Part shown: positions 1 to 64,000 of the stretch, one piece after another
How positions within the stretch are numbered: position 1 is the stretch's first letter
Layout: each line of letters begins with the position of its first letter
DNA from: Escherichia coli
Lineage (GTDB): Bacteria > Pseudomonadota > Gammaproteobacteria > Enterobacterales > Enterobacteriaceae
DNA length: 64,000 bases
Direction: 5' to 3' (one strand)
Assembly: GCF_024223415.1 (NCBI RefSeq)
Contig: NZ_CP100500.1
The notes under the pieces: model-generated
What the model saw: only the letters and a program-made list of their open reading frames with translations
Databases searched by the model: none
What the model was told of the DNA's origin: nothing
Position numbers and translations under genes: made by a program

Positions 1-981
1 GCTCAGGTGCTGTATCAGGAACTGGATATTGGTGCAGTCGCGATTACCGATCGAGAGAAATTGCTGGCCTTTACCGGAATTGGTGACGACCACCATTTAC
101 CCGGCAAACCGATTTCTTCAACTTATACTTTAAAAGCGATTGAAACCGGTGAAGTGGTCTACGCTGATGGCAACGAAGTACCTTACCGTTGCTCTTTGCA
201 TCCGCAATGCAAACTGGGGTCGACGCTGGTAATTCCGTTGCGTGGTGAAAATCAGCGGGTGATGGGCACCATCAAATTGTATGAAGCCAAAAACCGTTTA
301 TTCAGTTCAATCAACCGCACGTTGGGTGAGGGGATTGCGCAATTGCTTTCGGCGCAGATCCTTGCCGGGCAATATGAGCGGCAAAAAGCGATGCTCACCC
401 AGTCAGAGATCAAACTGCTTCACGCCCAGGTGAATCCCCATTTTTTGTTTAATGCGCTTAACACCATTAAAGCGGTGATCCGCCGCGACAGCGAACAGGC
501 CAGCCAGCTGGTGCAGTATCTTTCCACTTTTTTCCGCAAAAACTTAAAGCGGCCTTCGGAGTTTGTTACTCTCGCCGACGAAATTGAACATGTGAATGCT
601 TATCTGCAAATTGAAAAGGCGCGCTTCCAGTCGCGGTTGCAGGTCAACATTGCTATTCCGCAAGAATTATCCCAGCAGCAATTGCCCGCGTTTACCCTGC
701 AACCGATAGTGGAAAACGCCATTAAACATGGGACATCACAACTGCTGGATACAGGGCGAGTGGCAATCAGCGCCCGACGTGAGGGGCAACATTTGATGCT
801 GGAGATCGAAGACAATGCCGGTTTGTATCAACCGGTAACCAATGCCAGTGGGCTGGGGATGAATCTGGTGGATAAGCGTTTACGTGAACGGTTTGGCGAT
901 GACTATGGAATAAGCGTCGCCTGTGAGCCTGATAGTTACACCCGAATAACGTTACGACTACCATGGAGGGACGAGGCATGA
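1..981 (+). CDS. btsS: Sensor histidine kinase BtsS/YehU, C-terminal part (5' end lies outside the window)
   Basis: The frame is open from base 1. It has a LytS-type HK region ([21 protein letters not shown]). The stop overlaps the btsR start (ATGA at 978-981). Synteny with K-12 yehUT. Confidence 0.9.
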
Positions 982-1697
982 TTAAAGTCTTAATTGTCGA
1001 TGATGAACCGTTAGCACGGGATAACCTGCGTGTATTTTTGCAGGAGCAGAGCGATATTGAAATCGTTGGAGAGTGTTCAAACGCCGTGGAAGGGATCGGC
1101 GCGGTGCATAAACTGCGCCCGGATGTGCTGTTTCTCGATATCCAGATGCCGCGCATCAGTGGTCTGGAAATGGTGGGGATGCTTGACCCGGAACATCGCC
1201 CGTATATTGTTTTTCTCACTGCGTTTGACGAATACGCAATTAAAGCCTTTGAAGAACATGCCTTTGATTATCTGCTGAAGCCAATTGATGAAGCGCGACT
1301 GGAGAAAACGCTGGCGCGATTGCGTCAGGAGCGCAGCAAGCAGGATGTTTCGCTGTTACCGGAAAATCAACAGGCGCTGAAATTTATCCCTTGTACGGGG
1401 CATAGTCGGATTTATTTGCTGCAAATGAAAGATGTGGCATTTGTCAGCAGTCGGATGAGCGGTGTCTACGTTACCAGCCACGAAGGGAAAGAGGGCTTTA
1501 CCGAATTGACATTACGTACCCTGGAAAGTCGTACACCACTACTGCGCTGCCATCGTCAGTATCTGGTTAACCTCGCGCATTTACAGGAGATTCGTCTGGA
1601 AGATAACGGCCAGGCCGAGTTGATTTTGCGTAATGGCTTAACCGTGCCGGTCAGCCGCCGTTATCTGAAAAGCTTAAAAGAGGCGATTGGCCTGTAA
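978..1697 (+). CDS. btsR: LytTR-family response regulator BtsR/YehT
   Basis: N-terminus [14 protein letters not shown] is a receiver domain and the C-terminus is LytTR-like. The start was moved to the internal ATG that matches the 239-aa K-12 protein. Confidence 0.9.
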
Positions 1698-1743
1698 AAG
1701 ACTGCTAAAATGGCTTTTTGCCTCATCAACACCTGAAGGCCTC

Positions 1744-2214
1744 ATGCTAAGTAACGATATTCTGCGCAGCGTGCGCTACATTTTGAAAGCCAATAATAAT
1801 GACCTGGTGCGTATTCTGGCGCTGGGTAATGTCGAAGCCACCGCGGAACAGATCGCCGTCTGGCTACGTAAAGAAGACGAAGAGGGTTTTCAGCGTTGTC
1901 CGGACATTGTTTTGTCGTCATTCCTCAATGGCCTGATTTATGAAAAACGCGGCAAGGATGAGTCTGCTCCGGCACTGGAGCCGGAACGTCGCATTAATAA
2001 CAACATCGTGCTGAAAAAATTACGCATCGCGTTTTCGCTGAAAACCGATGACATTCTGGCTATCCTCACCGAACAGCAGTTCCGCGTTTCGATGCCGGAA
2101 ATTACAGCGATGATGCGCGCACCGGATCATAAAAACTTCCGCGAATGCGGCGATCAATTTTTACGTTATTTTCTGCGTGGACTGGCAGCGCGCCAGCATG
2201 TGAAAAAAGGCTAA
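1744..2214 (+). CDS. yehS: YehS, DUF1456 protein of unknown function
   Basis: The internal start MLSNDILRSVRYILK gives the 156-aa K-12-like product. Confidence 0.85.
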   Translation: MLSNDILRSVRYILKANNNDLVRILALGNVEATAEQIAVWLRKEDEEGFQRCPDIVLSSFLNGLIYEKRGKDESAPALEPERRINNNIVLKKLRIAFSLKTDDILAILTEQQFRVSMPEITAMMRAPDHKNFRECGDQFLRYFLRGLAARQHVKKG

Positions 2215-2220
2215 AAAATT

Positions 2221-2247
2221 GGCGGTCATGTTTAGAGCATGACCGCC
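2221..2247. terminator. Bidirectional hairpin terminator between convergent yehS and yehR
   Basis: ggcggtcatg-tttagag-catgaccgcc is a perfect 10-bp stem lying between two convergent stops. Confidence 0.6.
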
Positions 2248-2253
2248 AACCGA

Positions 2254-2715
2254 TTATTTCACTTCTTTAAAACCAGCGGCTTTCATCACCAGTTCCATTT
2301 GCGCCATAGTGATACCTTTTTTGGCATCTTCAGCAGAAACGTTGATTCCTGAAATACCCTGCAGGGCTTTAAAATCCACTTTTTCCATATCGATAGTCAC
2401 GTTTTCCTGCGCGTAGGTATCGGTATAGGTTAATTTTTCTTCAACACCCGCGATGTTTTTGTATTTGGCGCTTAACGGCTCAAGTGTCTTGGCAGCATCT
2501 TCTTTGGTGGTTGCACCAATGGAGGCAAATTGAATTTTGGTTTCAGAAGATTGCTTAAGCACCTTGTCACCTTTGTAGACATAGGTAATGGCAATTTCAG
2601 TGCCGTTCAGATTGGCGCTGAATTTCTTCGATTCTTCTTTGTCACCGCAGCCAGCAAGAGAGAAAACCAGAACAGATGCAACAACGAGGGAAAACAGCTT
2701 ATTGAAAGCCTTCAT
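2254..2715 (-). CDS. yehR: Lipoprotein YehR
   Basis: MKAFNKLFSLVVASVLVFSLAGC carries a lipobox. The size (153 aa) is K-12-like. Confidence 0.85.
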   Translation of the reverse strand: MKAFNKLFSLVVASVLVFSLAGCGDKEESKKFSANLNGTEIAITYVYKGDKVLKQSSETKIQFASIGATTKEDAAKTLEPLSAKYKNIAGVEEKLTYTDTYAQENVTIDMEKVDFKALQGISGINVSAEDAKKGITMAQMELVMKAAGFKEVK

Positions 2716-2839
2716 GTAAAACTCCATTTTATTTAATCAAGGAACTGGTGACTCTCACCAGGGGCTATATAGGATATGCCTAATACCGTGGCGTGAGCAG
2801 TCCGGAACTGGAGTAGAACTCTTAGTAAAAAGCACTATT

Positions 2840-4840
2840 TCATCCTTGTTGCTGAAGCATGGGGAATAATTGTTCGCAAAGCAAAACACCGTTATTCATT
2901 GCTTCTACCCGTGCCTCGCTTTCTGTATTACGAAATTGTCCCAACACATGTGCCAGCCGATAAAAACCCACCGCGGTGAGGTCATTCGCCAGCAACTCTG
3001 CCTGACCAATAGCACTCTGTTCCTGATAGCGCCAGCCGTTATGGAGCAGTTGAATAAGTAACGCCTGGCAGCGTATCAGCAACTGATGAGCAGTAGACGG
3101 CACAGGCAAAACGCTGGCAGAAGGTAGCGGTGCCACAGGCGTAGTTTCTGCGTCCAGCGCCCAGGCACGGGTTTTTGTCATCATCACCCGTGGTTCCAGT
3201 GTCAATTGCCCTTCAACAAAACTGACAAAGCCAGAAACCAGACACACGGGGTCGTCTGTTTGTTGCAAAAGCGCCGCCATGCGTTCAACGGCATAAGGTG
3301 CGCTGGCTGAGGCTGGTAATGATAACGTCAGCACATTATCTTCCCCTTCGCCGCTAATGACCTGCGCATCCAGCGTCTGGCGGCTGCTGTCCCAACCGAG
3401 CGAAATACACTCAGCGACCGGCAGAATAAATAAGTTATCGACCTGATTAAGAGGCCGTATGCAGGCGGGGGGACGCTGGCGTAAATATTCCCGCAAAGCC
3501 ACAATGCCCGGCTGGCGTAACGGCGCGCTCAACATTTGCCAGGCATCAGGCGACAGCGGCACAACGCTGCTTAAGCGGTTGCGGGTAGCTAACAGCAGCT
3601 CGCCATCGGCACTGCGTTTTGCTGCTTGTGAAACAATTTGCCCGCCCGCCAGTGCGCCAGCCTGAAAACTAAACAGCCGACGCGTAGCTGCCGGTGAGTT
3701 TTCCTGTTCACTTCGCGGCCAACTGCGCGAAAGGTGCAAAATACTGCCGGTGTCGGGATCGGTAAACCAGATGCGTAAACCATAATGCTCAATATCCTGC
3801 CAGCAACGCATACCTAAAGACACCAGCCGCAGATGATCAAGCTTTGCTTCTCCGGCAATGCCAGAGCCAACGACCGTGCGCCACGGCACAGGAGGAACTT
3901 CACCAATACTGTCGCGCCGGGCCATCTCTTGTGCGCAATTTAATCGACTGTTTAATGCCGCAAGCTGATGTAAGCATTCTCCGGCATTATAGTGGCTGGC
4001 GCGGGCGTGGAAGGCATCAACGCTGGCGCGCAGTTGCCGTAGCGATTCACTCACCCAGCGCCAGTTGCAGGTCTCTGCCGCCTGCAATGCGCGGTTGAAT
4101 GCTGCCTCGTAATGGATGAGCGGCTGGCTGATGCCGCCAAGCCATAATGTCTGGCTTAATTGCTGAACATATTGACGACACGCGTTGCCTTCTTCGCTGG
4201 CAAACGGATCGTCAGATGATGTGACGTGTTCGCTGCGCATCTGCCAGATTAAATGGTTAAATTCTGCTTGCTGCGCTTTGGCCTCGACGAAGGCCTGTAC
4301 CGCCAGTACGACATGTTCGCAAAGTGTGCCTTCAATACAATCACAACGGGCGAAACGAATACTGCTGCGGGAATAAAAACGCACATCGCTCATCGGTAAG
4401 CGGGCAGAGGGAATTTCACCCGGCGCACAGAACAACTCAATGGTGATGCCTTTAGCGACCAGCGCCTGTGCGCGTTTGCGGGTAGCATCGGGAAGGGTAG
4501 CCAGTTCTTCCAGCCAGATTGCCGGATCCCACTCTTCTTCTTTTTCCGTAGACTGAGTGGTGGCACAAAGTCGTTGATAACTTAACACCAGCATCACGCG
4601 ATGACGGCACATACCGTTGGCCCCGCAACTGCACTGAGCCTCTTTCAGTGCCTGGCCGTTCGCCAGCTGGGTACGGACACCGTCACTGAAGGTGGCGATT
4701 AAAGCGTCGTTCTCATGGCTGATCTCCGGGACGTTGCCATTTTCCAGTTCCTTAAGACTGCGCTTAACAAAACCGGCATTGCTTAACGCCGTCAGGGCCT
4801 GCGGTGTCAGTTCTAATAATTCCGGACGTAGTGAATTCAT
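2840..4840 (-). CDS. yehQ: YehQ, protein with two SWIM zinc fingers
   Basis: Two CxCx(n)CxH motifs are present (CSCGANGMCRH, CDCIEGTLCEH). The start was chosen at MNSLRPELL, whose ATG overlaps the yehP stop (ATGA, 4837-4840). Confidence 0.8.
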   Translation of the reverse strand: MNSLRPELLELTPQALTALSNAGFVKRSLKELENGNVPEISHENDALIATFSDGVRTQLANGQALKEAQCSCGANGMCRHRVMLVLSYQRLCATTQSTEKEEEWDPAIWLEELATLPDATRKRAQALVAKGITIELFCAPGEIPSARLPMSDVRFYSRSSIRFARCDCIEGTLCEHVVLAVQAFVEAKAQQAEFNHLIWQMRSEHVTSSDDPFASEEGNACRQYVQQLSQTLWLGGISQPLIHYEAAFNRALQAAETCNWRWVSESLRQLRASVDAFHARASHYNAGECLHQLAALNSRLNCAQEMARRDSIGEVPPVPWRTVVGSGIAGEAKLDHLRLVSLGMRCWQDIEHYGLRIWFTDPDTGSILHLSRSWPRSEQENSPAATRRLFSFQAGALAGGQIVSQAAKRSADGELLLATRNRLSSVVPLSPDAWQMLSAPLRQPGIVALREYLRQRPPACIRPLNQVDNLFILPVAECISLGWDSSRQTLDAQVISGEGEDNVLTLSLPASASAPYAVERMAALLQQTDDPVCLVSGFVSFVEGQLTLEPRVMMTKTRAWALDAETTPVAPLPSASVLPVPSTAHQLLIRCQALLIQLLHNGWRYQEQSAIGQAELLANDLTAVGFYRLAHVLGQFRNTESEARVEAMNNGVLLCEQLFPMLQQQG

Positions 4841-5973
4841 GACTGAAGATTCTCCGCAAGCCATGATGCCAGCTCGCCCGGCGTCATGGCGGCTATTTGT
4901 GCGCCGACATTAACCAGCGCCTGGGCCGTATCGCGGTCATAGCAAGGTGTTGCGGTGCTATCGAGCGCTGCCAGTCCCAGCACTTTGATGCCGCTCTGGA
5001 CACACTTTTTCACCTGATGCGTCAGTAATGATGATGAACCCCCTTCGTAAAAATCGCTCACGAGGATAATGACGCTTTTCGCTGGTTGTTCAATAAGTTG
5101 CCGACCATACTCCACGGCACTGGCGATATTGGTCCCGCCGCCCAACTGTACTTTCATTAATAACTCTACCGGATCGGCAACGTCTGCCGTGAGATCAACG
5201 ACGCTTGTGTCAAACGCCACCAGATGGGTACGAATGCCGGGTAACTGCCACAAACAGGCCGCCATCACCGCAGAGTGGATCACCGAATCGACCATCGATC
5301 CGCTTTGATCAACCAGTAAGACCAGTTGCCATTGTTCGCTTTGGCGTTTAATGCGGCTGTTAAAGCGGGGGGATTCGATATACAACTTGCCGTGTTGCGG
5401 GTGCCAGTGTTGCAGGTTGGCGCGCAGAGTACTTTTGAAATCAAAGTTTCGCGCCAGTGGAATAAATGAACGGCGACGGCGATCGCGGACACCAGAAAAA
5501 GCCTGACGAACTTCCTTTGCCAGTCGAGCCATAATTTCTTCAACAACCTGGCACACTATCCGGCGGGCGGCAGCCAGTACTTCGGGGTTCATCAGATGTT
5601 TGGTGTGCAAAACAGCGCGTAGCAGGCTTTCAGAAGGCTGCATACGTTCCAGCACGTCGAGATTCGTCACCACATCTTCAATGCCGTAGCGCAGCACGGC
5701 ATCGCTTTCCAGCCGCTCAATCACCTGCTGCGGAAACAGCGTGTGAATACTGTTGATCCACTCAGGGGTGGTGAGATTTGAGCCACCTAATCCACCGGAA
5801 CGTTCACCACGCTGGAGCCGTTCAGGATCGCGCCCATACAGCCACTCCAGCGCGTGGTCTATCTGCCGGGCGTTGTCATCCAGCCCACAAAGCGTCGTTT
5901 CTGCCGCTTCGCCAAGAATTAATCGCCAGCGTTGTAGCTCACGGGTGGTCAGAAGATCGTTCAGTTCAGACAT
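4837..5973 (-). CDS. yehP: YehP, von Willebrand factor A (VWA) domain protein
   Basis: MIDAS-like motif LLVDQSGSM. The start MSELNDLLTTREL gives 378 aa. There is an 8-nt overlap with the yehM stop (5966-5973). Confidence 0.85.
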   Translation of the reverse strand: MSELNDLLTTRELQRWRLILGEAAETTLCGLDDNARQIDHALEWLYGRDPERLQRGERSGGLGGSNLTTPEWINSIHTLFPQQVIERLESDAVLRYGIEDVVTNLDVLERMQPSESLLRAVLHTKHLMNPEVLAAARRIVCQVVEEIMARLAKEVRQAFSGVRDRRRRSFIPLARNFDFKSTLRANLQHWHPQHGKLYIESPRFNSRIKRQSEQWQLVLLVDQSGSMVDSVIHSAVMAACLWQLPGIRTHLVAFDTSVVDLTADVADPVELLMKVQLGGGTNIASAVEYGRQLIEQPAKSVIILVSDFYEGGSSSLLTHQVKKCVQSGIKVLGLAALDSTATPCYDRDTAQALVNVGAQIAAMTPGELASWLAENLQS

Positions 5974-8245
5974 GGAAAACTCCCCAGTTTTGCAGCGATG
6001 CCAGTGCCTGCTGTTCGAGTTGTTGATGATGTGCAATGGCCTGTGGTGGACAATGCAACGGCATTTGCAGCGCCGAAACGGGAAGTTGCGCCAGTTGATA
6101 ATGCTCAAGCACCTGATGCGCCAGCGTCCCGCGTTCTCGTGGTGGTAGCCAGGCCATCGCCGCGCGTAAATCGGGCAGGGCGTTAATAAAATCGGCTTCA
6201 CTCAGTTGATTTAAATGACTGCTGAAACCAGCGATAAATGCCGGCTGACAGGCCAGTTGATGGCGGGCCAGCGCCAGCAAACCGTGCAGCGCCTCACCAG
6301 ATTGTGCCGGGGATAACTGCGCCAGCATCGTCAGCGCCGCTTCGGCACTGGCGTTGGGATGTTCCAGACGCATTAGTGCGCCAAGAGCCGCGCCGCGATC
6401 CAGCGCCGGGGCATGAATTGCCTGACTGCGTCGCTCCAGTAAGGCTACCGCCGCAGAAAGAGAAACGCCGGGTAAATTAACGCCGCTATGTAGATCGCGC
6501 AGAATATGGCAAAGCGCTTGCCAGCTATGCAGGTGAGCGTGAAACTCCTTTTCATCCGGTCTGCCGTTAGATTCACACAGCCACAGCGTGCGATCGATAG
6601 TCGCGCATAACGTCGTTTGTAATATCTGCGCGCCTTGCATACCGCTAATTTCATCCAGCCGCCATAAGGCATAAAGCACTTCCAGCGCCTGGCCCATTTC
6701 GGCAAATTGATTTTCCTGGGCGATTAATAGTGTGAGTTGCTCCAGTAATTGTTGACTGAAGGACGCCAGACCCGCTAACGCCGCCTGGCTAAGACATGTG
6801 GTGATACTGCCGATTCCGCCCGCGTCCAGCATATCGGCTTCTAATTTATTGCGTGCGGCTTCCTGGAGTGTGGCACCAAAACAGGCGGCCTCAATCAATG
6901 CCGCATGCTGGCTAAGCGGGCGGGTTAATTTCCAGCGTTCTTCACCGTTGCCTGCAAGTGTCAGTGTACTTCCCTGCTGGCGTACAATCCCAGGGATCTC
7001 CAGTATTGCCAGCCGATGTAACACCTGACTTTGCGCCAGCCCATCGGGGGTAAAGCGATTTAAGGTAAGCTCCGCCGGAAGGGAGATTGCGGTACGTTCC
7101 AGTTCGCAGGTGACATCTTTTGGCAGAGGCGGTTGTGGCGTAGAAGGGGCAAGTTTACCGAATCCGTCACCCGCTAATGTGTCTATCAACGTTAGCAGAA
7201 TCGGATCGGTATCGGGATGAATAACGCCGCGATAGCTCCACGGCAACGGCGCGTTCAGGGCTTCTTTAATCAGCGAGCCTGCTATGGCATCCAGCCAGTC
7301 AGTGCGTAACGGTAGTGTATGACCGCGCAACTGTGCCAGCGCCATCGCATGCAGATGAGCGGCAGCCATATCCGCGGTAGAAGCGGGCAATTTGTGCTGG
7401 CGCAAACGGGTAAGGATAGTTTTTAGCAGTTGTTCACCGGCCTTCTGCAAGCCCCACTGCCAGCACCAGTTTTGCCATACCGGGGCAGGCATTCCTGAAA
7501 GGTATCCTGCCAGCACATCAAGGCGCTTTTCACTGTAGGGTGTGAGATAACAACCTGTAACGGCATCTGCCAGCGAGGGCAATTCTGGCTTGTTAATTTT
7601 CTGAGGGCATTCGCGCCACATCTTTGCCAGTGCCGGAGCGTGCCAGCCACCGCAGACAACTAACACGTCGCCATTATTTTGCTGCATCGCCCATCCAATC
7701 CAGCGGGCCATAAAGGCTTCGCGCTGACGATTGAGCGCATCGCCGGAGGCGTCGCCCCGCAGTTGGGCAAAATAGTGCGCCAGCGCAGAGGGTAATGCAG
7801 TTTGCTGGCTTTCATCTTCGAACAAGTGATCCCACAGGGTATCGCTGTTATCCATGCGGGTGGCACGCAGCAGTAAGGCCTGGCTTTCATCTTGCGTATC
7901 AGGCGAATCGTCCTCTTCTTCACTCTGCGCCCAGCAAGGCAAATCGATGAAGTAAGTTTGTGCCTGAATGCGACGTGCGGCTTGTAGCGCCTGCCACTCC
8001 GGCGAAAATTCAGCAAATGGCGTCCAGGCACCACGCCCGGGGGCTGCACCGTCCTGATACTGGCAATAACTGTAAATAGCTACCGGAAGCTGGTGGGCTA
8101 AAAACAGTTCGTCTACCCGGTCATTAAAATCAGCCGGGCCTTCAATCAACACGTATCGTGGCCGCTGGCTTTCGATTAACGATTTCACCAGCCGGGCGCA
8201 GGCCGGACTATGATGCCGGATGCCGACAATTAACGGCTCGCTCAT
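5966..8245 (-). CDS. yehM: YehM, large uncharacterised protein (DUF5682-like)
   Basis: The start MSEPLIVGIRHHSPACARL gives 759 aa as in K-12. It lies between the MoxR-like ATPase and VWA genes. Confidence 0.85.
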   Translation of the reverse strand: MSEPLIVGIRHHSPACARLVKSLIESQRPRYVLIEGPADFNDRVDELFLAHQLPVAIYSYCQYQDGAAPGRGAWTPFAEFSPEWQALQAARRIQAQTYFIDLPCWAQSEEEDDSPDTQDESQALLLRATRMDNSDTLWDHLFEDESQQTALPSALAHYFAQLRGDASGDALNRQREAFMARWIGWAMQQNNGDVLVVCGGWHAPALAKMWRECPQKINKPELPSLADAVTGCYLTPYSEKRLDVLAGYLSGMPAPVWQNWCWQWGLQKAGEQLLKTILTRLRQHKLPASTADMAAAHLHAMALAQLRGHTLPLRTDWLDAIAGSLIKEALNAPLPWSYRGVIHPDTDPILLTLIDTLAGDGFGKLAPSTPQPPLPKDVTCELERTAISLPAELTLNRFTPDGLAQSQVLHRLAILEIPGIVRQQGSTLTLAGNGEERWKLTRPLSQHAALIEAACFGATLQEAARNKLEADMLDAGGIGSITTCLSQAALAGLASFSQQLLEQLTLLIAQENQFAEMGQALEVLYALWRLDEISGMQGAQILQTTLCATIDRTLWLCESNGRPDEKEFHAHLHSWQALCHILRDLHSGVNLPGVSLSAAVALLERRSQAIHAPALDRGAALGALMRLEHPNASAEAALTMLAQLSPAQSGEALHGLLALARHQLACQPAFIAGFSSHLNQLSEADFINALPDLRAAMAWLPPRERGTLAHQVLEHYQLAQLPVSALQMPLHCPPQAIAHHQQLEQQALASLQNWGVFHV

Positions 8246-8255
8246 GCATCTTTCC

Positions 8256-9344
8256 TCACGGCAGGCGGTGGCGGGCTTGATAATAAGCCTGCCAGTGAGC
8301 TTCTTTATGTGTGGCGACACGCTGTTCGAAGTAACGGCGCAGACGCGCGCGATCTTCTTCGTTATCTTTGACGATGGTTCCGGCAATACATTCCACCAGG
8401 TCGGCAGGCTCCCCCGCGCGATTCGCTAAAAACCAGGCGCGGACGCCCACAGCATGGGCCACGTTCACGGCTTCAGCGGTGGACATAATCGCTGTCAGTG
8501 TATCCATTGACGTTTTCTTTTCGCCGTTGGCACGCAGATCGCGGAAGGTGCGGACCAGTAATTCCAGTACCGCGTCAGGCACTTTATGCGGAATACCGCT
8601 ATGGGCCAGCAAACGCGCCGAAGCACTGGCGACCAGTTCCAACTCCTGGGCGAAATCCATAATCGGAAAAACCGTTTCAAAATCGAAGCGACGCTTTAGC
8701 GCAGCACTCATTTCATTGACGCCGCGATCGCGGGTATTGGCAGTGGCAATAATATTAAAGCCTTCTCGCGCATAGAGCTGACTGGCTTCACCAGTGAGTT
8801 CCGGCACCGTCATCACCCTGTCAGAAAGCATACCTAACAGACAGTCCTGCACTTCCAGCGGTGTACGCGTTATCTCTTCGAAACGGACGATTTTGCCGTC
8901 GCGCATTCCCTGATAAAGCGGGGCAGGGACCAGCGCTTCCGTTGACGGACCATGATTGATAAGCAAGGCGTAGTTCCAGCCATACTTGATTTGATCTTCG
9001 GTGGTAGATGCCCCGCCCTGGATGGTTAACCCGGCATCGCCGCTAATAGCGGTTGCCAGTAATTCAGAAAGAAGAGATTTTGCGGTACCCGGTTCCCCCA
9101 CCAACATCAAACCGCGGCCGGTAGCAAGAGTGACTAACATACGTTCGACAGCGGAGGGGCTAATCACCACTTTACGGCTGATATTTTGCGCTTCGTCGCC
9201 AAGGATAAAAGCACGGGCCGCAGGCAAACTTAACTGCCAACCGGGCGGGCAAGGTGCGTTATCATTTTGTTTTAATTTTGCCAGTTCATCGGCGTATAAC
9301 ACAGCAGCAGGCGGACGCTGCAGATGATTATTCTGCGGTGACAT
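8256..9344 (-). CDS. yehL: YehL, MoxR-like AAA+ ATPase
   Basis: Walker A GEPGTAKS. The start MSPQNNHLQRPP gives 362 aa. Confidence 0.9.
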   Translation of the reverse strand: MSPQNNHLQRPPAAVLYADELAKLKQNDNAPCPPGWQLSLPAARAFILGDEAQNISRKVVISPSAVERMLVTLATGRGLMLVGEPGTAKSLLSELLATAISGDAGLTIQGGASTTEDQIKYGWNYALLINHGPSTEALVPAPLYQGMRDGKIVRFEEITRTPLEVQDCLLGMLSDRVMTVPELTGEASQLYAREGFNIIATANTRDRGVNEMSAALKRRFDFETVFPIMDFAQELELVASASARLLAHSGIPHKVPDAVLELLVRTFRDLRANGEKKTSMDTLTAIMSTAEAVNVAHAVGVRAWFLANRAGEPADLVECIAGTIVKDNEEDRARLRRYFEQRVATHKEAHWQAYYQARHRLP

Positions 9345-9454
9345 ATATTCATCCCTGAAATGTATTAATGAAATAAACGATATTTTACGCGCAATAAATG
9401 TTTGGCGCATTAGTTGTTTGAGCGAAAAATATCTGGAAAGCAGATCACAGTAAA

Positions 9455-9490
9455 TAAAAAAACCTGCTGGTGAGGCAGGTTCTTTTATTT
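9455..9490 (-). terminator. Rho-independent terminator downstream of yehK
   Basis: The aacctgc/gcaggtt stem is flanked by an A-run and a T-run. On the minus strand the hairpin is followed by TTTTTTT. Confidence 0.6.
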
Positions 9491-9650
9491 ACTATTTTCA
9501 GGCCTAACACCACAGCCTGTGCAACATCGTGTTCCAACGAACGAATTATAACCACGGCTGGACCCCGTTGCAATTAAGATAATGAGATTTATAATCCAGG
9601 CCATTGGGACGTTGCGCCGGATCGGACCAATTTGAATTATTTAGAGTATA

Positions 9651-9968
9651 TTATTCTATTTCTTGGTTGAATATATTCTGTAGTTCACGATTAAAAATTG
9701 CTATTACAGTTTCAGGTGATTCACCTCGTAATTTCCGCTCATCAATACACTCATCTCTTATATAAATCAACGCATCATTTATTAGCGGGTCAGCATCTTC
9801 TCGATCACGTTGATGAAATGTTGGACGTAGCCGGAATCGCTCCAGTCGATAGACGGAACCTGTAAATAATTCAGAGCATTTATGGATCTCAAGTCTGAAG
9901 GAAAACGGATCTTCAGGTACAGGGACCTCATAATCGTAAATAGCAACCAGCTCTTTTTGCACGATCAT
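9651..9968 (-). CDS. yehK: YehK, small uncharacterised protein
   Basis: 105-aa ORF in the K-12 position downstream of yehI. Confidence 0.8.
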   Translation of the reverse strand: MIVQKELVAIYDYEVPVPEDPFSFRLEIHKCSELFTGSVYRLERFRLRPTFHQRDREDADPLINDALIYIRDECIDERKLRGESPETVIAIFNRELQNIFNQEIE

Positions 9969-10028
9969 CGCTTTCCCCGCTGGTAAGTCGTGTTGATAAC
10001 GGGCAGTTGCATCACTGCCCGCTGTGTT

Positions 10029-13000
10029 TTAATGGAAAATGACGTCAGGTGCGCTTAACGCCTCACTCAAATCAAACACATCAAGTTCGGCAAAGGTGAC
10101 GGATTTATTGTCACGGTACACTCGAAGAGAACGGAAGCTCATTAGCGCTTTGCTATCAACATTGTAGTGGTTAAAACCGGGTGAAAACTTAAGGACCAGC
10201 CGGTACTCACCCAGGTTATAGACAAATGCGTCCTCATAGCCTGACTCCCAGCCTTTGTATCGCATTCCCATAAGTTGCCCAACGGTAGCGGATTTACCTT
10301 CCCAGCGAGTCAGGCTGTTACTGGTTGACTCGTCAGGTGTGAGCAGCACCGTGCGGCGCGACAACTGGCGAAAAGGCGGCATAATTTCGTAATCGGCAAA
10401 AAGCTGTGCAAATTCACTGCGCATTTCTGCTGTCATTTCTAACGGGTGGGCAATGCCAATCAGAGCGTCCGCAGGCAGGTCAATTGGCTCATCTTGCGCA
10501 TTGCAGAACTCCCCCTCTGCGGCCACACGAAAGGCTTTGAGTAAACAACGCGGTTCATTTGCCGGATAAACCCCCCATATTAATCGCTGGGTAACCAGAC
10601 GGGTAAAGGGATGATTAACAAACAGAGAATGAAAATCTGCCAGCGACCAGCGTCGGGTGGTACGTAGGGCCGTTTCAAGACGCGGGAGCAGGTTTTTGCT
10701 CACCTGAGTAGCATCTTTTTTTAGCCCTTTTAGTCGGGCCAGTGCCTCGGGCGCTTTCAGTTGATCGTCATCGGCGCGCAAACGGGGAACGCTTTTCTGG
10801 CGAACGTTTTGCTGATCAAAGATAACCGGGTTGAGATTTTCATCGAAGCGAACGGTAAACTGCCGGGGACCAAAATCAAAACTCAACGCCTGCGGATCAT
10901 CAAGGCCCAGGGTTGGGACTAATCTGTCCGCTAGCTCTTCCTGGCTTAGCCCGCGATTTTCTGCGACCACCTGAAGAAATTCCGCCGCGTTATCACGTAA
11001 GGGGCGGGATTTAGCCCGTTGCGATATATGATGCAGCTGTATCAGCGCCATATCATTATTCATCAGGGTAAGGATGTTCAGGCCGCTGACAGCACGGGCA
11101 GATTTGCCTTCTTGTGGCCAGGCGAGGATCTGTGTCGTCAGATCCCGTGCCGTGCTTTCGTCACCAAAGAGACTTAACGCCAGAAATGCCCAGTTGTCTT
11201 TTGCGGGGGCACCAGCTTGTTGCCACGCAGTGAAGAGATCCCAAGCAAAAGCTGCCAGCGTTTGTGGCTGGCAGAACGTTTTCAGTTGTTCCAGCCCGCT
11301 ATAAAAACGTCCCCCCTGGGTAAAGCGCAGCATTTCGCCGATAATTTCCAGAGCGTCATTGGTAACAGTTTGATTATTAGTGATAAGGCGCGGCCTGGAC
11401 CACATTTGCGGATGCCAGAAATCAGGGGCTTTTGGAATGCGTGCCGGGTAAATGTCCATTGGACCCTGTTTAAGCAACTGCTCCAGGGCAGACCATACAT
11501 CTGTACGCTGCCAGCGGTTTGCCACGGTTTGTAGCAATTCGCCATGTCCCTGTTCGTACAGTAAACGCAGGGCAAGTAATGCGGCTTCGCTATTATCGCT
11601 GGGTTTGGTAAAGACAAGAGGGATAAGTGCACTAGCCGTATGTTCCGGCCATTGTAAAATCCACTGGCGAGCCAGATCACGCTGCGCCGCGAAACGTCGC
11701 CAGACGTGGGCAACAGGCAGCGCCAGTTCTGTTGCGCCAAAATTTAAAATTAACGGAAATGTTTCTTTTGGACGATGTGAAAAAGCCAACAGCAGACCTG
11801 GTAGCGCATCCAATCCGAGGATACTGAGAAAATAGTCCTCACCCGCGAACAGATGCTTTTTCTCATTGATACGCAGCCAGAAGGTCAAAGCCATCTCACG
11901 CGGCAACTGTGCCAATAAATACAGGTTCCAGACACTCTTTTCCGGACGATAATGTGAGTAGTTGTCATTTTCCCATATGTTAATTAACGCTTCTATGTGA
12001 CCGCTGCGGAGCGCCTGTTCTGCTAATTGTGCTTCCGGGGAGTTCCAGCCATTCAGGATCTCTTCAACCCGCCCCTGGTAGTAATGCCACTGAACAAAGA
12101 GTGAATTGCGTGCAGCATCCAGTTTTCCGGGGAGTATATAATTCAGAAACAGCCATACATCATCCCCAAAACCCAGTTCCTGTAATACAACTCGTCCACT
12201 TTTTTGTTCCATGCGTTGCGCAAGAGATTCCGTGCTGAAATAACGGGCAGGCTCAGTGGCGGCAAGCCTCTCTTGTTCGCCTGGTTGCCAGTAAACTTGC
12301 GGAGTTAATTCGAGCGGTGCCAAATCAAGACGTGGAGCTGTCATTTTTTTCTTACTACGCCACGGTGGTGAAACGAGGATTTCTGGCAGATTGCTGTTAT
12401 CGGTGCCATCAATAACCGGTTTGGGCGGTGCCGATAAATAACTCTTCAGCACTGACTGGGGTTGAGTACTTAACCACGGCATCACTTCTGCTGCCAGTTG
12501 TGGCTGCGATGCCATCAGCGTTTGTAACAGCGCACGCCAGTATTCATCGCGTGCTTTTTGCTGTGCAGGCAGCTTTTTGTCTTCGATGATTGGATAACCA
12601 GGGCGGGCTGGTGGTTCTGTTAACGCCAGCAGTTCTGCCAGTGCGGCGAGCGTCGCATGGGGGAAGTTTTTATGGTATTTAGCTACACGTTGCAGGCTGG
12701 GTTTGTTTTTATCAGCCACCAGTAGCAAGGTGCGGATGACTTGCGGATGGTTAATTTGTACCAGCAGACTGCCGCAATCTTCTTTATGGGCATACATCGC
12801 GAGGCGCGGAATGGCTGCCAGTCCTTGTTCGCGCAAAAGGGCGGCGCAGGCCGCGTAGCCGAAGTGGTTTTCATGCGACATGTAGCTGGCTTCTCGATCG
12901 CTAAATATATCCTGGCTCCAGTAGTGTTCGAGTTTTCTCACCGCTGTGGGGTCATTAGCAACAACTTTTAACCACTCCTTAGAATGAAAATGAGTTCGCG

Positions 13001-13661
13001 GGCATTCAAGGCCTACCAACTCATTGGCTATTTCTGGTTTTTCCGGGAGGATCAGCGCAATAAAAGGGCGGCGAACTTTGGTTATTCCTGGTAGTGCGGC
13101 AATGAGTTTGTCGGCGCAACGCTGCCAGCAGCTTTCCTCTGCCAGAGAGAGATGCTTACGCAGTCGGAGATCGAATTCGTTATAGGTTTCTGAGCGATAA
13201 CCATAGCCATAATCCTCGTCCTGATACTGCAATGTCACTACCAGAGGATCACTCTCATAACACCGCGCAATAAACTGGCGTGCAATCACCACCTCAGTCG
13301 CATATTCCAGCCCCTCTTGTTGGACGATTTCGTCGAGCAACTGTTGGCTGTCATTTTGCGCGATACAGGCTAGCGCCGCCATTGTCCGGTCCGGGATTGA
13401 GGGTTTGTGTTCGCCGATCAAGTTGATGGCCTGCGTGATGGCGGACTGCCACTCCAGTGAAAAATTCTCATAACGCCAGACAATGTTTTTTTTCTTCTCA
13501 GCTTTTTGTAGCAATTCATCACCCAATGTCTGGATGAGACTTCCAGTGATAACGGACACTGGTTCGCCCGGCCAGCGACGATGACTGAGCGGCGTTTTGC
13601 CTTTTTTATATTTCAGTTCCAGTTGGGCGTTATCCGCCAGCCACGGTAATTCCTTGTCCAT
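10029..13661 (-). CDS. yehI: YehI, 1210-aa DUF4132-type protein (paralogue of YehH)
   Basis: Uninterrupted ORF with long collinear similarity to the adjacent YehH (e.g. RLRKHLSL.EES, LPEKPEIA, FGPRQFTV, LFADYE..PPFRQ). Confidence 0.9.
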   Translation of the reverse strand: MDKELPWLADNAQLELKYKKGKTPLSHRRWPGEPVSVITGSLIQTLGDELLQKAEKKKNIVWRYENFSLEWQSAITQAINLIGEHKPSIPDRTMAALACIAQNDSQQLLDEIVQQEGLEYATEVVIARQFIARCYESDPLVVTLQYQDEDYGYGYRSETYNEFDLRLRKHLSLAEESCWQRCADKLIAALPGITKVRRPFIALILPEKPEIANELVGLECPRTHFHSKEWLKVVANDPTAVRKLEHYWSQDIFSDREASYMSHENHFGYAACAALLREQGLAAIPRLAMYAHKEDCGSLLVQINHPQVIRTLLLVADKNKPSLQRVAKYHKNFPHATLAALAELLALTEPPARPGYPIIEDKKLPAQQKARDEYWRALLQTLMASQPQLAAEVMPWLSTQPQSVLKSYLSAPPKPVIDGTDNSNLPEILVSPPWRSKKKMTAPRLDLAPLELTPQVYWQPGEQERLAATEPARYFSTESLAQRMEQKSGRVVLQELGFGDDVWLFLNYILPGKLDAARNSLFVQWHYYQGRVEEILNGWNSPEAQLAEQALRSGHIEALINIWENDNYSHYRPEKSVWNLYLLAQLPREMALTFWLRINEKKHLFAGEDYFLSILGLDALPGLLLAFSHRPKETFPLILNFGATELALPVAHVWRRFAAQRDLARQWILQWPEHTASALIPLVFTKPSDNSEAALLALRLLYEQGHGELLQTVANRWQRTDVWSALEQLLKQGPMDIYPARIPKAPDFWHPQMWSRPRLITNNQTVTNDALEIIGEMLRFTQGGRFYSGLEQLKTFCQPQTLAAFAWDLFTAWQQAGAPAKDNWAFLALSLFGDESTARDLTTQILAWPQEGKSARAVSGLNILTLMNNDMALIQLHHISQRAKSRPLRDNAAEFLQVVAENRGLSQEELADRLVPTLGLDDPQALSFDFGPRQFTVRFDENLNPVIFDQQNVRQKSVPRLRADDDQLKAPEALARLKGLKKDATQVSKNLLPRLETALRTTRRWSLADFHSLFVNHPFTRLVTQRLIWGVYPANEPRCLLKAFRVAAEGEFCNAQDEPIDLPADALIGIAHPLEMTAEMRSEFAQLFADYEIMPPFRQLSRRTVLLTPDESTSNSLTRWEGKSATVGQLMGMRYKGWESGYEDAFVYNLGEYRLVLKFSPGFNHYNVDSKALMSFRSLRVYRDNKSVTFAELDVFDLSEALSAPDVIFH

Positions 13662-13670
13662 GCTCTTTCC

Positions 13671-16600
13671 TTATTCAAACAGGGCTTCAATATCGTTAAT
13701 TAGCTCGCTGGCGGTGATGGCATCGATTACGGAGAACTGCGCTTCCTGTGTTGAATTACTCCCCCAGCCATATCTTTCTGCTTTGCCTTCCCATAGCCAC
13801 AGCTTGCTTAAGAGCTGCTCAGCGCTGAGTTCGGCTGGCGACATGCCTACCGCAAAGCCTTCATCGATTTCCATGATTAACGACCAGCGACCCAAAGGTT
13901 TGATCATCCATCCGATCCAGCCTCCATCCTGTGGTTCGCCCTTTATCCAGCCTTTATTCGCCAGCCCCATGACCCGACCACTCGGGCATTTTCTGCCTGC
14001 CCAGCGGGTCAGTTCACTGGCATTGCGCTCGGCTTCTGTCAGGGCGTAGCTGTTACGGTCGATCTGGCGGAACGGTGGTAGCAGTTCGTAGTCGGCAAAA
14101 AGCTGACCAAAGGCGGCAGCATCCGTTGGTGATATTTCCAGAACGTGAGGAGTGCCGATAGAGATATCGCCTTCCGGCAGGGTGAAAAGATCATCGTCAG
14201 CGGTGCTGGAGCTGTTATCTTCTGCTACGCGAAAGCAAGCCAGTAGCTGGTTTTCGGCGCTATAAACGCCCCAAATCAGACGGCGGGTTAAGTGACGAAC
14301 CAGCGGATGCTCAACCAGGAAGAGCTGGAAGTTTTCCAGCGACCAGCGGCGGCGCAGGCACATGGCGGATTCCAGCCTTGCTACCTGCTGGGCGGCGATG
14401 GTACGCGCATCTTTTTTCAGCAATTTGTAGCGGTTAACCGCATCGTTCGCCCGCGTTTCATCATCGCTTTTGTTCGGTTTGGGCAGGTCTTTCAGGCGGC
14501 TGCCGGAAACATCACGCACAAACGGTTTTAAGGTTTCATCAAAGCTGACGGTGAACTGCCGTGGGCCAAAATCCAGCAGCAGCGAACCGTTATCATCCAG
14601 ACCGAGATCCGGTGCTAACCGATCTTCAAGCTCCGCCACCGTGAGTTCGCGGCTCTCGGCAATGTCGGCAATTTTTTCTTTTGCCCGCTCCTGTAATGCT
14701 TTGAATTTCAGTTTCTGGGCGATGCCGTTAAGCTGCATAAGGGCGATATCACTACCGATAGCAGCGAGAATATCCAACCCAACGGTGGCGCGTTTATGCT
14801 GGGATTCACCAGGCCAGGCGCGTATTAATGGCGTCAGTTTGCGGGCGGTGTCATCGTTACCGAGAACGCCTAACGCAGTGAACGCCCAACTCTCTTTCGA
14901 CGGCGCGCCAGCGGTCTGCCAGGCGGTAAACAGATCCCAGGCAAATCCCGCCAGTGAGTCGGCGGAACAGACGTCTTTCACCTGCAATAATCCCGGATAC
15001 AGAGCCTCTTCCTGAGGGAAGCGGAGCATTTCACCGAGGTGGAGGAGGGCGCTATCTGGCAGTGATTGGGCATTTGCTTTTAATACCGGGCGCGTCCAGA
15101 GCGATGGCTGATAAAAGGCCGGAAGAGTGGGGATTTTTGTCGGGTGATTATCTAAGGGATCGAGCGCAAGCAGAGCGTTCACCGCATCGGTTACTTCCGG
15201 CTGGTTATAACGTCGGGCGATTTCTTGCAGTAATGGCTGATGACCGTTTTCGGTAAGCATACGCAAGGCAGCGCGGGCGTTATCCTGGGCTTCACCGGCT
15301 TTGCCGAGCGCCGCAGGCAGCAGGCCGGTAAGGGCATGTTCCGGGTATTTCAACAGCCAGCTACGGGCGTTTTCGCGTAGCGTTTTCAGTTTGTTGAAGG
15401 CACGGGCGACGGCAGGAGCCAGCTCACTCGCTGCGAAGTAATTCGTGATGGGCAAGGCTTCTTGTGGATAGCGTGCAAGTGAGTTTACTAACCCAGGTAA
15501 CCCTTTGAGTCCAAAATGTAACATGGAGTATTCGGTATCGGTATGTGGAGATAGGGTAAGGGCATTCCATGCTTTTACTGCTTTCTCCAGCGGCAATGTT
15601 GTCAAAATCCCCAACTGCCAATAATGCCCGGTAGGTGAATGAAACACCTTAAATTCACTTAGTAAGGTTGAATAATCTTCATTTAGCCATGCCTCAACTA
15701 CCGCTTCGGGAGCTTTAATATATGTACCAGCGATCCGTCGTTGAAAACCCATCCTTGCCAACAGGTTGGTAGTACTTTCTTCATGGCTAACCGTGATGTG
15801 TTTTGAATACCAGATATATTTCGCCAAAAGTTGATTACTGATTTCTTCTGTCAGATAACAGATTGGCTCAATGCCTAATGGCGCTAAATCCAGCACCGGA
15901 ATCGGCGATTTTTTCTTTTTCGAAAGCCAGGGAGGGGAGACTACTACGGCTGGCAGTAGATCGGCGCTGGCATGGTTTGAGGGCTGTGTCAGTTGTTGCT
16001 GGCATGATTTCAGTACGGCAACTGCGGGTGTCGAGAGCCAGGGAATGACCTGTTCTGCCAGTGCTGGTTGTGAGATAAGCATTGTCATTAGCATAATGCG
16101 CCAACTGTTCTCTTCTTTTTGCCCAAGAAGTTCCGTCAGTGCCGCCATTGCTGCATGTGGGAACGCAGCAATGGCTTTCGTCATCCGATCGTGACAGCGT
16201 TTAGTTTGCCCGGCTACACGTATAAGCAGTGTCAATGCGAACGGATGATTGATATGACGCAACACATCGGCGCAGTAGTCACTTGCGGCATAGGGAGCAA
16301 ATCGGGGCAGGGCTGCAACACCTTGCTCCTGTAATACGGTGGCTGACCATATCGCACCACAATAGTAATCATCAAAAATGGCATATGGTTCGTGATATTT
16401 TTCTAATGAGGCAAGAATGTGCTCATCAGTCGCCACTATTTTTAACCACTCAAGCGAGGGTAATTTTTTTTGCCCCAGTAGACGCTGGGCAATTTCATGT
16501 GCAATTTCTGGTTTTTCGGGTAATAACAAAGCAATTAATGGTTGCCGCCATTCTGGAATATGTGGAATTGCTGCAATAAGTTTTTGTGCACATTTTTGCC

Positions 16601-17465
16601 AGAGAGACTCTTCCGTCAGTGATAAATGTTTACGTAGGCGTAATTCAAATCTGGAATATTGCTCCAAGTAGCTAGGTGCAATGCCAGACGGCAGAATAAT
16701 AATGACATTATTCGCATAATCCCATTCAATATCAATCTGTTGAAGGTGTGTTATTACATCAGTAGCATATTCCAGACCGCCTTCCTGGACGATCTGATCC
16801 ATAACATCCTCACGCACTTTATATCTTGTGCATTTCATTTCAAGTGCCGTGAGTACAGCCATTACTGGTGATGGTAACTGTGTTGTTTTCAGGCCGTCGA
16901 TCTGACTGATCGCCTGGGCGACGGTGTTTTGCCATTCTAAAGAACAGGCGCTGAAGTCAAATGTGGCTGTTTTATTATCCCGTTGCGACACACTACAGGC
17001 TAAGCGACGTAATTGGGTCAATTTGTCTGCTTGCTGAACAGGAACTCCGGGAAAGCGGCGATGACTTAACGTGGTGTGTACAACTTCGGGCGGAAAAACG
17101 ACAGCAATATCTTTCGCCAGCCACGGTAAAACAGCATCTGTATTTTTGTCAGGCGCACGGGTTTCTGCTACGAAAGAGGGTTGTTCCTGAATAATGGTGG
17201 ATAAGTCCGCTACCTTGAGAGAGCCCGTTACCGTTTGGGAAGGTTGCAAAGAATTATCCTTCGCTTGCTCCACATACCCCTTCTTCACCTTCTCCGCAAT
17301 CAGCTTAAGTTCCGCTTTTTCCGCTGCCGCAGCATCTGAAAAACTTTTTATCTGACTTTGCCCTTTGGTGCCAACTTTTCCCCAACTGATATGCAACTCG
17401 TTTCCCTGTTGCTCCACCGCCCAGAATTTATGTGATTTTTCGTCCTGATAGATAAAGTGTCTCAT
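13671..17465 (-). CDS. yehH: YehH (MolR), 1264-aa protein with an N-terminal WGR-like domain and a DUF4132-type body; intact here
   Basis: N-terminus MRHFIYQDEKSHKFWAVEQQGNELHISWGKVGTKGQ is WGR-like. It is a single ORF, whereas I recall K-12 molR being annotated as a split pseudogene. Confidence 0.85.
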   Translation of the reverse strand: MRHFIYQDEKSHKFWAVEQQGNELHISWGKVGTKGQSQIKSFSDAAAAEKAELKLIAEKVKKGYVEQAKDNSLQPSQTVTGSLKVADLSTIIQEQPSFVAETRAPDKNTDAVLPWLAKDIAVVFPPEVVHTTLSHRRFPGVPVQQADKLTQLRRLACSVSQRDNKTATFDFSACSLEWQNTVAQAISQIDGLKTTQLPSPVMAVLTALEMKCTRYKVREDVMDQIVQEGGLEYATDVITHLQQIDIEWDYANNVIIILPSGIAPSYLEQYSRFELRLRKHLSLTEESLWQKCAQKLIAAIPHIPEWRQPLIALLLPEKPEIAHEIAQRLLGQKKLPSLEWLKIVATDEHILASLEKYHEPYAIFDDYYCGAIWSATVLQEQGVAALPRFAPYAASDYCADVLRHINHPFALTLLIRVAGQTKRCHDRMTKAIAAFPHAAMAALTELLGQKEENSWRIMLMTMLISQPALAEQVIPWLSTPAVAVLKSCQQQLTQPSNHASADLLPAVVVSPPWLSKKKKSPIPVLDLAPLGIEPICYLTEEISNQLLAKYIWYSKHITVSHEESTTNLLARMGFQRRIAGTYIKAPEAVVEAWLNEDYSTLLSEFKVFHSPTGHYWQLGILTTLPLEKAVKAWNALTLSPHTDTEYSMLHFGLKGLPGLVNSLARYPQEALPITNYFAASELAPAVARAFNKLKTLRENARSWLLKYPEHALTGLLPAALGKAGEAQDNARAALRMLTENGHQPLLQEIARRYNQPEVTDAVNALLALDPLDNHPTKIPTLPAFYQPSLWTRPVLKANAQSLPDSALLHLGEMLRFPQEEALYPGLLQVKDVCSADSLAGFAWDLFTAWQTAGAPSKESWAFTALGVLGNDDTARKLTPLIRAWPGESQHKRATVGLDILAAIGSDIALMQLNGIAQKLKFKALQERAKEKIADIAESRELTVAELEDRLAPDLGLDDNGSLLLDFGPRQFTVSFDETLKPFVRDVSGSRLKDLPKPNKSDDETRANDAVNRYKLLKKDARTIAAQQVARLESAMCLRRRWSLENFQLFLVEHPLVRHLTRRLIWGVYSAENQLLACFRVAEDNSSSTADDDLFTLPEGDISIGTPHVLEISPTDAAAFGQLFADYELLPPFRQIDRNSYALTEAERNASELTRWAGRKCPSGRVMGLANKGWIKGEPQDGGWIGWMIKPLGRWSLIMEIDEGFAVGMSPAELSAEQLLSKLWLWEGKAERYGWGSNSTQEAQFSVIDAITASELINDIEALFE

Positions 17466-17605
17466 TCTGCATCCCTGTAATTTTATCCAGTTGAATGCAG
17501 ATGCTACCAGTATTTATGCGGGTTAGAGAGAGACAAAATCGCAAGAAAACAACTTTAGGAATTTATAAAGAAAAGGCGCTGTCGATGCAGCGCCTTGAAG
17601 GGGGA

Positions 17606-19639
17606 TTATTTCACCTGATGACCCGGTTTAGCACCAGCATCCGGGCTTAGCAGGAAGATATCTTTCCCGCCTGGACCGGCAGCCATCACCATGCCTTCGG
17701 AGATTCCAAAGCGCATTTTACGTGGTGCCAGGTTAGCCACCATAATGGTGTGACGACCAATCAGTGCCTGCGGATCCGGGTAGGCAGAACGAATACCGGA
17801 GAAGACATTGCGTTTTTCACCGCCGAGATCCAGTGTCAGGCGCAGCAGTTTGTCAGAACCTTCAACAAACTCTGCGTTTTCGATCAGCGCTACGCGCAGG
17901 TCAACTTTGGCGAAGTCGTCAAAGGTGATGGTTTCCTGAATCGGATCATCTGCCAGTGGGCCAGTAACTGGCGCGGCAGCTGCTTTCACTTCTTCTTTAG
18001 AGGCTTCCACCAGAGCTTCAACCTGTTTCATATCGATGCGGTTATACAGCGCCTTGAACGGATTCACTTTGTGGCCCAGCAGCGGTTGCTGGATACCATC
18101 CCAGGTCAGTTCCGTATTGAGGAAGGCTTCTGCACGCTCGGTCAGTTTCGGCAGTACCGGCTTCAGGTAAGTCATCAGCACGCGGAACAGGTTGATGCCC
18201 ATTGAGCAAATCGCCTGCAGGTCAGCATCGCGACCTTCCTGTTTTGCGACTACCCACGGAGCCTGTTCATCGACATAGCGGTTAGCCAGATCAGCCAGCG
18301 CCATGATTTCGCGCACAGCTTTACCAAATTCACGGCTTTCCCACGCTTCACCAATCACTTCAGCGGCATCAGTGAAGGTTTTGTACAACTGCGGGTCAGC
18401 CAGTTCGTTTGCCAGCACGCCGTCAAAACGTTTGTTGATAAAGCCCGCGTTACGGGAGGCCAGGTTAACCACTTTGTTAACGATATCGGCATTCACGCGC
18501 TGAACGAAATCCTCCAGGTTGAGATCGATATCATCAATGCGCGAAGAGAGTTTCGCAGTGTAGTAGTAACGCAGGCTGTCAGCGTCAAAATGATTCAGCC
18601 AGGTGCTGGCTTTAATAAAGGTGCCGCGAGACTTGGACATCTTCGCGCCGTTCACCGTCACATAGCCATGAACAAACAGGTTGGTCGGCTTGCGGAAGTT
18701 GCTGCCTTCCAGCATGGCAGGCCAGAACAGGCTGTGGAAGTAAACGATATCTTTACCGATGAAGTGGTACAGCTCGGCGGTGGAGTCTTTCTTCCAGTAT
18801 TCATCGAAGCTTACGCTGTCGCCGCGCTTGTCGCACAGATTCTTGAAAGAACCCATGTAGCCAATCGGTGCGTCCAGCCAGACGTAGAAATATTTGCCCG
18901 GCGCGTTCGGAATTTCAAAACCGAAGTAAGGGGCGTCGCGGGAGATATCCCACTGTTGCAGGCCAGATTCAAACCACTCCTGCATTTTATTTGCCACCTG
19001 CTCCTGCAACGCACCGCTGCGGGTCCATGCCTGCAACATTTCGCTGAAAGAGGGCAGATCAAAGAAGAAGTGTTCAGAATCACGCATTACCGGCGTAGCG
19101 CCAGAAACCACCGATTTCGGCTCGATCAATTCAGTCGGGCTGTAGGTCGCGCCGCAGACTTCGCAGTTATCGCCGTATTGATCCGGGGATTTACATTTCG
19201 GGCAGGTGCCTTTCACAAAACGGTCCGGCAGGAACATGCCTTTTTCCGGATCGTACAGCTGAGAGATGGTGCGGTTTTTAATAAAACCGTTTTCTTTCAG
19301 GCGAGAGTAGATAAGTTCTGACAACTGGCGGTTCTCTTCGCTGTGCGTCGAGTGATAGTTGTCATAGCTGATGTTAAAGCCTGCGAAATCAGTCTGATGC
19401 TCCTGACTCATTTCGCCAATCATCTGCTCCGGTGTGATACCAAGCTGCTGAGCTTTCAGCATGATCGGTGTACCGTGGGCATCGTCGGCGCAGATGAAGT
19501 TGACCTCGTGGCCGCGCATTCGCTGGTAACGGACCCAGACATCAGCCTGGATGTGCTCCAGCATATGGCCGAGGTGGATTGAGCCGTTAGCGTACGGCAG
19601 TGCGCACGTCACCAGAATTTTCTTCGCGACTTGAGTCAT
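17606..19639 (-). CDS. metG: Methionyl-tRNA synthetase
   Basis: [25 protein letters not shown] (HIGH motif) and KMSKS are both present. Product is 677 aa. Confidence 0.97.
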
Positions 19640-19770
19640 AGTAGGCATTACTTCTTAATAGTGAAAAGGGGTTAGATAGTACCAAATGGGAAAATGTTAA
19701 GTAAGTACTTCTCTATATTCTTCAGGTAAACTATCAGCTGATGGTTTATCTATACAAAAAAGGAGTCGGG

Positions 19771-20880
19771 ATGAACGAACAATCCCAGGCCAAATCACCA
19801 GAAGCCTTGCGCGCAATGGTCGCCGGGACACTGGCCAATTTTCAGCACCCAACCCTGAAGCATAACCTCACCACGCTGAAAGCGTTGCACCATGTCGCCT
19901 GGATGGACGACACGTTGCATGTGGAACTGGTTATGCCATTCGTCTGGCATAGCGCGTTTGAAGAGTTAAAAGAGCAATGTAGCGCCGAACTGCTGCGTAT
20001 CACCGGGGCGAAAGCTATCGACTGGAAACTGTCGCACAATATCGCCACCTTAAAACGCGTGAAGAATCAGCCGGGTATTAATGGCGTGAAGAACATCATT
20101 GCGGTCAGTTCCGGTAAAGGCGGCGTGGGTAAATCCTCCACGGCGGTAAACCTGGCACTGGCGCTGGCGGCAGAAGGGGCGAAAGTCGGCATTCTGGACG
20201 CCGATATCTACGGCCCATCAATCCCAACAATGTTGGGCGCAGAAAATCAGCGTCCAACTTCGCCGGACGGTACCCATATGGCACCGATTATGTCTCATGG
20301 CCTGGCAACCAATTCAATTGGTTATCTGGTCACTGACGACAATGCGATGGTGTGGCGTGGACCGATGGCGAGCAAGGCGTTAATGCAGATGTTGCAGGAA
20401 ACCTTGTGGCCGGATCTCGACTATCTGGTGCTTGATATGCCGCCAGGCACCGGTGACATTCAATTGACGCTTGCGCAAAACATTCCAGTAACTGGTGCAG
20501 TCGTGGTCACCACCCCGCAGGACATCGCGTTGATCGATGCGAAAAAAGGCATTGTGATGTTCGAGAAAGTCGAGGTTCCGGTGCTTGGTATTGTCGAGAA
20601 CATGAGTGTGCATATTTGCAGTAACTGTGGTCACCATGAACCGATTTTCGGTACCGGTGGTGCAGAGAAACTGGCTGAAAAATACCACACACAGCTGCTG
20701 GGGCAGATGCCGTTACACATCTCCTTACGTGAGGATCTCGATAAAGGCACGCCAACGGTTATCAGCCGTCCGGAGAGCGAATTTACCGCTATCTACCGCC
20801 AGCTGGCTGACCGCGTTGCAGCTCAGCTCTACTGGCAGGGTGAAGTCATTCCAGGCGAGATTTCCTTCCGCGCGGTCTAA
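19771..20880 (+). CDS. mrp: Fe-S cluster carrier ATPase Mrp/ApbC
   Basis: MNEQSQAKSPEALRAM start, a deviant Walker A SGKGGVGKSS, and a CxxC motif. Confidence 0.92.
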   Translation: MNEQSQAKSPEALRAMVAGTLANFQHPTLKHNLTTLKALHHVAWMDDTLHVELVMPFVWHSAFEELKEQCSAELLRITGAKAIDWKLSHNIATLKRVKNQPGINGVKNIIAVSSGKGGVGKSSTAVNLALALAAEGAKVGILDADIYGPSIPTMLGAENQRPTSPDGTHMAPIMSHGLATNSIGYLVTDDNAMVWRGPMASKALMQMLQETLWPDLDYLVLDMPPGTGDIQLTLAQNIPVTGAVVVTTPQDIALIDAKKGIVMFEKVEVPVLGIVENMSVHICSNCGHHEPIFGTGGAEKLAEKYHTQLLGQMPLHISLREDLDKGTPTVISRPESEFTAIYRQLADRVAAQLYWQGEVIPGEISFRAV

Positions 20881-21142
20881 CGCCTATTAACCATTCTGGT
20901 TATTCTTCATACACCGCAGAGATGTTACATTGATGCGGTGTATTAGTTTTTGCCGCATTAATGAACACTTATTTAATACTGCGAATATTCTGCGGACCTT
21001 CGTCCGAAACTCTACAAAGTCGATTGATCATACAGGCAATGCTTCATTATCATCCTTCGTGGCTGTGTAGTGGATGTACAGCTATAGTTTGTTATGCACT
21101 CATTCTATCCAGGCATAACCTTTACTACAGGGATAACGTTCA

Positions 21143-21424
21143 ATGAATAAGTATTGGCTGTCAGGAATTATTTTTCTTGCCTATGGATTGGCTTCTCCCG
21201 CATTCTCTTCAGAGACTGCCACATTAGCGATTAATGGCAGGATCAGTCCCCCAACATGCAGTATGGCTATGGTTAATGGTCAACCTCAACAGCATTGTGG
21301 TCAGTTAACGTATAATGTTGACACCCGTCATCTGTTTTCTTCGCCCGTCAAAGGTGTAACGACAGAAGTGGTTGTTGCAGGTAGCGATAGCAAACGTCGA
21401 ATCGTGTTAAATCGCTACGATTAA
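21143..21424 (+). CDS. yehE: YehE, small secreted protein upstream of the yeh fimbrial operon
   Basis: 93-aa ORF with a signal peptide, in the K-12 position. Confidence 0.7.
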   Translation: MNKYWLSGIIFLAYGLASPAFSSETATLAINGRISPPTCSMAMVNGQPQQHCGQLTYNVDTRHLFSSPVKGVTTEVVVAGSDSKRRIVLNRYD

Positions 21425-21455
21425 TTTGGCAACCTGATTTTAATTGCATTTAGAA

Positions 21456-21493
21456 AGCCGAAATCATTTATATAAATGATTTCGGCTTTTTTA
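21456..21493 (+). terminator. Rho-independent terminator after yehE
   Basis: agccgaaatcattta/taaatgatttcggct is a 15-bp stem followed by TTTTTT. Confidence 0.75.
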
Positions 21494-21716
21494 TTGATAT
21501 CAACAATACCATTTACATAAATCTACATTAATTGATAGATGCGATAAATAGTTAATACTCTTAAATATTTGTTGTATTTATATTGCAATGGTTAATTTGT
21601 TTTAAATCAATAAAACAATGTGTTTACATTGCGGCAACTTTTTTGATGTGAGAAATTTGTTTCCAAGAGATACAGACTCTTAACAACCAAAAATAAATTT
21701 TATTAAGGAACATATT

Positions 21717-22259
21717 ATGAAACGTTCAATTATTGCTGCCGCTGTCTTTTCTTCTTTTTTTATGAGCACTGGAGTATTTTCTGCAGACGTTGATACCGGA
21801 ACATTAACTATTAAGGGGAATATTGCAGAATCTCCGTGTAAATTCGAAGCGGGTGGTGATTCAGTAAGTATTAATATGCCGACTGTACCAACCACTGTCT
21901 TTGAAGGTAAAGCTAAATATTCTACCTATGATGATGCAGTCGGTGTAACCAGCAGCATGTTAAAAATTAGCTGCCCGAAAGAAGTTGCTGGTGTAAAACT
22001 CTCGTTGATTACCAACGATAAAATAACCGGTAACGATAAGGCGATAGCCAGTAGCAACGATACCGTGGGGTACTATCTCTATTTAGGTGATAACAGCGAT
22101 GTCCTGGATGTTTCTGCACCTTTTAACATTGAGAGTTATAAAACAGCGGAAGGTCAATATGCTATTCCGTTTAAAGCAAAATACCTGAAACTGACAGATA
22201 ACTCAGTGCAATCAGGTGATGTGTTATCTTCTCTGGTTATGCGTGTGGCGCAGGATTAA
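21717..22259 (+). CDS. yehD: Fimbrial major subunit YehD
   Basis: Signal peptide and a type-1 fimbrial subunit pattern. It is the first gene of the chaperone-usher cluster. Confidence 0.85.
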   Translation: MKRSIIAAAVFSSFFMSTGVFSADVDTGTLTIKGNIAESPCKFEAGGDSVSINMPTVPTTVFEGKAKYSTYDDAVGVTSSMLKISCPKEVAGVKLSLITNDKITGNDKAIASSNDTVGYYLYLGDNSDVLDVSAPFNIESYKTAEGQYAIPFKAKYLKLTDNSVQSGDVLSSLVMRVAQD

Positions 22260-22293
22260 TAAATAAAATTGTAAGTTTCTCCAGGTAATAAAC

Positions 22294-23013
22294 ATGGCCG
22301 CTATCCCATGGCGGCCTTTTAATTTAAGAGGCATTAAAATGAAAGGATTATTATCTTTACTCATTTTTTCTATGGTCCTTCCTGCACATGCCGGAATTGT
22401 TATCTACGGGACGCGCATTATTTACCCGGCAGAAAATAAAGAAGTGATGGTGCAGTTGATGAACCAGGGAAACCGTTCTTCGCTGCTGCAGGCGTGGATT
22501 GATGATGGCGATACGTCATTACCACCAGAAAAAATTCAGGTTCCTTTCATGTTAACGCCACCAGTGGCAAAAATAGGGGCAAATTCCGGGCAGCAAGTAA
22601 AAATCAAAATTATGCCGAATAAACTGCCCACTAATAAAGAAAGCATTTTTTATCTGAATGTTCTGGATATTCCACCAAATAGTCCAGAGCAAGAAGGTAA
22701 GAATGCACTGAAGTTTGCGATGCAAAACAGAATTAAGTTGTTTTACCGGCCAGCGGGTATTGCTCCGGTAAATAAAGCGACATTTAAAAAATTGCTGGTA
22801 AATCGCAGTGGCAATGGTTTGGTGATAAAAAATGACTCAGCTAATTGGGTGACGATTTCGGATGTCAAAGCTAATAATGTTAAAGTCAATTATGAAACTA
22901 TTATGATTGCCCCCTTAGAAAGTCAGAGTGTTAATGTCAAAAGTAATAATGCAAATAACTGGTATCTGACCATTATCGATGACCACGGCAACTATATTAG
23001 TGACAAAATTTAA
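22294..23013 (+). CDS. yehC: Periplasmic fimbrial chaperone YehC
   Basis: PapD-like chaperone motifs (GTRIIYP, NRIKLFYRP). An alternative start at 22339 (MKGLLSLL) is possible. Confidence 0.85.
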   Translation: MAAIPWRPFNLRGIKMKGLLSLLIFSMVLPAHAGIVIYGTRIIYPAENKEVMVQLMNQGNRSSLLQAWIDDGDTSLPPEKIQVPFMLTPPVAKIGANSGQQVKIKIMPNKLPTNKESIFYLNVLDIPPNSPEQEGKNALKFAMQNRIKLFYRPAGIAPVNKATFKKLLVNRSGNGLVIKNDSANWVTISDVKANNVKVNYETIMIAPLESQSVNVKSNNANNWYLTIIDDHGNYISDKI

Positions 23014-23028
23014 TTGCAGGAGCTGCCT

Positions 23029-25509
23029 ATGTTGAGAATGACCCCACTTGCATCAGCAATCGTAGCGTTATTGCTCGGCATTGAAGCTTATGCAGCTGAA
23101 GAAACCTTTGATACCCATTTTATGATAGGTGGAATGAAAGACCAGCAGGTTGCAAATATTCGTCTTGATGATAATCAACCCTTGCCGGGGCAGTATGACA
23201 TCGATATTTATGTCAATAAGCAATGGCGCGGGAAATATGAGATCATTGTTAAAGACAACCCGCAAGAAACATGTTTATCAAGAGAAGTTATCAAGCGGTT
23301 AGGCATTAATAGCGATAACTTCGCCAGCGGTAAGCAATGTTTAACATTTGAGCAACTTGTTCAGGGGGGGAGCTATAGCTGGGATATCGGGGTTTTTCGT
23401 CTCGATTTCAGTGTCCCGCAGGCTTGGGTGGAAGAACTGGAAAGTGGCTATGTTCCACCGGAAAACTGGGAGCGGGGTATTAATGCGTTTTATACCTCTT
23501 ATTATGTGAGTCAGTATTACAGCGACTATAAAGCGTCGGGTAATAACAAGAGTACATATGTACGTTTTAACAGCGGGTTAAATTTACTGGGGTGGCAACT
23601 GCATTCTGATGCCAGTTTCAGTAAAACAAATAACAATCCAGGGGTGTGGAAAAGCAATACCCTGTATCTGGAACGTGGATTTGCCCAACTTCTCGGCACG
23701 CTTCGCGTGGGTGATATGTACACATCAAGCGATATTTTTGATTCTGTTCGCTTCAGCGGTGTGCGGTTGTTTCGTGATATGCAGATGTTGCCTAACTCGA
23801 AACAAAATTTTACGCCACGGGTGCAGGGGATTGCTCAGAGTAACGCGCTGGTAACTATTGAACAGAATGGTTTTGTGGTTTATCAGAAAGAGGTTCCTCC
23901 TGGCCCGTTTGCGATTACAGATTTGCAGTTGGCCGGTGGTGGAGCGGATCTTGATGTCAGCGTGAAAGAGGCGGACGGTTCGGTAACCACCTATCTGGTG
24001 CCTTATGCAGCGGTGCCAAATATGCTGCAACCCGGCGTGTCGAAATATGATTTTGCGGCGGGTCGTAGCCATATTGAAGGGGCGAGCAAACAAAGTGATT
24101 TTGTCCAGGCGGGTTATCAGTATGGTTTTAATAACTTATTGACGCTGTATGGTGGCTCGATGGTTGCTAATAATTACTATGCCTTTACTTTGGGGACTGG
24201 CTGGAATACACGCATTGGTGCCATTTCCGTCGATGCCACGAAGTCGCATAGTAAACAAGACAACGGCGATGTGTTTGACGGGCAAAGTTATCAAATTGCC
24301 TACAACAAATTTGTGAGCCAAACGTCGACGCGTTTTGGTCTGGCGGCCTGGCGTTATTCGTCGCGTGATTACCGGACATTTAACGATCACGTTTGGGCAA
24401 ACAATAAAGATAATTATCGCCGTGATGAAAACGATGTCTATGACATTGCCGATTATTACCAGAATGATTTTGGTCGCAAAAATAGCTTTTCCGCCAATAT
24501 GAGCCAGTCATTGCCAGAAGGTTGGGGGTCTGTGTCATTAAGTACGTTATGGCGAGATTACTGGGGGCGTAGCGGCAGTAGTAAGGATTATCAGTTGAGT
24601 TATTCCAACAACCTGCGACGGATAAGCTATACCCTCGCGGCAAGCCAGGCTTATGACGAGAATCATCATGAAGAGAAACGTTTTAATATTTTTATATCGA
24701 TTCCCTTTGATTGGGGTGATGACGTTTCGACGCCTCGTCGGCAAATATATATGTCTAACTCAACGACGTTTGATGATCAGGGGTTTGCCTCAAATAATAC
24801 GGGATTATCAGGAACAGTAGGGAGTCGGGATCAGTTCAATTATGGTGTCAACCTGAGTCATCAACATCAGGGAAATGAAACGACAGCTGGGGCGAATTTG
24901 ACCTGGAACGCGCCGGTTGCGACAGTGAATGGCAGTTATAGTCAGTCGAGTACTTATCGACAGGCTGGAGCCAGTGTTTCAGGGGGCATTGTCGCCTGGT
25001 CGGGTGGCGTTAATCTGGCGAACCGTCTTTCCGAAACGTTTGCTGTGATGAATGCGCCAGGAATTAAAGATGCTTATGTCAATGGGCAAAAATATCGCAC
25101 AACAAACCGTAATGGAGTGGTGATATACGACGGAATGACACCTTATCGGGAAAATCACCTGATGCTGGATGTGTCGCAAAGCGATAGCGAAGCAGAATTA
25201 CGTGGCAACCGGAAAATTGCCGCCCCTTATCGCGGCGCGGTTGTACTGGTTAATTTTGATACCGATCAGCGCAAGCCCTGGTTTATTAAAGCGTTAAGAG
25301 CGGATGGTCAACCATTAATGTTTGGTTATGAAGTCAATGATATCCATGGTCATAATATTGGCGTTGTCGGCCAGGGAAGCCAGTTATTTATTCGCACCAA
25401 TGAAGTACCGCCATCGGTTAATGTGGCAATTGATAAGCAACAAGGACTTTCATGCACAATCACCTTCGGTAAAGAGATTGATGAAAGTAGAAATTATATT
25501 TGCCAGTAA
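23029..25509 (+). CDS. yehB: Outer-membrane fimbrial usher YehB
   Basis: The MLRMTPLASAIV start gives 826 aa. The sequence is usher-family throughout. Confidence 0.9.
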   Translation: MLRMTPLASAIVALLLGIEAYAAEETFDTHFMIGGMKDQQVANIRLDDNQPLPGQYDIDIYVNKQWRGKYEIIVKDNPQETCLSREVIKRLGINSDNFASGKQCLTFEQLVQGGSYSWDIGVFRLDFSVPQAWVEELESGYVPPENWERGINAFYTSYYVSQYYSDYKASGNNKSTYVRFNSGLNLLGWQLHSDASFSKTNNNPGVWKSNTLYLERGFAQLLGTLRVGDMYTSSDIFDSVRFSGVRLFRDMQMLPNSKQNFTPRVQGIAQSNALVTIEQNGFVVYQKEVPPGPFAITDLQLAGGGADLDVSVKEADGSVTTYLVPYAAVPNMLQPGVSKYDFAAGRSHIEGASKQSDFVQAGYQYGFNNLLTLYGGSMVANNYYAFTLGTGWNTRIGAISVDATKSHSKQDNGDVFDGQSYQIAYNKFVSQTSTRFGLAAWRYSSRDYRTFNDHVWANNKDNYRRDENDVYDIADYYQNDFGRKNSFSANMSQSLPEGWGSVSLSTLWRDYWGRSGSSKDYQLSYSNNLRRISYTLAASQAYDENHHEEKRFNIFISIPFDWGDDVSTPRRQIYMSNSTTFDDQGFASNNTGLSGTVGSRDQFNYGVNLSHQHQGNETTAGANLTWNAPVATVNGSYSQSSTYRQAGASVSGGIVAWSGGVNLANRLSETFAVMNAPGIKDAYVNGQKYRTTNRNGVVIYDGMTPYRENHLMLDVSQSDSEAELRGNRKIAAPYRGAVVLVNFDTDQRKPWFIKALRADGQPLMFGYEVNDIHGHNIGVVGQGSQLFIRTNEVPPSVNVAIDKQQGLSCTITFGKEIDESRNYICQ

Positions 25510-25524
25510 TAGTCAGGTGGTTCT

Positions 25525-26559
25525 ATGGAAATTCGCATAATGCTATTTATATTAATGATGATGGTTATGCCTGTGAGCTATGCGGCATGTTATAGTGAGT
25601 TATCTGTTCAGCACAATTTGGTTGTTCAGGGGGATTTTGCACTTACTCAAACACAAATGGCGACATATGAGCATAATTTTAATGATTCGTCATGCGTGAG
25701 TACAAATACTATCACCCCTATGAGCCCGTCGGATATTATTGTTGGACTTTATAACGATACCATTAAATTAAATTTACATTTTGAATGGACCAATAAAAAC
25801 AACATCACGTTGTCAAATAATCAGACCAGTTTCACCAGTGGTTATTCAGTTACGGTGACACCTGCGGCCAGTAATGCAAAAGTGAATGTTTCTGCGGGGG
25901 GCGGCGGTTCAGTGATGATTAATGGTGTTGCGACATTATCCAGTGCTTCATCATCGACACGCGGGAGTGCCGCAGTACAATTTCTACTGTGTTTATTAGG
26001 TGGCAAGTCATGGGATGCATGTGTAAATAGCTACAGAAATGCATTGGCACAAAATGCAGGTGTCTATTCCTTTAATCTGACATTGTCATACAACCCGATA
26101 ACCACAACCTGCAAACCGGACGATTTATTAATTACTTTAGACAGTATTCCCGTTTCACAATTACCAGCCACAGGTAACAAAGCAACAATAAATAGTAAAA
26201 AAGAGGATATTATTCTGCGTTGTAAAAATTTATTAGGTCAACAAAATCAAACATCACGGAAAATGCAGGTGTATTTATCAAGTTCTGACTTGTTAACCAA
26301 CAGCAACACAATACTGAAAGGTGCGGAAGATAATGGCGTAGGATTTATTCTTGAAAGTAATGGTTCGCCAGTCACACTTTTAAATATCACTAACAGCAGT
26401 AAAGGATACACAAATTTAAAAGAAATTGCGGCAAAGTCAAAACTTACAGATACAACGGTTTCAATTCCGATAACAGCCAGTTACTACGTCTACGATACAA
26501 ATAAAATTAAATCTGGCGCACTGGAGGCAACCGCATTAATCAACGTGAAATACGACTAA
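25525..26559 (+). CDS. yehA: Fimbrial adhesin-like subunit YehA
   Basis: 344-aa secreted protein and last gene of the yehDCBA cluster. Confidence 0.8.
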   Translation: MEIRIMLFILMMMVMPVSYAACYSELSVQHNLVVQGDFALTQTQMATYEHNFNDSSCVSTNTITPMSPSDIIVGLYNDTIKLNLHFEWTNKNNITLSNNQTSFTSGYSVTVTPAASNAKVNVSAGGGGSVMINGVATLSSASSSTRGSAAVQFLLCLLGGKSWDACVNSYRNALAQNAGVYSFNLTLSYNPITTTCKPDDLLITLDSIPVSQLPATGNKATINSKKEDIILRCKNLLGQQNQTSRKMQVYLSSSDLLTNSNTILKGAEDNGVGFILESNGSPVTLLNITNSSKGYTNLKEIAAKSKLTDTTVSIPITASYYVYDTNKIKSGALEATALINVKYD

Positions 26560-26615
26560 TAACAAGCAAGACGAGCAAGTGGCTAATAATAAAAAATAAC
26601 AAGGTGTCTGCATTT

Positions 26616-26642
26616 CCCCCTCATGATGAGGGGGCTTTTTTT
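26616..26642 (+). terminator. Terminator after yehA
   Basis: ccccctca-tga-tgaggggg stem followed by CTTTTTTT. Confidence 0.75.
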
Positions 26643-26979
26643 AGCGATGATAAAAAATCTCACCGTCGTAGGCTTTAATGATTTTACCGTCGGTGTCGCT
26701 GATCAACACGTACGCGCCACCCATATAGGTCCAGTGCGTCCCGGCATCAGGCGCGGGCAGGTTACGTAACTGCCACTGCTTAATGTTGTACTCATCGGTG
26801 CGGTACATCTCTGGGACGGTATCACCTGGTTTGAAATGCTTAAAGTCAGCAATGAAACTACTTAACTCATACTTAGAAATTCCCGAGGTATTGGTCGAAC
26901 CCGCGGTGGCTGGTGCGGCCCAGGCGGCACTGGTAACCAGCAAAAGCACACCCAGCAACATCTTATTTTTAATGGTCAT
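26641..26979 (-). CDS. rcnB: Periplasmic Ni/Co homeostasis protein RcnB (YohN)
   Basis: The internal start MTIKNKMLLGVLLLVTSAAWA gives the 112-aa K-12-like protein. The 172-aa ORF-track form is an over-extension. Confidence 0.85.
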   Translation of the reverse strand: MTIKNKMLLGVLLLVTSAAWAAPATAGSTNTSGISKYELSSFIADFKHFKPGDTVPEMYRTDEYNIKQWQLRNLPAPDAGTHWTYMGGAYVLISDTDGKIIKAYDGEIFYHR

Positions 26980-27197
26980 AAACTCTCCACTTTGGGGATC
27001 TGTAATATCAGTCGCATATCTTTCCTGCCATACAATATAACTGACAAGCGATATTTTGTTAGTGATCCCATGATTTCGTAAAAAGTGTAAATGAAAGGAT
27101 GCCCTAAAAGCATCCTTAGCGAGCAGAGAGTCAGCGGAAATAGCTGATTTAAGAATCATCCTGGGCTGAAGATAACATGCAAGCCTAAAGGATTGAG

Positions 27198-28022
27198 TTA
27201 TCGCATTATGCCCATGAAGCCATGTACGCCCATATACACACCGACTAAGCCAATCAACAGACTGGAAAAATAGGGGGCGCGTTTAGCGAGAGTGTTAAAT
27301 CCGCTCCAGCGTTTTGCGACCTGCTGAACGCTGATTGCTGCGCCAACGCCTACGGTGACAAGCGTTAACGCCAGGCCAATGCTGAAACTGACGACCAGTG
27401 TTGCGCCCAGTGTCAGGGCTTTCAACTGAATGCAAATCAACAGCACGGTAATTGCTGCCGGACAGGGGATAAGACCACCTGTTAAGCCAAATAACAAAAT
27501 TTGCCAGTTGGTGACCTCTCTACCATCAAAGCGTCGTTTAATATCATTGGCATGGGCTCGTGCATGGGCATCCTGATACTCGCCATGTTCGTGATGGTGA
27601 TGATGTCCATGGTCGTGGTGATCTTCGTGATCGTGGTGATGATGTTCATGATCATACTCGTGCATATTCTCCAGCCAGTTGCGTTCGCCGCGCCAGGTAC
27701 GCCAGAACATCCAGAACGCGGTGCCAATAATGATCACTGCGGAAATCAGCTGGAGCCACGGTTCTGCTGATTGAGCAGTAAAGCGCTTGCTGATCACCAT
27801 CCCGCCAAAGGCAATTAACCAGACCACTGCGGTATGCGAAATAGTTGCTGCCAGTCCGAGCATCACCGCCTGTTTAATGGTGCCTTTGATGGCGATGATA
27901 AACGCCGCCATCATCGTTTTTGAGTGCCCTGGTTCCAGGCCATGAAGCGCACCAAGTAAGATGGCGCTGGGGATGAAGAACCAGGCGTTTCCTTGCTGAA
28001 GAAGAGTTGTAAATTCGGTCAT
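27198..28022 (-). CDS. rcnA: Nickel/cobalt efflux pump RcnA
   Basis: 274-aa membrane protein with a His-rich loop (HEYDHEHHHHDHEDHHDHGHHHHHEHG). Confidence 0.92.
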   Translation of the reverse strand: MTEFTTLLQQGNAWFFIPSAILLGALHGLEPGHSKTMMAAFIIAIKGTIKQAVMLGLAATISHTAVVWLIAFGGMVISKRFTAQSAEPWLQLISAVIIIGTAFWMFWRTWRGERNWLENMHEYDHEHHHHDHEDHHDHGHHHHHEHGEYQDAHARAHANDIKRRFDGREVTNWQILLFGLTGGLIPCPAAITVLLICIQLKALTLGATLVVSFSIGLALTLVTVGVGAAISVQQVAKRWSGFNTLAKRAPYFSSLLIGLVGVYMGVHGFMGIMR

Positions 28023-28059
28023 GATAATAATTCTTAGTATTAATTCGGCAATCTGATTC

Positions 28060-28095
28060 TACTCCCCCCCCAGTACCTGATACTACCCCCCAGTA
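28060..28095. promoter_or_regulatory. RcnR operator pair in the rcnA-rcnR divergent region
   Basis: tactccccccccagta (28060-28075) and tactaccccccagta (28081-28095) match the known TACT-G6-N-AGTA RcnR motif on the opposite strand. Confidence 0.7.
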
Positions 28096-28143
28096 GATTA
28101 ATAGTGCTATGATTTTTCATATTCTTGTTAACCAGGTGTTGCC

Positions 28144-28416
28144 ATGTCTCATACAATCCGTGATAAACAGAAACTGAAAGCGCGTGCCAGTAAGATTCAG
28201 GGCCAGGTCGTGGCGCTCAAGAAAATGCTCGACGAGCCGCACGAATGCGCTGCAGTTTTACAACAGATTGCTGCTATCCGTGGCGCGGTAAACGGTCTGA
28301 TGCGGGAAGTGATTAAAGGTCATCTGACGGAACACATCGTTCACCAGGGGGATGAGCTAAAACGTGAAGAAGATCTGGATGTCGTTCTGAAGGTGCTGGA
28401 TTCATATATCAAATAA
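28144..28416 (+). CDS. rcnR: Ni/Co-responsive repressor RcnR (CsoR/RcnR family)
   Basis: 90-aa protein [21 protein letters not shown], in the K-12 position. Confidence 0.92.
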
Positions 28417-28510
28417 TTTATTAACGCGATTGTAAAACTGCCGTTTTTCCTCGTTTACAACGCGTGCGCTGGACATTACCATCCTCCTCTGCGATTTATC
28501 ATCGCAACCA

Positions 28511-28557
28511 AACGACTCGGGGTGCCCTTCTGCGTGAAGGCTGAGAAATACCCGTAT
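28511..28557 (+). promoter_or_regulatory. 5' half of the thiM TPP (THI-box) riboswitch aptamer, cut off by the island
   Basis: aacgactcggggtgcccttctgcgtgaaggctgagaaatacccgtat equals the 5' part of the crystallised E. coli thiM aptamer. Similarity ends abruptly at 28557. Confidence 0.88.
28544..28557 (+). repeat. attL core (direct repeat copy 1)
   Basis: agaaatacccgtat is identical to 39954-39967. Confidence 0.8.
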
Positions 28558-28642
28558 TTTCTCATTTAGTGTTTTTTGTGGTTCGGGGTTGTTCGTGGTT
28601 GTTTGTGTATGTGTTTGATATATATTGAATTATTGTGTTTTC

Positions 28643-28718
28643 TTGTTTGTTGTTGTTCGTCGTTGTTCGTAGAGCTTCAACAAAATGTGTGGTCAGTTGT
28701 GTGGTCAGTTTTTTGAGG
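28643..28718 (+). repeat. Left-arm copy of a ~75-bp repeat shared by both island arms (candidate Int arm-type sites)
   Basis: 28653-28712 is 60/60 identical to 39831-39890. It contains tandem GTGTGGTCAGTT x2 and TTGTTCGT x2, and a further GTTGTTCGT copy lies near 28594. Confidence 0.8.
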
Positions 28719-28745
28719 CTGGAGGACTGAAAAGAGGATCTGATA

Positions 28746-29969
28746 GTGGGAAAAGCACTAAACAAACTGAGCGATTCGACGTTAAAAAAATTGGCGTCTG
28801 TCCAAGCAGAAAAAGAGCGTTTTTACTCCGACGGGGGCGGGCTGGAGATTAAACACTCAAAGGGCGGCAAATTAACCTGGTATTTCCGGTACCGAACGGG
28901 AGGCCGTGAGGTTGCCGCAGAGCGGTTAAAGCTGGGGGCTTACCCTGAATTGTCGCTGAAAGCTGCAAGGGAAAAACGCGCACAGTGCCGGGCATGGCTG
29001 GCTGAGGGTAAAAACCCCCGTTATGAGTTGTGCGCCACAGTACAGGAAGCGCTAAAACCCGTTACGGTGAAGGAGGCGATTAACTACTGGCTGGATGAAT
29101 ATGCGAAGGATAACCGCAAAGACTACATAAAGCTGGTGCAACGTATGGATAAGCACATCATTTGCCATATAGGGGCAATTCCCCTTGATAAGTGTGATAC
29201 AAGGCAGTGGATCGCATGTTTTGACCGTGTACGAAAAAAAGCACCAGTAGCAGCAGGGCACGTCATGCAAACCTGCAAACAGGCGCTAAAGTTCTGCCGC
29301 AGGAGACGCTACGCGTTCAGTAATGCCCTGGACGATTTGATCGTCAGCGATGTGGGTAAGAGAGCAGAAATTCGCGAGAGGGTGCACAGCAACAGCGAAT
29401 TAAAGGAAATTTTACGCGCTATTGATGGTGATGTGTTCGCGCCTTACTACAGCGCGTTAATGCGCTTGCTGATTGTGTTCGGGTGCAGAACGGCAGAGGT
29501 CAGACTTTCAGAGATCAAAGAATGGGATCTGAAAGAAATGTTGTGGACAGTGCCAAAAGAGCATAGCAAAACGAAGGTAACGATATTCAGGCCAATCCCC
29601 GATGGCATTTTGCCGTTCATTCAGAAGCTGGTGGAGCAGAACCGGCATACAGGGTTATTACTCGGAGAACTGAAAAAAGATACCACGGTAGCGCAATATG
29701 GGCGAAATGCGCATAAGCGGCTTAACCAGGAACACTGGACGCTGCATGACTTTCGCCACACGTTTACAACGATGCTGAACGATTTAGGTGTCGATCCGCA
29801 TATCGTGGAGCACATCACAGCGCATCAGATGCCCGGTCAGCAAAAAACCTATAACCATTCACGCTATTTACAGGCGAAGCGAGACGCTCTGAATCTGTGG
29901 GTTGAGCGCCTCGATGTGCTGGCTGGAAATCATGAAAATATTGTCATATTAAGGGCTGAAAATGAATAA
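28746..29969 (+). CDS. int: Tyrosine recombinase, P4-type integrase
   Basis: GTG start with a GAGGA RBS 7 nt upstream. The N-terminus resembles an arm-binding domain (GGGLEIKHSKGGKLTWYFRYR). The C-terminus has HDFRHTF...HQ...Y catalytic motifs. Confidence 0.9.
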   Translation: MGKALNKLSDSTLKKLASVQAEKERFYSDGGGLEIKHSKGGKLTWYFRYRTGGREVAAERLKLGAYPELSLKAAREKRAQCRAWLAEGKNPRYELCATVQEALKPVTVKEAINYWLDEYAKDNRKDYIKLVQRMDKHIICHIGAIPLDKCDTRQWIACFDRVRKKAPVAAGHVMQTCKQALKFCRRRRYAFSNALDDLIVSDVGKRAEIRERVHSNSELKEILRAIDGDVFAPYYSALMRLLIVFGCRTAEVRLSEIKEWDLKEMLWTVPKEHSKTKVTIFRPIPDGILPFIQKLVEQNRHTGLLLGELKKDTTVAQYGRNAHKRLNQEHWTLHDFRHTFTTMLNDLGVDPHIVEHITAHQMPGQQKTYNHSRYLQAKRDALNLWVERLDVLAGNHENIVILRAENE

Positions 29970-30747
29970 TCTGGGCCGTGTATATCATACGCTGCCAATG
30001 GCAGCTAAAAAAATGGGATGTACTGTAGAGGATATTCTACATTTTGGTGCAACTAACCGACTTGAAATATGTGCGTATATTGATGATATTGAACAGAGAA
30101 AAGATTATTGCACTTTTAATGTGTTTTTTGATAATGAAGATAGCGAGAATAGTTTTTCTAAAACTATAAATAAATATAATTCCATATTTACTGACATGTA
30201 TGAAATATCATTGTTTAATTATAATGATGAGTTTTGTGTTGATGATGAGCGTATGGTTATTGAAGGTTTGTATGCTAATCATATGAAAGGCTTTTTTGCA
30301 ATACCATCTGAATTTCTTGTCGAAGTTGAATTGTCAAGTGCCTGTGAAATCATAAATCTATCGCCTCGTTATTTATATACACCGAAAGGTTATGGTGATT
30401 ATATTCGGTTGGATAGTATAGAAGGTCTTTCTATTCCAGAAAACAGGCTCGTGATATTCGATAGTGAGATATCGGGTTTTAATTATCAAAAGAAACCTAA
30501 ATATGCCGGAGGTGAAAGAGAATCACCTAAAACCAGAGCTAAAAAAGCCGAGATAATACCTGCTCTCATAAAACTGATCCCTGAGATGCAAGATGTGGAT
30601 TTGGAGGATACACCCGTATCCAAAATTGCAGAAATGATAGAGGTTATTGCTGCACAAAGAGGGGTTGAGTTACCTAGCACTCACAGGCAGACATGGCAGA
30701 AATATTTAGGGCGTGATGCTGGTGACGTTCCAAAACGTCAAAAGTGA
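29962..30747 (+). CDS. Hypothetical 261-aa protein, strongly AT-rich cargo-like gene, with possible N- and C-terminal HTH-like segments
   Basis: The ATG overlaps the int stop (ATGAATAA). I recognise no family. Composition is visibly more AT-rich than its neighbours. Confidence 0.6.
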   Translation: MNNLGRVYHTLPMAAKKMGCTVEDILHFGATNRLEICAYIDDIEQRKDYCTFNVFFDNEDSENSFSKTINKYNSIFTDMYEISLFNYNDEFCVDDERMVIEGLYANHMKGFFAIPSEFLVEVELSSACEIINLSPRYLYTPKGYGDYIRLDSIEGLSIPENRLVIFDSEISGFNYQKKPKYAGGERESPKTRAKKAEIIPALIKLIPEMQDVDLEDTPVSKIAEMIEVIAAQRGVELPSTHRQTWQKYLGRDAGDVPKRQK

Positions 30748-30774
30748 TATCACGTACAGATAGTGTGATATCAC
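30744..30774. promoter_or_regulatory. Pair of perfect 10-bp palindromes GTGATATCAC upstream of alpA (candidate operators)
   Basis: Copies at 30744-30753 and 30765-30774, offset by 21 bp (two helical turns). Confidence 0.6.
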
Positions 30775-30803
30775 ACAAACGGCATTTTACCACCGCCTAG
30801 AAT

Positions 30804-30837
30804 CGTCCTCGTTCGGCAACGTTCGAGGACGTTTTTT
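30804..30837 (+). terminator. Hairpin plus T-run directly abutting the alpA start; its 3' arm contains the alpA Shine-Dalgarno
   Basis: cgtcctcg (30804-30811) pairs with cgaggacg (30824-30831) and is followed by TTTTTT, then the ATG at 30838. Confidence 0.6.
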
Positions 30838-31062
30838 ATGAATCAAAATACACAATTTCAATCACTATCAGATCGCGTAATCCGTGAGGATGAATGCCGT
30901 AAGTTAACAGGAGTGTGCCGCACTACACGCTACGAACTGGAGAAAAAAGGGAGCTTTCCGTCTCGCCGTAATCTTGGTGGGCGTTCTGTAGGTTGGCTGC
31001 TGTCCGAGGTTATGGAATGGGTTAAAAGCCGGGATCGCATTAATTCAGGCAAGGCAGCGTAA
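30838..31062 (+). CDS. alpA: AlpA-family (prophage CP4-57 regulatory / excisionase-like) DNA-binding protein
   Basis: 74 aa with the motif RVIREDECRKLTGVCRTTRYELEKKGSFPSRRNLGGRSVGWLLSEVMEWV, typical of the AlpA/Vis family. Confidence 0.85.
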   Translation: MNQNTQFQSLSDRVIREDECRKLTGVCRTTRYELEKKGSFPSRRNLGGRSVGWLLSEVMEWVKSRDRINSGKAA

Positions 31063-31080
31063 AGGGGAGTATATGACACA

Positions 31081-31109
31081 TAAAACAAAGGCGACCGGGG
31101 GCGGTCGCC
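31081..31109 (-). terminator. Terminator for the leftward two-gene repressor operon (convergent with alpA)
   Basis: The ggcgaccg/cggtcgcc 8-bp stem is followed on the minus strand by TTTGTTTTA. Confidence 0.55.
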
Positions 31110-31200
31110 AATGGGAAAACACTAAACATAAGCCCGGCCATCATAGCGATTTGCTGGCTGGTGGGCAATGTGTCCAGTGTGGTGGCTTGCTGGTGGATTG

Positions 31201-31428
31201 TCAGCCAGGCGGTCGGTTTTTGCCGGATTTAAGCCGCCGTGGGTATTTATCGACAAAATCTTCAAGGGCAAATTTTTCTGGTGGCACTAAGCGCGGCGCT
31301 GGTGGTGGTATTTTTGTTCTGGTTAGTTCTTCCTCAAGTCTGGCGCAGGCTTCTGACTGCCTTTGCCGGATGATTTCATCATCTTGCGTTTGCGTGTCTT
31401 GTATTGGTGATAGTGTGTTGTTGGTCAT
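31201..31428 (-). CDS. Hypothetical 75-aa protein, second gene of the leftward operon
   Basis: ORF downstream of the RHH gene on the same strand, with a weak RBS. It competes with a 336-codon plus-strand ORF that I judge spurious. Confidence 0.45.
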   Translation of the reverse strand: MTNNTLSPIQDTQTQDDEIIRQRQSEACARLEEELTRTKIPPPAPRLVPPEKFALEDFVDKYPRRLKSGKNRPPG

Positions 31429-31485
31429 GATACTGCCCTGTAAAGCAATGCGCCGTAGTACCTCACACCACGGCGCTGATAGTGA

Positions 31486-31683
31486 TTATTCTGATTCTTT
31501 GGCCTTGCGGCGCTGTTCATATTTTAATTTGCGTCCACAGGCATCTAAGACCCATGCGGAAAAATTAGCACTAGGATTAGTTAATTTTTCTTGTTCAACG
31601 CTGGCATCAATCCCATCTATAAGCTCATGTGGGAATCGAATATTTTTCTTTGCTGATTTGTTGTTTGTGTTACCACTAGACAT
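31486..31683 (-). CDS. Small ribbon-helix-helix (Arc/CopG-like) DNA-binding protein, candidate island repressor
   Basis: KKNIRFPHELIDGIDASVEQEK...FSAWVLDACGRKL fits a beta-strand plus two-helix RHH pattern. It has a good RBS (GAGGTG 7 nt upstream) and is divergent from the operator cluster. Confidence 0.6.
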   Translation of the reverse strand: MSSGNTNNKSAKKNIRFPHELIDGIDASVEQEKLTNPSANFSAWVLDACGRKLKYEQRRKAKESE

Positions 31684-31710
31684 TGATGCACCTCACTTAA
31701 ATGGACTTTA

Positions 31711-31790
31711 TGGGCGCACACAATACAGCAAAAAAAGTGAGAAGTTAAGTATTGACATGTGCGCACACATGATTCTAATCTGTGCGCACA
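31711..31790 (+). promoter_or_regulatory. Divergent control region: three TGTGCGCACA palindromic operators overlapping a rightward sigma70-like promoter
   Basis: Perfect palindromes at 31758-31767 and 31781-31790, plus a 9/10 copy at 31711-31720. TTGACA (31752-31757), a 16-bp spacer and TCTAAT (31774-31779) form the promoter. Confidence 0.65.
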
Positions 31791-31882
31791 GTTTGGGTTG
31801 CATTGCTCAAATTAAGCAACGCCCCGCAGTGCTCGCAACACATGCAGGGCGTCTAACCAAACCGTTAATAGGAGTAACGATT

Positions 31883-32083
31883 ATGGCTGGAACACAGCAT
31901 ACCCCACGCCTTGCGCACACACAAACCGCCTTTGTGTGGCGTTTTCTGGCACTGAGTGCCGGAGAATCTCAAATTATCCACGTAACCGCCTGGACGGAAC
32001 GCGAAGCGCGTAACCGTTGCCCGTCCGGTTGTGTCGCTGTATTCGCCGCCCGTATCCGTCAGGGGGAAACCTATGCACAATAA
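31883..32083 (+). CDS. Icd-like (P4 host cell division inhibitor-like) small protein
   Basis: 66 aa, MAGTQHTPRLAHTQTAFVWRFLALSAGESQIIHVTAWTEREARNRCPSGCVAVFAARIRQ. It has an AGGAG RBS. It resembles the family annotated Icd-like in P4-type islands (from memory). Confidence 0.6.
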   Translation: MAGTQHTPRLAHTQTAFVWRFLALSAGESQIIHVTAWTEREARNRCPSGCVAVFAARIRQGETYAQ

Positions 32084-32303
32084 AACAACACCGGACGCAG
32101 CAGAAGAAGCAATGCAAATACTGATACGTGCGCTCGTTGATGTTACCCACATGGTGGAGATTATGGAGAGAAAATCACAGTCGGAGCACGACAAAAGAAA
32201 ACTTAAAACAATAAAAATAATTGCCAAAAACTCGCTGATAAAAGTTACAGACATCCTTAATGAGGACATTAAAAGAATCAGGGAGAAAGTGTGTGATGCA
32301 TAA
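32073..32303 (+). CDS. Hypothetical 76-aa helical protein
   Basis: The start ATG overlaps the icd-like stop (ATGCACAATAA) and has an AGGGGGA RBS. Confidence 0.5.
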   Translation: MHNKTTPDAAEEAMQILIRALVDVTHMVEIMERKSQSEHDKRKLKTIKIIAKNSLIKVTDILNEDIKRIREKVCDA

Positions 32304-32523
32304 AATACCTTTTGATGTTCTTATTCATTCTGAAAACGCATTAATCCGTGCAAAGGAAATGGACGCATTACTACTTAAGTTAATTGATGTGCCGGAAAGT
32401 GGCGATGAATCTGATTCAATAATGTTTTCTGCCGTGCGTACGCTATTAACGCATGTTATTAATGAATTAAATACAGTGATGGCAATTCACGAGAATAATA
32501 AAGCGCAGCACACCGGAGAATAA
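32296..32523 (+). CDS. Hypothetical 75-aa protein
   Basis: The start overlaps the previous stop (ATGCATAA) and has a GGGAGA RBS. Confidence 0.5.
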   Translation: MHKIPFDVLIHSENALIRAKEMDALLLKLIDVPESGDESDSIMFSAVRTLLTHVINELNTVMAIHENNKAQHTGE

Positions 32524-32528
32524 AAACC

Positions 32529-32828
32529 ATGAAAAATAAAAATTCTGGCGTTAATGCCAGCGGCCCCGCTCGGCCTGAATTTATGAACGGCGATATTTAC
32601 CGCGACCAGTACGGCGGCACGGTAACGATTAAAGGCGTGGAGGAACGGCGCATCACTTACCGCCGTGAAGGCTACGAATATGATTGCGTGATGCCTGTTT
32701 ATCAGTTCCGGCGTGATTTTTCTCTGGTACAGGCAGCGCCCCGCAGTAAACCAACCAGCAGGGAGAAAGCACGCGCCAATATTCAGGAAATAAAAAAGAT
32801 GCTTAACGTATTCAGGGGTAAAAAATGA
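32529..32828 (+). CDS. Hypothetical 99-aa protein (DUF4222-like, common in enterobacterial prophage-like elements)
   Basis: The motif GDIYRDQYGGTVTIKGVEERRITYR supports the family assignment, which is from memory only. Confidence 0.5.
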   Translation: MKNKNSGVNASGPARPEFMNGDIYRDQYGGTVTIKGVEERRITYRREGYEYDCVMPVYQFRRDFSLVQAAPRSKPTSREKARANIQEIKKMLNVFRGKK

Positions 32829-34573
32829 AACTGGCACCGAACGTAAAAAAACAGCCGCGTGGAATAAAACACAAAGACACAGAGGTGATTATCTTTGCGG
32901 GTAGTGATGCCTGGGCGCACGCGAAACAGTGGCAGGAACAGGACGGCCCCGCATCCGGCGATGATGTGCCGCCTGTGTGGCTCGGGCCAAATCAGCTTGC
33001 TGAACTGGATGCACTGAAAATTGTACCGGAGGGAAAAAAACGCGTAAGGCTGTACAGGGCCGGAGAACTGGATTTGGTGGAGACCAAAAAGATTGGTCAG
33101 AAGCTGGCGGCGGCAGATATTCAGGATGCGAATTTTTACTCTGAAGGAATGCACGGCCAGAAGGTGCAGAACTGGCGGCGCTATCTGAGTGCTGAGCGTG
33201 AAAATATTGCCGCAGGGCTTACCATGCCGGAACAGAAAAAAGCACAACTTTCACAGATGGCAGACAGTGAACGGGCACAGCTTCTTTCTTCCCGCTTTGA
33301 TGGTGTCTGCGTCCATGCAGAAAGTGAAATCGTTCACGTATGGCGCGGCGGGGTATGGTGTCCGGTCAGCACAATGGAACTTAGCCGCGAAATGGTGGCG
33401 ATCTATTCAGAGCACAGGGCCACTTTCAGCAAGCGCGTAATCAATAACGCCGTGGAAGCGTTAAAAGTTATTGCCGAACCAATGGGCGAGCCGTCCGGCG
33501 ATTTGCTGCCGTTCGCCAATGGTGCGCTTGACCTGAAAACGGGGGAATTTTCCCCGCACACGCCGGAGAACTGGATCACCACGCACAACGGCATTGAGTA
33601 CACGCCACCAGCACCAGGGGAGAATATCTGCGACAACGCGCCAAACTTTCATAAATGGCTTGAGCACGCAGCCGGAAAAGACCCGCGCAAGATGATGCGT
33701 ATATGTGCCGCGCTGTACATGATTATGGCGAACCGGTACGACTGGCAGATGTTTATTGAGGCCACCGGAGACGGCGGGAGCGGCAAAAGTACATTCACAC
33801 ACATAGCCAGCCTTCTGGCAGGGAAACAGAACACGGTAAGCGCTGAGATGACATCGCTTGATGATGCTGGTGGGCGTGCGCAGGTTGTCGGGAGTCGGCT
33901 TATTGTCCTGGCAGACCAGCCGAAATATACAGGCGAAGGAACGGGCATCAAGAAAATCACGGGCGGAGACCCCGTGGAAATAAACCCGAAATATGAGAAG
34001 CGTTTTACGGCGGTAATCAGGGCGGTGGTGCTGGCTACCAACAATAACCCGATGATATTCACCGAACGGGCCGGAGGTGTGTCACGTCGTCGCGTAATTT
34101 TCCGTTTCGACAATATCGTCAGTGAGGCTGAAAAAGACAGGGAGCTACCGGAAAAGATTGCGGCTGAAATCCCTGTCATTATCCGCCGCTTGCTGGCGAA
34201 CTTTGCCGACCCTGAAAAGGCACGGGCTTTACTCATTGAACAGCGAGACGGTGATGAAGCTCTGGCAATAAAGCAACAGACGGATCCGGTTATTGAGTTT
34301 TGCCAGTTTCTGAATTTTCTGGAGGAAGCGCGCGGCCTGATGATGGGCGGCGGCGGTGACTCTTCCAGGTACACGACCAGAAACAGCCTTTACCGCGTCT
34401 ATCTGGCGTTTATGGCGTATGCAGGCAGGAGCAAACCGCTAAACGTAAATGACTTTGGCAAGGCTATGAAGCCAGCGGCGAAAGTTTACGGACATGAATA
34501 TATAACGCGCAGGATTAAAGGGTTTACGCAAACCAACGTGACAACAACAGACGACTGCGACGCGTTTTTATAA
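32825..34573 (+). CDS. Replication initiator/helicase, phage-plasmid primase P4-family C-terminal type (SF3 helicase); primase activity of the N-terminus is uncertain
   Basis: NGALDLKTGEF motif, Walker A GDGGSGKST and Walker B LIVLAD. ATGA overlap with the upstream gene. Iterons lie immediately downstream. Confidence 0.85.
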   Translation: MKLAPNVKKQPRGIKHKDTEVIIFAGSDAWAHAKQWQEQDGPASGDDVPPVWLGPNQLAELDALKIVPEGKKRVRLYRAGELDLVETKKIGQKLAAADIQDANFYSEGMHGQKVQNWRRYLSAERENIAAGLTMPEQKKAQLSQMADSERAQLLSSRFDGVCVHAESEIVHVWRGGVWCPVSTMELSREMVAIYSEHRATFSKRVINNAVEALKVIAEPMGEPSGDLLPFANGALDLKTGEFSPHTPENWITTHNGIEYTPPAPGENICDNAPNFHKWLEHAAGKDPRKMMRICAALYMIMANRYDWQMFIEATGDGGSGKSTFTHIASLLAGKQNTVSAEMTSLDDAGGRAQVVGSRLIVLADQPKYTGEGTGIKKITGGDPVEINPKYEKRFTAVIRAVVLATNNNPMIFTERAGGVSRRRVIFRFDNIVSEAEKDRELPEKIAAEIPVIIRRLLANFADPEKARALLIEQRDGDEALAIKQQTDPVIEFCQFLNFLEEARGLMMGGGGDSSRYTTRNSLYRVYLAFMAYAGRSKPLNVNDFGKAMKPAAKVYGHEYITRRIKGFTQTNVTTTDDCDAFL

Positions 34574-34586
34574 TTTTTTGTAATTG

Positions 34587-34814
34587 CTGTCTACCCTGTC
34601 TACCTGAGTAAAGAAAAATACATTTAATTCAGTGCATTAAGTTAGGTAGATAGCCTTTTTTTACTGTCTACCCACTATCTACCCTCTCTACCTGATTTTA
34701 CCAGAATCAGACAGGGAGGTAGACACGGGGTAGATAGTGGATAAAAGCACTCTACCCCGCTGAAAGCCGCGCCATTACTGGCATGAGGGCCACTAAGGTA
34801 GGTAAGGTAGACAA
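34587..34814. other. Candidate island replication origin: iteron cluster (C)TGTCTACC / GGTAGA(C/T)A
   Basis: Direct copies at 34587, 34596, 34664, 34675, 34684 and 34751. Inverted copies at 34645, 34718, 34729 and 34806. The cluster lies in the 288-bp non-coding gap after the replicase gene. Confidence 0.75.
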
Positions 34815-34861
34815 GGGGAGGCACAACTCAAAACTTTTTAAACGAGGGGGTAAAAATAAAA

Positions 34862-35119
34862 ATGCACACATCAGAAAAATTTAACAATCAGAAGAAATCA
34901 CATAACCGCGCCATTGACCTTACAGAGCACTGGCTGAGGGTGGCGATAAAAATCATCGACCGCAACGCGGGAGAAGGATACGCGAAAGCACATCCCGAAC
35001 TGATAAGCGCATTCATGACCACAGCGGCGGCAAACTTTGCCACGTTGACAGAACGGGAGATTGCCGAAGCGGAACAGGTGACAACCATCAATGTTAAAAC
35101 CGGAGAGCAGACAGCATGA
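34862..35119 (+). CDS. Hypothetical 85-aa protein
   Basis: ORF with a GAGGGGG RBS. Its stop overlaps the ssb start. Confidence 0.5.
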   Translation: MHTSEKFNNQKKSHNRAIDLTEHWLRVAIKIIDRNAGEGYAKAHPELISAFMTTAAANFATLTEREIAEAEQVTTINVKTGEQTA

Positions 35120-35526
35120 CAGCACAGATAGCGGCTTACGGGCGGCTGGTGGACGACCCGCAGACAAAACAGACCAGCAAGGGAACACCGATGACGCTGG
35201 CACGTATGGCGGTATCGCTGCCATGCAGCCAGGCACAGGATGGACAGGCGACGTTATGGCTATCGGTCATCGCATTTGGTAAGCAGGCCGACTTCCTGGC
35301 TAAACATCAAAAAGGCGACGTTGCCAGCGTATCCGGCACGATGCAGGTCAGCCAGTGGACCGGACAGAACGGGGAAACGCGGCAGGGTTATCAGGTTATT
35401 GCAGACAGCGTAATCAGTGCCCGTGCGGCACGTCCTGGCGGGAACAGACGCAAAACCACAGGCACACAGGGTAATCAGCCACCAGCGGGAGGCGATGACC
35501 CTTACGGTGATGATATTCCGTTCTGA
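35116..35526 (+). CDS. ssb: Single-stranded DNA-binding protein
   Basis: OB-fold-like N-terminus, a Gly/Pro/Gln-rich linker and the canonical acidic tip DDIPF at the C-terminus. Confidence 0.85.
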   Translation: MTAQIAAYGRLVDDPQTKQTSKGTPMTLARMAVSLPCSQAQDGQATLWLSVIAFGKQADFLAKHQKGDVASVSGTMQVSQWTGQNGETRQGYQVIADSVISARAARPGGNRRKTTGTQGNQPPAGGDDPYGDDIPF

Positions 35527-35536
35527 GGGGGTGACG

Positions 35537-35809
35537 ATGGTACATGACCGGATAGCGGAGGAACTGGAGGCGAAAGGATTTTACCGGAGGGCGGCCGCGC
35601 GATGGGGTGAAGTTATGAGGCTGGTGAGCACTGACAAGGAGCGCGAACAGGTGGCAATGCGACGGCTGGAATGTTCACAGAAGGCACAGAGGCCACCGGA
35701 GCCGCCGGATGATTTAGGCGCTCTGAAAAGGTCAGTTAATCGCACTGAAAAACAAATGGGGATAGCTGGTATTGGCAAAGCAATATGGCGCAACTACCCG
35801 CAGAAGTGA
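35537..35809 (+). CDS. PerC-family-like transcriptional regulator (90 aa)
   Basis: MVHDRIAEELEAKGFYRRAAARWGEVM resembles the PerC/Pch N-terminal signature (from memory). The start was chosen at the ATG with a GGGGGTGA RBS, not the longer ORF-track form. Confidence 0.55.
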   Translation: MVHDRIAEELEAKGFYRRAAARWGEVMRLVSTDKEREQVAMRRLECSQKAQRPPEPPDDLGALKRSVNRTEKQMGIAGIGKAIWRNYPQK

Positions 35810-35815
35810 GCACAC

Positions 35816-35839
35816 AGCCGGAGCAATCCGGCTTTTTTG
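35816..35839 (+). terminator. Rho-independent terminator ending the replication/regulation operon
   Basis: agccgga-gcaa-tccggct followed by TTTTTG. Confidence 0.75.
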
Positions 35840-35844
35840 CACCC

Positions 35845-35889
35845 AAAAAAAGCCCGATAAGTACAGGAGGCATCTTATCGGGCTTTTGC
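35845..35889. terminator. Second, bidirectional-looking hairpin terminator
   Basis: AAAAAAA-gcccgataag...cttatcgggc-TTTTG. Confidence 0.6.
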
Positions 35890-35966
35890 ATATGAGGTTT
35901 TTTTTGGTGCACTGACACACATGATCGGGATAATCATTTCATAATTTGCAACGTAACTCAATATTG

Positions 35967-36016
35967 TTGCGCAAAATGCAATCATGATTATAATCAGGAC
36001 TGGATGAACATCCAGT
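35967..36016 (+). promoter_or_regulatory. Candidate promoter of the capsid operon, followed by a perfect hairpin/palindrome
   Basis: TTGCGC (35967-35972), a 16-bp spacer and a perfect TATAAT (35989-35994) inside the palindrome TGATTATAATCA. This is followed by ACTGGATG-AA-CATCCAGT (35999-36016). Confidence 0.5.
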
Positions 36017-36050
36017 TATGATTTTTTAAGTCAAAGAGGAATTTCTGACT

Positions 36051-36257
36051 ATGGCAGAAGAGAAAAAAGGCGGGGTGACGGTCTACATAAGCCCCGACAT
36101 CGTGGAGGCGCTCAAGGAACGCCACCAGCAGAATGTAAAAGCAGGCATTGCGGCAGGACTTGATCCGCTGGCGATGGTTGAGCCGTCAACAGGCTGGCAG
36201 GTGCGTACCTATTTACGTGCGGCGCTGGGTATCAATCAGGTTCACGGAGGTGAATAA
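36051..36257 (+). CDS. Hypothetical 68-aa protein, first gene of the capsid module
   Basis: AGAGGA RBS. Its stop overlaps the capsid gene start (TAATG). Confidence 0.55.
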   Translation: MAEEKKGGVTVYISPDIVEALKERHQQNVKAGIAAGLDPLAMVEPSTGWQVRTYLRAALGINQVHGGE

Positions 36258-37312
36258 TGACAGGCAAAGCAACGGCACTTACAACTAACCAGCTTTTCGC
36301 GTACCTGAATCGCGGGGATATTTCGGAATTAAAATTCAGTCCGCTGTTTACCACGCTGTTTTTCCCGAACGTGGCGACCTTCAACACCCAAAACATCATG
36401 CTGGACACCCTGGACATTGAAGAGGTTACGATGTCAGCGTTCTGTTCGCCTATGGTGGGTAGTCAGGTCCAGCGCGATAAAGGGTACGAAACCAGCACAA
36501 TCAAACCTGGCTACATGAAGCCAAAGCACGAAATCGATCCAACAAAGACCATCATGCGCATGGCTGGAGAAGATCCGGCACAGCTTAACGACCCAACCTA
36601 TCGCCGTATGCGCCTGATTACTGGCAACATGCGCCGCCAGGTAAACGCCATTAAAGCGCGTGTTGAATGGCTGGCGGTGAATGCGGTAACGACCGGAAAA
36701 AACATCATTGAGGGCGAAGGCATAGAACGCTATGAAATCGACTGGAAAATACCGGAAAACTGCATCATACAGCAGGCCAGTGGTAAAAAATGGTCCCAGC
36801 AGGATAAAGACATGCACGACCCAATCTATGACATCGAGCTTTATGCTGATCAGGCAGGTTGCCCCGCCAACGTCATGATTATGGGCGGTGAGGTATGGCG
36901 CACATTACGCAGCTTTAAAAAATTCCGTGAACTGTACGATCTTTCCCGTGGATCAGAATCCGCCGCCGAGCTGGCCTGTAAAAACCTGGGCGAAGTGGTG
37001 AGCTTTAAAGGCTATCTTGGTGATCTGGCCCTTATCGTCTATTCCGGCAAATACACTGACAGCGACGGCACCGAAAAATATTTCCTTGAGCCTGATTTGC
37101 TGGTCCTGGGTAACACCAATAATAAAGGGCTGGTGGCATATGGTGCGATTATGGATCAGGAAGCGGTAAGAACGGGCGCAACGCAAAACATGTACTACCC
37201 GAAAAACTGGATTGAGGACGGCGATCCGGCGATTGAGTACGTGCAGACGCACAGCGCACCGCAGCCGGTACCGGCAGATATTCGCAAATTTGTTACCGTC
37301 AAAATTGCTTAA
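36257..37312 (+). CDS. Major capsid protein, lambda gpE family
   Basis: Collinear similarity to lambda gpE as recalled: PGYMKPKHEIDP vs PGYVKPKHEVNP, DPTYRRMRL vs DPAYRRRRI, and YPKNWIEDGDPAIEYVQTHSAP vs YPKNWVTTGDPAREFTMIQSAP. Length is 351 aa against 341 aa for gpE. Confidence 0.88.
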   Translation: MTGKATALTTNQLFAYLNRGDISELKFSPLFTTLFFPNVATFNTQNIMLDTLDIEEVTMSAFCSPMVGSQVQRDKGYETSTIKPGYMKPKHEIDPTKTIMRMAGEDPAQLNDPTYRRMRLITGNMRRQVNAIKARVEWLAVNAVTTGKNIIEGEGIERYEIDWKIPENCIIQQASGKKWSQQDKDMHDPIYDIELYADQAGCPANVMIMGGEVWRTLRSFKKFRELYDLSRGSESAAELACKNLGEVVSFKGYLGDLALIVYSGKYTDSDGTEKYFLEPDLLVLGNTNNKGLVAYGAIMDQEAVRTGATQNMYYPKNWIEDGDPAIEYVQTHSAPQPVPADIRKFVTVKIA

Positions 37313-37323
37313 CGGGGGATTCT

Positions 37324-37659
37324 ATGGACGCTCCATATATTGAGTTATTTGCAGGCAGCCAGCAGGTATCCACGACGCTGGTACATTTTGCCGCTGATGC
37401 TGGCGTTATTCAGGAATTTACCCCGCTGATGCTGGCAGACAATGGCGAGTTTAAGGCGTGGGATGGTCAGGAATCTGGCAAAGCTGTTTATCTGACTTCG
37501 CACCCCGTGGACACGTCAAAGCAGAAATCAGCACAGTGTTACAAAACGGGGATATTCAATATTGCCGCCGTTAACTGGCCTGACAGCGTCGACACCGATG
37601 CGAAAAAATGCGCCGCCTTTGCGGGTTCCGGCGTATCCGTTCAGCCGCTGGCCCGATAA
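37324..37659 (+). CDS. Head decoration protein, lambda gpD-like
   Basis: 111 aa. FTPLMLADNGEFKAWDG vs lambda MTPLMLDTSSRKLVAWDG, and YKTGIFNIAAVNWP...KKCAAFAGSGVSV vs YKSGTFRYEDVLWP...KKRTAFAGTAISI. Confidence 0.8.
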   Translation: MDAPYIELFAGSQQVSTTLVHFAADAGVIQEFTPLMLADNGEFKAWDGQESGKAVYLTSHPVDTSKQKSAQCYKTGIFNIAAVNWPDSVDTDAKKCAAFAGSGVSVQPLAR

Positions 37660-37671
37660 GCAGGGGGAACG

Positions 37672-38085
37672 ATGGCAACGAATGAAAGTATCATGACGCT
37701 ACCGCTGGCGAGTAAATTTAAAGCCGAAGCGCGGGCAATGGCTGACAGAGGTTTATCAACCTACGAGGCCATACACCGACTAAACAAACTGGAAGAACAG
37801 GACAAGCCGCGCGCTGATGCGATTATGGCGCTTCATGAATCTGACGACTACCAGCCGCTGTTACGTGCAATGGCTAACGTGCCTTGTATCGATGTTGGTA
37901 CGGCTAAAAGCATCCTTAGCATGACCATAGAGCAGGAACGCCCGAAGGTTGCACCAGAGCTTACTTCAGCCTTTGAAAACTTTATGGACATGCACAGCCC
38001 GAAAGCCGTATCAGCTGGCATGGCATACGATGGCAGAACCCCGTGCGATGACGGCGACATCGACCGCATACTGAAAACCATCTGA
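37672..38085 (+). CDS. Hypothetical 137-aa protein in the capsid module (function unknown; a scaffold or size-determination role is only a guess)
   Basis: ORF with a GGGGGA RBS, last gene before the terminator and cos site. Confidence 0.55.
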   Translation: MATNESIMTLPLASKFKAEARAMADRGLSTYEAIHRLNKLEEQDKPRADAIMALHESDDYQPLLRAMANVPCIDVGTAKSILSMTIEQERPKVAPELTSAFENFMDMHSPKAVSAGMAYDGRTPCDDGDIDRILKTI

Positions 38086-38090
38086 GACAA

Positions 38091-38114
38091 GGCCGGAGAA
38101 ATCCGGCTTTTTTT
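38091..38114 (+). terminator. Rho-independent terminator after the capsid module
   Basis: ggccgga-gaaa-tccggc followed by TTTTTTT. Confidence 0.75.
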
Positions 38115-38116
38115 GC

Positions 38117-38190
38117 GGGTCCTTTCCGGCATGTGGACCCGTTACGGGGCGTCGACCTCGCACGTTTTCGCTATTTATGACGTTTTTCCG
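38117..38190 (+). other. cos site 1 (plus orientation): lambda-like cosQ-cosN and the beginning of cosB
   Basis: gggtcctttccgg...cccgttacGGGCGTCGACCTcgcacgttttcgctatttatga matches recalled lambda gggtcctttccgg...ggttacgGGGCGGCGACCTcgcgggttttcgctatttatga. The 12-nt overhang equivalent is at 38147-38158 (11/12 identical to lambda). Confidence 0.8.
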
Positions 38191-38247
38191 TGAAGGTGAC
38201 ACCACCACCACTTGATTAATATTTAACCATGTAGTTAAGGTAACATT

Positions 38248-38682
38248 ATGATTGATAAAGCTTGTTTTGTAAGTCAGCAGGAAATAGCTGAACATTTCAA
38301 TGTTAACAGAACCACTATTCGCGCATGGACCAAACAGGGGATGCCGTATCTTAATGCGGATCGCGGAAAGTCTGGCGGTTATCACATCGGGCATACATTG
38401 TTTTGGTATTCAGGTAAAAGCCATCTTCAGACCATCGGATATCACGTAGAAACCAGTGCGCTGGAAAAAATTATGTTTGCCAGGCTGCTTTCATCTGAGC
38501 GTGACGAGTACTCCAGTGAAGAAACAGAACATCGATTTGATGAAGGTTTGCAGATTTACGGCTATTCACCGGAAGATGTGAGCAAGGCACGAAATAAAAT
38601 GGCTGGCTTTCTGGCTGGGTGGCGTCATGCCGTAAGCGTTCGCCGTGCCAGCATGGAGCAATCAGCCGATACAGAACAGTAA
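38248..38682 (+). CDS. Small terminase subunit, lambda Nu1-like (winged HTH N-terminus)
   Basis: VSQQEIAEHFNVNRTTIRAWTKQGMPYLNADRGKSGGYHIGHTLFWY parallels Nu1 KKQLADIFGASIRTIQNWQEQGMPVLRGGGKGNEVLYDSAAVIKWY. It lies just downstream of cos site 1, as Nu1 does in lambda. Confidence 0.75.
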   Translation: MIDKACFVSQQEIAEHFNVNRTTIRAWTKQGMPYLNADRGKSGGYHIGHTLFWYSGKSHLQTIGYHVETSALEKIMFARLLSSERDEYSSEETEHRFDEGLQIYGYSPEDVSKARNKMAGFLAGWRHAVSVRRASMEQSADTEQ

Positions 38683-38720
38683 AGCCGATAACTTGTTAAT
38701 CACGCGCAGCAATGCGTGTG

Positions 38721-38847
38721 ATTTTTGCACACTTCCGGTTAACGGGTACGATGTCCGGTTTGTTTGTACATTTTTTGCACATGTCCGGTTCGCAGAAAGC
38801 ATGTTTTTATATTTTTCAGATAGTTAACTTGCAGAGAAACCGGACAT
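38721..38847 (-). promoter_or_regulatory. cosB-like array of small-terminase binding-site candidates (ATGTCCGGTT repeats) belonging to cos site 2
   Basis: TTCCGGTT at 38733-38740. ATGTCCGGTT at 38751-38760 and 38781-38790. An inverted AACCGGACAT at 38838-38847. An AT-rich spacer at 38800-38830. Two copies carry the extended motif TTTTTGCACA. Confidence 0.6.
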
Positions 38848-38850
38848 GGA

Positions 38851-38930
38851 TCCCGAAAAATTTTCATAAATAGTGAAAACGCGCGGGTTCGACGCCCCGT
38901 AACGGGCCATAATTCCAGAAGGACCCGACG
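38851..38930 (-). other. cos site 2 (minus orientation): second lambda-like cosQ-cosN, convergent with cos site 1
   Basis: The minus strand reads gggtccttctgg...cccgttacGGGCGTCGAACCcgcgcgttttcactatttatgaaaattttt. The overhang equivalent is at 38886-38897 (9/12 to lambda). An 18-nt core (38889-38906) is identical to 38138-38155. Confidence 0.75.
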
Positions 38931-38960
38931 ACACCAGACTATCAGAGCGATGGGGGCACA

Positions 38961-39242
38961 ATGACAGAAGCCGAACTACTGGGATTAATCCGCCGCGTTA
39001 CCGGAATCAGCCAGCAGCATGACGAACAGGCCACGCAGCCGGACAGCGTGACCGCCGAAAATTATGTGCGTGTTGTTGCGGAGGTGATGCGCCGTGACGG
39101 TATTGAGCTTAACGGCGTGGATATGCGCGACATACGGATCCGCGTTCTGGAAATGCTGGCATACCGTCGCCGCGTGCAGACGTACAGGGAAAAAGCAAAA
39201 ATAACGTACCACTGGAAGAAGCCGGAACGACTGCGTACGTAA
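38961..39242 (+). CDS. Hypothetical 93-aa protein
   Basis: ORF with a GGGGG RBS. It ends in the palindrome CGTACGTA-A-TACGTACG (39233-39249). Confidence 0.45.
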   Translation: MTEAELLGLIRRVTGISQQHDEQATQPDSVTAENYVRVVAEVMRRDGIELNGVDMRDIRIRVLEMLAYRRRVQTYREKAKITYHWKKPERLRT

Positions 39243-39261
39243 TACGTACGGACATCGAGAT

Positions 39262-39506
39262 AACGCAAAATTGCGCTGGCTACATCCCTCACATCTGAGG
39301 ACTGATAACAAGCTGCCTGAAAGACAGTCACAAACTACGAAATTTTCGCAGTTTAATTAATGGTCAGCTTAATCGCTAACCCGCTGATATTTTCGGAAAC
39401 ATCAATTTGAGGAAGTCGGCGCGGTAACTCGCTGAACTTAAAGCAAAGCGCAAAATTGCGCTGATTACTGGTTGGAATTGTTCCAGAGTGCAAATTTGCA
39501 CTCTGG
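39262..39506. repeat. Set of related inverted repeats (GCGCAA-AA-TTGCGC type) plus a 24-bp perfect palindrome
   Basis: aacgcaaaattgcgct at 39262-39277, agcgcaaaattgcgct at 39447-39462, and ccagagtgcaaatttgcactctgg at 39483-39506. Confidence 0.7.
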
Positions 39507-39667
39507 CCTAACCCGTTGATTATTTCGAAAACCTGCAATGCAGGAAATCGGGGAAGTAAGCCTAAGCTATTGATTGTTTCGAAAACCACCATTGGGGGAT
39601 GTCGGGAAAGTAAGACTAACCCATTGATTCTTCCACAATCCTCAATGTGAGGAGGCCGGACATCGTG
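39376..39667. repeat. Four degenerate ~54-bp repeat units (three in exact tandem phase) in the right arm of the island
   Basis: Units start at 39376, 39508, 39562 and 39616. Consensus is CTAACCCnTTGATTnTTTCGAAAAC plus a short hairpin plus GTCGG..AGTAAG. Confidence 0.75.
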
Positions 39668-39820
39668 ACAGAGCGTGACAACCAGGTAACTAATCTCGCT
39701 GGTGGGCGTGATGTCGATATGGTGATCCCCATAACGGGTTATCCGTGATCATCCACCAGCTTCATGGCAGATAGCCGGAAAATGATAACGGTTAAGCAAA
39801 ACTGCCAGCAAATTTCCCTT

Positions 39821-39894
39821 TTGTTTGTTATTGTTCGTCGTTGTTCGTAGAGCTTCAACAAAATGTGTGGTCAGTTGTGTGGTCAGTTTTGAGG
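39821..39894 (+). repeat. Right-arm copy of the ~75-bp repeat shared by both island arms
   Basis: 39831-39890 is identical to 28653-28712. Confidence 0.8.
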
Positions 39895-39953
39895 TTTTTA
39901 ATTCTTATGTGCTGAAAAACTTATTAATTATCAACTGATAACAAAAATTAGTA

Positions 39954-39967
39954 AGAAATACCCGTAT
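39954..39967 (+). repeat. attR core (direct repeat copy 2)
   Basis: agaaatacccgtat is identical to 28544-28557. Confidence 0.8.
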
Positions 39968-40048
39968 CACCTGATCTGGATAATGCCAGCGTAGGGAAGT
40001 CACGGACCACCAGGTCATTGCTTCTTCACGTTATGGCAGGAGCAAACT
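39954..40048 (+). promoter_or_regulatory. 3' half of the thiM TPP riboswitch aptamer plus its expression platform
   Basis: agaaatacccgtatcacctgatctggataatgccagcgtagggaagtcacgg...ggcaggagcaaact continues the thiM aptamer exactly where 28557 stops and runs to the thiM ATG. Confidence 0.88.
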
Positions 40049-40837
40049 ATGCAAGTCGACCTGCTGGGTTCAGCGCAATCTGCGCACGCGTTACACCTTT
40101 TTCACCAACATTCCCCTCTTGTGCACTGCATGACCAATGATGTGGTGCAAACCTTTACCGCCAATACCTTGCTGGCGCTCGGTGCATCGCCAGCGATGGT
40201 TATCGAAACCGAAGAGGCCAGTCAGTTTGCGGCTATCGCCAGTGCCTTGTTGATTAACGTTGGCACACTGACGCAGCCACGCGCTCAGGCGATGCGTGCT
40301 GCCGTTGAGCAAGCAAAAAGCTCTCAAACACCCTGGACGCTTGATCCAGTAGCGGTGGGTGCGCTCGATTATCGCCGCCATTTTTGTCATGAACTTTTAT
40401 CTTTTAAACCGGCAGCGATACGTGGTAATGCTTCGGAAATCATGGCATTAGCTGGCATTGCTAATGGCGGACGGGGAGTGGATACCACTGACGCCGCAGC
40501 TAACGCGATACCCGCTGCACAAACACTGGCACGGGAAACTGGCGCAATCGTCGTGGTCACTGGCGAGATGGATTATGTTACCGATGGACATCGTATCATT
40601 GGTATTCACGGTGGTGATCCGTTAATGACCAAAGTGGTAGGAACTGGCTGTGCATTATCGGCGGTTGTCGCTGCCTGCTGTGCGTTACCAGGCGATACGC
40701 TGGAAAATGTCGCATCTGCCTGTCACTGGATGAAACAAGCCGGAGAACGCGCAGTCGCCAGAAGCGAGGGGCCAGGCAGTTTTGTTCCACATTTCCTTGA
40801 TGCGCTCTGGCAATTGACGCAGGAGGTGCAGGCATGA
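40049..40837 (+). CDS. thiM: Hydroxyethylthiazole kinase
   Basis: 262 aa, [32 protein letters not shown], in the K-12 position. Confidence 0.95.
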
Positions 40838-41634
40838 AACGAATTAACGCTCTGACGATTGCCGGTACTGATCCGAGTGGTGGTGCGGGGATTCAGGCCG
40901 ATCTTAAAACCTTCTCGGCACTTGGCGCTTATGGTTGCTCAGTTATTACTGCACTGGTGGCGCAAAATACCCGTGGCGTACAGTCGGTGTATCGCATTGA
41001 GCCTGATTTTGTCGCCGCCCAGCTCGATTCGGTGTTCAGCGATGTGCGAATCGATACCACTAAAATCGGTATGCTGGCGGAAACCGATATTGTTGAAGCG
41101 GTGGCAGAACGGTTGCAACGTTATCAGATCCAAAACGTGGTACTCGACACCGTTATGCTGGCAAAAAGCGGCGACCCGCTGCTTTCACCTTCGGCGGTTG
41201 CTACGCTGCGCAGTCGATTATTGCCACAGGTTTCATTAATAACGCCAAACTTGCCCGAAGCTGCCGCCTTGCTCGACGCGCCACACGCGCGCACCGAACA
41301 GGAAATGCTGGAACAAGGGCGATCGCTGTTGGCGATGGGCTGTGGCGCAGTGCTAATGAAAGGTGGTCATCTGGATGATGAGCAAAGCCCGGACTGGCTG
41401 TTTACCCGCGAGGGTGAACAACGGTTTACCGCACCGCGCATTATGACCAAAAACACCCACGGCACTGGTTGTACACTCTCTGCGGCGTTGGCTGCACTAC
41501 GCCCGCGCCATACAAACTGGGCTGACACCGTACAGGAGGCAAAAAGCTGGCTTTCATCGGCGTTAGCCCAGGCCGACACGCTGGAAGTTGGTCACGGTAT
41601 TGGTCCGGTTCACCACTTCCACGCCTGGTGGTGA
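40834..41634 (+). CDS. thiD: Hydroxymethylpyrimidine/phosphomethylpyrimidine kinase
   Basis: 266 aa, [29 protein letters not shown] overlap with thiM. Confidence 0.95.
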
Positions 41635-41698
41635 GCACCGTACTATAGCTGCTTTGGTTATTGTCAGCCTTTGGCACTGACATTCAGGGATGAAACCA

Positions 41699-42517
41699 AT
41701 GCAGCTAAGAATTACCAGTCGAAAAAAACTCACCTCTCTATTATGCGCTCTTGGGCTAATTTCCATCGTTGCAATTTATCCGCGTCAGACGGTGAATTTT
41801 TTCTATTCGACAGCAGTTCAGATTACAGACTACATCCACTTCTACGGTTATCGCCCGGTTAAATCTTTCGCTATTCGCATTCCTGCCAGTTACACCATTC
41901 ACGGAATAGATGTTTCGCGCTGGCAGGAGCGGATCGACTGGCAGCGGGTGGCAAAAATGCGCGACAACGGTATCCGCTTACAGTTTGCTTTTATTAAGGC
42001 GACGGAAGGCGAAAAGCTGGTGGACCCCTATTTTTCGCGTAACTGGCAACTAAGCCGCGAAAATGGCCTGCTGCGTGGGGCGTATCATTATTTCTCCCCG
42101 TCGGTATCCGCTTCAGTTCAGGCGAGATTATTTCTGCAAACGGTGGATTTCTCACAAGGCGATTTCCCTGCCGTGCTGGACGTAGAAGAACGGGGAAAAT
42201 TATCGGCAAAAGAATTACGCAAGCGGGTAAGTCAGTGGCTAAAAATGGTCGAAAAAAGTACGGGGAAAAAGCCGATTATTTACTCAGGAGCCGTTTTTTA
42301 TCACACCAATCTGGCGGGCTATTTCAATGAATATCCGTGGTGGGTGGCTCACTACTATCAACGTCGTCCGGACAATGACGGAATGGCCTGGCGCTTCTGG
42401 CAGCATTCCGACCGTGGACAGGTAGATGGCATCAATGGTCCGGTGGATTTTAATGTATTTAATGGCACGGTGGAGGAGTTGCAGGCATTCGTTGATGGGA
42501 TTAAAGAAACGCCTTAA
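41699..42517 (+). CDS. yegX: YegX, GH25 (lysozyme-like) family protein
   Basis: GIDVSRWQ...DWQRV and FAFIKATEG motifs are typical of GH25 muramidases. The start is ambiguous (41690 or 41699). Confidence 0.8.
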   Translation: MQLRITSRKKLTSLLCALGLISIVAIYPRQTVNFFYSTAVQITDYIHFYGYRPVKSFAIRIPASYTIHGIDVSRWQERIDWQRVAKMRDNGIRLQFAFIKATEGEKLVDPYFSRNWQLSRENGLLRGAYHYFSPSVSASVQARLFLQTVDFSQGDFPAVLDVEERGKLSAKELRKRVSQWLKMVEKSTGKKPIIYSGAVFYHTNLAGYFNEYPWWVAHYYQRRPDNDGMAWRFWQHSDRGQVDGINGPVDFNVFNGTVEELQAFVDGIKETP

Positions 42518-42568
42518 ATAAGAAGCAGTGATATACTCCCACCAGACTCCCCGGCAGGAAAAAGACAA

Positions 42569-43315
42569 ATGGAACAAGCGCATACCCAGCTGATTGCCCA
42601 ACTGAACGAGCGTATTTTAGCGGCGGATAACACGCCGCTTTATATTAAGTTTGCCGAAACGGTAAAAAATGCCGTGCGCAGCGGGGTGCTGGAGCATGGC
42701 AATATTTTGCCCGGTGAGCGTGATTTAAGTCAGTTAACCGGCGTTTCGCGCATTACGGTGCGCAAGGCGATGCAGGCGCTGGAAGAAGAGGGTGTGGTGA
42801 CGCGTTCGCGCGGTTACGGCACGCAGATCAACAACATCTTCGAATACTCGTTGAAAGAAGCGCGAGGTTTTTCTCAGCAGGTGGTATTGCGCGGGAAAAA
42901 GCCCGATACGCTATGGGTTAACAAGCGTGTCGTGAAATGTCCCGAAGAAGTCGCGCAGCAGCTGGCGGTCGAAGCAGGAAGTGATGTCTTTTTGCTTAAG
43001 CGTATTCGCTATGTCGATGAAGAAGCGGTATCGATTGAGGAATCGTGGGTTCCGGCGCATTTAATTCATGATGTTGATGCCATCGGGATTTCACTTTATG
43101 ACTATTTCCGCAGCCAGCACATTTACCCACAACGTACGCGTTCCCGCGTTAGCGCCCGGATGCCAGATGCCGAGTTTCAGTCACATATTCAGTTAGATAG
43201 CAAAATACCGGTGCTGGTGATCAAGCAAGTGGCGCTTGACCAACAGCAACGGCCTATTGAATACAGCATTAGCCACTGTCGCAGCGATCTATACGTTTTT
43301 GTGTGCGAGGAGTAG
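42569..43315 (+). CDS. yegW: GntR/HutC-family transcriptional regulator YegW
   Basis: 248 aa with an N-terminal GntR wHTH (LPGERDLSQLTGVSRITVRKAMQAL) and a UTRA-like C-terminus. Confidence 0.88.
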   Translation: MEQAHTQLIAQLNERILAADNTPLYIKFAETVKNAVRSGVLEHGNILPGERDLSQLTGVSRITVRKAMQALEEEGVVTRSRGYGTQINNIFEYSLKEARGFSQQVVLRGKKPDTLWVNKRVVKCPEEVAQQLAVEAGSDVFLLKRIRYVDEEAVSIEESWVPAHLIHDVDAIGISLYDYFRSQHIYPQRTRSRVSARMPDAEFQSHIQLDSKIPVLVIKQVALDQQQRPIEYSISHCRSDLYVFVCEE

Positions 43316-44254
43316 TTCCTCGCGCGTTGGCGCACAATCACCGCCCCGATGCCCGACAACCCACGACGCCACTGCATTGCCCAGTAATACGGCATCCGCC
43401 AGTGGCAGACCAGAGGCCAGCCCGGCAAGTACGCCACCGGCATGACTGTCGCCCGCCCCAATGGTGTCGACAACTTGCGTTGGAAATGCCGGAATGCAGC
43501 CAGAAGCGTCGTTGCTGAAATACCATGCGCCTTCTTTATCGAGACGAACGATCAACGGCGCGGCAAATTTCTCCTGCCATTGTTTGCCAAGTGTTGTTAT
43601 CTCTGCGGATAAAGCAAAACGTTCGGCGGCAATCTCAGCCTCTTGACGATTGAGCGACACTAAAGGTCGACAGGCCATGATCCGCGCCAGTAATGCATCC
43701 GGGATATCGCCAATACGTGGGCCAAAATCGATAAACGGCGTCACGTCTTGCAGCTTTTCCAGCCATTCCACTAATAATTCGCCGCAGGGCGAGGCCAGTT
43801 GATAACCGGAAAAATAGAGCAGGCTGCCAGGCGCAACGGTTAATCGCGCCAGACACTGGCGATTCCACTGATTTTCCACACCGCTGAATGACATAAAAGT
43901 GCGTTCGCCATCCGGCTCAACCAGCGCCAGACACCAGCCGTTATCACCTTCGGCGTTATCGATCAGGCTGATTAAGCCCTCTTTTGCCATCCGGTTGCGA
44001 ATAATCTCCGCCCACACGCCCTGACCGAGCGGCAAGGCATTACCCGCTTCGATGCCGAGGCGCTTTAACGCCACGGCAATATTCAGTGCGCAGCCGCCAA
44101 CGTTAACGCTCTGCTGTTTCAGTTCGATATCGCACCCACGCCAGGGGAGGGCATAAGCGTCGGCGATCACGTCAATGACCGCCGCGCCGACGACCATCAC
44201 CGACTGACGCGTGGTTAATTCAGGCAGCAGCGTGTGTAATCGAGCGCCGCTCAT
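43289..44254 (-). CDS. yegV: PfkB-family sugar/nucleoside kinase YegV
   Basis: 321 aa with the C-terminal motif DTIGAGDSHAGG. Convergent overlap with yegW. Confidence 0.88.
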   Translation of the reverse strand: MSGARLHTLLPELTTRQSVMVVGAAVIDVIADAYALPWRGCDIELKQQSVNVGGCALNIAVALKRLGIEAGNALPLGQGVWAEIIRNRMAKEGLISLIDNAEGDNGWCLALVEPDGERTFMSFSGVENQWNRQCLARLTVAPGSLLYFSGYQLASPCGELLVEWLEKLQDVTPFIDFGPRIGDIPDALLARIMACRPLVSLNRQEAEIAAERFALSAEITTLGKQWQEKFAAPLIVRLDKEGAWYFSNDASGCIPAFPTQVVDTIGAGDSHAGGVLAGLASGLPLADAVLLGNAVASWVVGHRGGDCAPTREELLLAHKNV

Positions 44255-45255
44255 ACCGCCTCCCGTTGTTGACGATATTTCGCCAGCGCTGTGGCATAGC
44301 GGTTGAAATCAAGCTGATTTACCGCATCCAGCTCCGCCTTTAACGCAGGATCGATAGCGTTAATGCCATGCAACGCGCCGCAGATTGCCGTCGCCATAGC
44401 ACCGATGGTGTCTGTATCGCCGCCAAGGTTAGCGCACAGTACGGCGCAACGGTTCGGGTCGGTTTGTGCCAGTTCAACCAGCGCAATGGCGCACGGAACG
44501 GACTCAATAGTGCTGGTACCTGCGCCAACGACCTGGTAAAGCTGTTCGCTGGCGGATTCGGTGCCGTCGGCATTGCGCACAATTTTCAGCGCAATCTCCA
44601 ACCGCGCTGCCAGTGAGGCGCTGAACGTAGTGATGCGTTTTTGCTGTGCATGTCGCGCAATTGAAGGCAGGGAATCAACAATCGCTGACCAGCTTTCTCC
44701 GTCAATGGCACGAGAAATCGCCCATGCGATGACTACCGCGCCTGCAACCGCCAGATCGGATTTATGGGTCGGGCTGGACGCCAGCGCTACATCATCAATA
44801 AAGGAATCAACATCACGCGCCGGAAGCAAACAACCTAATGGCGAGACGCGCATCGCTGCGCCGTTGGTCACGCCGTTGTTTTCCAGTTCAGCAACGGGTT
44901 TACCGTCGCGAATGGCGTTAAGCGCAATCTTCGAGGTCGGACCTAGTACGTTTTTGTTAAAGGCGTCGAAACGCAGCGCCCAGTCGAGAATATTACGCCC
45001 AATCAGATCCGGATCGATCTTGCCTTCACGTTCCAGTAACGCATCCGCCAGACACAGCGCCATCGAGGTATCGTCGGTGAATTCGGCGCGGTTAAAATAA
45101 CAGGCCGCGTTATTCTCCTTTGGTCCAGGAAGAAAACGGTCAATCCAGCCAAAGTGTGCTTTAACGCGGCTGCGTGGCCAAAGCTCGGAGGGCATCCCCA
45201 TCGCATCCCCTAACGCCTGCCCATAAAGAGCACCGAGAATACGTTCTGTTTTCAT
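44251..45255 (-). CDS. yegU: ADP-ribosylglycohydrolase-family protein YegU
   Basis: 334 aa with GALYGQALGDAMGMPSE and GGDTDTIGAM motifs. Confidence 0.88.
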   Translation of the reverse strand: MKTERILGALYGQALGDAMGMPSELWPRSRVKAHFGWIDRFLPGPKENNAACYFNRAEFTDDTSMALCLADALLEREGKIDPDLIGRNILDWALRFDAFNKNVLGPTSKIALNAIRDGKPVAELENNGVTNGAAMRVSPLGCLLPARDVDSFIDDVALASSPTHKSDLAVAGAVVIAWAISRAIDGESWSAIVDSLPSIARHAQQKRITTFSASLAARLEIALKIVRNADGTESASEQLYQVVGAGTSTIESVPCAIALVELAQTDPNRCAVLCANLGGDTDTIGAMATAICGALHGINAIDPALKAELDAVNQLDFNRYATALAKYRQQREAV

Positions 45256-46529
45256 TTAACTTCCCCTTGTGTCAACGCAATATCGCGATCATCGACCTTG
45301 ATAGCCGTAATTTCGTTGTCGGATTCGCGGAAAAAAATCATGAACAGCACGGCGATAATGGCAATCATCACCGCGCCGAAAGTCCACATCCCGGACCAGT
45401 TGAAAGTCAGTCCGTTTACCGGTTCCTGATAAGCGAACATCTTTTCCATCATCACACCGCCAAGACGATAGCCGAGCAAACTGCCGAAGCCCTGGCAGCA
45501 GAGCGTGATCAGCCCCTGCGCAGCGGTACGCATATGCACGGGGGCTTTTTTATCGACATAGATGTAAGCGGTAACGTAGTAAAAATCGTAACTTACGCCG
45601 TGAAGCAAAATACCGAGGAACAGTAACGCGTAGGTGAAATATTCATCCGCACTACCGTAAATAAAGAAGCCATAGCGGATCGCAGCGGTGACCAGACCAA
45701 GCAATAATACCTTTTTGATACCAAAGCGTTTAGTGAAAAACGGCAATGCCAGCATAAAGAAGATTTCAGAGAACTGGCCGAGCGTCATCCAGCCGGTGGC
45801 GTTTTTCATGCCAACTTCGGTCAGATAACCGTTGGCAAAGATGTAATAGAACGCTAGTGGCATCGCAAACAGGAATGAACAGAAGAAAAAGACGAGGAAG
45901 TTTTTATCGCGCAGCAGGATCAGCGCATCCAGGCCGAGCATGACTTTAATATCCATTTTGCCGGTGCTTTTTGGTGGCGTGTCGGGCAGGAAAAACGCAA
46001 ACACACCGAGCAGAGCAGAACTTCCGGCGGTAATCAGCAGCGGGATGTTAGTCGGTGAGATATCGGCATACCCCAGTATTTGCGGCAAGAAACCACATGC
46101 CAGACCGGAGGCAATCCAGCCGATAGTGCCCATCACACGAATGCGCGGGAAATCACGCTCAACATCCGGCACGTTGGCAAAAGCGATGCTGTTAGTCAGC
46201 GCAATGGTCGGCATATAGGTTAGCGAGTAGGCCAGCAGTAACGGGAAGAACCCGGCAAAAGTGGTCTGTTGCGCAGCGAAATACATCAGCAGCGCGCCTG
46301 CGAACATCAATACCGCCAGCACTTTCTGCGCCGAGAAAAAGCGGTCAGTGATGGAGCCAACCAGAATTGGCGACAGGATCGCCGCAATGGCGGTACAGGC
46401 ATACGACCAGCCAATTTCTCCGGCACTAAAACCGCTTTTACTTAACCACAACCACAATGGCACAAACCACGCGCCCCAGATAAACCATTCAACAAACATC
46501 ATGAACGACAGCTTTGCTGTTGTTTTCAT
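45252..46529 (-). CDS. yegT: Nucleoside:H+ symporter-family transporter YegT
   Basis: 425-aa polytopic membrane protein. ATGA-type coupling to yegU. Confidence 0.88.
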   Translation of the reverse strand: MKTTAKLSFMMFVEWFIWGAWFVPLWLWLSKSGFSAGEIGWSYACTAIAAILSPILVGSITDRFFSAQKVLAVLMFAGALLMYFAAQQTTFAGFFPLLLAYSLTYMPTIALTNSIAFANVPDVERDFPRIRVMGTIGWIASGLACGFLPQILGYADISPTNIPLLITAGSSALLGVFAFFLPDTPPKSTGKMDIKVMLGLDALILLRDKNFLVFFFCSFLFAMPLAFYYIFANGYLTEVGMKNATGWMTLGQFSEIFFMLALPFFTKRFGIKKVLLLGLVTAAIRYGFFIYGSADEYFTYALLFLGILLHGVSYDFYYVTAYIYVDKKAPVHMRTAAQGLITLCCQGFGSLLGYRLGGVMMEKMFAYQEPVNGLTFNWSGMWTFGAVMIAIIAVLFMIFFRESDNEITAIKVDDRDIALTQGEVK

Positions 46530-46785
46530 CTTTTAATTCCTTCATGACAGGTAATGTAAGGTACGCGATGACAATACCACTTAATAATACCTTTTAAATA
46601 CCTTTGCGGTGAAAACTTGACCGCGCTAACATTTTTTCTGATGAATCGAGCCAACAGAAAACGCTGAAAAAACATCCAAAAGATGGAAAAACTCGCCCGT
46701 AACGACCAGGATTATGATTGCCCGCAAAAGGCGGGCCAGGAAAATCCATAGCCGATATCCAATCGGAATTTACGGGAGCATAGTA

Positions 46786-47838
46786 ATGACAGATATTGCG
46801 CAGTTGCTTGGCAAAGACGCCGACAACCTTTTACAGCACCGTTGTATGACTATTCCTTCTGACCAGCTTTATCTCCCCGGACATGACTACGTAGACCGCG
46901 TGATGATTGACAATAATCGCCCGCCTGCGGTGTTACGTAATATGCAGACGTTGTACAACACCGGGCGTCTGGCTGGCACAGGATATCTTTCTATTCTGCC
47001 GGTTGACCAGGGGGTTGAGCACTCTGCCGGAGCTTCATTTGCTGCTAACCCGCTCTACTTTGACCCGAAAAACATTGTTGAACTGGCGATCGAAGCGGGC
47101 TGTAACTGTGTGGCGTCAACTTACGGCGTGCTGGCGTCGGTATCGCGGCGTTATGCGCATCGCATTCCATTCCTCGTCAAACTTAATCACAACGAGACGC
47201 TAAGTTACCCAAACACCTACGATCAAACGCTGTATGCCAGCGTGGAGCAGGCGTTCAACATGGGCGCGGTGGCGGTTGGTGCGACTATCTATTTTGGCTC
47301 GGAAGAGTCACGTCGCCAGATTGAAGAAATTTCTGCGGCTTTTGAACGTGCGCACGAGCTGGGCATGGTGACAGTGCTGTGGGCCTATTTGCGTAACTCC
47401 GCCTTTAAGAAAGATGGCGTTGATTACCATGTCTCCGCCGACCTGACTGGTCAGGCGAACCATCTGGCGGCAACCATAGGTGCAGATATCGTCAAACAAA
47501 AAATGGCGGAAAATAACGGCGGCTATAAAGCGATTAATTACGGTTATACCGACGATCGCGTGTACAGCAAGTTAACCAGCGAAAACCCGATTGATCTGGT
47601 GCGTTATCAGTTAGCTAACTGCTATATGGGCCGGGCTGGGTTGATAAACTCCGGCGGTGCTGCGGGCGGTGAAACTGACCTCAGTGATGCAGTGCGTACT
47701 GCGGTTATCAACAAACGCGCTGGCGGAATGGGGCTGATTCTTGGACGTAAAGCGTTCAAGAAATCGATGGCTGACGGCGTGAAACTGATTAACGCCGTGC
47801 AGGACGTTTATCTCGATAGCAAAATTACTATCGCCTGA
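46786..47838 (+). CDS. fbaB: Class I fructose-bisphosphate aldolase
   Basis: The internal start [20 protein letters not shown] gives 350 aa as in K-12. Confidence 0.92.
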
Positions 47839-47841
47839 TAC

Positions 47842-47985
47842 GCCTTATACGGACAACACCACCCCGTAGGACGGATAAGGCGTTTACGCTGCATCCGGCA
47901 ACCTATGCCTGATGCGACGCTGAAGCGTCTTATCATGCCTACATAGCACTGCCACGTATGTTTACACCGCATCCGGCATAAAAAC
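47842..47985. repeat. REP/BIME cluster
   Basis: gtaggacggataaggcgtttacgctgcatccggca, tgcctgatgcgacgctgaagcgtcttatcatgcctaca and tgtttacaccgcatccggcat are typical E. coli REP sequences. Confidence 0.85.
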
Positions 47986-48000
47986 ACGCGCACTTTGCTA

Positions 48001-48028
48001 CGGCTTCCCCCGGGAGGCCGTTTTTTTT
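48001..48028 (+). terminator. Terminator downstream of fbaB and the REP cluster
   Basis: cggcttccc-cc-gggaggccg followed by TTTTTTTT. Confidence 0.7.
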
Positions 48029-48089
48029 GCCTGTCATTCTGGATTAATTTTCACATTGTCGTTTTTGTGATCGTTATCTCGACATTTAA

Positions 48090-50289
<2,200 letters not shown>

Positions 50290-50298
50290 GGACGGTAT

Positions 50299-50751
50299 AT
50301 GACTAACCTGTTTGTTCGTAGCGGAATTTCTTTTGTCGATCGTAGCGAAGTTTTAACCCATATCGGTAATGAGATGCTCGCCAAAGGTGTGGTTCATGAT
50401 ACCTGGCCACAGGCATTAATTGCCAGAGAAGCAGAATTCCCTACCGGGATAATGCTTGAGCAGCACGCTATTGCAATACCGCATTGTGAGGCGATTCATG
50501 CTAAGTCGTCAGCCATTTATCTGTTAAGGCCAACAAATAAAGTTCATTTTCAGCAAGCGGATGATGATAACGACGTGGCGGTATCGTTGGTTATTGCGTT
50601 GATTGTGGAAAATCCGCAGCAGCAATTGAAACTTTTACGCTGTTTATTTGGCAAGTTACAACAGCCCGATATCGTCGAGACACTAATCACTCTTCCTGAA
50701 ACCCAGTTAAAGGAATACTTCACAAAGTATGTTTTAGATTCAGACGAATAA
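50299..50751 (+). CDS. gatA: Galactitol PTS EIIA
   Basis: 150 aa, in the gat operon position. Confidence 0.92.
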   Translation: MTNLFVRSGISFVDRSEVLTHIGNEMLAKGVVHDTWPQALIAREAEFPTGIMLEQHAIAIPHCEAIHAKSSAIYLLRPTNKVHFQQADDDNDVAVSLVIALIVENPQQQLKLLRCLFGKLQQPDIVETLITLPETQLKEYFTKYVLDSDE

Positions 50752-50781
50752 ATCCCTCTGTAACAATAAAAAGGACTATTT

Positions 50782-51066
50782 ATGAAACGCAAGATTATTG
50801 TCGCTTGCGGAGGCGCGGTTGCGACCTCTACGATGGCGGCGGAAGAAATTAAAGAGTTGTGTCAGAATCATAATATTCCTGTTGAATTAATCCAGTGTCG
50901 GGTTAATGAAATAGAAACCTATATGGATGGTGTGCATTTGATATGCACCACTGCCAAAGTGGATCGTAGTTTTGGCGATATTCCGTTAGTTCACGGCATG
51001 CCTTTTATTTCTGGTATCGGTATCGAAGCATTACAAAATAAAATTCTGACTATCTTACAGGGGTGA
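50782..51066 (+). CDS. gatB: Galactitol PTS EIIB
   Basis: 94 aa, [16 protein letters not shown]. Confidence 0.92.
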
Positions 51067-51069
51067 CCT

Positions 51070-52425
51070 ATGTTTTCAGAAGTCATGCGTTATATTCTCG
51101 ACCTCGGCCCTACGGTGATGCTGCCGATTGTCATCATTATTTTTTCTAAAATATTAGGCATGAAGGCAGGCGATTGCTTTAAAGCGGGTCTGCATATCGG
51201 GATTGGCTTTGTTGGCATTGGCCTTGTGATTGGCTTAATGCTGGATTCCATTGGCCCGGCGGCGAAAGCGATGGCGGAAAATTTCGACCTGAATCTGCAT
51301 GTGGTCGATGTTGGCTGGCCGGGCTCTTCACCAATGACCTGGGCGTCGCAAATTGCGCTGGTGGCGATTCCGATTGCGATTCTGGTTAACGTGGCGATGT
51401 TACTGACCCGTATGACGCGGGTGGTAAATGTTGATATCTGGAATATCTGGCATATGACCTTCACCGGCGCGTTGCTGCATCTGGCAACCGGTTCATGGAT
51501 GATAGGGATGGCAGGTGTGGTAATTCACGCGGCGTTTGTTTATAAGCTCGGCGACTGGTTTGCCCGCGATACCCGAAATTTCTTTGAGCTGGAAGGTATT
51601 GCTATTCCGCACGGTACGTCGGCGTATATGGGGCCGATTGCGGTGCTGGTCGATGCTATCATCGAGAAAATCCCAGGCGTTAACCGAATTAAATTTAGCG
51701 CCGACGATATTCAGCGCAAATTTGGTCCATTTGGCGAGCCTGTCACCGTGGGTTTTGTGATGGGGCTGATTATCGGCATCCTCGCGGGTTACGATGTCAA
51801 AGGTGTATTGCAGCTGGCGGTAAAAACGGCGGCAGTGATGCTGCTAATGCCACGGGTGATTAAACCCATCATGGATGGTTTAACGCCCATCGCTAAGCAG
51901 GCTCGTAGTCGTTTACAGGCGAAGTTCGGCGGTCAGGAGTTCCTGATTGGCCTTGATCCGGCGTTGCTGCTGGGACATACGGCGGTGGTATCGGCAAGCC
52001 TGATTTTTATCCCACTCACCATTTTAATTGCTGTTTGTGTGCCGGGTAATCAGGTGCTGCCGTTTGGCGATCTTGCCACCATCGGCTTCTTCGTGGCGAT
52101 GGCGGTCGCCGTGCATCGTGGAAATCTGTTCCGCACCTTAATCTCGGGTGTCATCATTATGAGCATCACCCTGTGGATCGCGACGCAAACTATTGGTTTG
52201 CACACCCAACTGGCGGCTAATGCTGGGGCGTTAAAAGCCGGGGGTATGGTGGCTTCAATGGATCAGGGCGGTTCTCCCATTACCTGGTTACTGATTCAGG
52301 TTTTCTCCCCGCAAAATATTCCCGGTTTCATTATTATCGGTGCAATTTATCTGACCGGTATTTTCATGACCTGGCGTAGAGCGCGTGGCTTTATTAAACA
52401 AGAGAAAGTCGTTCTCGCAGAATAA
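51070..52425 (+). CDS. gatC: Galactitol PTS EIIC
   Basis: 451-aa polytopic membrane protein. Confidence 0.92.
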   Translation: MFSEVMRYILDLGPTVMLPIVIIIFSKILGMKAGDCFKAGLHIGIGFVGIGLVIGLMLDSIGPAAKAMAENFDLNLHVVDVGWPGSSPMTWASQIALVAIPIAILVNVAMLLTRMTRVVNVDIWNIWHMTFTGALLHLATGSWMIGMAGVVIHAAFVYKLGDWFARDTRNFFELEGIAIPHGTSAYMGPIAVLVDAIIEKIPGVNRIKFSADDIQRKFGPFGEPVTVGFVMGLIIGILAGYDVKGVLQLAVKTAAVMLLMPRVIKPIMDGLTPIAKQARSRLQAKFGGQEFLIGLDPALLLGHTAVVSASLIFIPLTILIAVCVPGNQVLPFGDLATIGFFVAMAVAVHRGNLFRTLISGVIIMSITLWIATQTIGLHTQLAANAGALKAGGMVASMDQGGSPITWLLIQVFSPQNIPGFIIIGAIYLTGIFMTWRRARGFIKQEKVVLAE

Positions 52426-52472
52426 TTTTTACCTGAGGGGGAGGTTATCCCCCTTAACAATCAGGAGTTTTT

Positions 52473-53513
52473 ATGAAATCAGTGGTGAATGATACTGATG
52501 GTATCGTGCGCGTTGCAGAAAGCGTCATTCCTGAAATTAAACATCAGGATGAGGTGCGGGTAAAAATTGCCAGCTCGGGCTTATGTGGTTCCGATTTACC
52601 CAGGATATTTAAAAATGGTGCACATTATTATCCAATAACGTTAGGCCATGAATTTAGCGGCTATATTGATGCGGTGGGATCCGGTGTTGATGATTTACAC
52701 CCTGGCGATGCGGTTGCCTGTGTGCCGTTATTACCCTGTTTTACTTGTCCAGAGTGTCTGAAAGGGTTTTATTCCCAGTGCGCAAAATATGATTTTATTG
52801 GCTCGCGGCGTGATGGTGGATTTGCTGAATATATTGTCGTTAAGCGAAAAAATGTCTTTGCTCTACCCACGGATATGCCTATTGAGGATGGGGCTTTTAT
52901 TGAGCCGATTACCGTTGGTCTGCATGCTTTTCATTTAGCGCAAGGTTGTGAGAATAAAAACGTTATTATTATTGGTGCCGGAACCATTGGCCTGCTGGCC
53001 ATTCAGTGCGCTGTCGCGCTGGGAGCAAAGAGTGTGACGGCGATCGACATTAGTTCAGAAAAACTGGCACTGGCAAAATCTTTCGGTGCGATGCAAACAT
53101 TTAACAGTAGCGAAATGAGCGCGCCGCAAATGCAGAGCGTTTTACGCGAACTGCGCTTTAATCAGCTTATCCTCGAGACGGCTGGCGTACCGCAAACTGT
53201 CGAACTGGCGGTAGAGATTGCCGGTCCTCATGCCCAACTGGCGCTGGTGGGCACGTTGCATCAGGATCTGCATTTAACATCGGCAACGTTTGGCAAAATA
53301 TTGCGTAAAGAGCTGACGGTTATCGGCAGTTGGATGAACTACTCCAGCCCTTGGCCGGGGCAGGAGTGGGAAACGGCGAGCCGGTTGCTGACAGAACGTA
53401 AGTTAAGCCTGGAGCCATTAATCGCTCACCGTGGAAGCTTTGAAAGCTTCGCCCAGGCGGTGCGTGACATCGCTCGTAATGCTATGCCGGGCAAAGTGTT
53501 GCTCATTCCCTGA
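52473..53513 (+). CDS. gatD: Galactitol-1-phosphate 5-dehydrogenase
   Basis: 346-aa Zn-dependent MDR dehydrogenase (GLCGSD, GHEFSG). Confidence 0.92.
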   Translation: MKSVVNDTDGIVRVAESVIPEIKHQDEVRVKIASSGLCGSDLPRIFKNGAHYYPITLGHEFSGYIDAVGSGVDDLHPGDAVACVPLLPCFTCPECLKGFYSQCAKYDFIGSRRDGGFAEYIVVKRKNVFALPTDMPIEDGAFIEPITVGLHAFHLAQGCENKNVIIIGAGTIGLLAIQCAVALGAKSVTAIDISSEKLALAKSFGAMQTFNSSEMSAPQMQSVLRELRFNQLILETAGVPQTVELAVEIAGPHAQLALVGTLHQDLHLTSATFGKILRKELTVIGSWMNYSSPWPGQEWETASRLLTERKLSLEPLIAHRGSFESFAQAVRDIARNAMPGKVLLIP

Positions 53514-53612
53514 AACCGCGGGCCAGCGTGATGCTGGCCCGGTATTGTGCAAAACAGATCATTCACCAATGGTCCCCCTTCGTTTACACTAGCCACAATT
53601 GAATATGGGTAA

Positions 53613-54392
53613 ATGACGATGAATTCATTCGAGCGAAGGAATAAGATCATCCAATTAGTGAATGAACAGGGAACCGTGCTTGTTCAGGATCTGGCGGGAG
53701 TATTTGCTGCCTCGGAAGCGACAATCCGTGCCGATTTGCGCTTTCTCGAACAAAAAGGCGTGGTTACGCGCTTTCATGGCGGTGCGGCGAAAATAATGTC
53801 TGGTAATAGTGAAACCGAGACCCAGGAAGTCGGGTTTAAAGAGCGATTTCAGCTCGCCAGCGCGCCAAAAAACAGAATAGCGCAGGCGGCAGTCAAAATG
53901 ATCCACGAAGGGATGACCGTTATTCTCGACAGCGGAAGTACGACAATGCTTATCGCCGAAGGATTAATGACCGCCAAAAATATCACGGTGATTACCAACA
54001 GTCTCCCGGCAGCGTTTGCCCTTTCCGAAAATAAAGACATTACTCTGGTCGTCTGTGGTGGCACGGTCCGCCATAAAACGCGCTCGATGCATGGTTCCAT
54101 TGCCGAGCGTTCATTACAGGATATTAATGCCGATTTAATGTTTGTCGGTGCTGATGGTATTGATGCGGTTAATGGTATTACGACCTTTAATGAAGGTTAT
54201 TCTATTAGCGGTGCGATGGTCACAGCCGCTAATAAAGTGATTGCCGTTCTCGATTCATCGAAATTTAACCGTCGCGGTTTTAATCAGGTACTACCAATCG
54301 AAAAAATTGACATTATTATTACCGATGATGCTGTGTCAGAGGTGGATAAACTGGCATTGCAGAAGACGCGGGTAAAATTAATTACGGTGTAG
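53613..54392 (+). CDS. gatR: DeoR-family galactitol operon repressor, uninterrupted
   Basis: 259-codon ORF with a DeoR N-terminal HTH (RRNKIIQLVNEQGTVLVQDLAGVFAASEATIRADLRFLEQKG). The start may instead be at 53619. Confidence 0.88.
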   Translation: MTMNSFERRNKIIQLVNEQGTVLVQDLAGVFAASEATIRADLRFLEQKGVVTRFHGGAAKIMSGNSETETQEVGFKERFQLASAPKNRIAQAAVKMIHEGMTVILDSGSTTMLIAEGLMTAKNITVITNSLPAAFALSENKDITLVVCGGTVRHKTRSMHGSIAERSLQDINADLMFVGADGIDAVNGITTFNEGYSISGAMVTAANKVIAVLDSSKFNRRGFNQVLPIEKIDIIITDDAVSEVDKLALQKTRVKLITV

Positions 54393-54403
54393 TATTGTTC
54401 TGT

Positions 54404-54437
54404 ATGCCGGATAAGGTGTTTACACCGCATCCGGCAT
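54404..54437. repeat. REP element
   Basis: atgccggataaggtgtttacaccgcatccggcat. Confidence 0.8.
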
Positions 54438-54473
54438 TACGGATTCTCCCTGGTTCAAGAGAGAATAGTTTGA

Positions 54474-55373
54474 TTAACGCAACAGTGGACAATCTGGTGG
54501 CAGACGGCAACGCAACGCTGCCGGAAGTATTTCAATATGAAAATTTTGCCCACTCAACGGTTCGCCATCAAGATTAAAGGTGATGTCGTGTGGTGCCTGA
54601 ATATCAAACCACGACGAAGCGCCTTCGATAATATTCGGGTTATCTTCGTCAGATTTTAAGGTTGATACGAGAGCCGGAAGTATTTCATCGCCGGTAAAAA
54701 TGCGCAGTTGCAGCAAGCCATCGTTAATTAACGCGTTCGGACACAATTGCTGACCGCCACCGGCCTGACGCCCGTTACCAATACCAATGACCAGGGCGTC
54801 ACCTTGCCAGTGAAAGTTTTCACCGCGGATTTCACAACGGTCCGGTTGCAGAGTATCCATGCGCATTAAGCCATGAATGATGTAAGAGACGCCACCCAGC
54901 GCGGCTTTTAATTTTTCCGGCGTTTCTGTGGTAATACGCGTCCCAAATCCGCCTGTCGCCATATTAATAAAACAGGTTTGTTTGTTGACCTGCGCCATAT
55001 CTATCGCAATGGCGTTACCGGCAATTGCCAGTTTCAGCGCCTTATCCAGTGCCTCAGGAATCCCTACACTGGTGGCAAAATCATTGGCGGTTCCTAATGG
55101 CAAAATTCCCAGCGCGGGTATGTCATCCCCCTCACACTGAATCAACGCCGTAGAAACTTCATTAATGGTGCCATCGCCACCACCGGCAATCACCGTTGCG
55201 ACGCCCAACTTCCGGGCCTCCTCTACATATCGTGCGGCATCGCCTTTCTCCCAGGTGACCCGCACATGGATCGTCATTCCTTCCTCACGCAACAGCATAA
55301 TTGCTTCGCGCAAGGGTAAATTGTCAGTACTTTTGCCATTAAGAATCAGTAAGCTGGCGGGAAATTCTGCCAT
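54474..55373 (-). CDS. yegS: Lipid kinase YegS (DAG-kinase-like fold)
   Basis: The internal start [15 protein letters not shown] gives 299 aa, and the GGDGT motif is present. The ORF-track form is over-extended. Confidence 0.9.
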
Positions 55374-55777
55374 GATCGTATGTGCCTTTATGATTGGTCT
55401 GTAGATAGTGTAGAGCAGAAAAGAAAAGGTGGAGTCAGAACAGGATGAAAGTCGGAGGATAAAAGTCAGTTCAAGTATGGAGGATTCAGTGGTTACCACC
55501 AGGAGCTTGCAATGGGGACAGCGAATACTAACGGCAGCCACCGATAAATTTCAAAAAAGAGAATATACCTAATATTCAACTAAACGGTGGCATCTTCAAT
55601 ATAATATATTAAAGCCCTCATGGAGTTACCCGGAAGGGCCTCCATGTCCGTAATTCCTACTTATGTAGGAAATGTTGTACAGAACATTTATTATAATCCT
55701 ATTCAATTATAATAATCATGCCATTATTATATTTAAACACTAGAGAGTGTCGTTGGTATTTAATGGGGGAAGGTGAG

Positions 55778-56095
55778 ATGAAAAAGATAGCTGCTATATC
55801 ATTAATTAGTATTTTTATTATGTCTGGTTGTGCTGTGCATAATGATGAGACAAGTATCGGTAAATTTGGTCTTGCATATAAAAGTAATATTCAGCGTAAA
55901 CTCGATAACCAATACTACACCGAAGCCGAAGCTTCTTTAGCCAGGGGTAGAATATCTGGTGCAGAAAATATAGTAAAAAATGATGCAACTCATTTCTGTG
56001 TTACTCAGGGCAAAAAAATGCAAATAGTTGAGCTGAAGACAGAAGGTGTAGGATTACATGGTGTCGCTCGTCTGACATTCAAATGTGGAGAGTGA
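55778..56095 (+). CDS. yegR: YegR, small lipoprotein-like protein
   Basis: MKKIAAISLISIFIMSGC carries a lipobox. 105 aa. Confidence 0.8.
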   Translation: MKKIAAISLISIFIMSGCAVHNDETSIGKFGLAYKSNIQRKLDNQYYTEAEASLARGRISGAENIVKNDATHFCVTQGKKMQIVELKTEGVGLHGVARLTFKCGE

Positions 56096-56253
56096 GAATA
56101 TTTTTTGGTAAGCGTCAAATATGCGCTTTCTGGCTGTGCGTAGCCGGAACCTGTGGGAGCACGATGCCGATAAGTGAAAGGCATCGTGCTATGAAGGAGG
56201 ATTCTATCGATGTGGTCAATGGAAGACGGTTACCAGAGATAGGGCTTATGCAT

Positions 56254-56341
56254 AAAAAAATAAGCCCGTGTAAGGGAGATTACACAGGCTAAGGAGGTGG
56301 TTCCTGGTACAGCTAGCATTTTATGGGTTATGTTTTTCAGC
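56254..56341 (-). ncRNA. cyaR: CyaR (RyeE) Hfq-dependent sRNA
   Basis: The minus strand reads gctgaaaaacataacccataaaatgctagctgtaccaggaaccacctccttagcctgtgtaatctcccttacacgggcttattttttt, which is the CyaR sequence as I recall it. A CRP half-site TGTGA-N6-TCTAA is centred about 42 bp upstream (56376-56391) and a TATCAT -10 is present. Confidence 0.9.
56255..56281. other. Apparently unoccupied phage P2 attB (locI-type core) overlapping the cyaR terminator
   Basis: aaaaaataagcccgtgtaagggagatt matches the 27-nt P2 att core as I recall it. No ogrK/yegZ remnant lies between yegR and cyaR. Confidence 0.55.
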
Positions 56342-56425
56342 GAAACGGATGATAACCTTAATAAATGCAGCTGTATGTGATCGGTTTCTAAGAATTTTCC
56401 ATCCGGGAAAAATAATCGAAATTAA

Positions 56426-57787
56426 TCACTTACCGTGTGGGTTACGCGTGGTTTCCCCGGAGAAATTACGCATCAGCAGAGCGTAATTGAGCTCAAGATC
56501 CTGCGGGACCGGGAGCCACACAGTATAACCATCGCCTGGTGCGACCGGCATCGCTTCACCTTTGGCGTTTTCCATGTGCTCAAGGGTAAAGTTAATGTTG
56601 CCTTGCGGCGTCATCAGCTCAAGGCTGTCGCCAACGGAGAATTTATTTTTCACCGCTACCGCCGCGAGGTCCCCCTTGCGCTCACCGGTAAACTCACCAA
56701 CAAACTGCTGGCGGTCAGAAACTGAATAACCGTATTCGTAGTTCTGATAATCGTCGTGAGTATGACGACGCAGGAAACCTTCGGTATAGCCACGATGCGC
56801 CAGACCTTCCAGAGTTTCCAGCAGGCTGGTATCGAACGGTTTGCCCGCAGCGGCGTCATCGATAGCTTTACGGTAAACCTGTGCGGTGCGTGCGCAATAG
56901 TAGAAAGATTTAGTACGGCCTTCGATTTTCAGCGAATGCACGCCCATTTTGGTCAGGCGTTCTACATGGGCGATGGCGCGCAGATCTTTCGAGTTCATGA
57001 TGTAAGTGCCGTGCTCATCTTCAAACGCGGTCATATACTCGCCCGGACGCTGGGCTTCTTCGATCATAAACACTTTGTCGGTTGGCGCGCCGATACCCAG
57101 CGTCGGCTCAACATTTTGCACCGGAATCGGCTCGTACTTGTGTACGATGTTGCCAACGTCATCTTCTTTCCCTTCCTGGACGTTGTACTCCCAGCGGCAG
57201 GCGTTGGTGCAGGTACCCTGGTTCGGATCGCGCTTGTTGATATAGCCAGAGAGCAGGCAGCGACCGGAGTAGGCCATGCACAGTGCGCCGTGAACGAAGA
57301 TCTCGATCTCCATATCCGGCACCTGATTGCGGATCTCTTCAATCTCTTCCAGCGACAGCTCGCGAGAGAGGATCACGCGGGTCAGGCCCATTTGCTGCCA
57401 GAATTTCACCGTCGCCCAGTTTACGGCGTTAGCCTGCACCGAGAGGTGGATCGGCATTTCAGGGAAGTGCTCACGCACCAGCATAATCAGCCCTGGATCG
57501 GACATAATCAGCGCATCCGGCCCCATTTCCACCACCGGTTTCAGGTCACGGATAAAGGTTTTCAGCTTGGCGTTGTGCGGTGCAATGTTGACCACGACAT
57601 AAAACTTTTTCCCCAGCGCGTGGGCTTCATTGATGCCGAGCTGAAGATTTTCGTGGTTGAATTCGTTGTTGCGCACACGCAGGGAGTAACGCGGCTGGCC
57701 CGCATAAACAGCATCTGCGCCATAAGCGAAAGCGTAACGCATATTTTTCAGCGTTCCCGCCGGGGAAAGGAGTTCCGGTTTAAACAT
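56426..57787 (-). CDS. trhP: U32-family protein YegQ/TrhP (tRNA ho5U34 hydroxylation)
   Basis: 453 aa, MFKPELLSPAGTLKNMRYAFAYGADAVYAG, with a peptidase U32 signature. Confidence 0.92.
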   Translation of the reverse strand: MFKPELLSPAGTLKNMRYAFAYGADAVYAGQPRYSLRVRNNEFNHENLQLGINEAHALGKKFYVVVNIAPHNAKLKTFIRDLKPVVEMGPDALIMSDPGLIMLVREHFPEMPIHLSVQANAVNWATVKFWQQMGLTRVILSRELSLEEIEEIRNQVPDMEIEIFVHGALCMAYSGRCLLSGYINKRDPNQGTCTNACRWEYNVQEGKEDDVGNIVHKYEPIPVQNVEPTLGIGAPTDKVFMIEEAQRPGEYMTAFEDEHGTYIMNSKDLRAIAHVERLTKMGVHSLKIEGRTKSFYYCARTAQVYRKAIDDAAAGKPFDTSLLETLEGLAHRGYTEGFLRRHTHDDYQNYEYGYSVSDRQQFVGEFTGERKGDLAAVAVKNKFSVGDSLELMTPQGNINFTLEHMENAKGEAMPVAPGDGYTVWLPVPQDLELNYALLMRNFSGETTRNPHGK

Positions 57788-57933
57788 AATTCTCTCGTTC
57801 TGATGACAGGTCAGATCCGCTTCACCTGATGAAGCGGTTAGGGGAGTGCCCCCACTTTAAGGGCGGGCATTGTAGCGCTGTGGGGGGATCTGGTAAAGCG
57901 CCGGACGCCAACAACCCACGCCCGGCATCGTAA

Positions 57934-58266
57934 TTACGTATTGTCTTTCACCGTCTGGCTTGTGCCATTGGCTTTAACGGAGGCAATTCCGGTTTCACGA
58001 GATTGCGCGGTGGCGTACATCTGGCTGGAGCCGATAATTTGATGATTAGCGGCTTTCAGATTGAAATAGAATTTGCCGTTACTTGCCGTTTTTTTCTCAT
58101 AGCGTTCTTCTTGCGGGCTGTTGCTACGCACCGACGCGATGCCCTTTTCCGCAGAGGCTTTTGAGGTATAAAGCTCGCTGGTGAGGATAGTCTCACCATT
58201 GCCCGCTTTTAGCACAAACCGGAACTGATTATCACTGCTCTTACTGAGTTCAAACCAACCAGCCAT
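57934..58266 (-). CDS. yegP: YegP (DUF1508 tandem-repeat protein)
   Basis: The internal start MAGWFELSKSSDNQFRFVLKAGNGE gives 110 aa. Confidence 0.85.
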   Translation of the reverse strand: MAGWFELSKSSDNQFRFVLKAGNGETILTSELYTSKASAEKGIASVRSNSPQEERYEKKTASNGKFYFNLKAANHQIIGSSQMYATAQSRETGIASVKANGTSQTVKDNT

Positions 58267-58456
58267 AATGACTCCTTGATTGAAATTGTGTATCGAAAAC
58301 AGCATCTAAAGGTGCTGTTTACCGATTAAAGTATGAGCGATTTTCTGATGCCTGCCAGGGCGGAGAGATAATGTCAGTTTGCTGACCATGCGTGGGATAA
58401 TGTTGCCGGATCTGGTCTGAACGCCATCTCCGGCTAACAAAATAATGTCGCTAAAA

Positions 58457-59179
58457 CTAAACGATGCGGCAGGCGTCGGCTTCCCAGCGGTAACCGACGC
58501 CATAAACGGCGCGGATAAATGACTGTTCGGCGTCGAGAGATTCCAGCTTGCGGCGCAGGTTTTTAATGTGGCTGTCGATGGTGCGGTCGGTTACTACGCG
58601 GTAGTCGTCATAAAGATGATTGAGCAATTGCTCGCGGGAGAACACTTTTCCTGGTTCGTGAGAGAGCGTTTTCAGCAGACGAAATTCCGCAGGCGTCAGG
58701 TCAAGCATTTTACCGCGCCATGAAGCCTGAAAACGACCTTCGTCGATAATCAACGGGCTTTCAGCATCCTGTTGCTGCAACTCGCGCTGCGGTTTGCAAC
58801 GGCGCAAAATGGTTTTGACGCGCGCTACCACTTCCCGTGGGCTGTACGGCTTACAGATATAATCATCTGCGCCAATCTCCAGCCCCAGCAGGCGATCGAT
58901 CTCTTCGATTTTTGCCGTCACCATCACGATCGGAATGTCAGAAAAACGACGAATTTCCCGGCACAGCGTCAGGCCATCGGTGCCAGGGAGCATCAGATCT
59001 AACAGGATCAGATCCGGTGGTGTCTGGCGCACATACGGCAGTACCTGATCGCCGTGGCTGATAAGCGTCGGCGCATAGCTCGCAGCACGCAGATAATCAA
59101 TGAGCAACTGCCCCAGCTTCGGTTCATCTTCCACGATCAAAATACGCGGTGTGTTTTCGTCGATTGGTAACTCGGTCAT
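58457..59179 (-). CDS. baeR: OmpR-family response regulator BaeR
   Basis: 240 aa, [15 protein letters not shown]. Confidence 0.95.
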
Positions 59180-60579
59180 ACTTCTCTCTGTAAATCCCGT
59201 TCCAGCGGTAACTCTACTGTAATGCTTACCCCGCCAAAAGGCGAATGGGCAGCAATAATGCGACCATTATGTGCTTCAACAATGTTCAGGCAAATCGCCA
59301 GCCCCAGCCCGGAACCGCCGCTGGCACGGTTGCGGGAACCTTCGGTGCGATAAAAACGTTCAAACAATTTTTGTAGCTGATCGTCACTGACACCTGGCGC
59401 ACTGTCGGCAAAGGTCAGGCGCACCGTTTTGTCGCGCTGCCCGGCAGAGATTTGCAGGCTGCCGCCGCTGTCAGTGTAGCGCAGGCTGTTTTCCAGTAAG
59501 TTATTGAATAACTGCATTAAACGGTCGCGATCGCCAAATACGGTAATACTGTCTGGCAGGGAAAATTGCAGTTTCAGGCCACGACTGGCGAATCGTTCGC
59601 GAAATGCGCCGCCCGCCACTTCCAGCAGTGGGATCAAATCTACCGGTGCTTTTTGATAGGCGAGAGCGCCTTCATCAGACATCGACAACTGATGGAGATC
59701 GTCAACCAGTTTGGTCAGTGTACCGACCTCCGCCTGTAAAGACGCCACCGTCTCCGGCGTGAATTTACGCACGCCATCCTGAATGGCTTCCAGTTCACCG
59801 CGCAGCACCGCTAATGGCGTACGCAGTTCGTGAGAAATATCGGCCATAAAATCGCGCCGCATTTGCTGGTTTTTCTCCAGTGTGCTGGCAAGCTGGTTGA
59901 AGTCTTGCGCCAGTTTGCCCAGTTCATCTTCACTGGTGGGCGTTACGCGGGTAGTGAAATCGCCCGCCGCCAGTTTGTGCGTGCCATCGACAAGTCGTTT
60001 TACCGGTGCCAGTAAACCGCGCGCCAGCAGAAAAGTGGCAAGTGCCGCGAGTAACGTTGCCAGGGCGACAATCAACCAGCTGGTTTGCCGCTGTTGTTTA
60101 TCGAAATTGATATCAGTATTGCGCGTTAACCGCTCAACGGGGGAGGCGATCACCGCGCCAACTTCCGCACCGTTGACCAGAATGGGTCGCCGTGTACCGT
60201 CAGGTGGAATCGGCGCTCGCGGACCAACCAGCACTTTGTTGTTTTGATCAACCACCCAGAACTGGGTACGCCAGCCGTGCGGTGGCATACCCGGGCCGGG
60301 TTTATCTTCCGAATTATCGTGTTCAAATGAACGCAGGATCTGAAAGACAAAGCGATCATTGTTGCGCAGGAAGCGCCAGTTGCCATGCTGCGCATACTGC
60401 TCGCCAAGCGCATCACTTAACAGTTGTAATCGCTGTTCATTACCATGCTTGATGTAATCAATAAAGCCACGCTCAAAACTGATACGCACCGCCCAGTGCA
60501 TACTGATCAGCAAGACAATGCAGGTGGCGAAAATCGCCAGAAACAGTTTGCCGGTAATACCGGGTCGCCAGAACTTCAT
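59176..60579 (-). CDS. baeS: Envelope-stress sensor histidine kinase BaeS
   Basis: 467 aa with HAMP, an H-box (SHELRTPL) and N/G boxes. ATGA overlaps on both sides. Confidence 0.95.
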
Positions 60580-61991
60580 TGCGCGCTCCTTTTTCGCCGC
60601 GAAATAGCTACATTTTGATGCGTATCGTTCGGCACTCTGGCAAAGATGAACGCCGGAAGGGCGATGATCAACGCCATGCTAAGCCAGGTGTACATAAAGA
60701 CGGTTTGTGTGGTGCCGCTGTCGACGCTGACATGCTGTGAACCAAAAAGTCCCAGCAACAGCCCGGCGATAGTGACGCCGATACTCATCGACAATTGCAT
60801 AATCATCGACAGCAGGCTGTTGCCGCTGCTCGCCAGATTGTCCGGGAGATCTTTCAGCGTCAGGGTGTTCATGGAGGAGAAACGCGTCGAGTTGACCATC
60901 CCTTGTAAAAACAGGACGAACGGCAAAACGTAGTACCAGCCCAGCAGGGCGGTAGTCATAAACAACAGGGTGACCAGCGACAGACCCAGCGTGGTCGCTA
61001 CCAGTACCCGACGATAACCAAAGCGATTCACCACCTGTACCACAATTCGCTTCATTCCCATGCTGCCAAGCACCATCGGGATCATCATCAGTCCGGCATG
61101 AAACGGCGAGAAACCGAGGCCAATTTGCAGGAAAACCGGTGTCATAAAGGGCAACATGCCACTGCCAATACGTCCGGCAAAGCTCCCCGCCAGGCCCAGC
61201 GAAAAGGTACGAGTACGGAACAGTTTCAGACTGAACAGGGCACGGTTGTTATTTCTGGCGTGCAGCAGATAAAGCACCAGTGCCACCACGCCAACTGCGA
61301 CCAGGCCTGCAATCGTCAGCGGCGATAAACCTGTACCTTTACTGCCGTCCAGCGCCAGGGTTAATACCGCCATGCCAACCGCCAGCAATAAAAATCCGGA
61401 GAGATCAAAGCGCCGCGTCTGCATGGTGTAGTTTGGCATTAACAGCAATGTGGCGATCGCACCGATAATCCCCACCGGAATGTTGATCAAAAAGATACAG
61501 TGCCACGATGCGTACTCCACCAGCAGACCGCCGAGCGCCGGACCGAGCAGCGGACCGACCTGACCGGGTAACGTGACAAAGGTCATCGCCGCCATATATT
61601 GCTCGCGCGGTACGATTTTCATCACCGTCAATCTGCCGACCGGCACCATCATCGCGCCGCCAACGCCCTGTAACGCGCGTGCCAGCAACAGTTCGTTCAG
61701 CGTGCCGGAAAGCGCGCAAAACAGTGAACCGAGAGTAAACAGCACGATGGCGGTAAAGAAAATATTGCGCACGCCGACTTTGTCCGCCAGCCAGCCGCTG
61801 GCGGGCAGCATCACCGCCACGGTCAGCACATAAGAGACAATGACCATGTGCATATGCAACGGACTTTCCCCGAGGCTTTGCGCCATTGAGGGAAGGGCGG
61901 TGTTTACGATGGTGGTGTCCAGCGACTGCATAAAGAAGCCGAAAGCCACAATCCACAATTGCCAACGGGTGCTGTCGGGAAGATCTGTCAT
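60576..61991 (-). CDS. mdtD: MFS transporter MdtD
   Basis: 471-aa MFS protein with 14 predicted TM segments, in the K-12 position. Confidence 0.92.
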
Positions 61992-64000
61992 TTACTCGGT
62001 TACCGTTTGTTTAGGTTTACGCGAAAAACGCAGCCGCAGACGGTCGAAAAAGAGATACACCACCGGCGTGGTATACAGCGTAAGGAGCTGGCTCATTACC
62101 AGTCCGCCGACAATGGTGATCCCCAGGGGTTGCCGCAGCTCCGAGCCGTCGCCGCCCGACAATACCAGCGGCAGCGCACCAAACAGCGCCGCCAGGGTAG
62201 TCATCATAATCGGGCGAAAACGCAGCAGACAGGCCTGGAAAATAGCTTCCTGCGGCGTCAGGTTACCGTGCCGTTGGGCTTCAAGCGCAAAATCGACCAT
62301 CATAATGGCGTTTTTCTTCACGATGCCGATTAATAGCATGATCCCTATCAGGGCGATTAGGCTGAACGGGGCATTGAACAGCTCCAGCGCCAACAGCGCT
62401 CCAACGCCCGCCGAGGGCAGGGTGGAGAGAATCGTCAGCGGATGTACGTAACTCTCGTAAAGGATACCCAGCACGATATACACCGTGGCGATGGCGGCGA
62501 TAATCAGGATCACCTGCGAGTTCATCGTCTCCTGGAACACCTGCGCCGTGCCGGCAAAACTGCCGCGCACCGTCGAAGGCACACCAAGCTGGGTCATTGC
62601 GCGATCGATCGCCGCACTGGCGTCCGAGAGCGATTTTCCGGTCGGCAGGTTAAACGAAATGGTCGAGGCCGCCGATAATCCCTGATGATTCACCGATAGT
62701 GGGGCATTCGCCGGTTGCCATTTAGCGAAATACGACAGCGGGATCGCTTTGCCTTCGTTATTGATAACGAACATTTTTTCCAGCGCACTGATGTCCTGGG
62801 TATAGCGCGGATCCACTTCCATCACCACTTTATACTGGTTCATCGGCTGGTAAATGGTCGAGATTTGCCGCTGACCGAAGGCGTTATTTAACAGACTGTT
62901 GGCGGCTTGTACGTCGATTCCCAGCCGTGCCATGGTGTCGCGGTCGTAAACCAGATTCATCTCCGCGCCGTTATCCTGCTGATCGGAGTTCACGTCCGCC
63001 AGTTCCGGCAACGTCGCCAGTTTTTTGCGGATTTTCGGCTCCCATTCTCGCAGTGCCGCCAGGTCGTCGGATAACAACGTGTACTGGTAGCTGGCGTTCG
63101 ACTGACGCCCACCAACGCGAATATCCTGTACCGCCATCAGGAACAGATTCGCCCCCGGTTCTTTCGCCAGTTTTACGCGCAGACGGTCGATAATTTGCTG
63201 CGCCGTTTCGCTGCGTTCGTCGCGTGGCTTGAGGGTGATAAACATCATCCCGCTGTTCACTCGCGAACCGCCTGTAAAGCCGGTGACATTATCCACTGCC
63301 GGATCGTCACGGATAATTTTCATGAAATCCTGCAACTTACCGCGCATCGCCTGAAACGAAATACTCTGATCCGCCTGAATCCCGCCCATCAACACGCCAG
63401 TGTCCTGCTCCGGGAAGAAGGTTTTCGGGATCGAGATATACAGCCAGATATTCAGCGCAATGGTGCCAAGCAGCACCACGCCCACCAGACGGGTATGATT
63501 GAGCACCCATTTCAGTGACTTGCCGTAGCCTTGTTGCAGGGCTACCAACATGCGACCAAAACCACGCAGTCGCTTTTGCTCGCGCGGCTTGCTGGCTTTC
63601 AGCATCCAGCCACACATCATTGGCGTTAATGTCAGAGAAACCAGCAACGATATACCAATGGCGACAGAAAGCGTCACGGCAAATTCGCGTAACAGTCGGC
63701 CCGGCAATCCGCCCATCAACAGCAGCGGCAGGAACACCGCCACCAGTGACAGACTCATCGACAGCACCGTAAAACCGACTTCGCGAGTACCTTGCAGTGC
63801 GGCTTGCAACGGTTTCATTCCCGCTTCCAGATGACGTGCAATGTTTTCCAGCACCACGATGGCGTCATCCACCACGAAACCAGTAGCGATGGTGAGCGCC
63901 ATTAACGAAAGGTTATTGAGACTGAATCCGCACAGGTACATCGCCGCAAACGTACCAATCAGCGAAACCGGCACCGAAACGGCGGGAATAATAGTGGCGC
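61992..64000 (-). CDS. mdtC: RND multidrug efflux subunit MdtC, C-terminal ~2/3 (5' end outside the window)
   Basis: RND-family sequence ending RKPKQTVTE. The frame stays open to the window edge. Confidence 0.92.

Follow-up and report, generated by a model that had tools for sequence, protein, structure and literature searches.

The window, a 64-kb stretch of Escherichia coli DNA, carries at 38050 to 38960 a locus 95.8% identical to E. coli CFT073 1387461 to 1388372. Gene order follows that of CFT073 (integrase, primase, SSB, capsid-like, decoration-like, 137-aa open reading frame [ORF], 144-aa ORF, and 93-aa ORF), with capsid-like, decoration-like, orf137, cos1, rppA, an inverted cos2, and orf93 in succession. 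This places the island in the family of EcCICFT073, the prototype phage-inducible chromosomal island (PICI) of Gram-negative bacteria. Its 144-aa protein (38248 to 38682, plus strand), described as TerS-like in an earlier note on this DNA, is RppA, similar to RppC (PDB 6hlk; E = 1.6e-33) and with one difference from the published RppA in the first 50 residues. cos1 and cos2 flank rppA as a 70-nt inverted repeat. The first of these sites (38117 to 38332, plus strand; cos1 bp 1 at 38147) matches the published cos1, with cosQ at 38117 to 38123, cosN at 38147 to 38158, and an Rpp-dependent cosB that extends into rppA and includes the proposed R3-PICI site ACCACCACC (38201 to 38209, cos1 bp 55 to 63, plus strand; PMC9026076).

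The cos2 of EcCICFT073 (Fillol-Salom 2018, 2019) is orthologous to that of the window (95.8% identity), follows rppA in the same way, and is likewise inverted relative to cos1, whereas the window allele has a different R2-R spacer, which matches phage L014, and a variant cosN. The sequence printed for CFT073 cos2 (Fillol-Salom et al. 2019, PMC6739421 Fig S1A) contains the ATGTCCGGTT and AACCGGACAT repeats. The authors called cosB “completely divergent,” recognised a phage cosB in neither site, left R sites unannotated, and asked why some PICIs have two cos sites (PMC6739421).

The array at 38733 to 38849 is the cosB subsite of this second cohesive-end site, read on the minus strand. We number cos2 from the first cohesive-end base (bp 1 at window position 38897, minus-strand reading), and its features lie on the minus strand unless stated otherwise. 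cosQ, GGGTCCT (38920 to 38926), aligns with cosQ of lambda, PhiR12_1, and CFT073 cos2. cosN, placed by anchored comparison with lambda, 21, PhiR12_1, and CFT073, is the 12-nt cohesive end GGGCGTCGAACC (38886 to 38897); relative to lambda GGGCGGCGACCT it has three substitutions (bp 6, 10, and 12), which could impair nicking. The array lies on the cosB side of this lambda-like cosN, with cosQ on the opposite side. Nearest to the nick among the candidate TerS sites is an R3 equivalent, block CCATGTCCGGTTTCTCT (38833 to 38849, cos2 bp 49 to 65; core ATGTCCGGTT at 38838 to 38847), in the lambda/21 R3 register (bp 50 to 65). It is followed by a candidate R2 equivalent, GAACCGGACATG on the cos2 strand (38780 to 38791, bp 107 to 118), inverted relative to R3 and at the position of 21 R2 (107 to 122), and by a third R copy, AACCGGACAT on the cos2 strand (38751 to 38760, bp 138 to 147), which has the R2 orientation and is the last element in common with phages.

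Exact ATGTCCGGTT occurs three times in the 64-kb window (38751 to 38760 and 38781 to 38790, plus strand; 38838 to 38847, minus strand), with every copy confined to 38751 to 38847. The mean expected from dinucleotide shuffles was 0.09, and at least three copies were reached in 0 of 100 shuffles. With one mismatch allowed, the 5 occurrences in the window are unremarkable (3.9 expected); what stands out is the cluster of three exact copies. A fourth site (38733 to 38740, bp 158 to 165; TTCCGGTT, or AACCGGAA on the cos2 strand) is identical to ATGTCCGGTT at 8 of 10 positions only, is polymorphic among relatives (CFT073 reads TTTCGGTT, or AACCGAAA on the cos2 strand), and lies beyond the end of the phage-homologous module. 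The 19-nt stretch around it recurs, as a direct repeat with 89% identity, in the flank of the 38781 site, and we regard this fourth site as a degenerate additional copy of doubtful function.

Counted from the nick, the sites fall at bp 51 to 60, 108 to 117, 138 to 147, and 158 to 165. The GenBank record of phage 21 (M81255) annotates I2 at 30 to 44, R3 at 50 to 65, I1 at 72 to 86, R2 at 107 to 122, and R1 at 150 to 165; the first two cos2 sites thus occupy the R3 and R2 positions of lambda and 21 and are mutually inverted, as in both phages. A 7/9 match to the integration host factor (IHF) consensus, TATGAAAATTTTT (38856 to 38868, cos2 bp 30 to 42), is I2-like in sequence and position (21 I2, bp 30 to 44, and the lambda match) and has the place and strand seen in lambda and 21. 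The candidate I1 equivalent, TTTCAGATAGTTA (38814 to 38826, bp 72 to 84; 7/9 consensus), is on the plus strand, opposite to the bp 30 to 42 match; it sits in the A+T-rich spacer, on the same strand as the lambda/21 matches (bp 74 to 86) and at most 2 bp from them. Matches of this quality occur at 9.4/kb, the background density of the window, and here they count as evidence only in that their positions agree with those in lambda and 21.

In common with lambda cosB, cos2 has the proximal site at about bp 50 to 65, an inverted second site about 57 bp away, an A+T-rich spacer, and a conserved I2 sequence. The differences are the array core, ATGTCCGGTT in the island, the inverted third copy, and the gene that follows: no terS lies directly downstream of the island array, where the 3' end of rppA is found instead, on the opposite strand. 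These observations bear on much of what the earlier note had proposed. It had placed related sites at 38733, 38751, and 38781 and an inverted one at 38838, all of them correct positions, with the 38733 copy degenerate (8/10). The AT-rich spacer that it saw between the inverted site and the others (38791 to 38837) is 68% A+T, compared with 50% window-wide. It had also recognised that the repeat differs from the lambda R sites, and the core is indeed ATGTCCGGTT in place of CGTTTCC(G/T)TTCT. The lambda-like layout that it described holds for R3 and R2, with a candidate I1 between them, but not strictly for R1: a distal R1-type copy in R3 orientation is absent from the island array, the third copy (bp 138 to 147) being oriented as R2, whereas R1 of lambda and 21 is oriented as R3. 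Its proposal of a cosB-type array next to a second cos agrees with the lambda-like geometry found, TerS binding being a likely property of such sites.

The likeness to phage 21 extends to the R sites themselves. The R boxes of 21 cosB are AATCGTGTCGGTACTT, TTTCATGTCGGACCTT, and TTTCATGTCGGGCCTT in R3 orientation, and their register is identical to that of cos2. Because the 21 core, CATGTCGG, visibly resembles the cos2 core, CATGTCCGG, common descent of the two R-site families is suggested; the cos2 core has one extra C, and the flanks differ. The recognition helix of 21 TerS (PRTIERWQS) is unrelated to that of the PhiR12 class (DRQLRRLQK).

Contrary to the earlier description of the array as island specific, the same module precedes phage Nu1 genes. 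A sensitive search of sequenced phages returned five PhiR12 phages, in which about 178 bp, from cosQ to the third R site, is 86% identical to the island sequence. In PhiR12_1, the module lies directly upstream of the annotated Nu1 and gpA genes, and the third R site marks the point beyond which island and phage are no longer homologous. This third R copy is overlapped in most phage relatives by an oppositely oriented ATGACCGGTT, which is missing from the island. The overlapping ATGACCGGTT is also missing from phage variants L014 and L018; L014, a prophage, has no R3-oriented fourth copy, and thus a genuine phage has the same three-site arrangement as the island. The R3 17-mer CCATGTCCGGTTTCTCT, exact at 38833 to 38849 (minus strand) as in the PhiR12-type module, has at least 121 matches in IMG/VR. 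Among the 121 listed, 105 are followed by a PhiR12-type Nu1 gene at a fixed distance; the remaining contexts are a reverse-complement rppA (5), rpp-less islands (7), an unrelated chance match (1), and truncated sequence (3). The cosB segment was also found in 1184 of 5426 complete E. coli genomes (1906 places), many of them O157, O26, O145, and O121 strains. On this homology, the cos2 module from cosQ through cosN, I2, R3, I1, and R2 to the third R site (38751 to 38926) is a copy of the packaging-initiation site of PhiR12-like lambdoid prophages, which are widespread in E. coli and common in O157, O26, and O145 strains.

Conservation is concentrated in the R blocks. Relatives of PhiR12 Nu1 number 269 in IMG/VR, and the best 80 of the 269 are all 100% identical in protein; the sequences upstream of these 80 loci fall into 40 distinct variants, which differ in the spacers but preserve the R blocks. 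Averaged over the 45 distinct variants from phages and islands, column identity was 0.999 in R3, 0.993 in R2, 0.96 in the I1 region, and 0.78 and 0.83 in the spacers; the exact R3 core was present in 44 of the 45, and 1 of the 17 columns of the R3 17-mer was variable. The Nu1 class with which the array is paired resembles lambda Nu1 in one part only: residues 73 to 164 of PhiR12 Nu1 are 46% identical to lambda Nu1, whereas its N-terminal DNA-binding domain has no detectable similarity, and Pfam Phage_Nu1 covers residues 49 to 150 only. Predicted recognition helices are DRQLRRLQKL in PhiR12 Nu1, IRTIQNWQEQ in lambda, PRTIERWQSQ in 21, and RTTIRAWTKQ in RppA. A search of species-representative genomes for the R3-R2 pattern (ATGTCCGGTT, 40 to 56 nt, AACCGGACAT) gave 28 matches, none titled Enterobacteriaceae, with about 9 estimated by chance; these were taken as chance inverted repeats. 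A protein scan of species-representative genomes returned no Rpp relatives.

The position of the array immediately 3' of rppA raises the alternative that RppA, alone or as a heterodimer with the helper TerS, binds the ATGTCCGGTT repeats and sends the helper TerL to cos2. RppA has a Nu1-like winged helix-turn-helix and differs from lambda Nu1 at DNA-reading residues (PMC6739421), as such a role would have it, yet the published genetics of the 95.8%-identical island limit the effect of RppA to cos1 plasmids and the cos1 cosB. In EcCICFT073, RppA raised lambda- and phi80-mediated transfer for cos1 plasmids only (PMC6739421), and cosB-swap chimeras with RppA were transferred only if they carried the cos1 cosB, while chimeras with the cos2 cosB were not (PMC6739421 Fig 6A,B); with helper TerS present, stimulation by RppA is confined to the cosB of cos1 (PMC6739421). 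In CFT073, cos2 works as a cos site, and its cosB is unused by RppA (PMC6092414, PMC6739421). The recognition helix of RppA resembles those of lambda and 21, not that of the PhiR12 class.

Comparison of related islands argues the same way. Across 20 RppA islands in IMG/VR, the cos1 cosB is constant (GTGAAGGTGACACCACCACCAC), whereas, of the cos2 slots, 11 contain the PhiR12-type cassette and 9 an unrelated N15/Monarch-type (type B) cassette, the RppA DNA-binding domain being identical over residues 1 to 64 alongside both. The type B cassette consists of GAGGTTGTTGTTTAATTG, an inverted ATACAACAACC, and GTGGTTGTTGTAT. Within its R3 is GAGGTTGTTGTT, which Feiss and colleagues reported as the N15 R3 sequence, and the 18-mer of the type B R3 is found again in N15-like phages before the TerS gene, inside which the described inverted rR2 lies; this link to N15-like phages comes from an exact 18-mer search, and a BLAST search of sequenced phages with the type B cassette gave matches limited to the cosN-I2 part. 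Sister islands that lack rpp (E. coli strain 135 and seven IMG/VR contigs) retain the array and have two phage-type cassettes in facing orientation with 535 bp between them; crossovers are visible within cosN. The array thus does not covary with rpp, as it accompanies identical RppA domains in one of two unrelated cassettes and is present in rpp-less islands and in the 105 rpp-less phage contexts among the 121 listed.

We consider binding of the array by RppA extremely unlikely, and the earlier proposal that the 144-aa protein reads ATGTCCGGTT is not supported by the same evidence: published RppA acts via the cos1 cosB, a single RppA domain goes with two cassettes, and rpp-less islands keep the array. 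The more general idea behind it, a Nu1-like satellite protein that redirects the helper terminase, is the published Rpp mechanism of this island family (PMC6739421). The cos2 array is not an Rpp-dependent, cos1-type cosB. The two are packaging-initiation signals of the same island and have cosQ, cosN, and I2 in common, whereas the cos1 cosB (R3-PICI, Murialdo and Feiss 2022) has no repeated R sequences, one proposed site, ACCACCACC, and a need for RppA, and the array is repeated, phage derived, and Rpp independent. The cos1-type motif ACCACCACC occurs at cos1 only, and the corresponding bp 55 to 63 of cos2 read CCGGTTTCT.

The reading that we prefer, and regard as probable, is that cos2 mimics a phage cos and is read directly by the TerS of PhiR12-type helpers, complementing the Rpp/cos1 route. 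Binding of ATGTCCGGTT by PhiR12-type TerS, binding of IHF, and the helper role of PhiR12-type phages are what we infer here. When a PhiR12-class helper grows in the cell, its own TerS dimer would dock on the inverted pair of R3 (bp 51 to 60) and R2 (bp 108 to 117), across an IHF-assisted bend in the A+T-rich spacer. Docking would position the helper TerL at cosN-2, and island concatemers would be packaged leftwards with no need for Rpp. The published Rpp/cos1 route serves helpers with an RppA-capturable TerS (lambda, phi80, and 21 type), so that the island would hold two packaging keys, retargeting by RppA at cos1 and direct mimicry by cos2. Several observations count against this reading: phi4, the known inducing prophage of CFT073, has a cosB of the 21 type, not of the array type; cos2 is a cost with lambda and phi80 helpers (PMC6092414); and the island has the variant cosN-2 and lacks the ATGACCGGTT copy of most phage relatives, although L014 and L018 lack it too. 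Megablast found no second copy of the array region in CFT073; among the best 20 island genomes listed, 6 had further matching places and 14 had none.

A wider form of direct mimicry, for which we judge the case evenly balanced, is that EcCICFT073-type islands have a swappable second-cos slot that takes a complete cosB from a helper class that Rpp cannot capture, either PhiR12 (ATGTCCGGTT) or N15/Monarch (GGTTGTTGTT), and that certain islands, having lost rpp, depend on a pair of facing mimics.

Published deletions bear on whether cos2 has a packaging role at present. cos1 and cos2 each support plasmid transduction, the double deletion abolishes transfer, and cos2 alone gives residual island transfer (PMC6092414). 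Deletion of cos2 increases lambda- and phi80-mediated island transfer, which makes cos2 a cost with lambda and phi80 helpers (PMC6092414). This last result would fit a relic, left over from recombination between an island and a PhiR12-like prophage, recent or neutral and without a present packaging role, as would the absence of the cognate Nu1 and of an R1-oriented copy from the island, the three substitutions in the window cosN-2, and the cosN crossovers in sister islands. Against it, every island variant has exact R3 and R2 cores despite spacers so diverged that island cos2 sequences differ by up to 22 mismatches in 147 bp, and homology ends exactly after the last R site, which implies that a minimal, complete cos module was retained. 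In other islands, the slot holds a second, equally complete phage-type cassette, and rpp-less islands own only phage-type cassettes. These features, from the R cores to the rpp-less islands, all argue for selection on cos2; in addition, cloned cos2 is transducible, and the residual transfer through cos2 alone (PMC6092414) is at odds with a relic. On balance, we find a relic unlikely.

Satellite interference with helper packaging is common (PMC6739421), and the array might instead act as a decoy that titrates PhiR12-type TerS or starts abortive inverted packaging, inhibiting the helper rather than spreading the island. A replicating island at high copy would offer many cosB copies, and cos2 is inverted relative to cos1. 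The cosQ and cosN of cos2 are nevertheless intact and in the correct order for productive packaging, and interference and mobilisation are compatible, so inhibition of the helper is more likely to be a side effect than the main function. A decoy as the main function of cos2 therefore seems very unlikely to us, and direct mimicry of a phage cos is retained.

For an island cos2 allele, the nearest sequence is a particular phage allele rather than that of another island, suggestive of ongoing exchange with phages. Over bp 1 to 147, the window cos2 is 5 mismatches from prophage L014 and 15 from CFT073 cos2, which is itself 4 mismatches from PhiR12_1. An unusual G-to-T change at cohesive-end position 6 is found in L014 and in both cos sites of the window.

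Satellites that are packaged by presenting the helper's own cos sequence are known from SaPIbov5 (PMC6092414) and from HE-PICI 11capE, which has 258 bp in common with its helper 50icd (PMC10111431), and the cos2 array reveals no new kind of mechanism. Unlike these, the present island adds an Rpp retargeting site, and its mimic slot holds cassettes of different phage specificity classes. In the literature searched on PICI, cos2, and cosB, we found no paper annotating the ATGTCCGGTT repeats; a search with the 10-mers led to unrelated primer and vector papers only, and a lateral-transduction paper (PMC12829572) does not mention cos sites. The cos2 subsite annotation, the assignment to an uncharacterised lambda-like specificity class, and the polymorphism of slot cassettes appear to be new within the literature searched. 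If the slot reading is true, ATGTCCGGTT with the Nu1 helix DRQLRRLQK would be a fourth lambda-like packaging specificity, present in about one-fifth of complete E. coli genomes, and this uncharacterised TerS/cosB pair would join the lambda, 21, and N15 set for studies of DNA recognition by terminases. Should cos2 faithfully copy, and exchange with, the cosB of a common prophage, the question of two cos sites left by the Rpp papers becomes directly testable, and a wider helper range is predicted for islands that move virulence genes, including the lambdoid prophages abundant in O157, O26, and O145 strains.

Some minor candidates at the locus were set aside. Terminator-like matches at 38743 to 38757 and 38856 to 38840 were taken as probable by-products of the CCGG cores and the T-runs that follow them. 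Small ORFs over the array (38712 to 38873 and 38645 to 38827) were rejected as genes, since the spacers have single-base indels and conservation is found only in the repeat blocks; the “hypothetical protein” annotated in PhiR12_1 over the homologous cosB stretch (L002 4057 to 4179) was rejected on the same conservation pattern. Separate from the cosB array, a terminator scan identified a terminator-like hairpin with a T-run 3' of rppA (38701 to 38727, plus strand).

The two cos sites of the window island would produce unlike cohesive ends. Both cosN (38147-38158 and 38886-38897) carry T, not G, at cohesive-end position 6 (GGGCGTCGACCT), as do prophage L014 and islands L085 and L106. The cosN of cos2, the inverted second cos (38886-38897), has further differences at positions 10 and 12 (GGGCGTCGAACC), and since these changes are confined to cos2, different ends are expected from it and from cos1.

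At cos1, which runs into rppA, the start codon of rppA is surrounded by a 17-nt inverted repeat (38231-38247 and 38299-38315; 76% complementary; arms, GTAGTTAAGGTAACATT and AATGTTAACAGAACCAC). The repeat falls within the published cosB segment of cos1, where the Rpp-TerS complex might make a second contact; alternatively, it might have a regulatory role. In three divergent Rpp islands (L107-L109; 82-84% identity), the motif ACACCAC(C/A)ACCACTTGATTAAT is retained beside rpp (about positions 1100-1230), and the sequence at the cosN position is quite unlike (GGGCGGGAGCGG in L107 and GGTACGTGTACG in L108); no second cos was seen in the flanks examined. Motif retention beside a different cosN fits the R3-PICI proposal and suggests that the helpers of these islands have other cohesive ends.

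The cos2 slot is occupied by a different phage-type cosB in approximately half of the RppA islands (IMG/VR; L098-L106). This cassette (for example, L099, 1640-1871, minus strand) comprises GAGGTTGTTGTTTAATTG at the position of R3 (the cosN-proximal small-subunit site), an inverted ATACAACAACC, and a third element, GTGGTTGTTGTAT. Its R3 18-mer was also found in two N15-like phages (L235 and L241), ahead of their TerS gene, and by sequence the cassette is an N15/Monarch-like complex cosB.

Sister islands lacking rpp (L085, from E. coli strain 135, and IMG/VR contigs L113, L120, L128, L138, L152, L155, and L203) carry a PhiR12-type cos, of the lambdoid prophage class sharing the cos2 module of the window, and an N15/Monarch-type cos, placed face to face with 535 bp between them (L085, 2925-3520; NZ_CP080260.1). 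The left cos of L085 is a hybrid, with a cosQ side of the cos1 type fused, inside cosN, to a cosB of the cos2 type, and pieces of the rpp 3' end occur in both orientations; together, the junction and the fragments point to recombination between the inverted cos repeats.

PhiR12_1 (L002) encodes a Nu1 that is very common in prophages (4228-4737). The C-terminal half of this protein is lambda-like (46% identity over residues 73-164), its N-terminal DNA-binding domain was not recognized by the Pfam Nu1 profile, and the protein is, in effect, a chimera. Lambda-like packaging specificities documented in the literature examined are those of lambda, 21, and N15. A coding sequence annotated as "hypothetical protein" (4057-4179, minus strand) lies wholly over the PhiR12_1 cosB repeats and is probably a spurious gene call, because the spacers bear indels among relatives.

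Two head genes lie just upstream of cos1 in the window island: 36257-37312 encodes a major capsid protein of the lambda gpE type (Pfam Phage_cap_E, E = 1e-50), and 37324-37659 encodes a head decoration protein of the gpD type (HDPD, E = 1.7e-17). EcCICFT073 was described in 2018 as being without capsid morphogenesis genes (PMC6092414).

The left end of the island lies somewhere within 24000-31000, as this segment, used as the left query, holds yehB, yehA, rcnA, and a tyrosine recombinase; the right flank (about 39250-46500) is yegT-yegX-thiD. No tRNA genes were present in the entire 64-kb window. The insertion site differs from both roxA/phoQ, used in CFT073, and the tRNA-Pro near yejM, used in strain Ch1.

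Follow-up and report, generated by a model that had tools for sequence, protein, structure and literature searches.

The late promoters Psid and PLL of satellite P4 carry sites for Ogr, the activator of its helper phage P2, and the "incompatibility" arrays of plasmid iterons are clustered sites that influence how available a trans-acting protein is, or what state it is in. The phage protein Roi was reportedly shown by Clerget and Boccard in 1996 to bind a site in its own gene, beside a site for IHF, with IHF stabilising the complex. Roi is a DNA-binding protein, the Rha domain is a winged helix-turn-helix (HTH), and Rha and Roi are described in the literature as inhibiting phage growth in IHF mutants. 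The datA locus of E. coli has been mentioned as a factor-box plus IHF locus (PMC13036160). Amongst phage satellites, the Stl repressors of SaPIs sense helper-phage proteins, and EcCICFT073 is mobilised by lambda and phi80, its phage-encoded inducer being still unidentified in 2018 (PMC6092414). In the literature searched, PICI genomics included, neither a link between Roi or Rha and PICIs nor a description of the array analysed here was found.

The island and its repeat units

The window, a stretch of 64,000 nucleotides of E. coli DNA, contains an 11.4 kb island inserted at the thiM TPP riboswitch, and the array is located in the non-coding right arm of this island. The main features of the island are:

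28544-28557: partner att core, AGAAATACCCGTAT
28643-28712 and 39821-39890: 70-bp repeat (arm sequence)
28746-29969: int, encoding an integrase with a P4-type arm domain
30838-31062: alpA
32825-34573: D5-type primase gene, preceded by a DUF4222 gene
36257-37312: lambda-E-like capsid protein gene; a D-like decoration protein is also encoded
38108-38200: lambda-type cos, with a cosN-like GGGCGTCGACCT at 38147
38248-38682: gene for an Rpp homologue (Rpp/Nu1-like; PDB 6HLK, E = 1.6e-33)
about 38851-38926: second copy of cos, inverted, downstream of rpp
38961-39242, plus strand: o93, the last island gene (PHROG 1561)
39864-39887, plus strand: arm-type doubled motif, TGTGTGGTCAGT twice, repeated at 28686-28709
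39954-39967: attR crossover core, AGAAATACCCGTAT, 14 bp, inside the thiM TPP riboswitch

With int, alpA, a primase, capsid and decoration homologues, rpp and a lambda-type cos, the island is an EcCICFT073-type PICI. From the DUF4222 gene to the stop codon of o93 it is 91.4% identical to EcCICFT073 at the nucleotide level; homology ends at this stop codon, where the variable arm begins. The island also encodes SSB and PerC. No Rha-domain protein was found among the island proteins. Homologues of o93 are all annotated as "hypothetical", and sequence searches returned no solved structure for o93 or for the Roi N-domain. The doubled motif TGTGTGGTCAGT is probably an Int/AlpA arm site, analogous to the doubled arm motif described for HE-PICIs (PMC10111431), and differs in sequence from the array.

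The array and the cassettes that surround it are, in order:

39259-39281, plus strand: a further G box, CGCAAAATTGCG (39264-39275); no intact IHF half here
39376-39419, plus strand: unit 1, IHF-like core TAACCCGCTGATA (39377-39389; one mismatch to the consensus, ATCAG) and putative class-A Roi box CATCAATTTGAGG (39400-39412; one defect)
39425-39462, plus strand: Rha-type "G" box cassette, degenerate IHF-like half TAACTCGCTGAAC and palindrome AGCGCAAAATTGCGCT (39447-39462)
39465-39506, plus strand: cassette adjoining unit 2, degenerate IHF-like half TTACTGGTTGGAAT and perfect 24-bp palindrome CCAGAGTGCAAATTTGCACTCTGG (39483-39506)
39508-39551, plus strand: unit 2, IHF consensus match TAACCCGTTGATT (39509-39521) and putative class-B Roi box CCTGCAATGCAGG (39532-39544; perfect dyad, CCTGCA-A-TGCAGG)
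39562-39605, plus strand: unit 3, IHF consensus match TAAGCTATTGATT (39563-39575) and putative class-C Roi box CCACCATTGGGGG (39586-39598; one defect, the imperfect form found in phage)
39616-39659, plus strand: unit 4, IHF consensus match TAACCCATTGATT (39617-39629) and putative class-A' Roi box CCTCAATGTGAGG (39640-39652; one central defect)

Each unit is about 44 nt long and consists of a site with the IHF consensus WATCAANNNNTTR and, 11 nt further on, a 13-bp palindrome. An earlier, sequence-only reading of this DNA had placed four units at 39376, 39508, 39562 and 39616, the last three in exact 54-bp phase, and this was confirmed by the start-to-start spacings (132, 54 and 54 bp) and by TRF, which reports a period of 54, 2.3 copies and 77% matches. 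The shared 25-nt motif, with up to three mismatches allowed, occurs within the 64 kb only in units 1 to 3 (0 expected from 100 shuffles), and a profile search of the window recovered all four units and no further strong match. Units 2, 3 and 4 fit the IHF consensus perfectly (AATCAACGGGTTA, AATCAATAGCTTA and AATCAATGGGTTA, respectively). The supposed mini-hairpin is a 13-bp DNA dyad, CCnnCA-W-TGnnGG, whose symmetry extends up to the base beside the centre. Here the same reading was right that the sequence changes on both arms between units, but the changing element is this dyad and not an RNA stem. The box set of the window covers each major Roi class, with class A twice (A in unit 1, A' in unit 4) and B and C once each. 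All boxes but that of unit 2 depart by one base from the satellite consensus, and thus this copy of the array may be decaying or weakened. Measured from the true att core (39954-39967), the array is 287-578 bp away, in keeping with the 300-600 bp from attR estimated previously.

The neighbouring palindromes, two copies of GCGCAAAATTGCGC and the one of 24 bp, look like cassettes of the same design as the units, being built from an IHF-like half (TAAC-NNN-YTGAW), about 10 nt and a dyad. The four units belong to a run of approximately 7-8 cassettes at 39259-39667. The core of the 24-bp palindrome, CAGAGTGCAAATTTGCAC, is found 5' of the first unit in most of the arrays examined, and in L344 the 24-bp palindrome is present in cassette form. 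An exact 22-mer of this palindrome occurs in one viral contig, 3' of an Ant-like gene; environmental matches in a 16-mer scan were at about the level of chance. As for the G box, a similar module (IHF site plus ACGCAAAAATGCGC) is situated inside a canonical Rha-family gene in L221, and the homologous block of HE-PICIs keeps an IHF-like half (TAACTTGCTGATA...CGCAAAATTGCG; 15 loci). When the arm was compared by BLAST with a phage collection, only units 3 and 4 gave matches.

Relation of the units to phage roi genes

In a sensitive search of E. coli genomes, single units matched at 92-94% the opposite strand of genes annotated as "phage antirepressor KilAC". These genes are part of the nin region of Stx/lambdoid prophages (ninE-ant-X-ninG-Q) and are annotated as roi in several phages; the Roi proteins consist of a Rha-type N-domain and a KilA-C domain. 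The matching segment corresponds to codons ~41-58 of roi, and different units match different roi alleles. The spacer and box of unit 1 match class-A alleles (TTTCGGAAAC-CTCAATTTGAGG). Unit 2 matches HK022-type roi, and its box is found inside HK022-type and L030-type roi (PALQ codons). Over 53 nt, unit 3 shares 92.5% identity with roi of VT2-Sakai, HK629 and Stx1 phages; for unit 4 the figure is 92-94% over 50 nt, with roi of Stx2c-type and O55:H7 prophages. The homology is also seen in alignments with the roi genes of HK022, L002 and L003. The minus-strand ORF at 39353-39592 does translate the repeats, as had been noted, and it was this translation that exposed the homology to Roi: the ORF reads MVVFETINSLGLL...PALQVFEIINGLG, compared with VIRNPPMVVFEKINNLGLL in phage.

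The conserved CTAACCCnTTGATT reads AATCAAnGGGTTA as its reverse complement and in this form conforms to the IHF consensus. It is the sole match to the consensus in three roi alleles, and the class-specific palindrome is always ~10 bp off. HK022 roi has this module too, at nt ~131-165: the IHF consensus AATCAATGATTTA and, 11 nt further on, the dyad CTGCAATGCAG. Only this IHF-plus-dyad segment of ~50 bp has been retained in the units, and never the flanking roi sequence. The alignments show the units to be non-coding copies of an intragenic roi module that comprises a predicted IHF site and a class-specific dyad, and each dyad is presumed to be the autogenous operator of one Roi specificity class, copied from phage roi. 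The IHF match in roi could be a by-product of the codons for INxLG, but its conservation in the non-coding copies argues otherwise.

The relationship between dyad and protein was analysed in 117 distinct roi N-terminal DNA alleles from IMG/VR. The 13 nt located 16-19 codons past "VK" form a palindrome (at most one mismatch) in 92% of these alleles, compared with 0.8% at control offsets, and alleles that lack the IHF site still have it. The half-site changes in step with what follows "VK" in the putative recognition helix:

...NVKRTIETL: half-site CCTCAA
...VK(V/I)SI(D/E)RL: half-site CCTGCA
...KVKQSIERL: half-site CCCCCA / CCACCA
...DVKRSIERL: half-site (C/G)CGCCA
...VKRTIERL: half-site CCTCCA

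The turn and helix 3 hold most of the mutual information with box class; in helices 1-2 it is close to zero. Since the allele classes are few (~6) and phylogenetically structured, the association of helix and half-site could in part reflect linkage within a mosaic block.

Pairing within the dyad was assessed in 48 distinct units from satellites and phages. In register, 269 of 288 arm cells are Watson-Crick, whereas slid registers reach at most 135, and none of 2000 arm shuffles attained the observed count. No G.U-type pairs occur among the remaining arm cells of these units. The innermost pair is complementary in 12 of 15 distinct dyads, which would not be needed in a triloop hairpin, and the centre base is A or T in every case. 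These statistics favour duplex DNA over RNA. The earlier view of the array as non-coding repeats with a conserved structure, marked by covariation, has been borne out. As far as alignments can tell, the covariation is a signal of protein-DNA recognition rather than of RNA pairing.

Distribution of the array and competing explanations

Full three-unit arrays are present in 139 of 5,426 complete E. coli genomes, while a tandem-array scan for a strict two-unit pattern gave 0 matches in the species-representative genomes of other taxa. The canonical satellite array has the order B-C-A' in 54-bp phase and is 95-100% identical across differing backbones. These include the island of the window and L001 (Int 99%), the clpS PICIs (Int 68%), a capsid-forming PICI, and helper-embedded PICIs inside the portal or capsid genes of prophages (Int 40%). 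In a tRNA-Gly PICI the array is 200 bp upstream of a satellite Q gene; in a dinD-adjacent family of elements it has a spacing of 43 bp and a reversed orientation with respect to the perC gene beside it. Altogether, arrays were located at rcnR/thiM, clpS, phoQ, mdtJI, tRNA-Gly, dinD and in prophage late genes, representing at least 6 att sites. The primases of array-bearing elements are 42-94% identical, or are DUF927 primases, and the only proteins common to all of these elements are small DUF4222 and AlpA-type proteins. Some array-bearing satellites use other terminase systems.

Downstream of o93, 33 of 44 arms contain at least one unit and 11 contain none. Related arrays occupy the right arm of many E. 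coli phage satellites with differing integrases, EcCICFT073 amongst them. The box repertoire varies behind identical o93 proteins, and also between the island of the window and the 91%-identical EcCICFT073. The arm of the latter includes a D-like box, an A box 54 bp on, a C box and TTTCCACCATTGGTGGAAA, which matches one more class of roi.

Across 28 distinct non-coding units from satellites, the best conserved positions are the bases specified by IHF (1.85 bits), followed by the fixed bases of the dyad (1.63 bits). The "NNNN" of the IHF site and the spacer positions are less conserved than these but more so than the tail, for which the value is 0.71 bits, compared with 1.30 in coding phage copies. 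Other satellites carry a perfect CCCCCATTGGGGG where phage roi keeps CCACCATTGGGGG; phage roi would be held at the imperfect form because PPMVV must be encoded. The pattern of conservation, together with the perfected satellite palindrome, indicates selection on two putative protein-binding elements and not on coding or RNA complementarity.

An RNA element seems very unlikely to account for these observations. The array would then be transcribed as the 3' end of the late operon and yield either small hairpins (an sRNA, terminator or protein sponge) or an antisense RNA against the roi mRNA of several phages. It is true that the plus strand is antisense to roi, with 92-94% complementarity over ~50 nt in units 3 and 4, that there is no terminator on this strand between o93 and the array, that in all o93-linked arms the array points the same way as the late operon, and that a GGA motif follows each stem. 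The RNA or terminator module suggested previously nevertheless found no match to a family in Rfam, the z-scores for folding of the array (-1.2 and -0.6 for the two strands) are unremarkable, and neither promoters in the units nor U-tract terminators at the units were found. The stems would be 5-6 bp only, the symmetry takes in the bases that would close the loop, and there are no G.U replacements. Furthermore, the change from CCACC to CCCCC in satellites perfects the dyad while adding a mismatch to phage mRNA, the "NNNN" positions of the IHF site differ from most phage alleles, and in dinD-type elements the module is reversed with respect to the gene beside it. A CsrA-type sponge, considered because of the GGA after the stems, was dropped, as the units are fragments of roi and RNA folding is unremarkable. 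Still less probable is that the units are arm-type or accessory sites for Int, AlpA and IHF that shape attR/attP for excision and integration. The array is indeed located in the attR-side arm, with four phased IHF consensus sites whose 54-bp period is close to 5 helical turns, and in the circular form it would be placed upstream of attP and int. But the same array is shared by integrases that are 40%, 68% and 99% identical to that of the window and by unrelated att sites, it is 290-580 bp from the core, and it lies beyond a doubled motif of different sequence at about -85 and +147. Moreover, the number and composition of units vary at one att site, 11 of 44 o93-linked arms are unit-free, and the homology to phage roi would be left unexplained. 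The proposal of Int/AlpA intasome sites is thus not upheld, given integrases of 40-99% identity, at least 6 att sites, and a position outside the doubled arm motif at 39864-39887.

There is also a small chance that the array consists of decayed and duplicated fragments of captured phage roi that are now without function. The late zones of PICIs capture phage DNA according to the literature, the minus strand still gives Roi-like peptides, and three of the window's boxes are defective. Against such decay, only the IHF-plus-dyad segment of ~50 bp was kept, three classes have a fixed order and phase with 95-100% identity across PICI backbones, and conservation is concentrated at IHF-specified and dyad positions, with one palindrome bettered relative to phage. 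A similarly low probability is assigned to a different ligand, that is, a host or satellite factor or another phage protein that binds the dyads, with Roi not reading them. The 24-bp palindrome and the G boxes, for which no ligand was found, would suit such a factor. However, the half-site covaries with helix-3 residues of Roi in ~6 classes, no island domain resembles Rha, and box classes vary among islands with near-identical proteins. Two further candidates were rejected outright. A cos site or lambda-type cosB is ruled out because cos is at 38108-38200 and ~38851-38926, at least 450 bp from the array. Replication iterons (of a PICI ori, or of the P4 crr type) are ruled out by the lack of copies near the primase gene and of covariation with primase type, and because the units differ from one another.

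Proposed function and comparison with known systems

The explanation that we favour, with reasonable though far from complete confidence, is that the array is an orientation-independent DNA platform of cassettes for host IHF and phage Roi/Rha proteins, and that the island, itself a parasite of phages, probably binds Roi from several of them. A protein site was one of the options raised by the sequence-only reading; it is the option favoured by the evidence, including its IHF part, as each unit has the IHF consensus (with one mismatch in unit 1). Titration of a helper-phage protein, also raised at that stage, comes close to the explanation preferred here, in which sensing and sequestering are both entertained. 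Because the island encodes no Rha-domain protein, the Roi/Rha ligand must come from a co-resident phage. IHF would be bound to the array at all times, and the onset of lytic growth of a lambdoid phage with roi would bring Roi dimers to the matching cassette. The most likely outcome would be a platform for sensing or sequestering, by which the satellite is coupled to whatever Roi/Rha-encoding phage is active, or buffered against it.

If binding does take place, a cis-acting sensor or architectural switch could well be the consequence, although we would put its chances somewhat below even. Such a switch is favoured by the strict helical phasing (54 and 43 bp), by the position of the array, which adjoins attP and int in the circular form, and by the one satellite in which Q follows it. 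Again given binding, a decoy or titration function is possible and only slightly less likely; it is favoured by the variable position and orientation of the array, by the improved dyads, by the location at the cargo end of the island, and by amplification with satellite replication. One site per class per satellite copy would make a weak sink. Some other consequence of binding is unlikely, but not negligibly so. No consistent cis target gene was found beside the arrays. One embedded PICI with a perfect B-C-A array sits in a helper prophage that lacks roi, and this helper is thus ruled out as the source of Roi. The array would not be needed for basic induction, given this roi-less helper prophage and the mobilisation of EcCICFT073 by lambda, which is not known to carry roi.

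A more speculative proposal, which we consider unlikely rather than probable, is that E. coli phage satellites hold a hypervariable "operator library" of shuffled cassettes that mimic the autogenous operators of Rha/Roi proteins together with their IHF site. Such a library would be a DNA-encoded repertoire that sets which phages the satellite detects or disarms, and would amount to an array of receptors made of nucleic acid, whose targets are phage proteins rather than phage nucleic acids. Should the cassettes bind Roi/Rha proteins, a poorly understood family of regulators would gain an operator and a simple recognition code. Gram-negative PICIs, including EcCICFT073, would be seen to carry an unnoticed and fast-evolving non-coding module that targets phage regulators, and there would be a concrete handle on how these satellites sense the phages that share their cell, or interfere with them. 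Phage partners could then be predicted from the boxes in an arm, which would be relevant to Stx phages, since their roi alleles are among the targets.

In terms of known systems, the array would belong with the cis-acting protein-binding arrays of mobile elements, and there is a realistic chance that an operator library represents a new concept. The closest likeness is to the intragenic site of HK022 roi, which has the same combination of IHF consensus and dyad as the array units, the dyad of unit 2 being identical. HK022, however, has a single and presumably autoregulatory site within coding sequence, whereas the array is non-coding, comprises several classes and is carried by a satellite without Roi. 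As in P4, a satellite would possess cis sites for a regulator of its helper phage, and would thereby read the gene expression of the helper. The P4 sites are fixed upstream of a promoter and serve one family of activators, but in the array no promoter was found; it is variable in position and orientation, and would serve several specificities. Like datA and the iteron arrays, it would consist of clustered sites (with IHF) that drive no gene. Those arrays have one specificity, for the element's own protein; by contrast, the array would offer one site for each of several phage proteins and shows fast turnover. The lambda cosB (R sites for the winged HTH of gpNu1, plus the IHF site I1) also combines winged-HTH sites with an IHF bend, but the cos sites of the island are elsewhere, and the array is found in satellites with other terminase systems as well. 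Finally, as with Stl, a satellite would read a specific helper protein with diversifying specificity; the Stl interaction is between proteins, whereas the receptor of the array would be DNA.

Roi palindromes and satellite arrays

In the phage roi alleles a near-perfect 13-bp palindrome occupies a fixed codon window, where it sets four residues of Roi itself (PQIE, PALQ, PPMV or APMA). Examples of these roi genes from three comparison loci are as follows.

L004, 1656-2381: roi gene
L002, 3453-4175, minus strand: roi gene
L003, 3449-4171, minus strand: roi gene

The residues of helix 3 and the half-site of the palindrome go together across the alleles, and this tracking suggests that the Rha-type winged HTH follows a simple recognition code.

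Arrays are also found in other satellites. A lambdoid prophage (L230, NZ_CP041431.1 3502000-3530000) with a DLP12-like nin region hosts a helper-embedded PICI (HE-PICI) that carries a perfect array of box classes B-C-A; the roi gene is absent from this prophage. In a tRNA-Gly PICI (L089), the array (12005-12102) precedes by ~200 bp a Q-family antiterminator gene (12304-12696) that the satellite encodes, an order that recalls roi followed by Q in the phage nin region.

Island insertion and arm elements

The island has inserted into the aptamer of the thiM TPP riboswitch (window 28508-28557 and 39880-40014). What remains at attL is its 5' half (RF00059, 19.5 bits), and at attR the 3' half together with sequence from the island reaches no more than 36.4 bits, below the gathering score of 54.3. 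Because the island splits the aptamer, thiMD is separated from its native promoter and from the 5' aptamer. Three other Rfam matches in the window are ordinary E. coli chromosomal features.

9456-9531: OrzO-P antitoxin RNA
47869-47939: naRNA4
56258-56343: CyaR

A direct repeat of 70 bp is present on both sides of the island.

28643-28712: 70-bp direct repeat, first copy
39821-39890: 70-bp direct repeat, second copy

The repeat belongs to the arms and is not the crossover. It contains a doubled motif (two copies of TGTGTGGTCAGT) whose distances to the 14-bp core are ~85 and 147 bp, a geometry similar to that of the HE-PICI "doubled motif" (PMC10111431).

Satellite arms share further conserved elements (window 39698-39760; also in other arms, among them those of the comparison loci L316, L324 and L344). 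Those that recur are GCTGGTGG...CCACCAGC flanking GGTGATCCCCATAACGGG, as well as TGGTCATAATGACCA and TATGGGGATCCCCATA, and the orientation of some is flipped between islands. A block containing CCTCACATCTGAGG (window 39287-39300) is duplicated and shuffled among arms. CCTCACATCTGAGG itself has a 4-nt centre between class-A arms (CCTCA/TGAGG), and may be a further box variant.

Packaging genes and cos-like sequences

The product of o137 (window 37672-38085, PHROG 1999) weakly matches head-maturation protease profiles in their C-terminal part, and may serve as a scaffold-like factor in capsid assembly. The protein encoded at 38248-38682, a weak "Nu1-like HTH" match, is a clear homologue of the redirecting phage packaging protein RppC (PDB 6HLK, E = 1.6e-33). 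Two mutually inverted sequences, with cosN-like sequences GGGCGTCGACCT and GGGCGTCGAACC, lie on either side of this rpp homologue.

38108-38200: lambda-type cos-like sequence
38851-38926: lambda-type cos-like sequence, inverted relative to the other

The inverted pair around the rpp homologue parallels the cos1/cos2 layout described for EcCICFT073.
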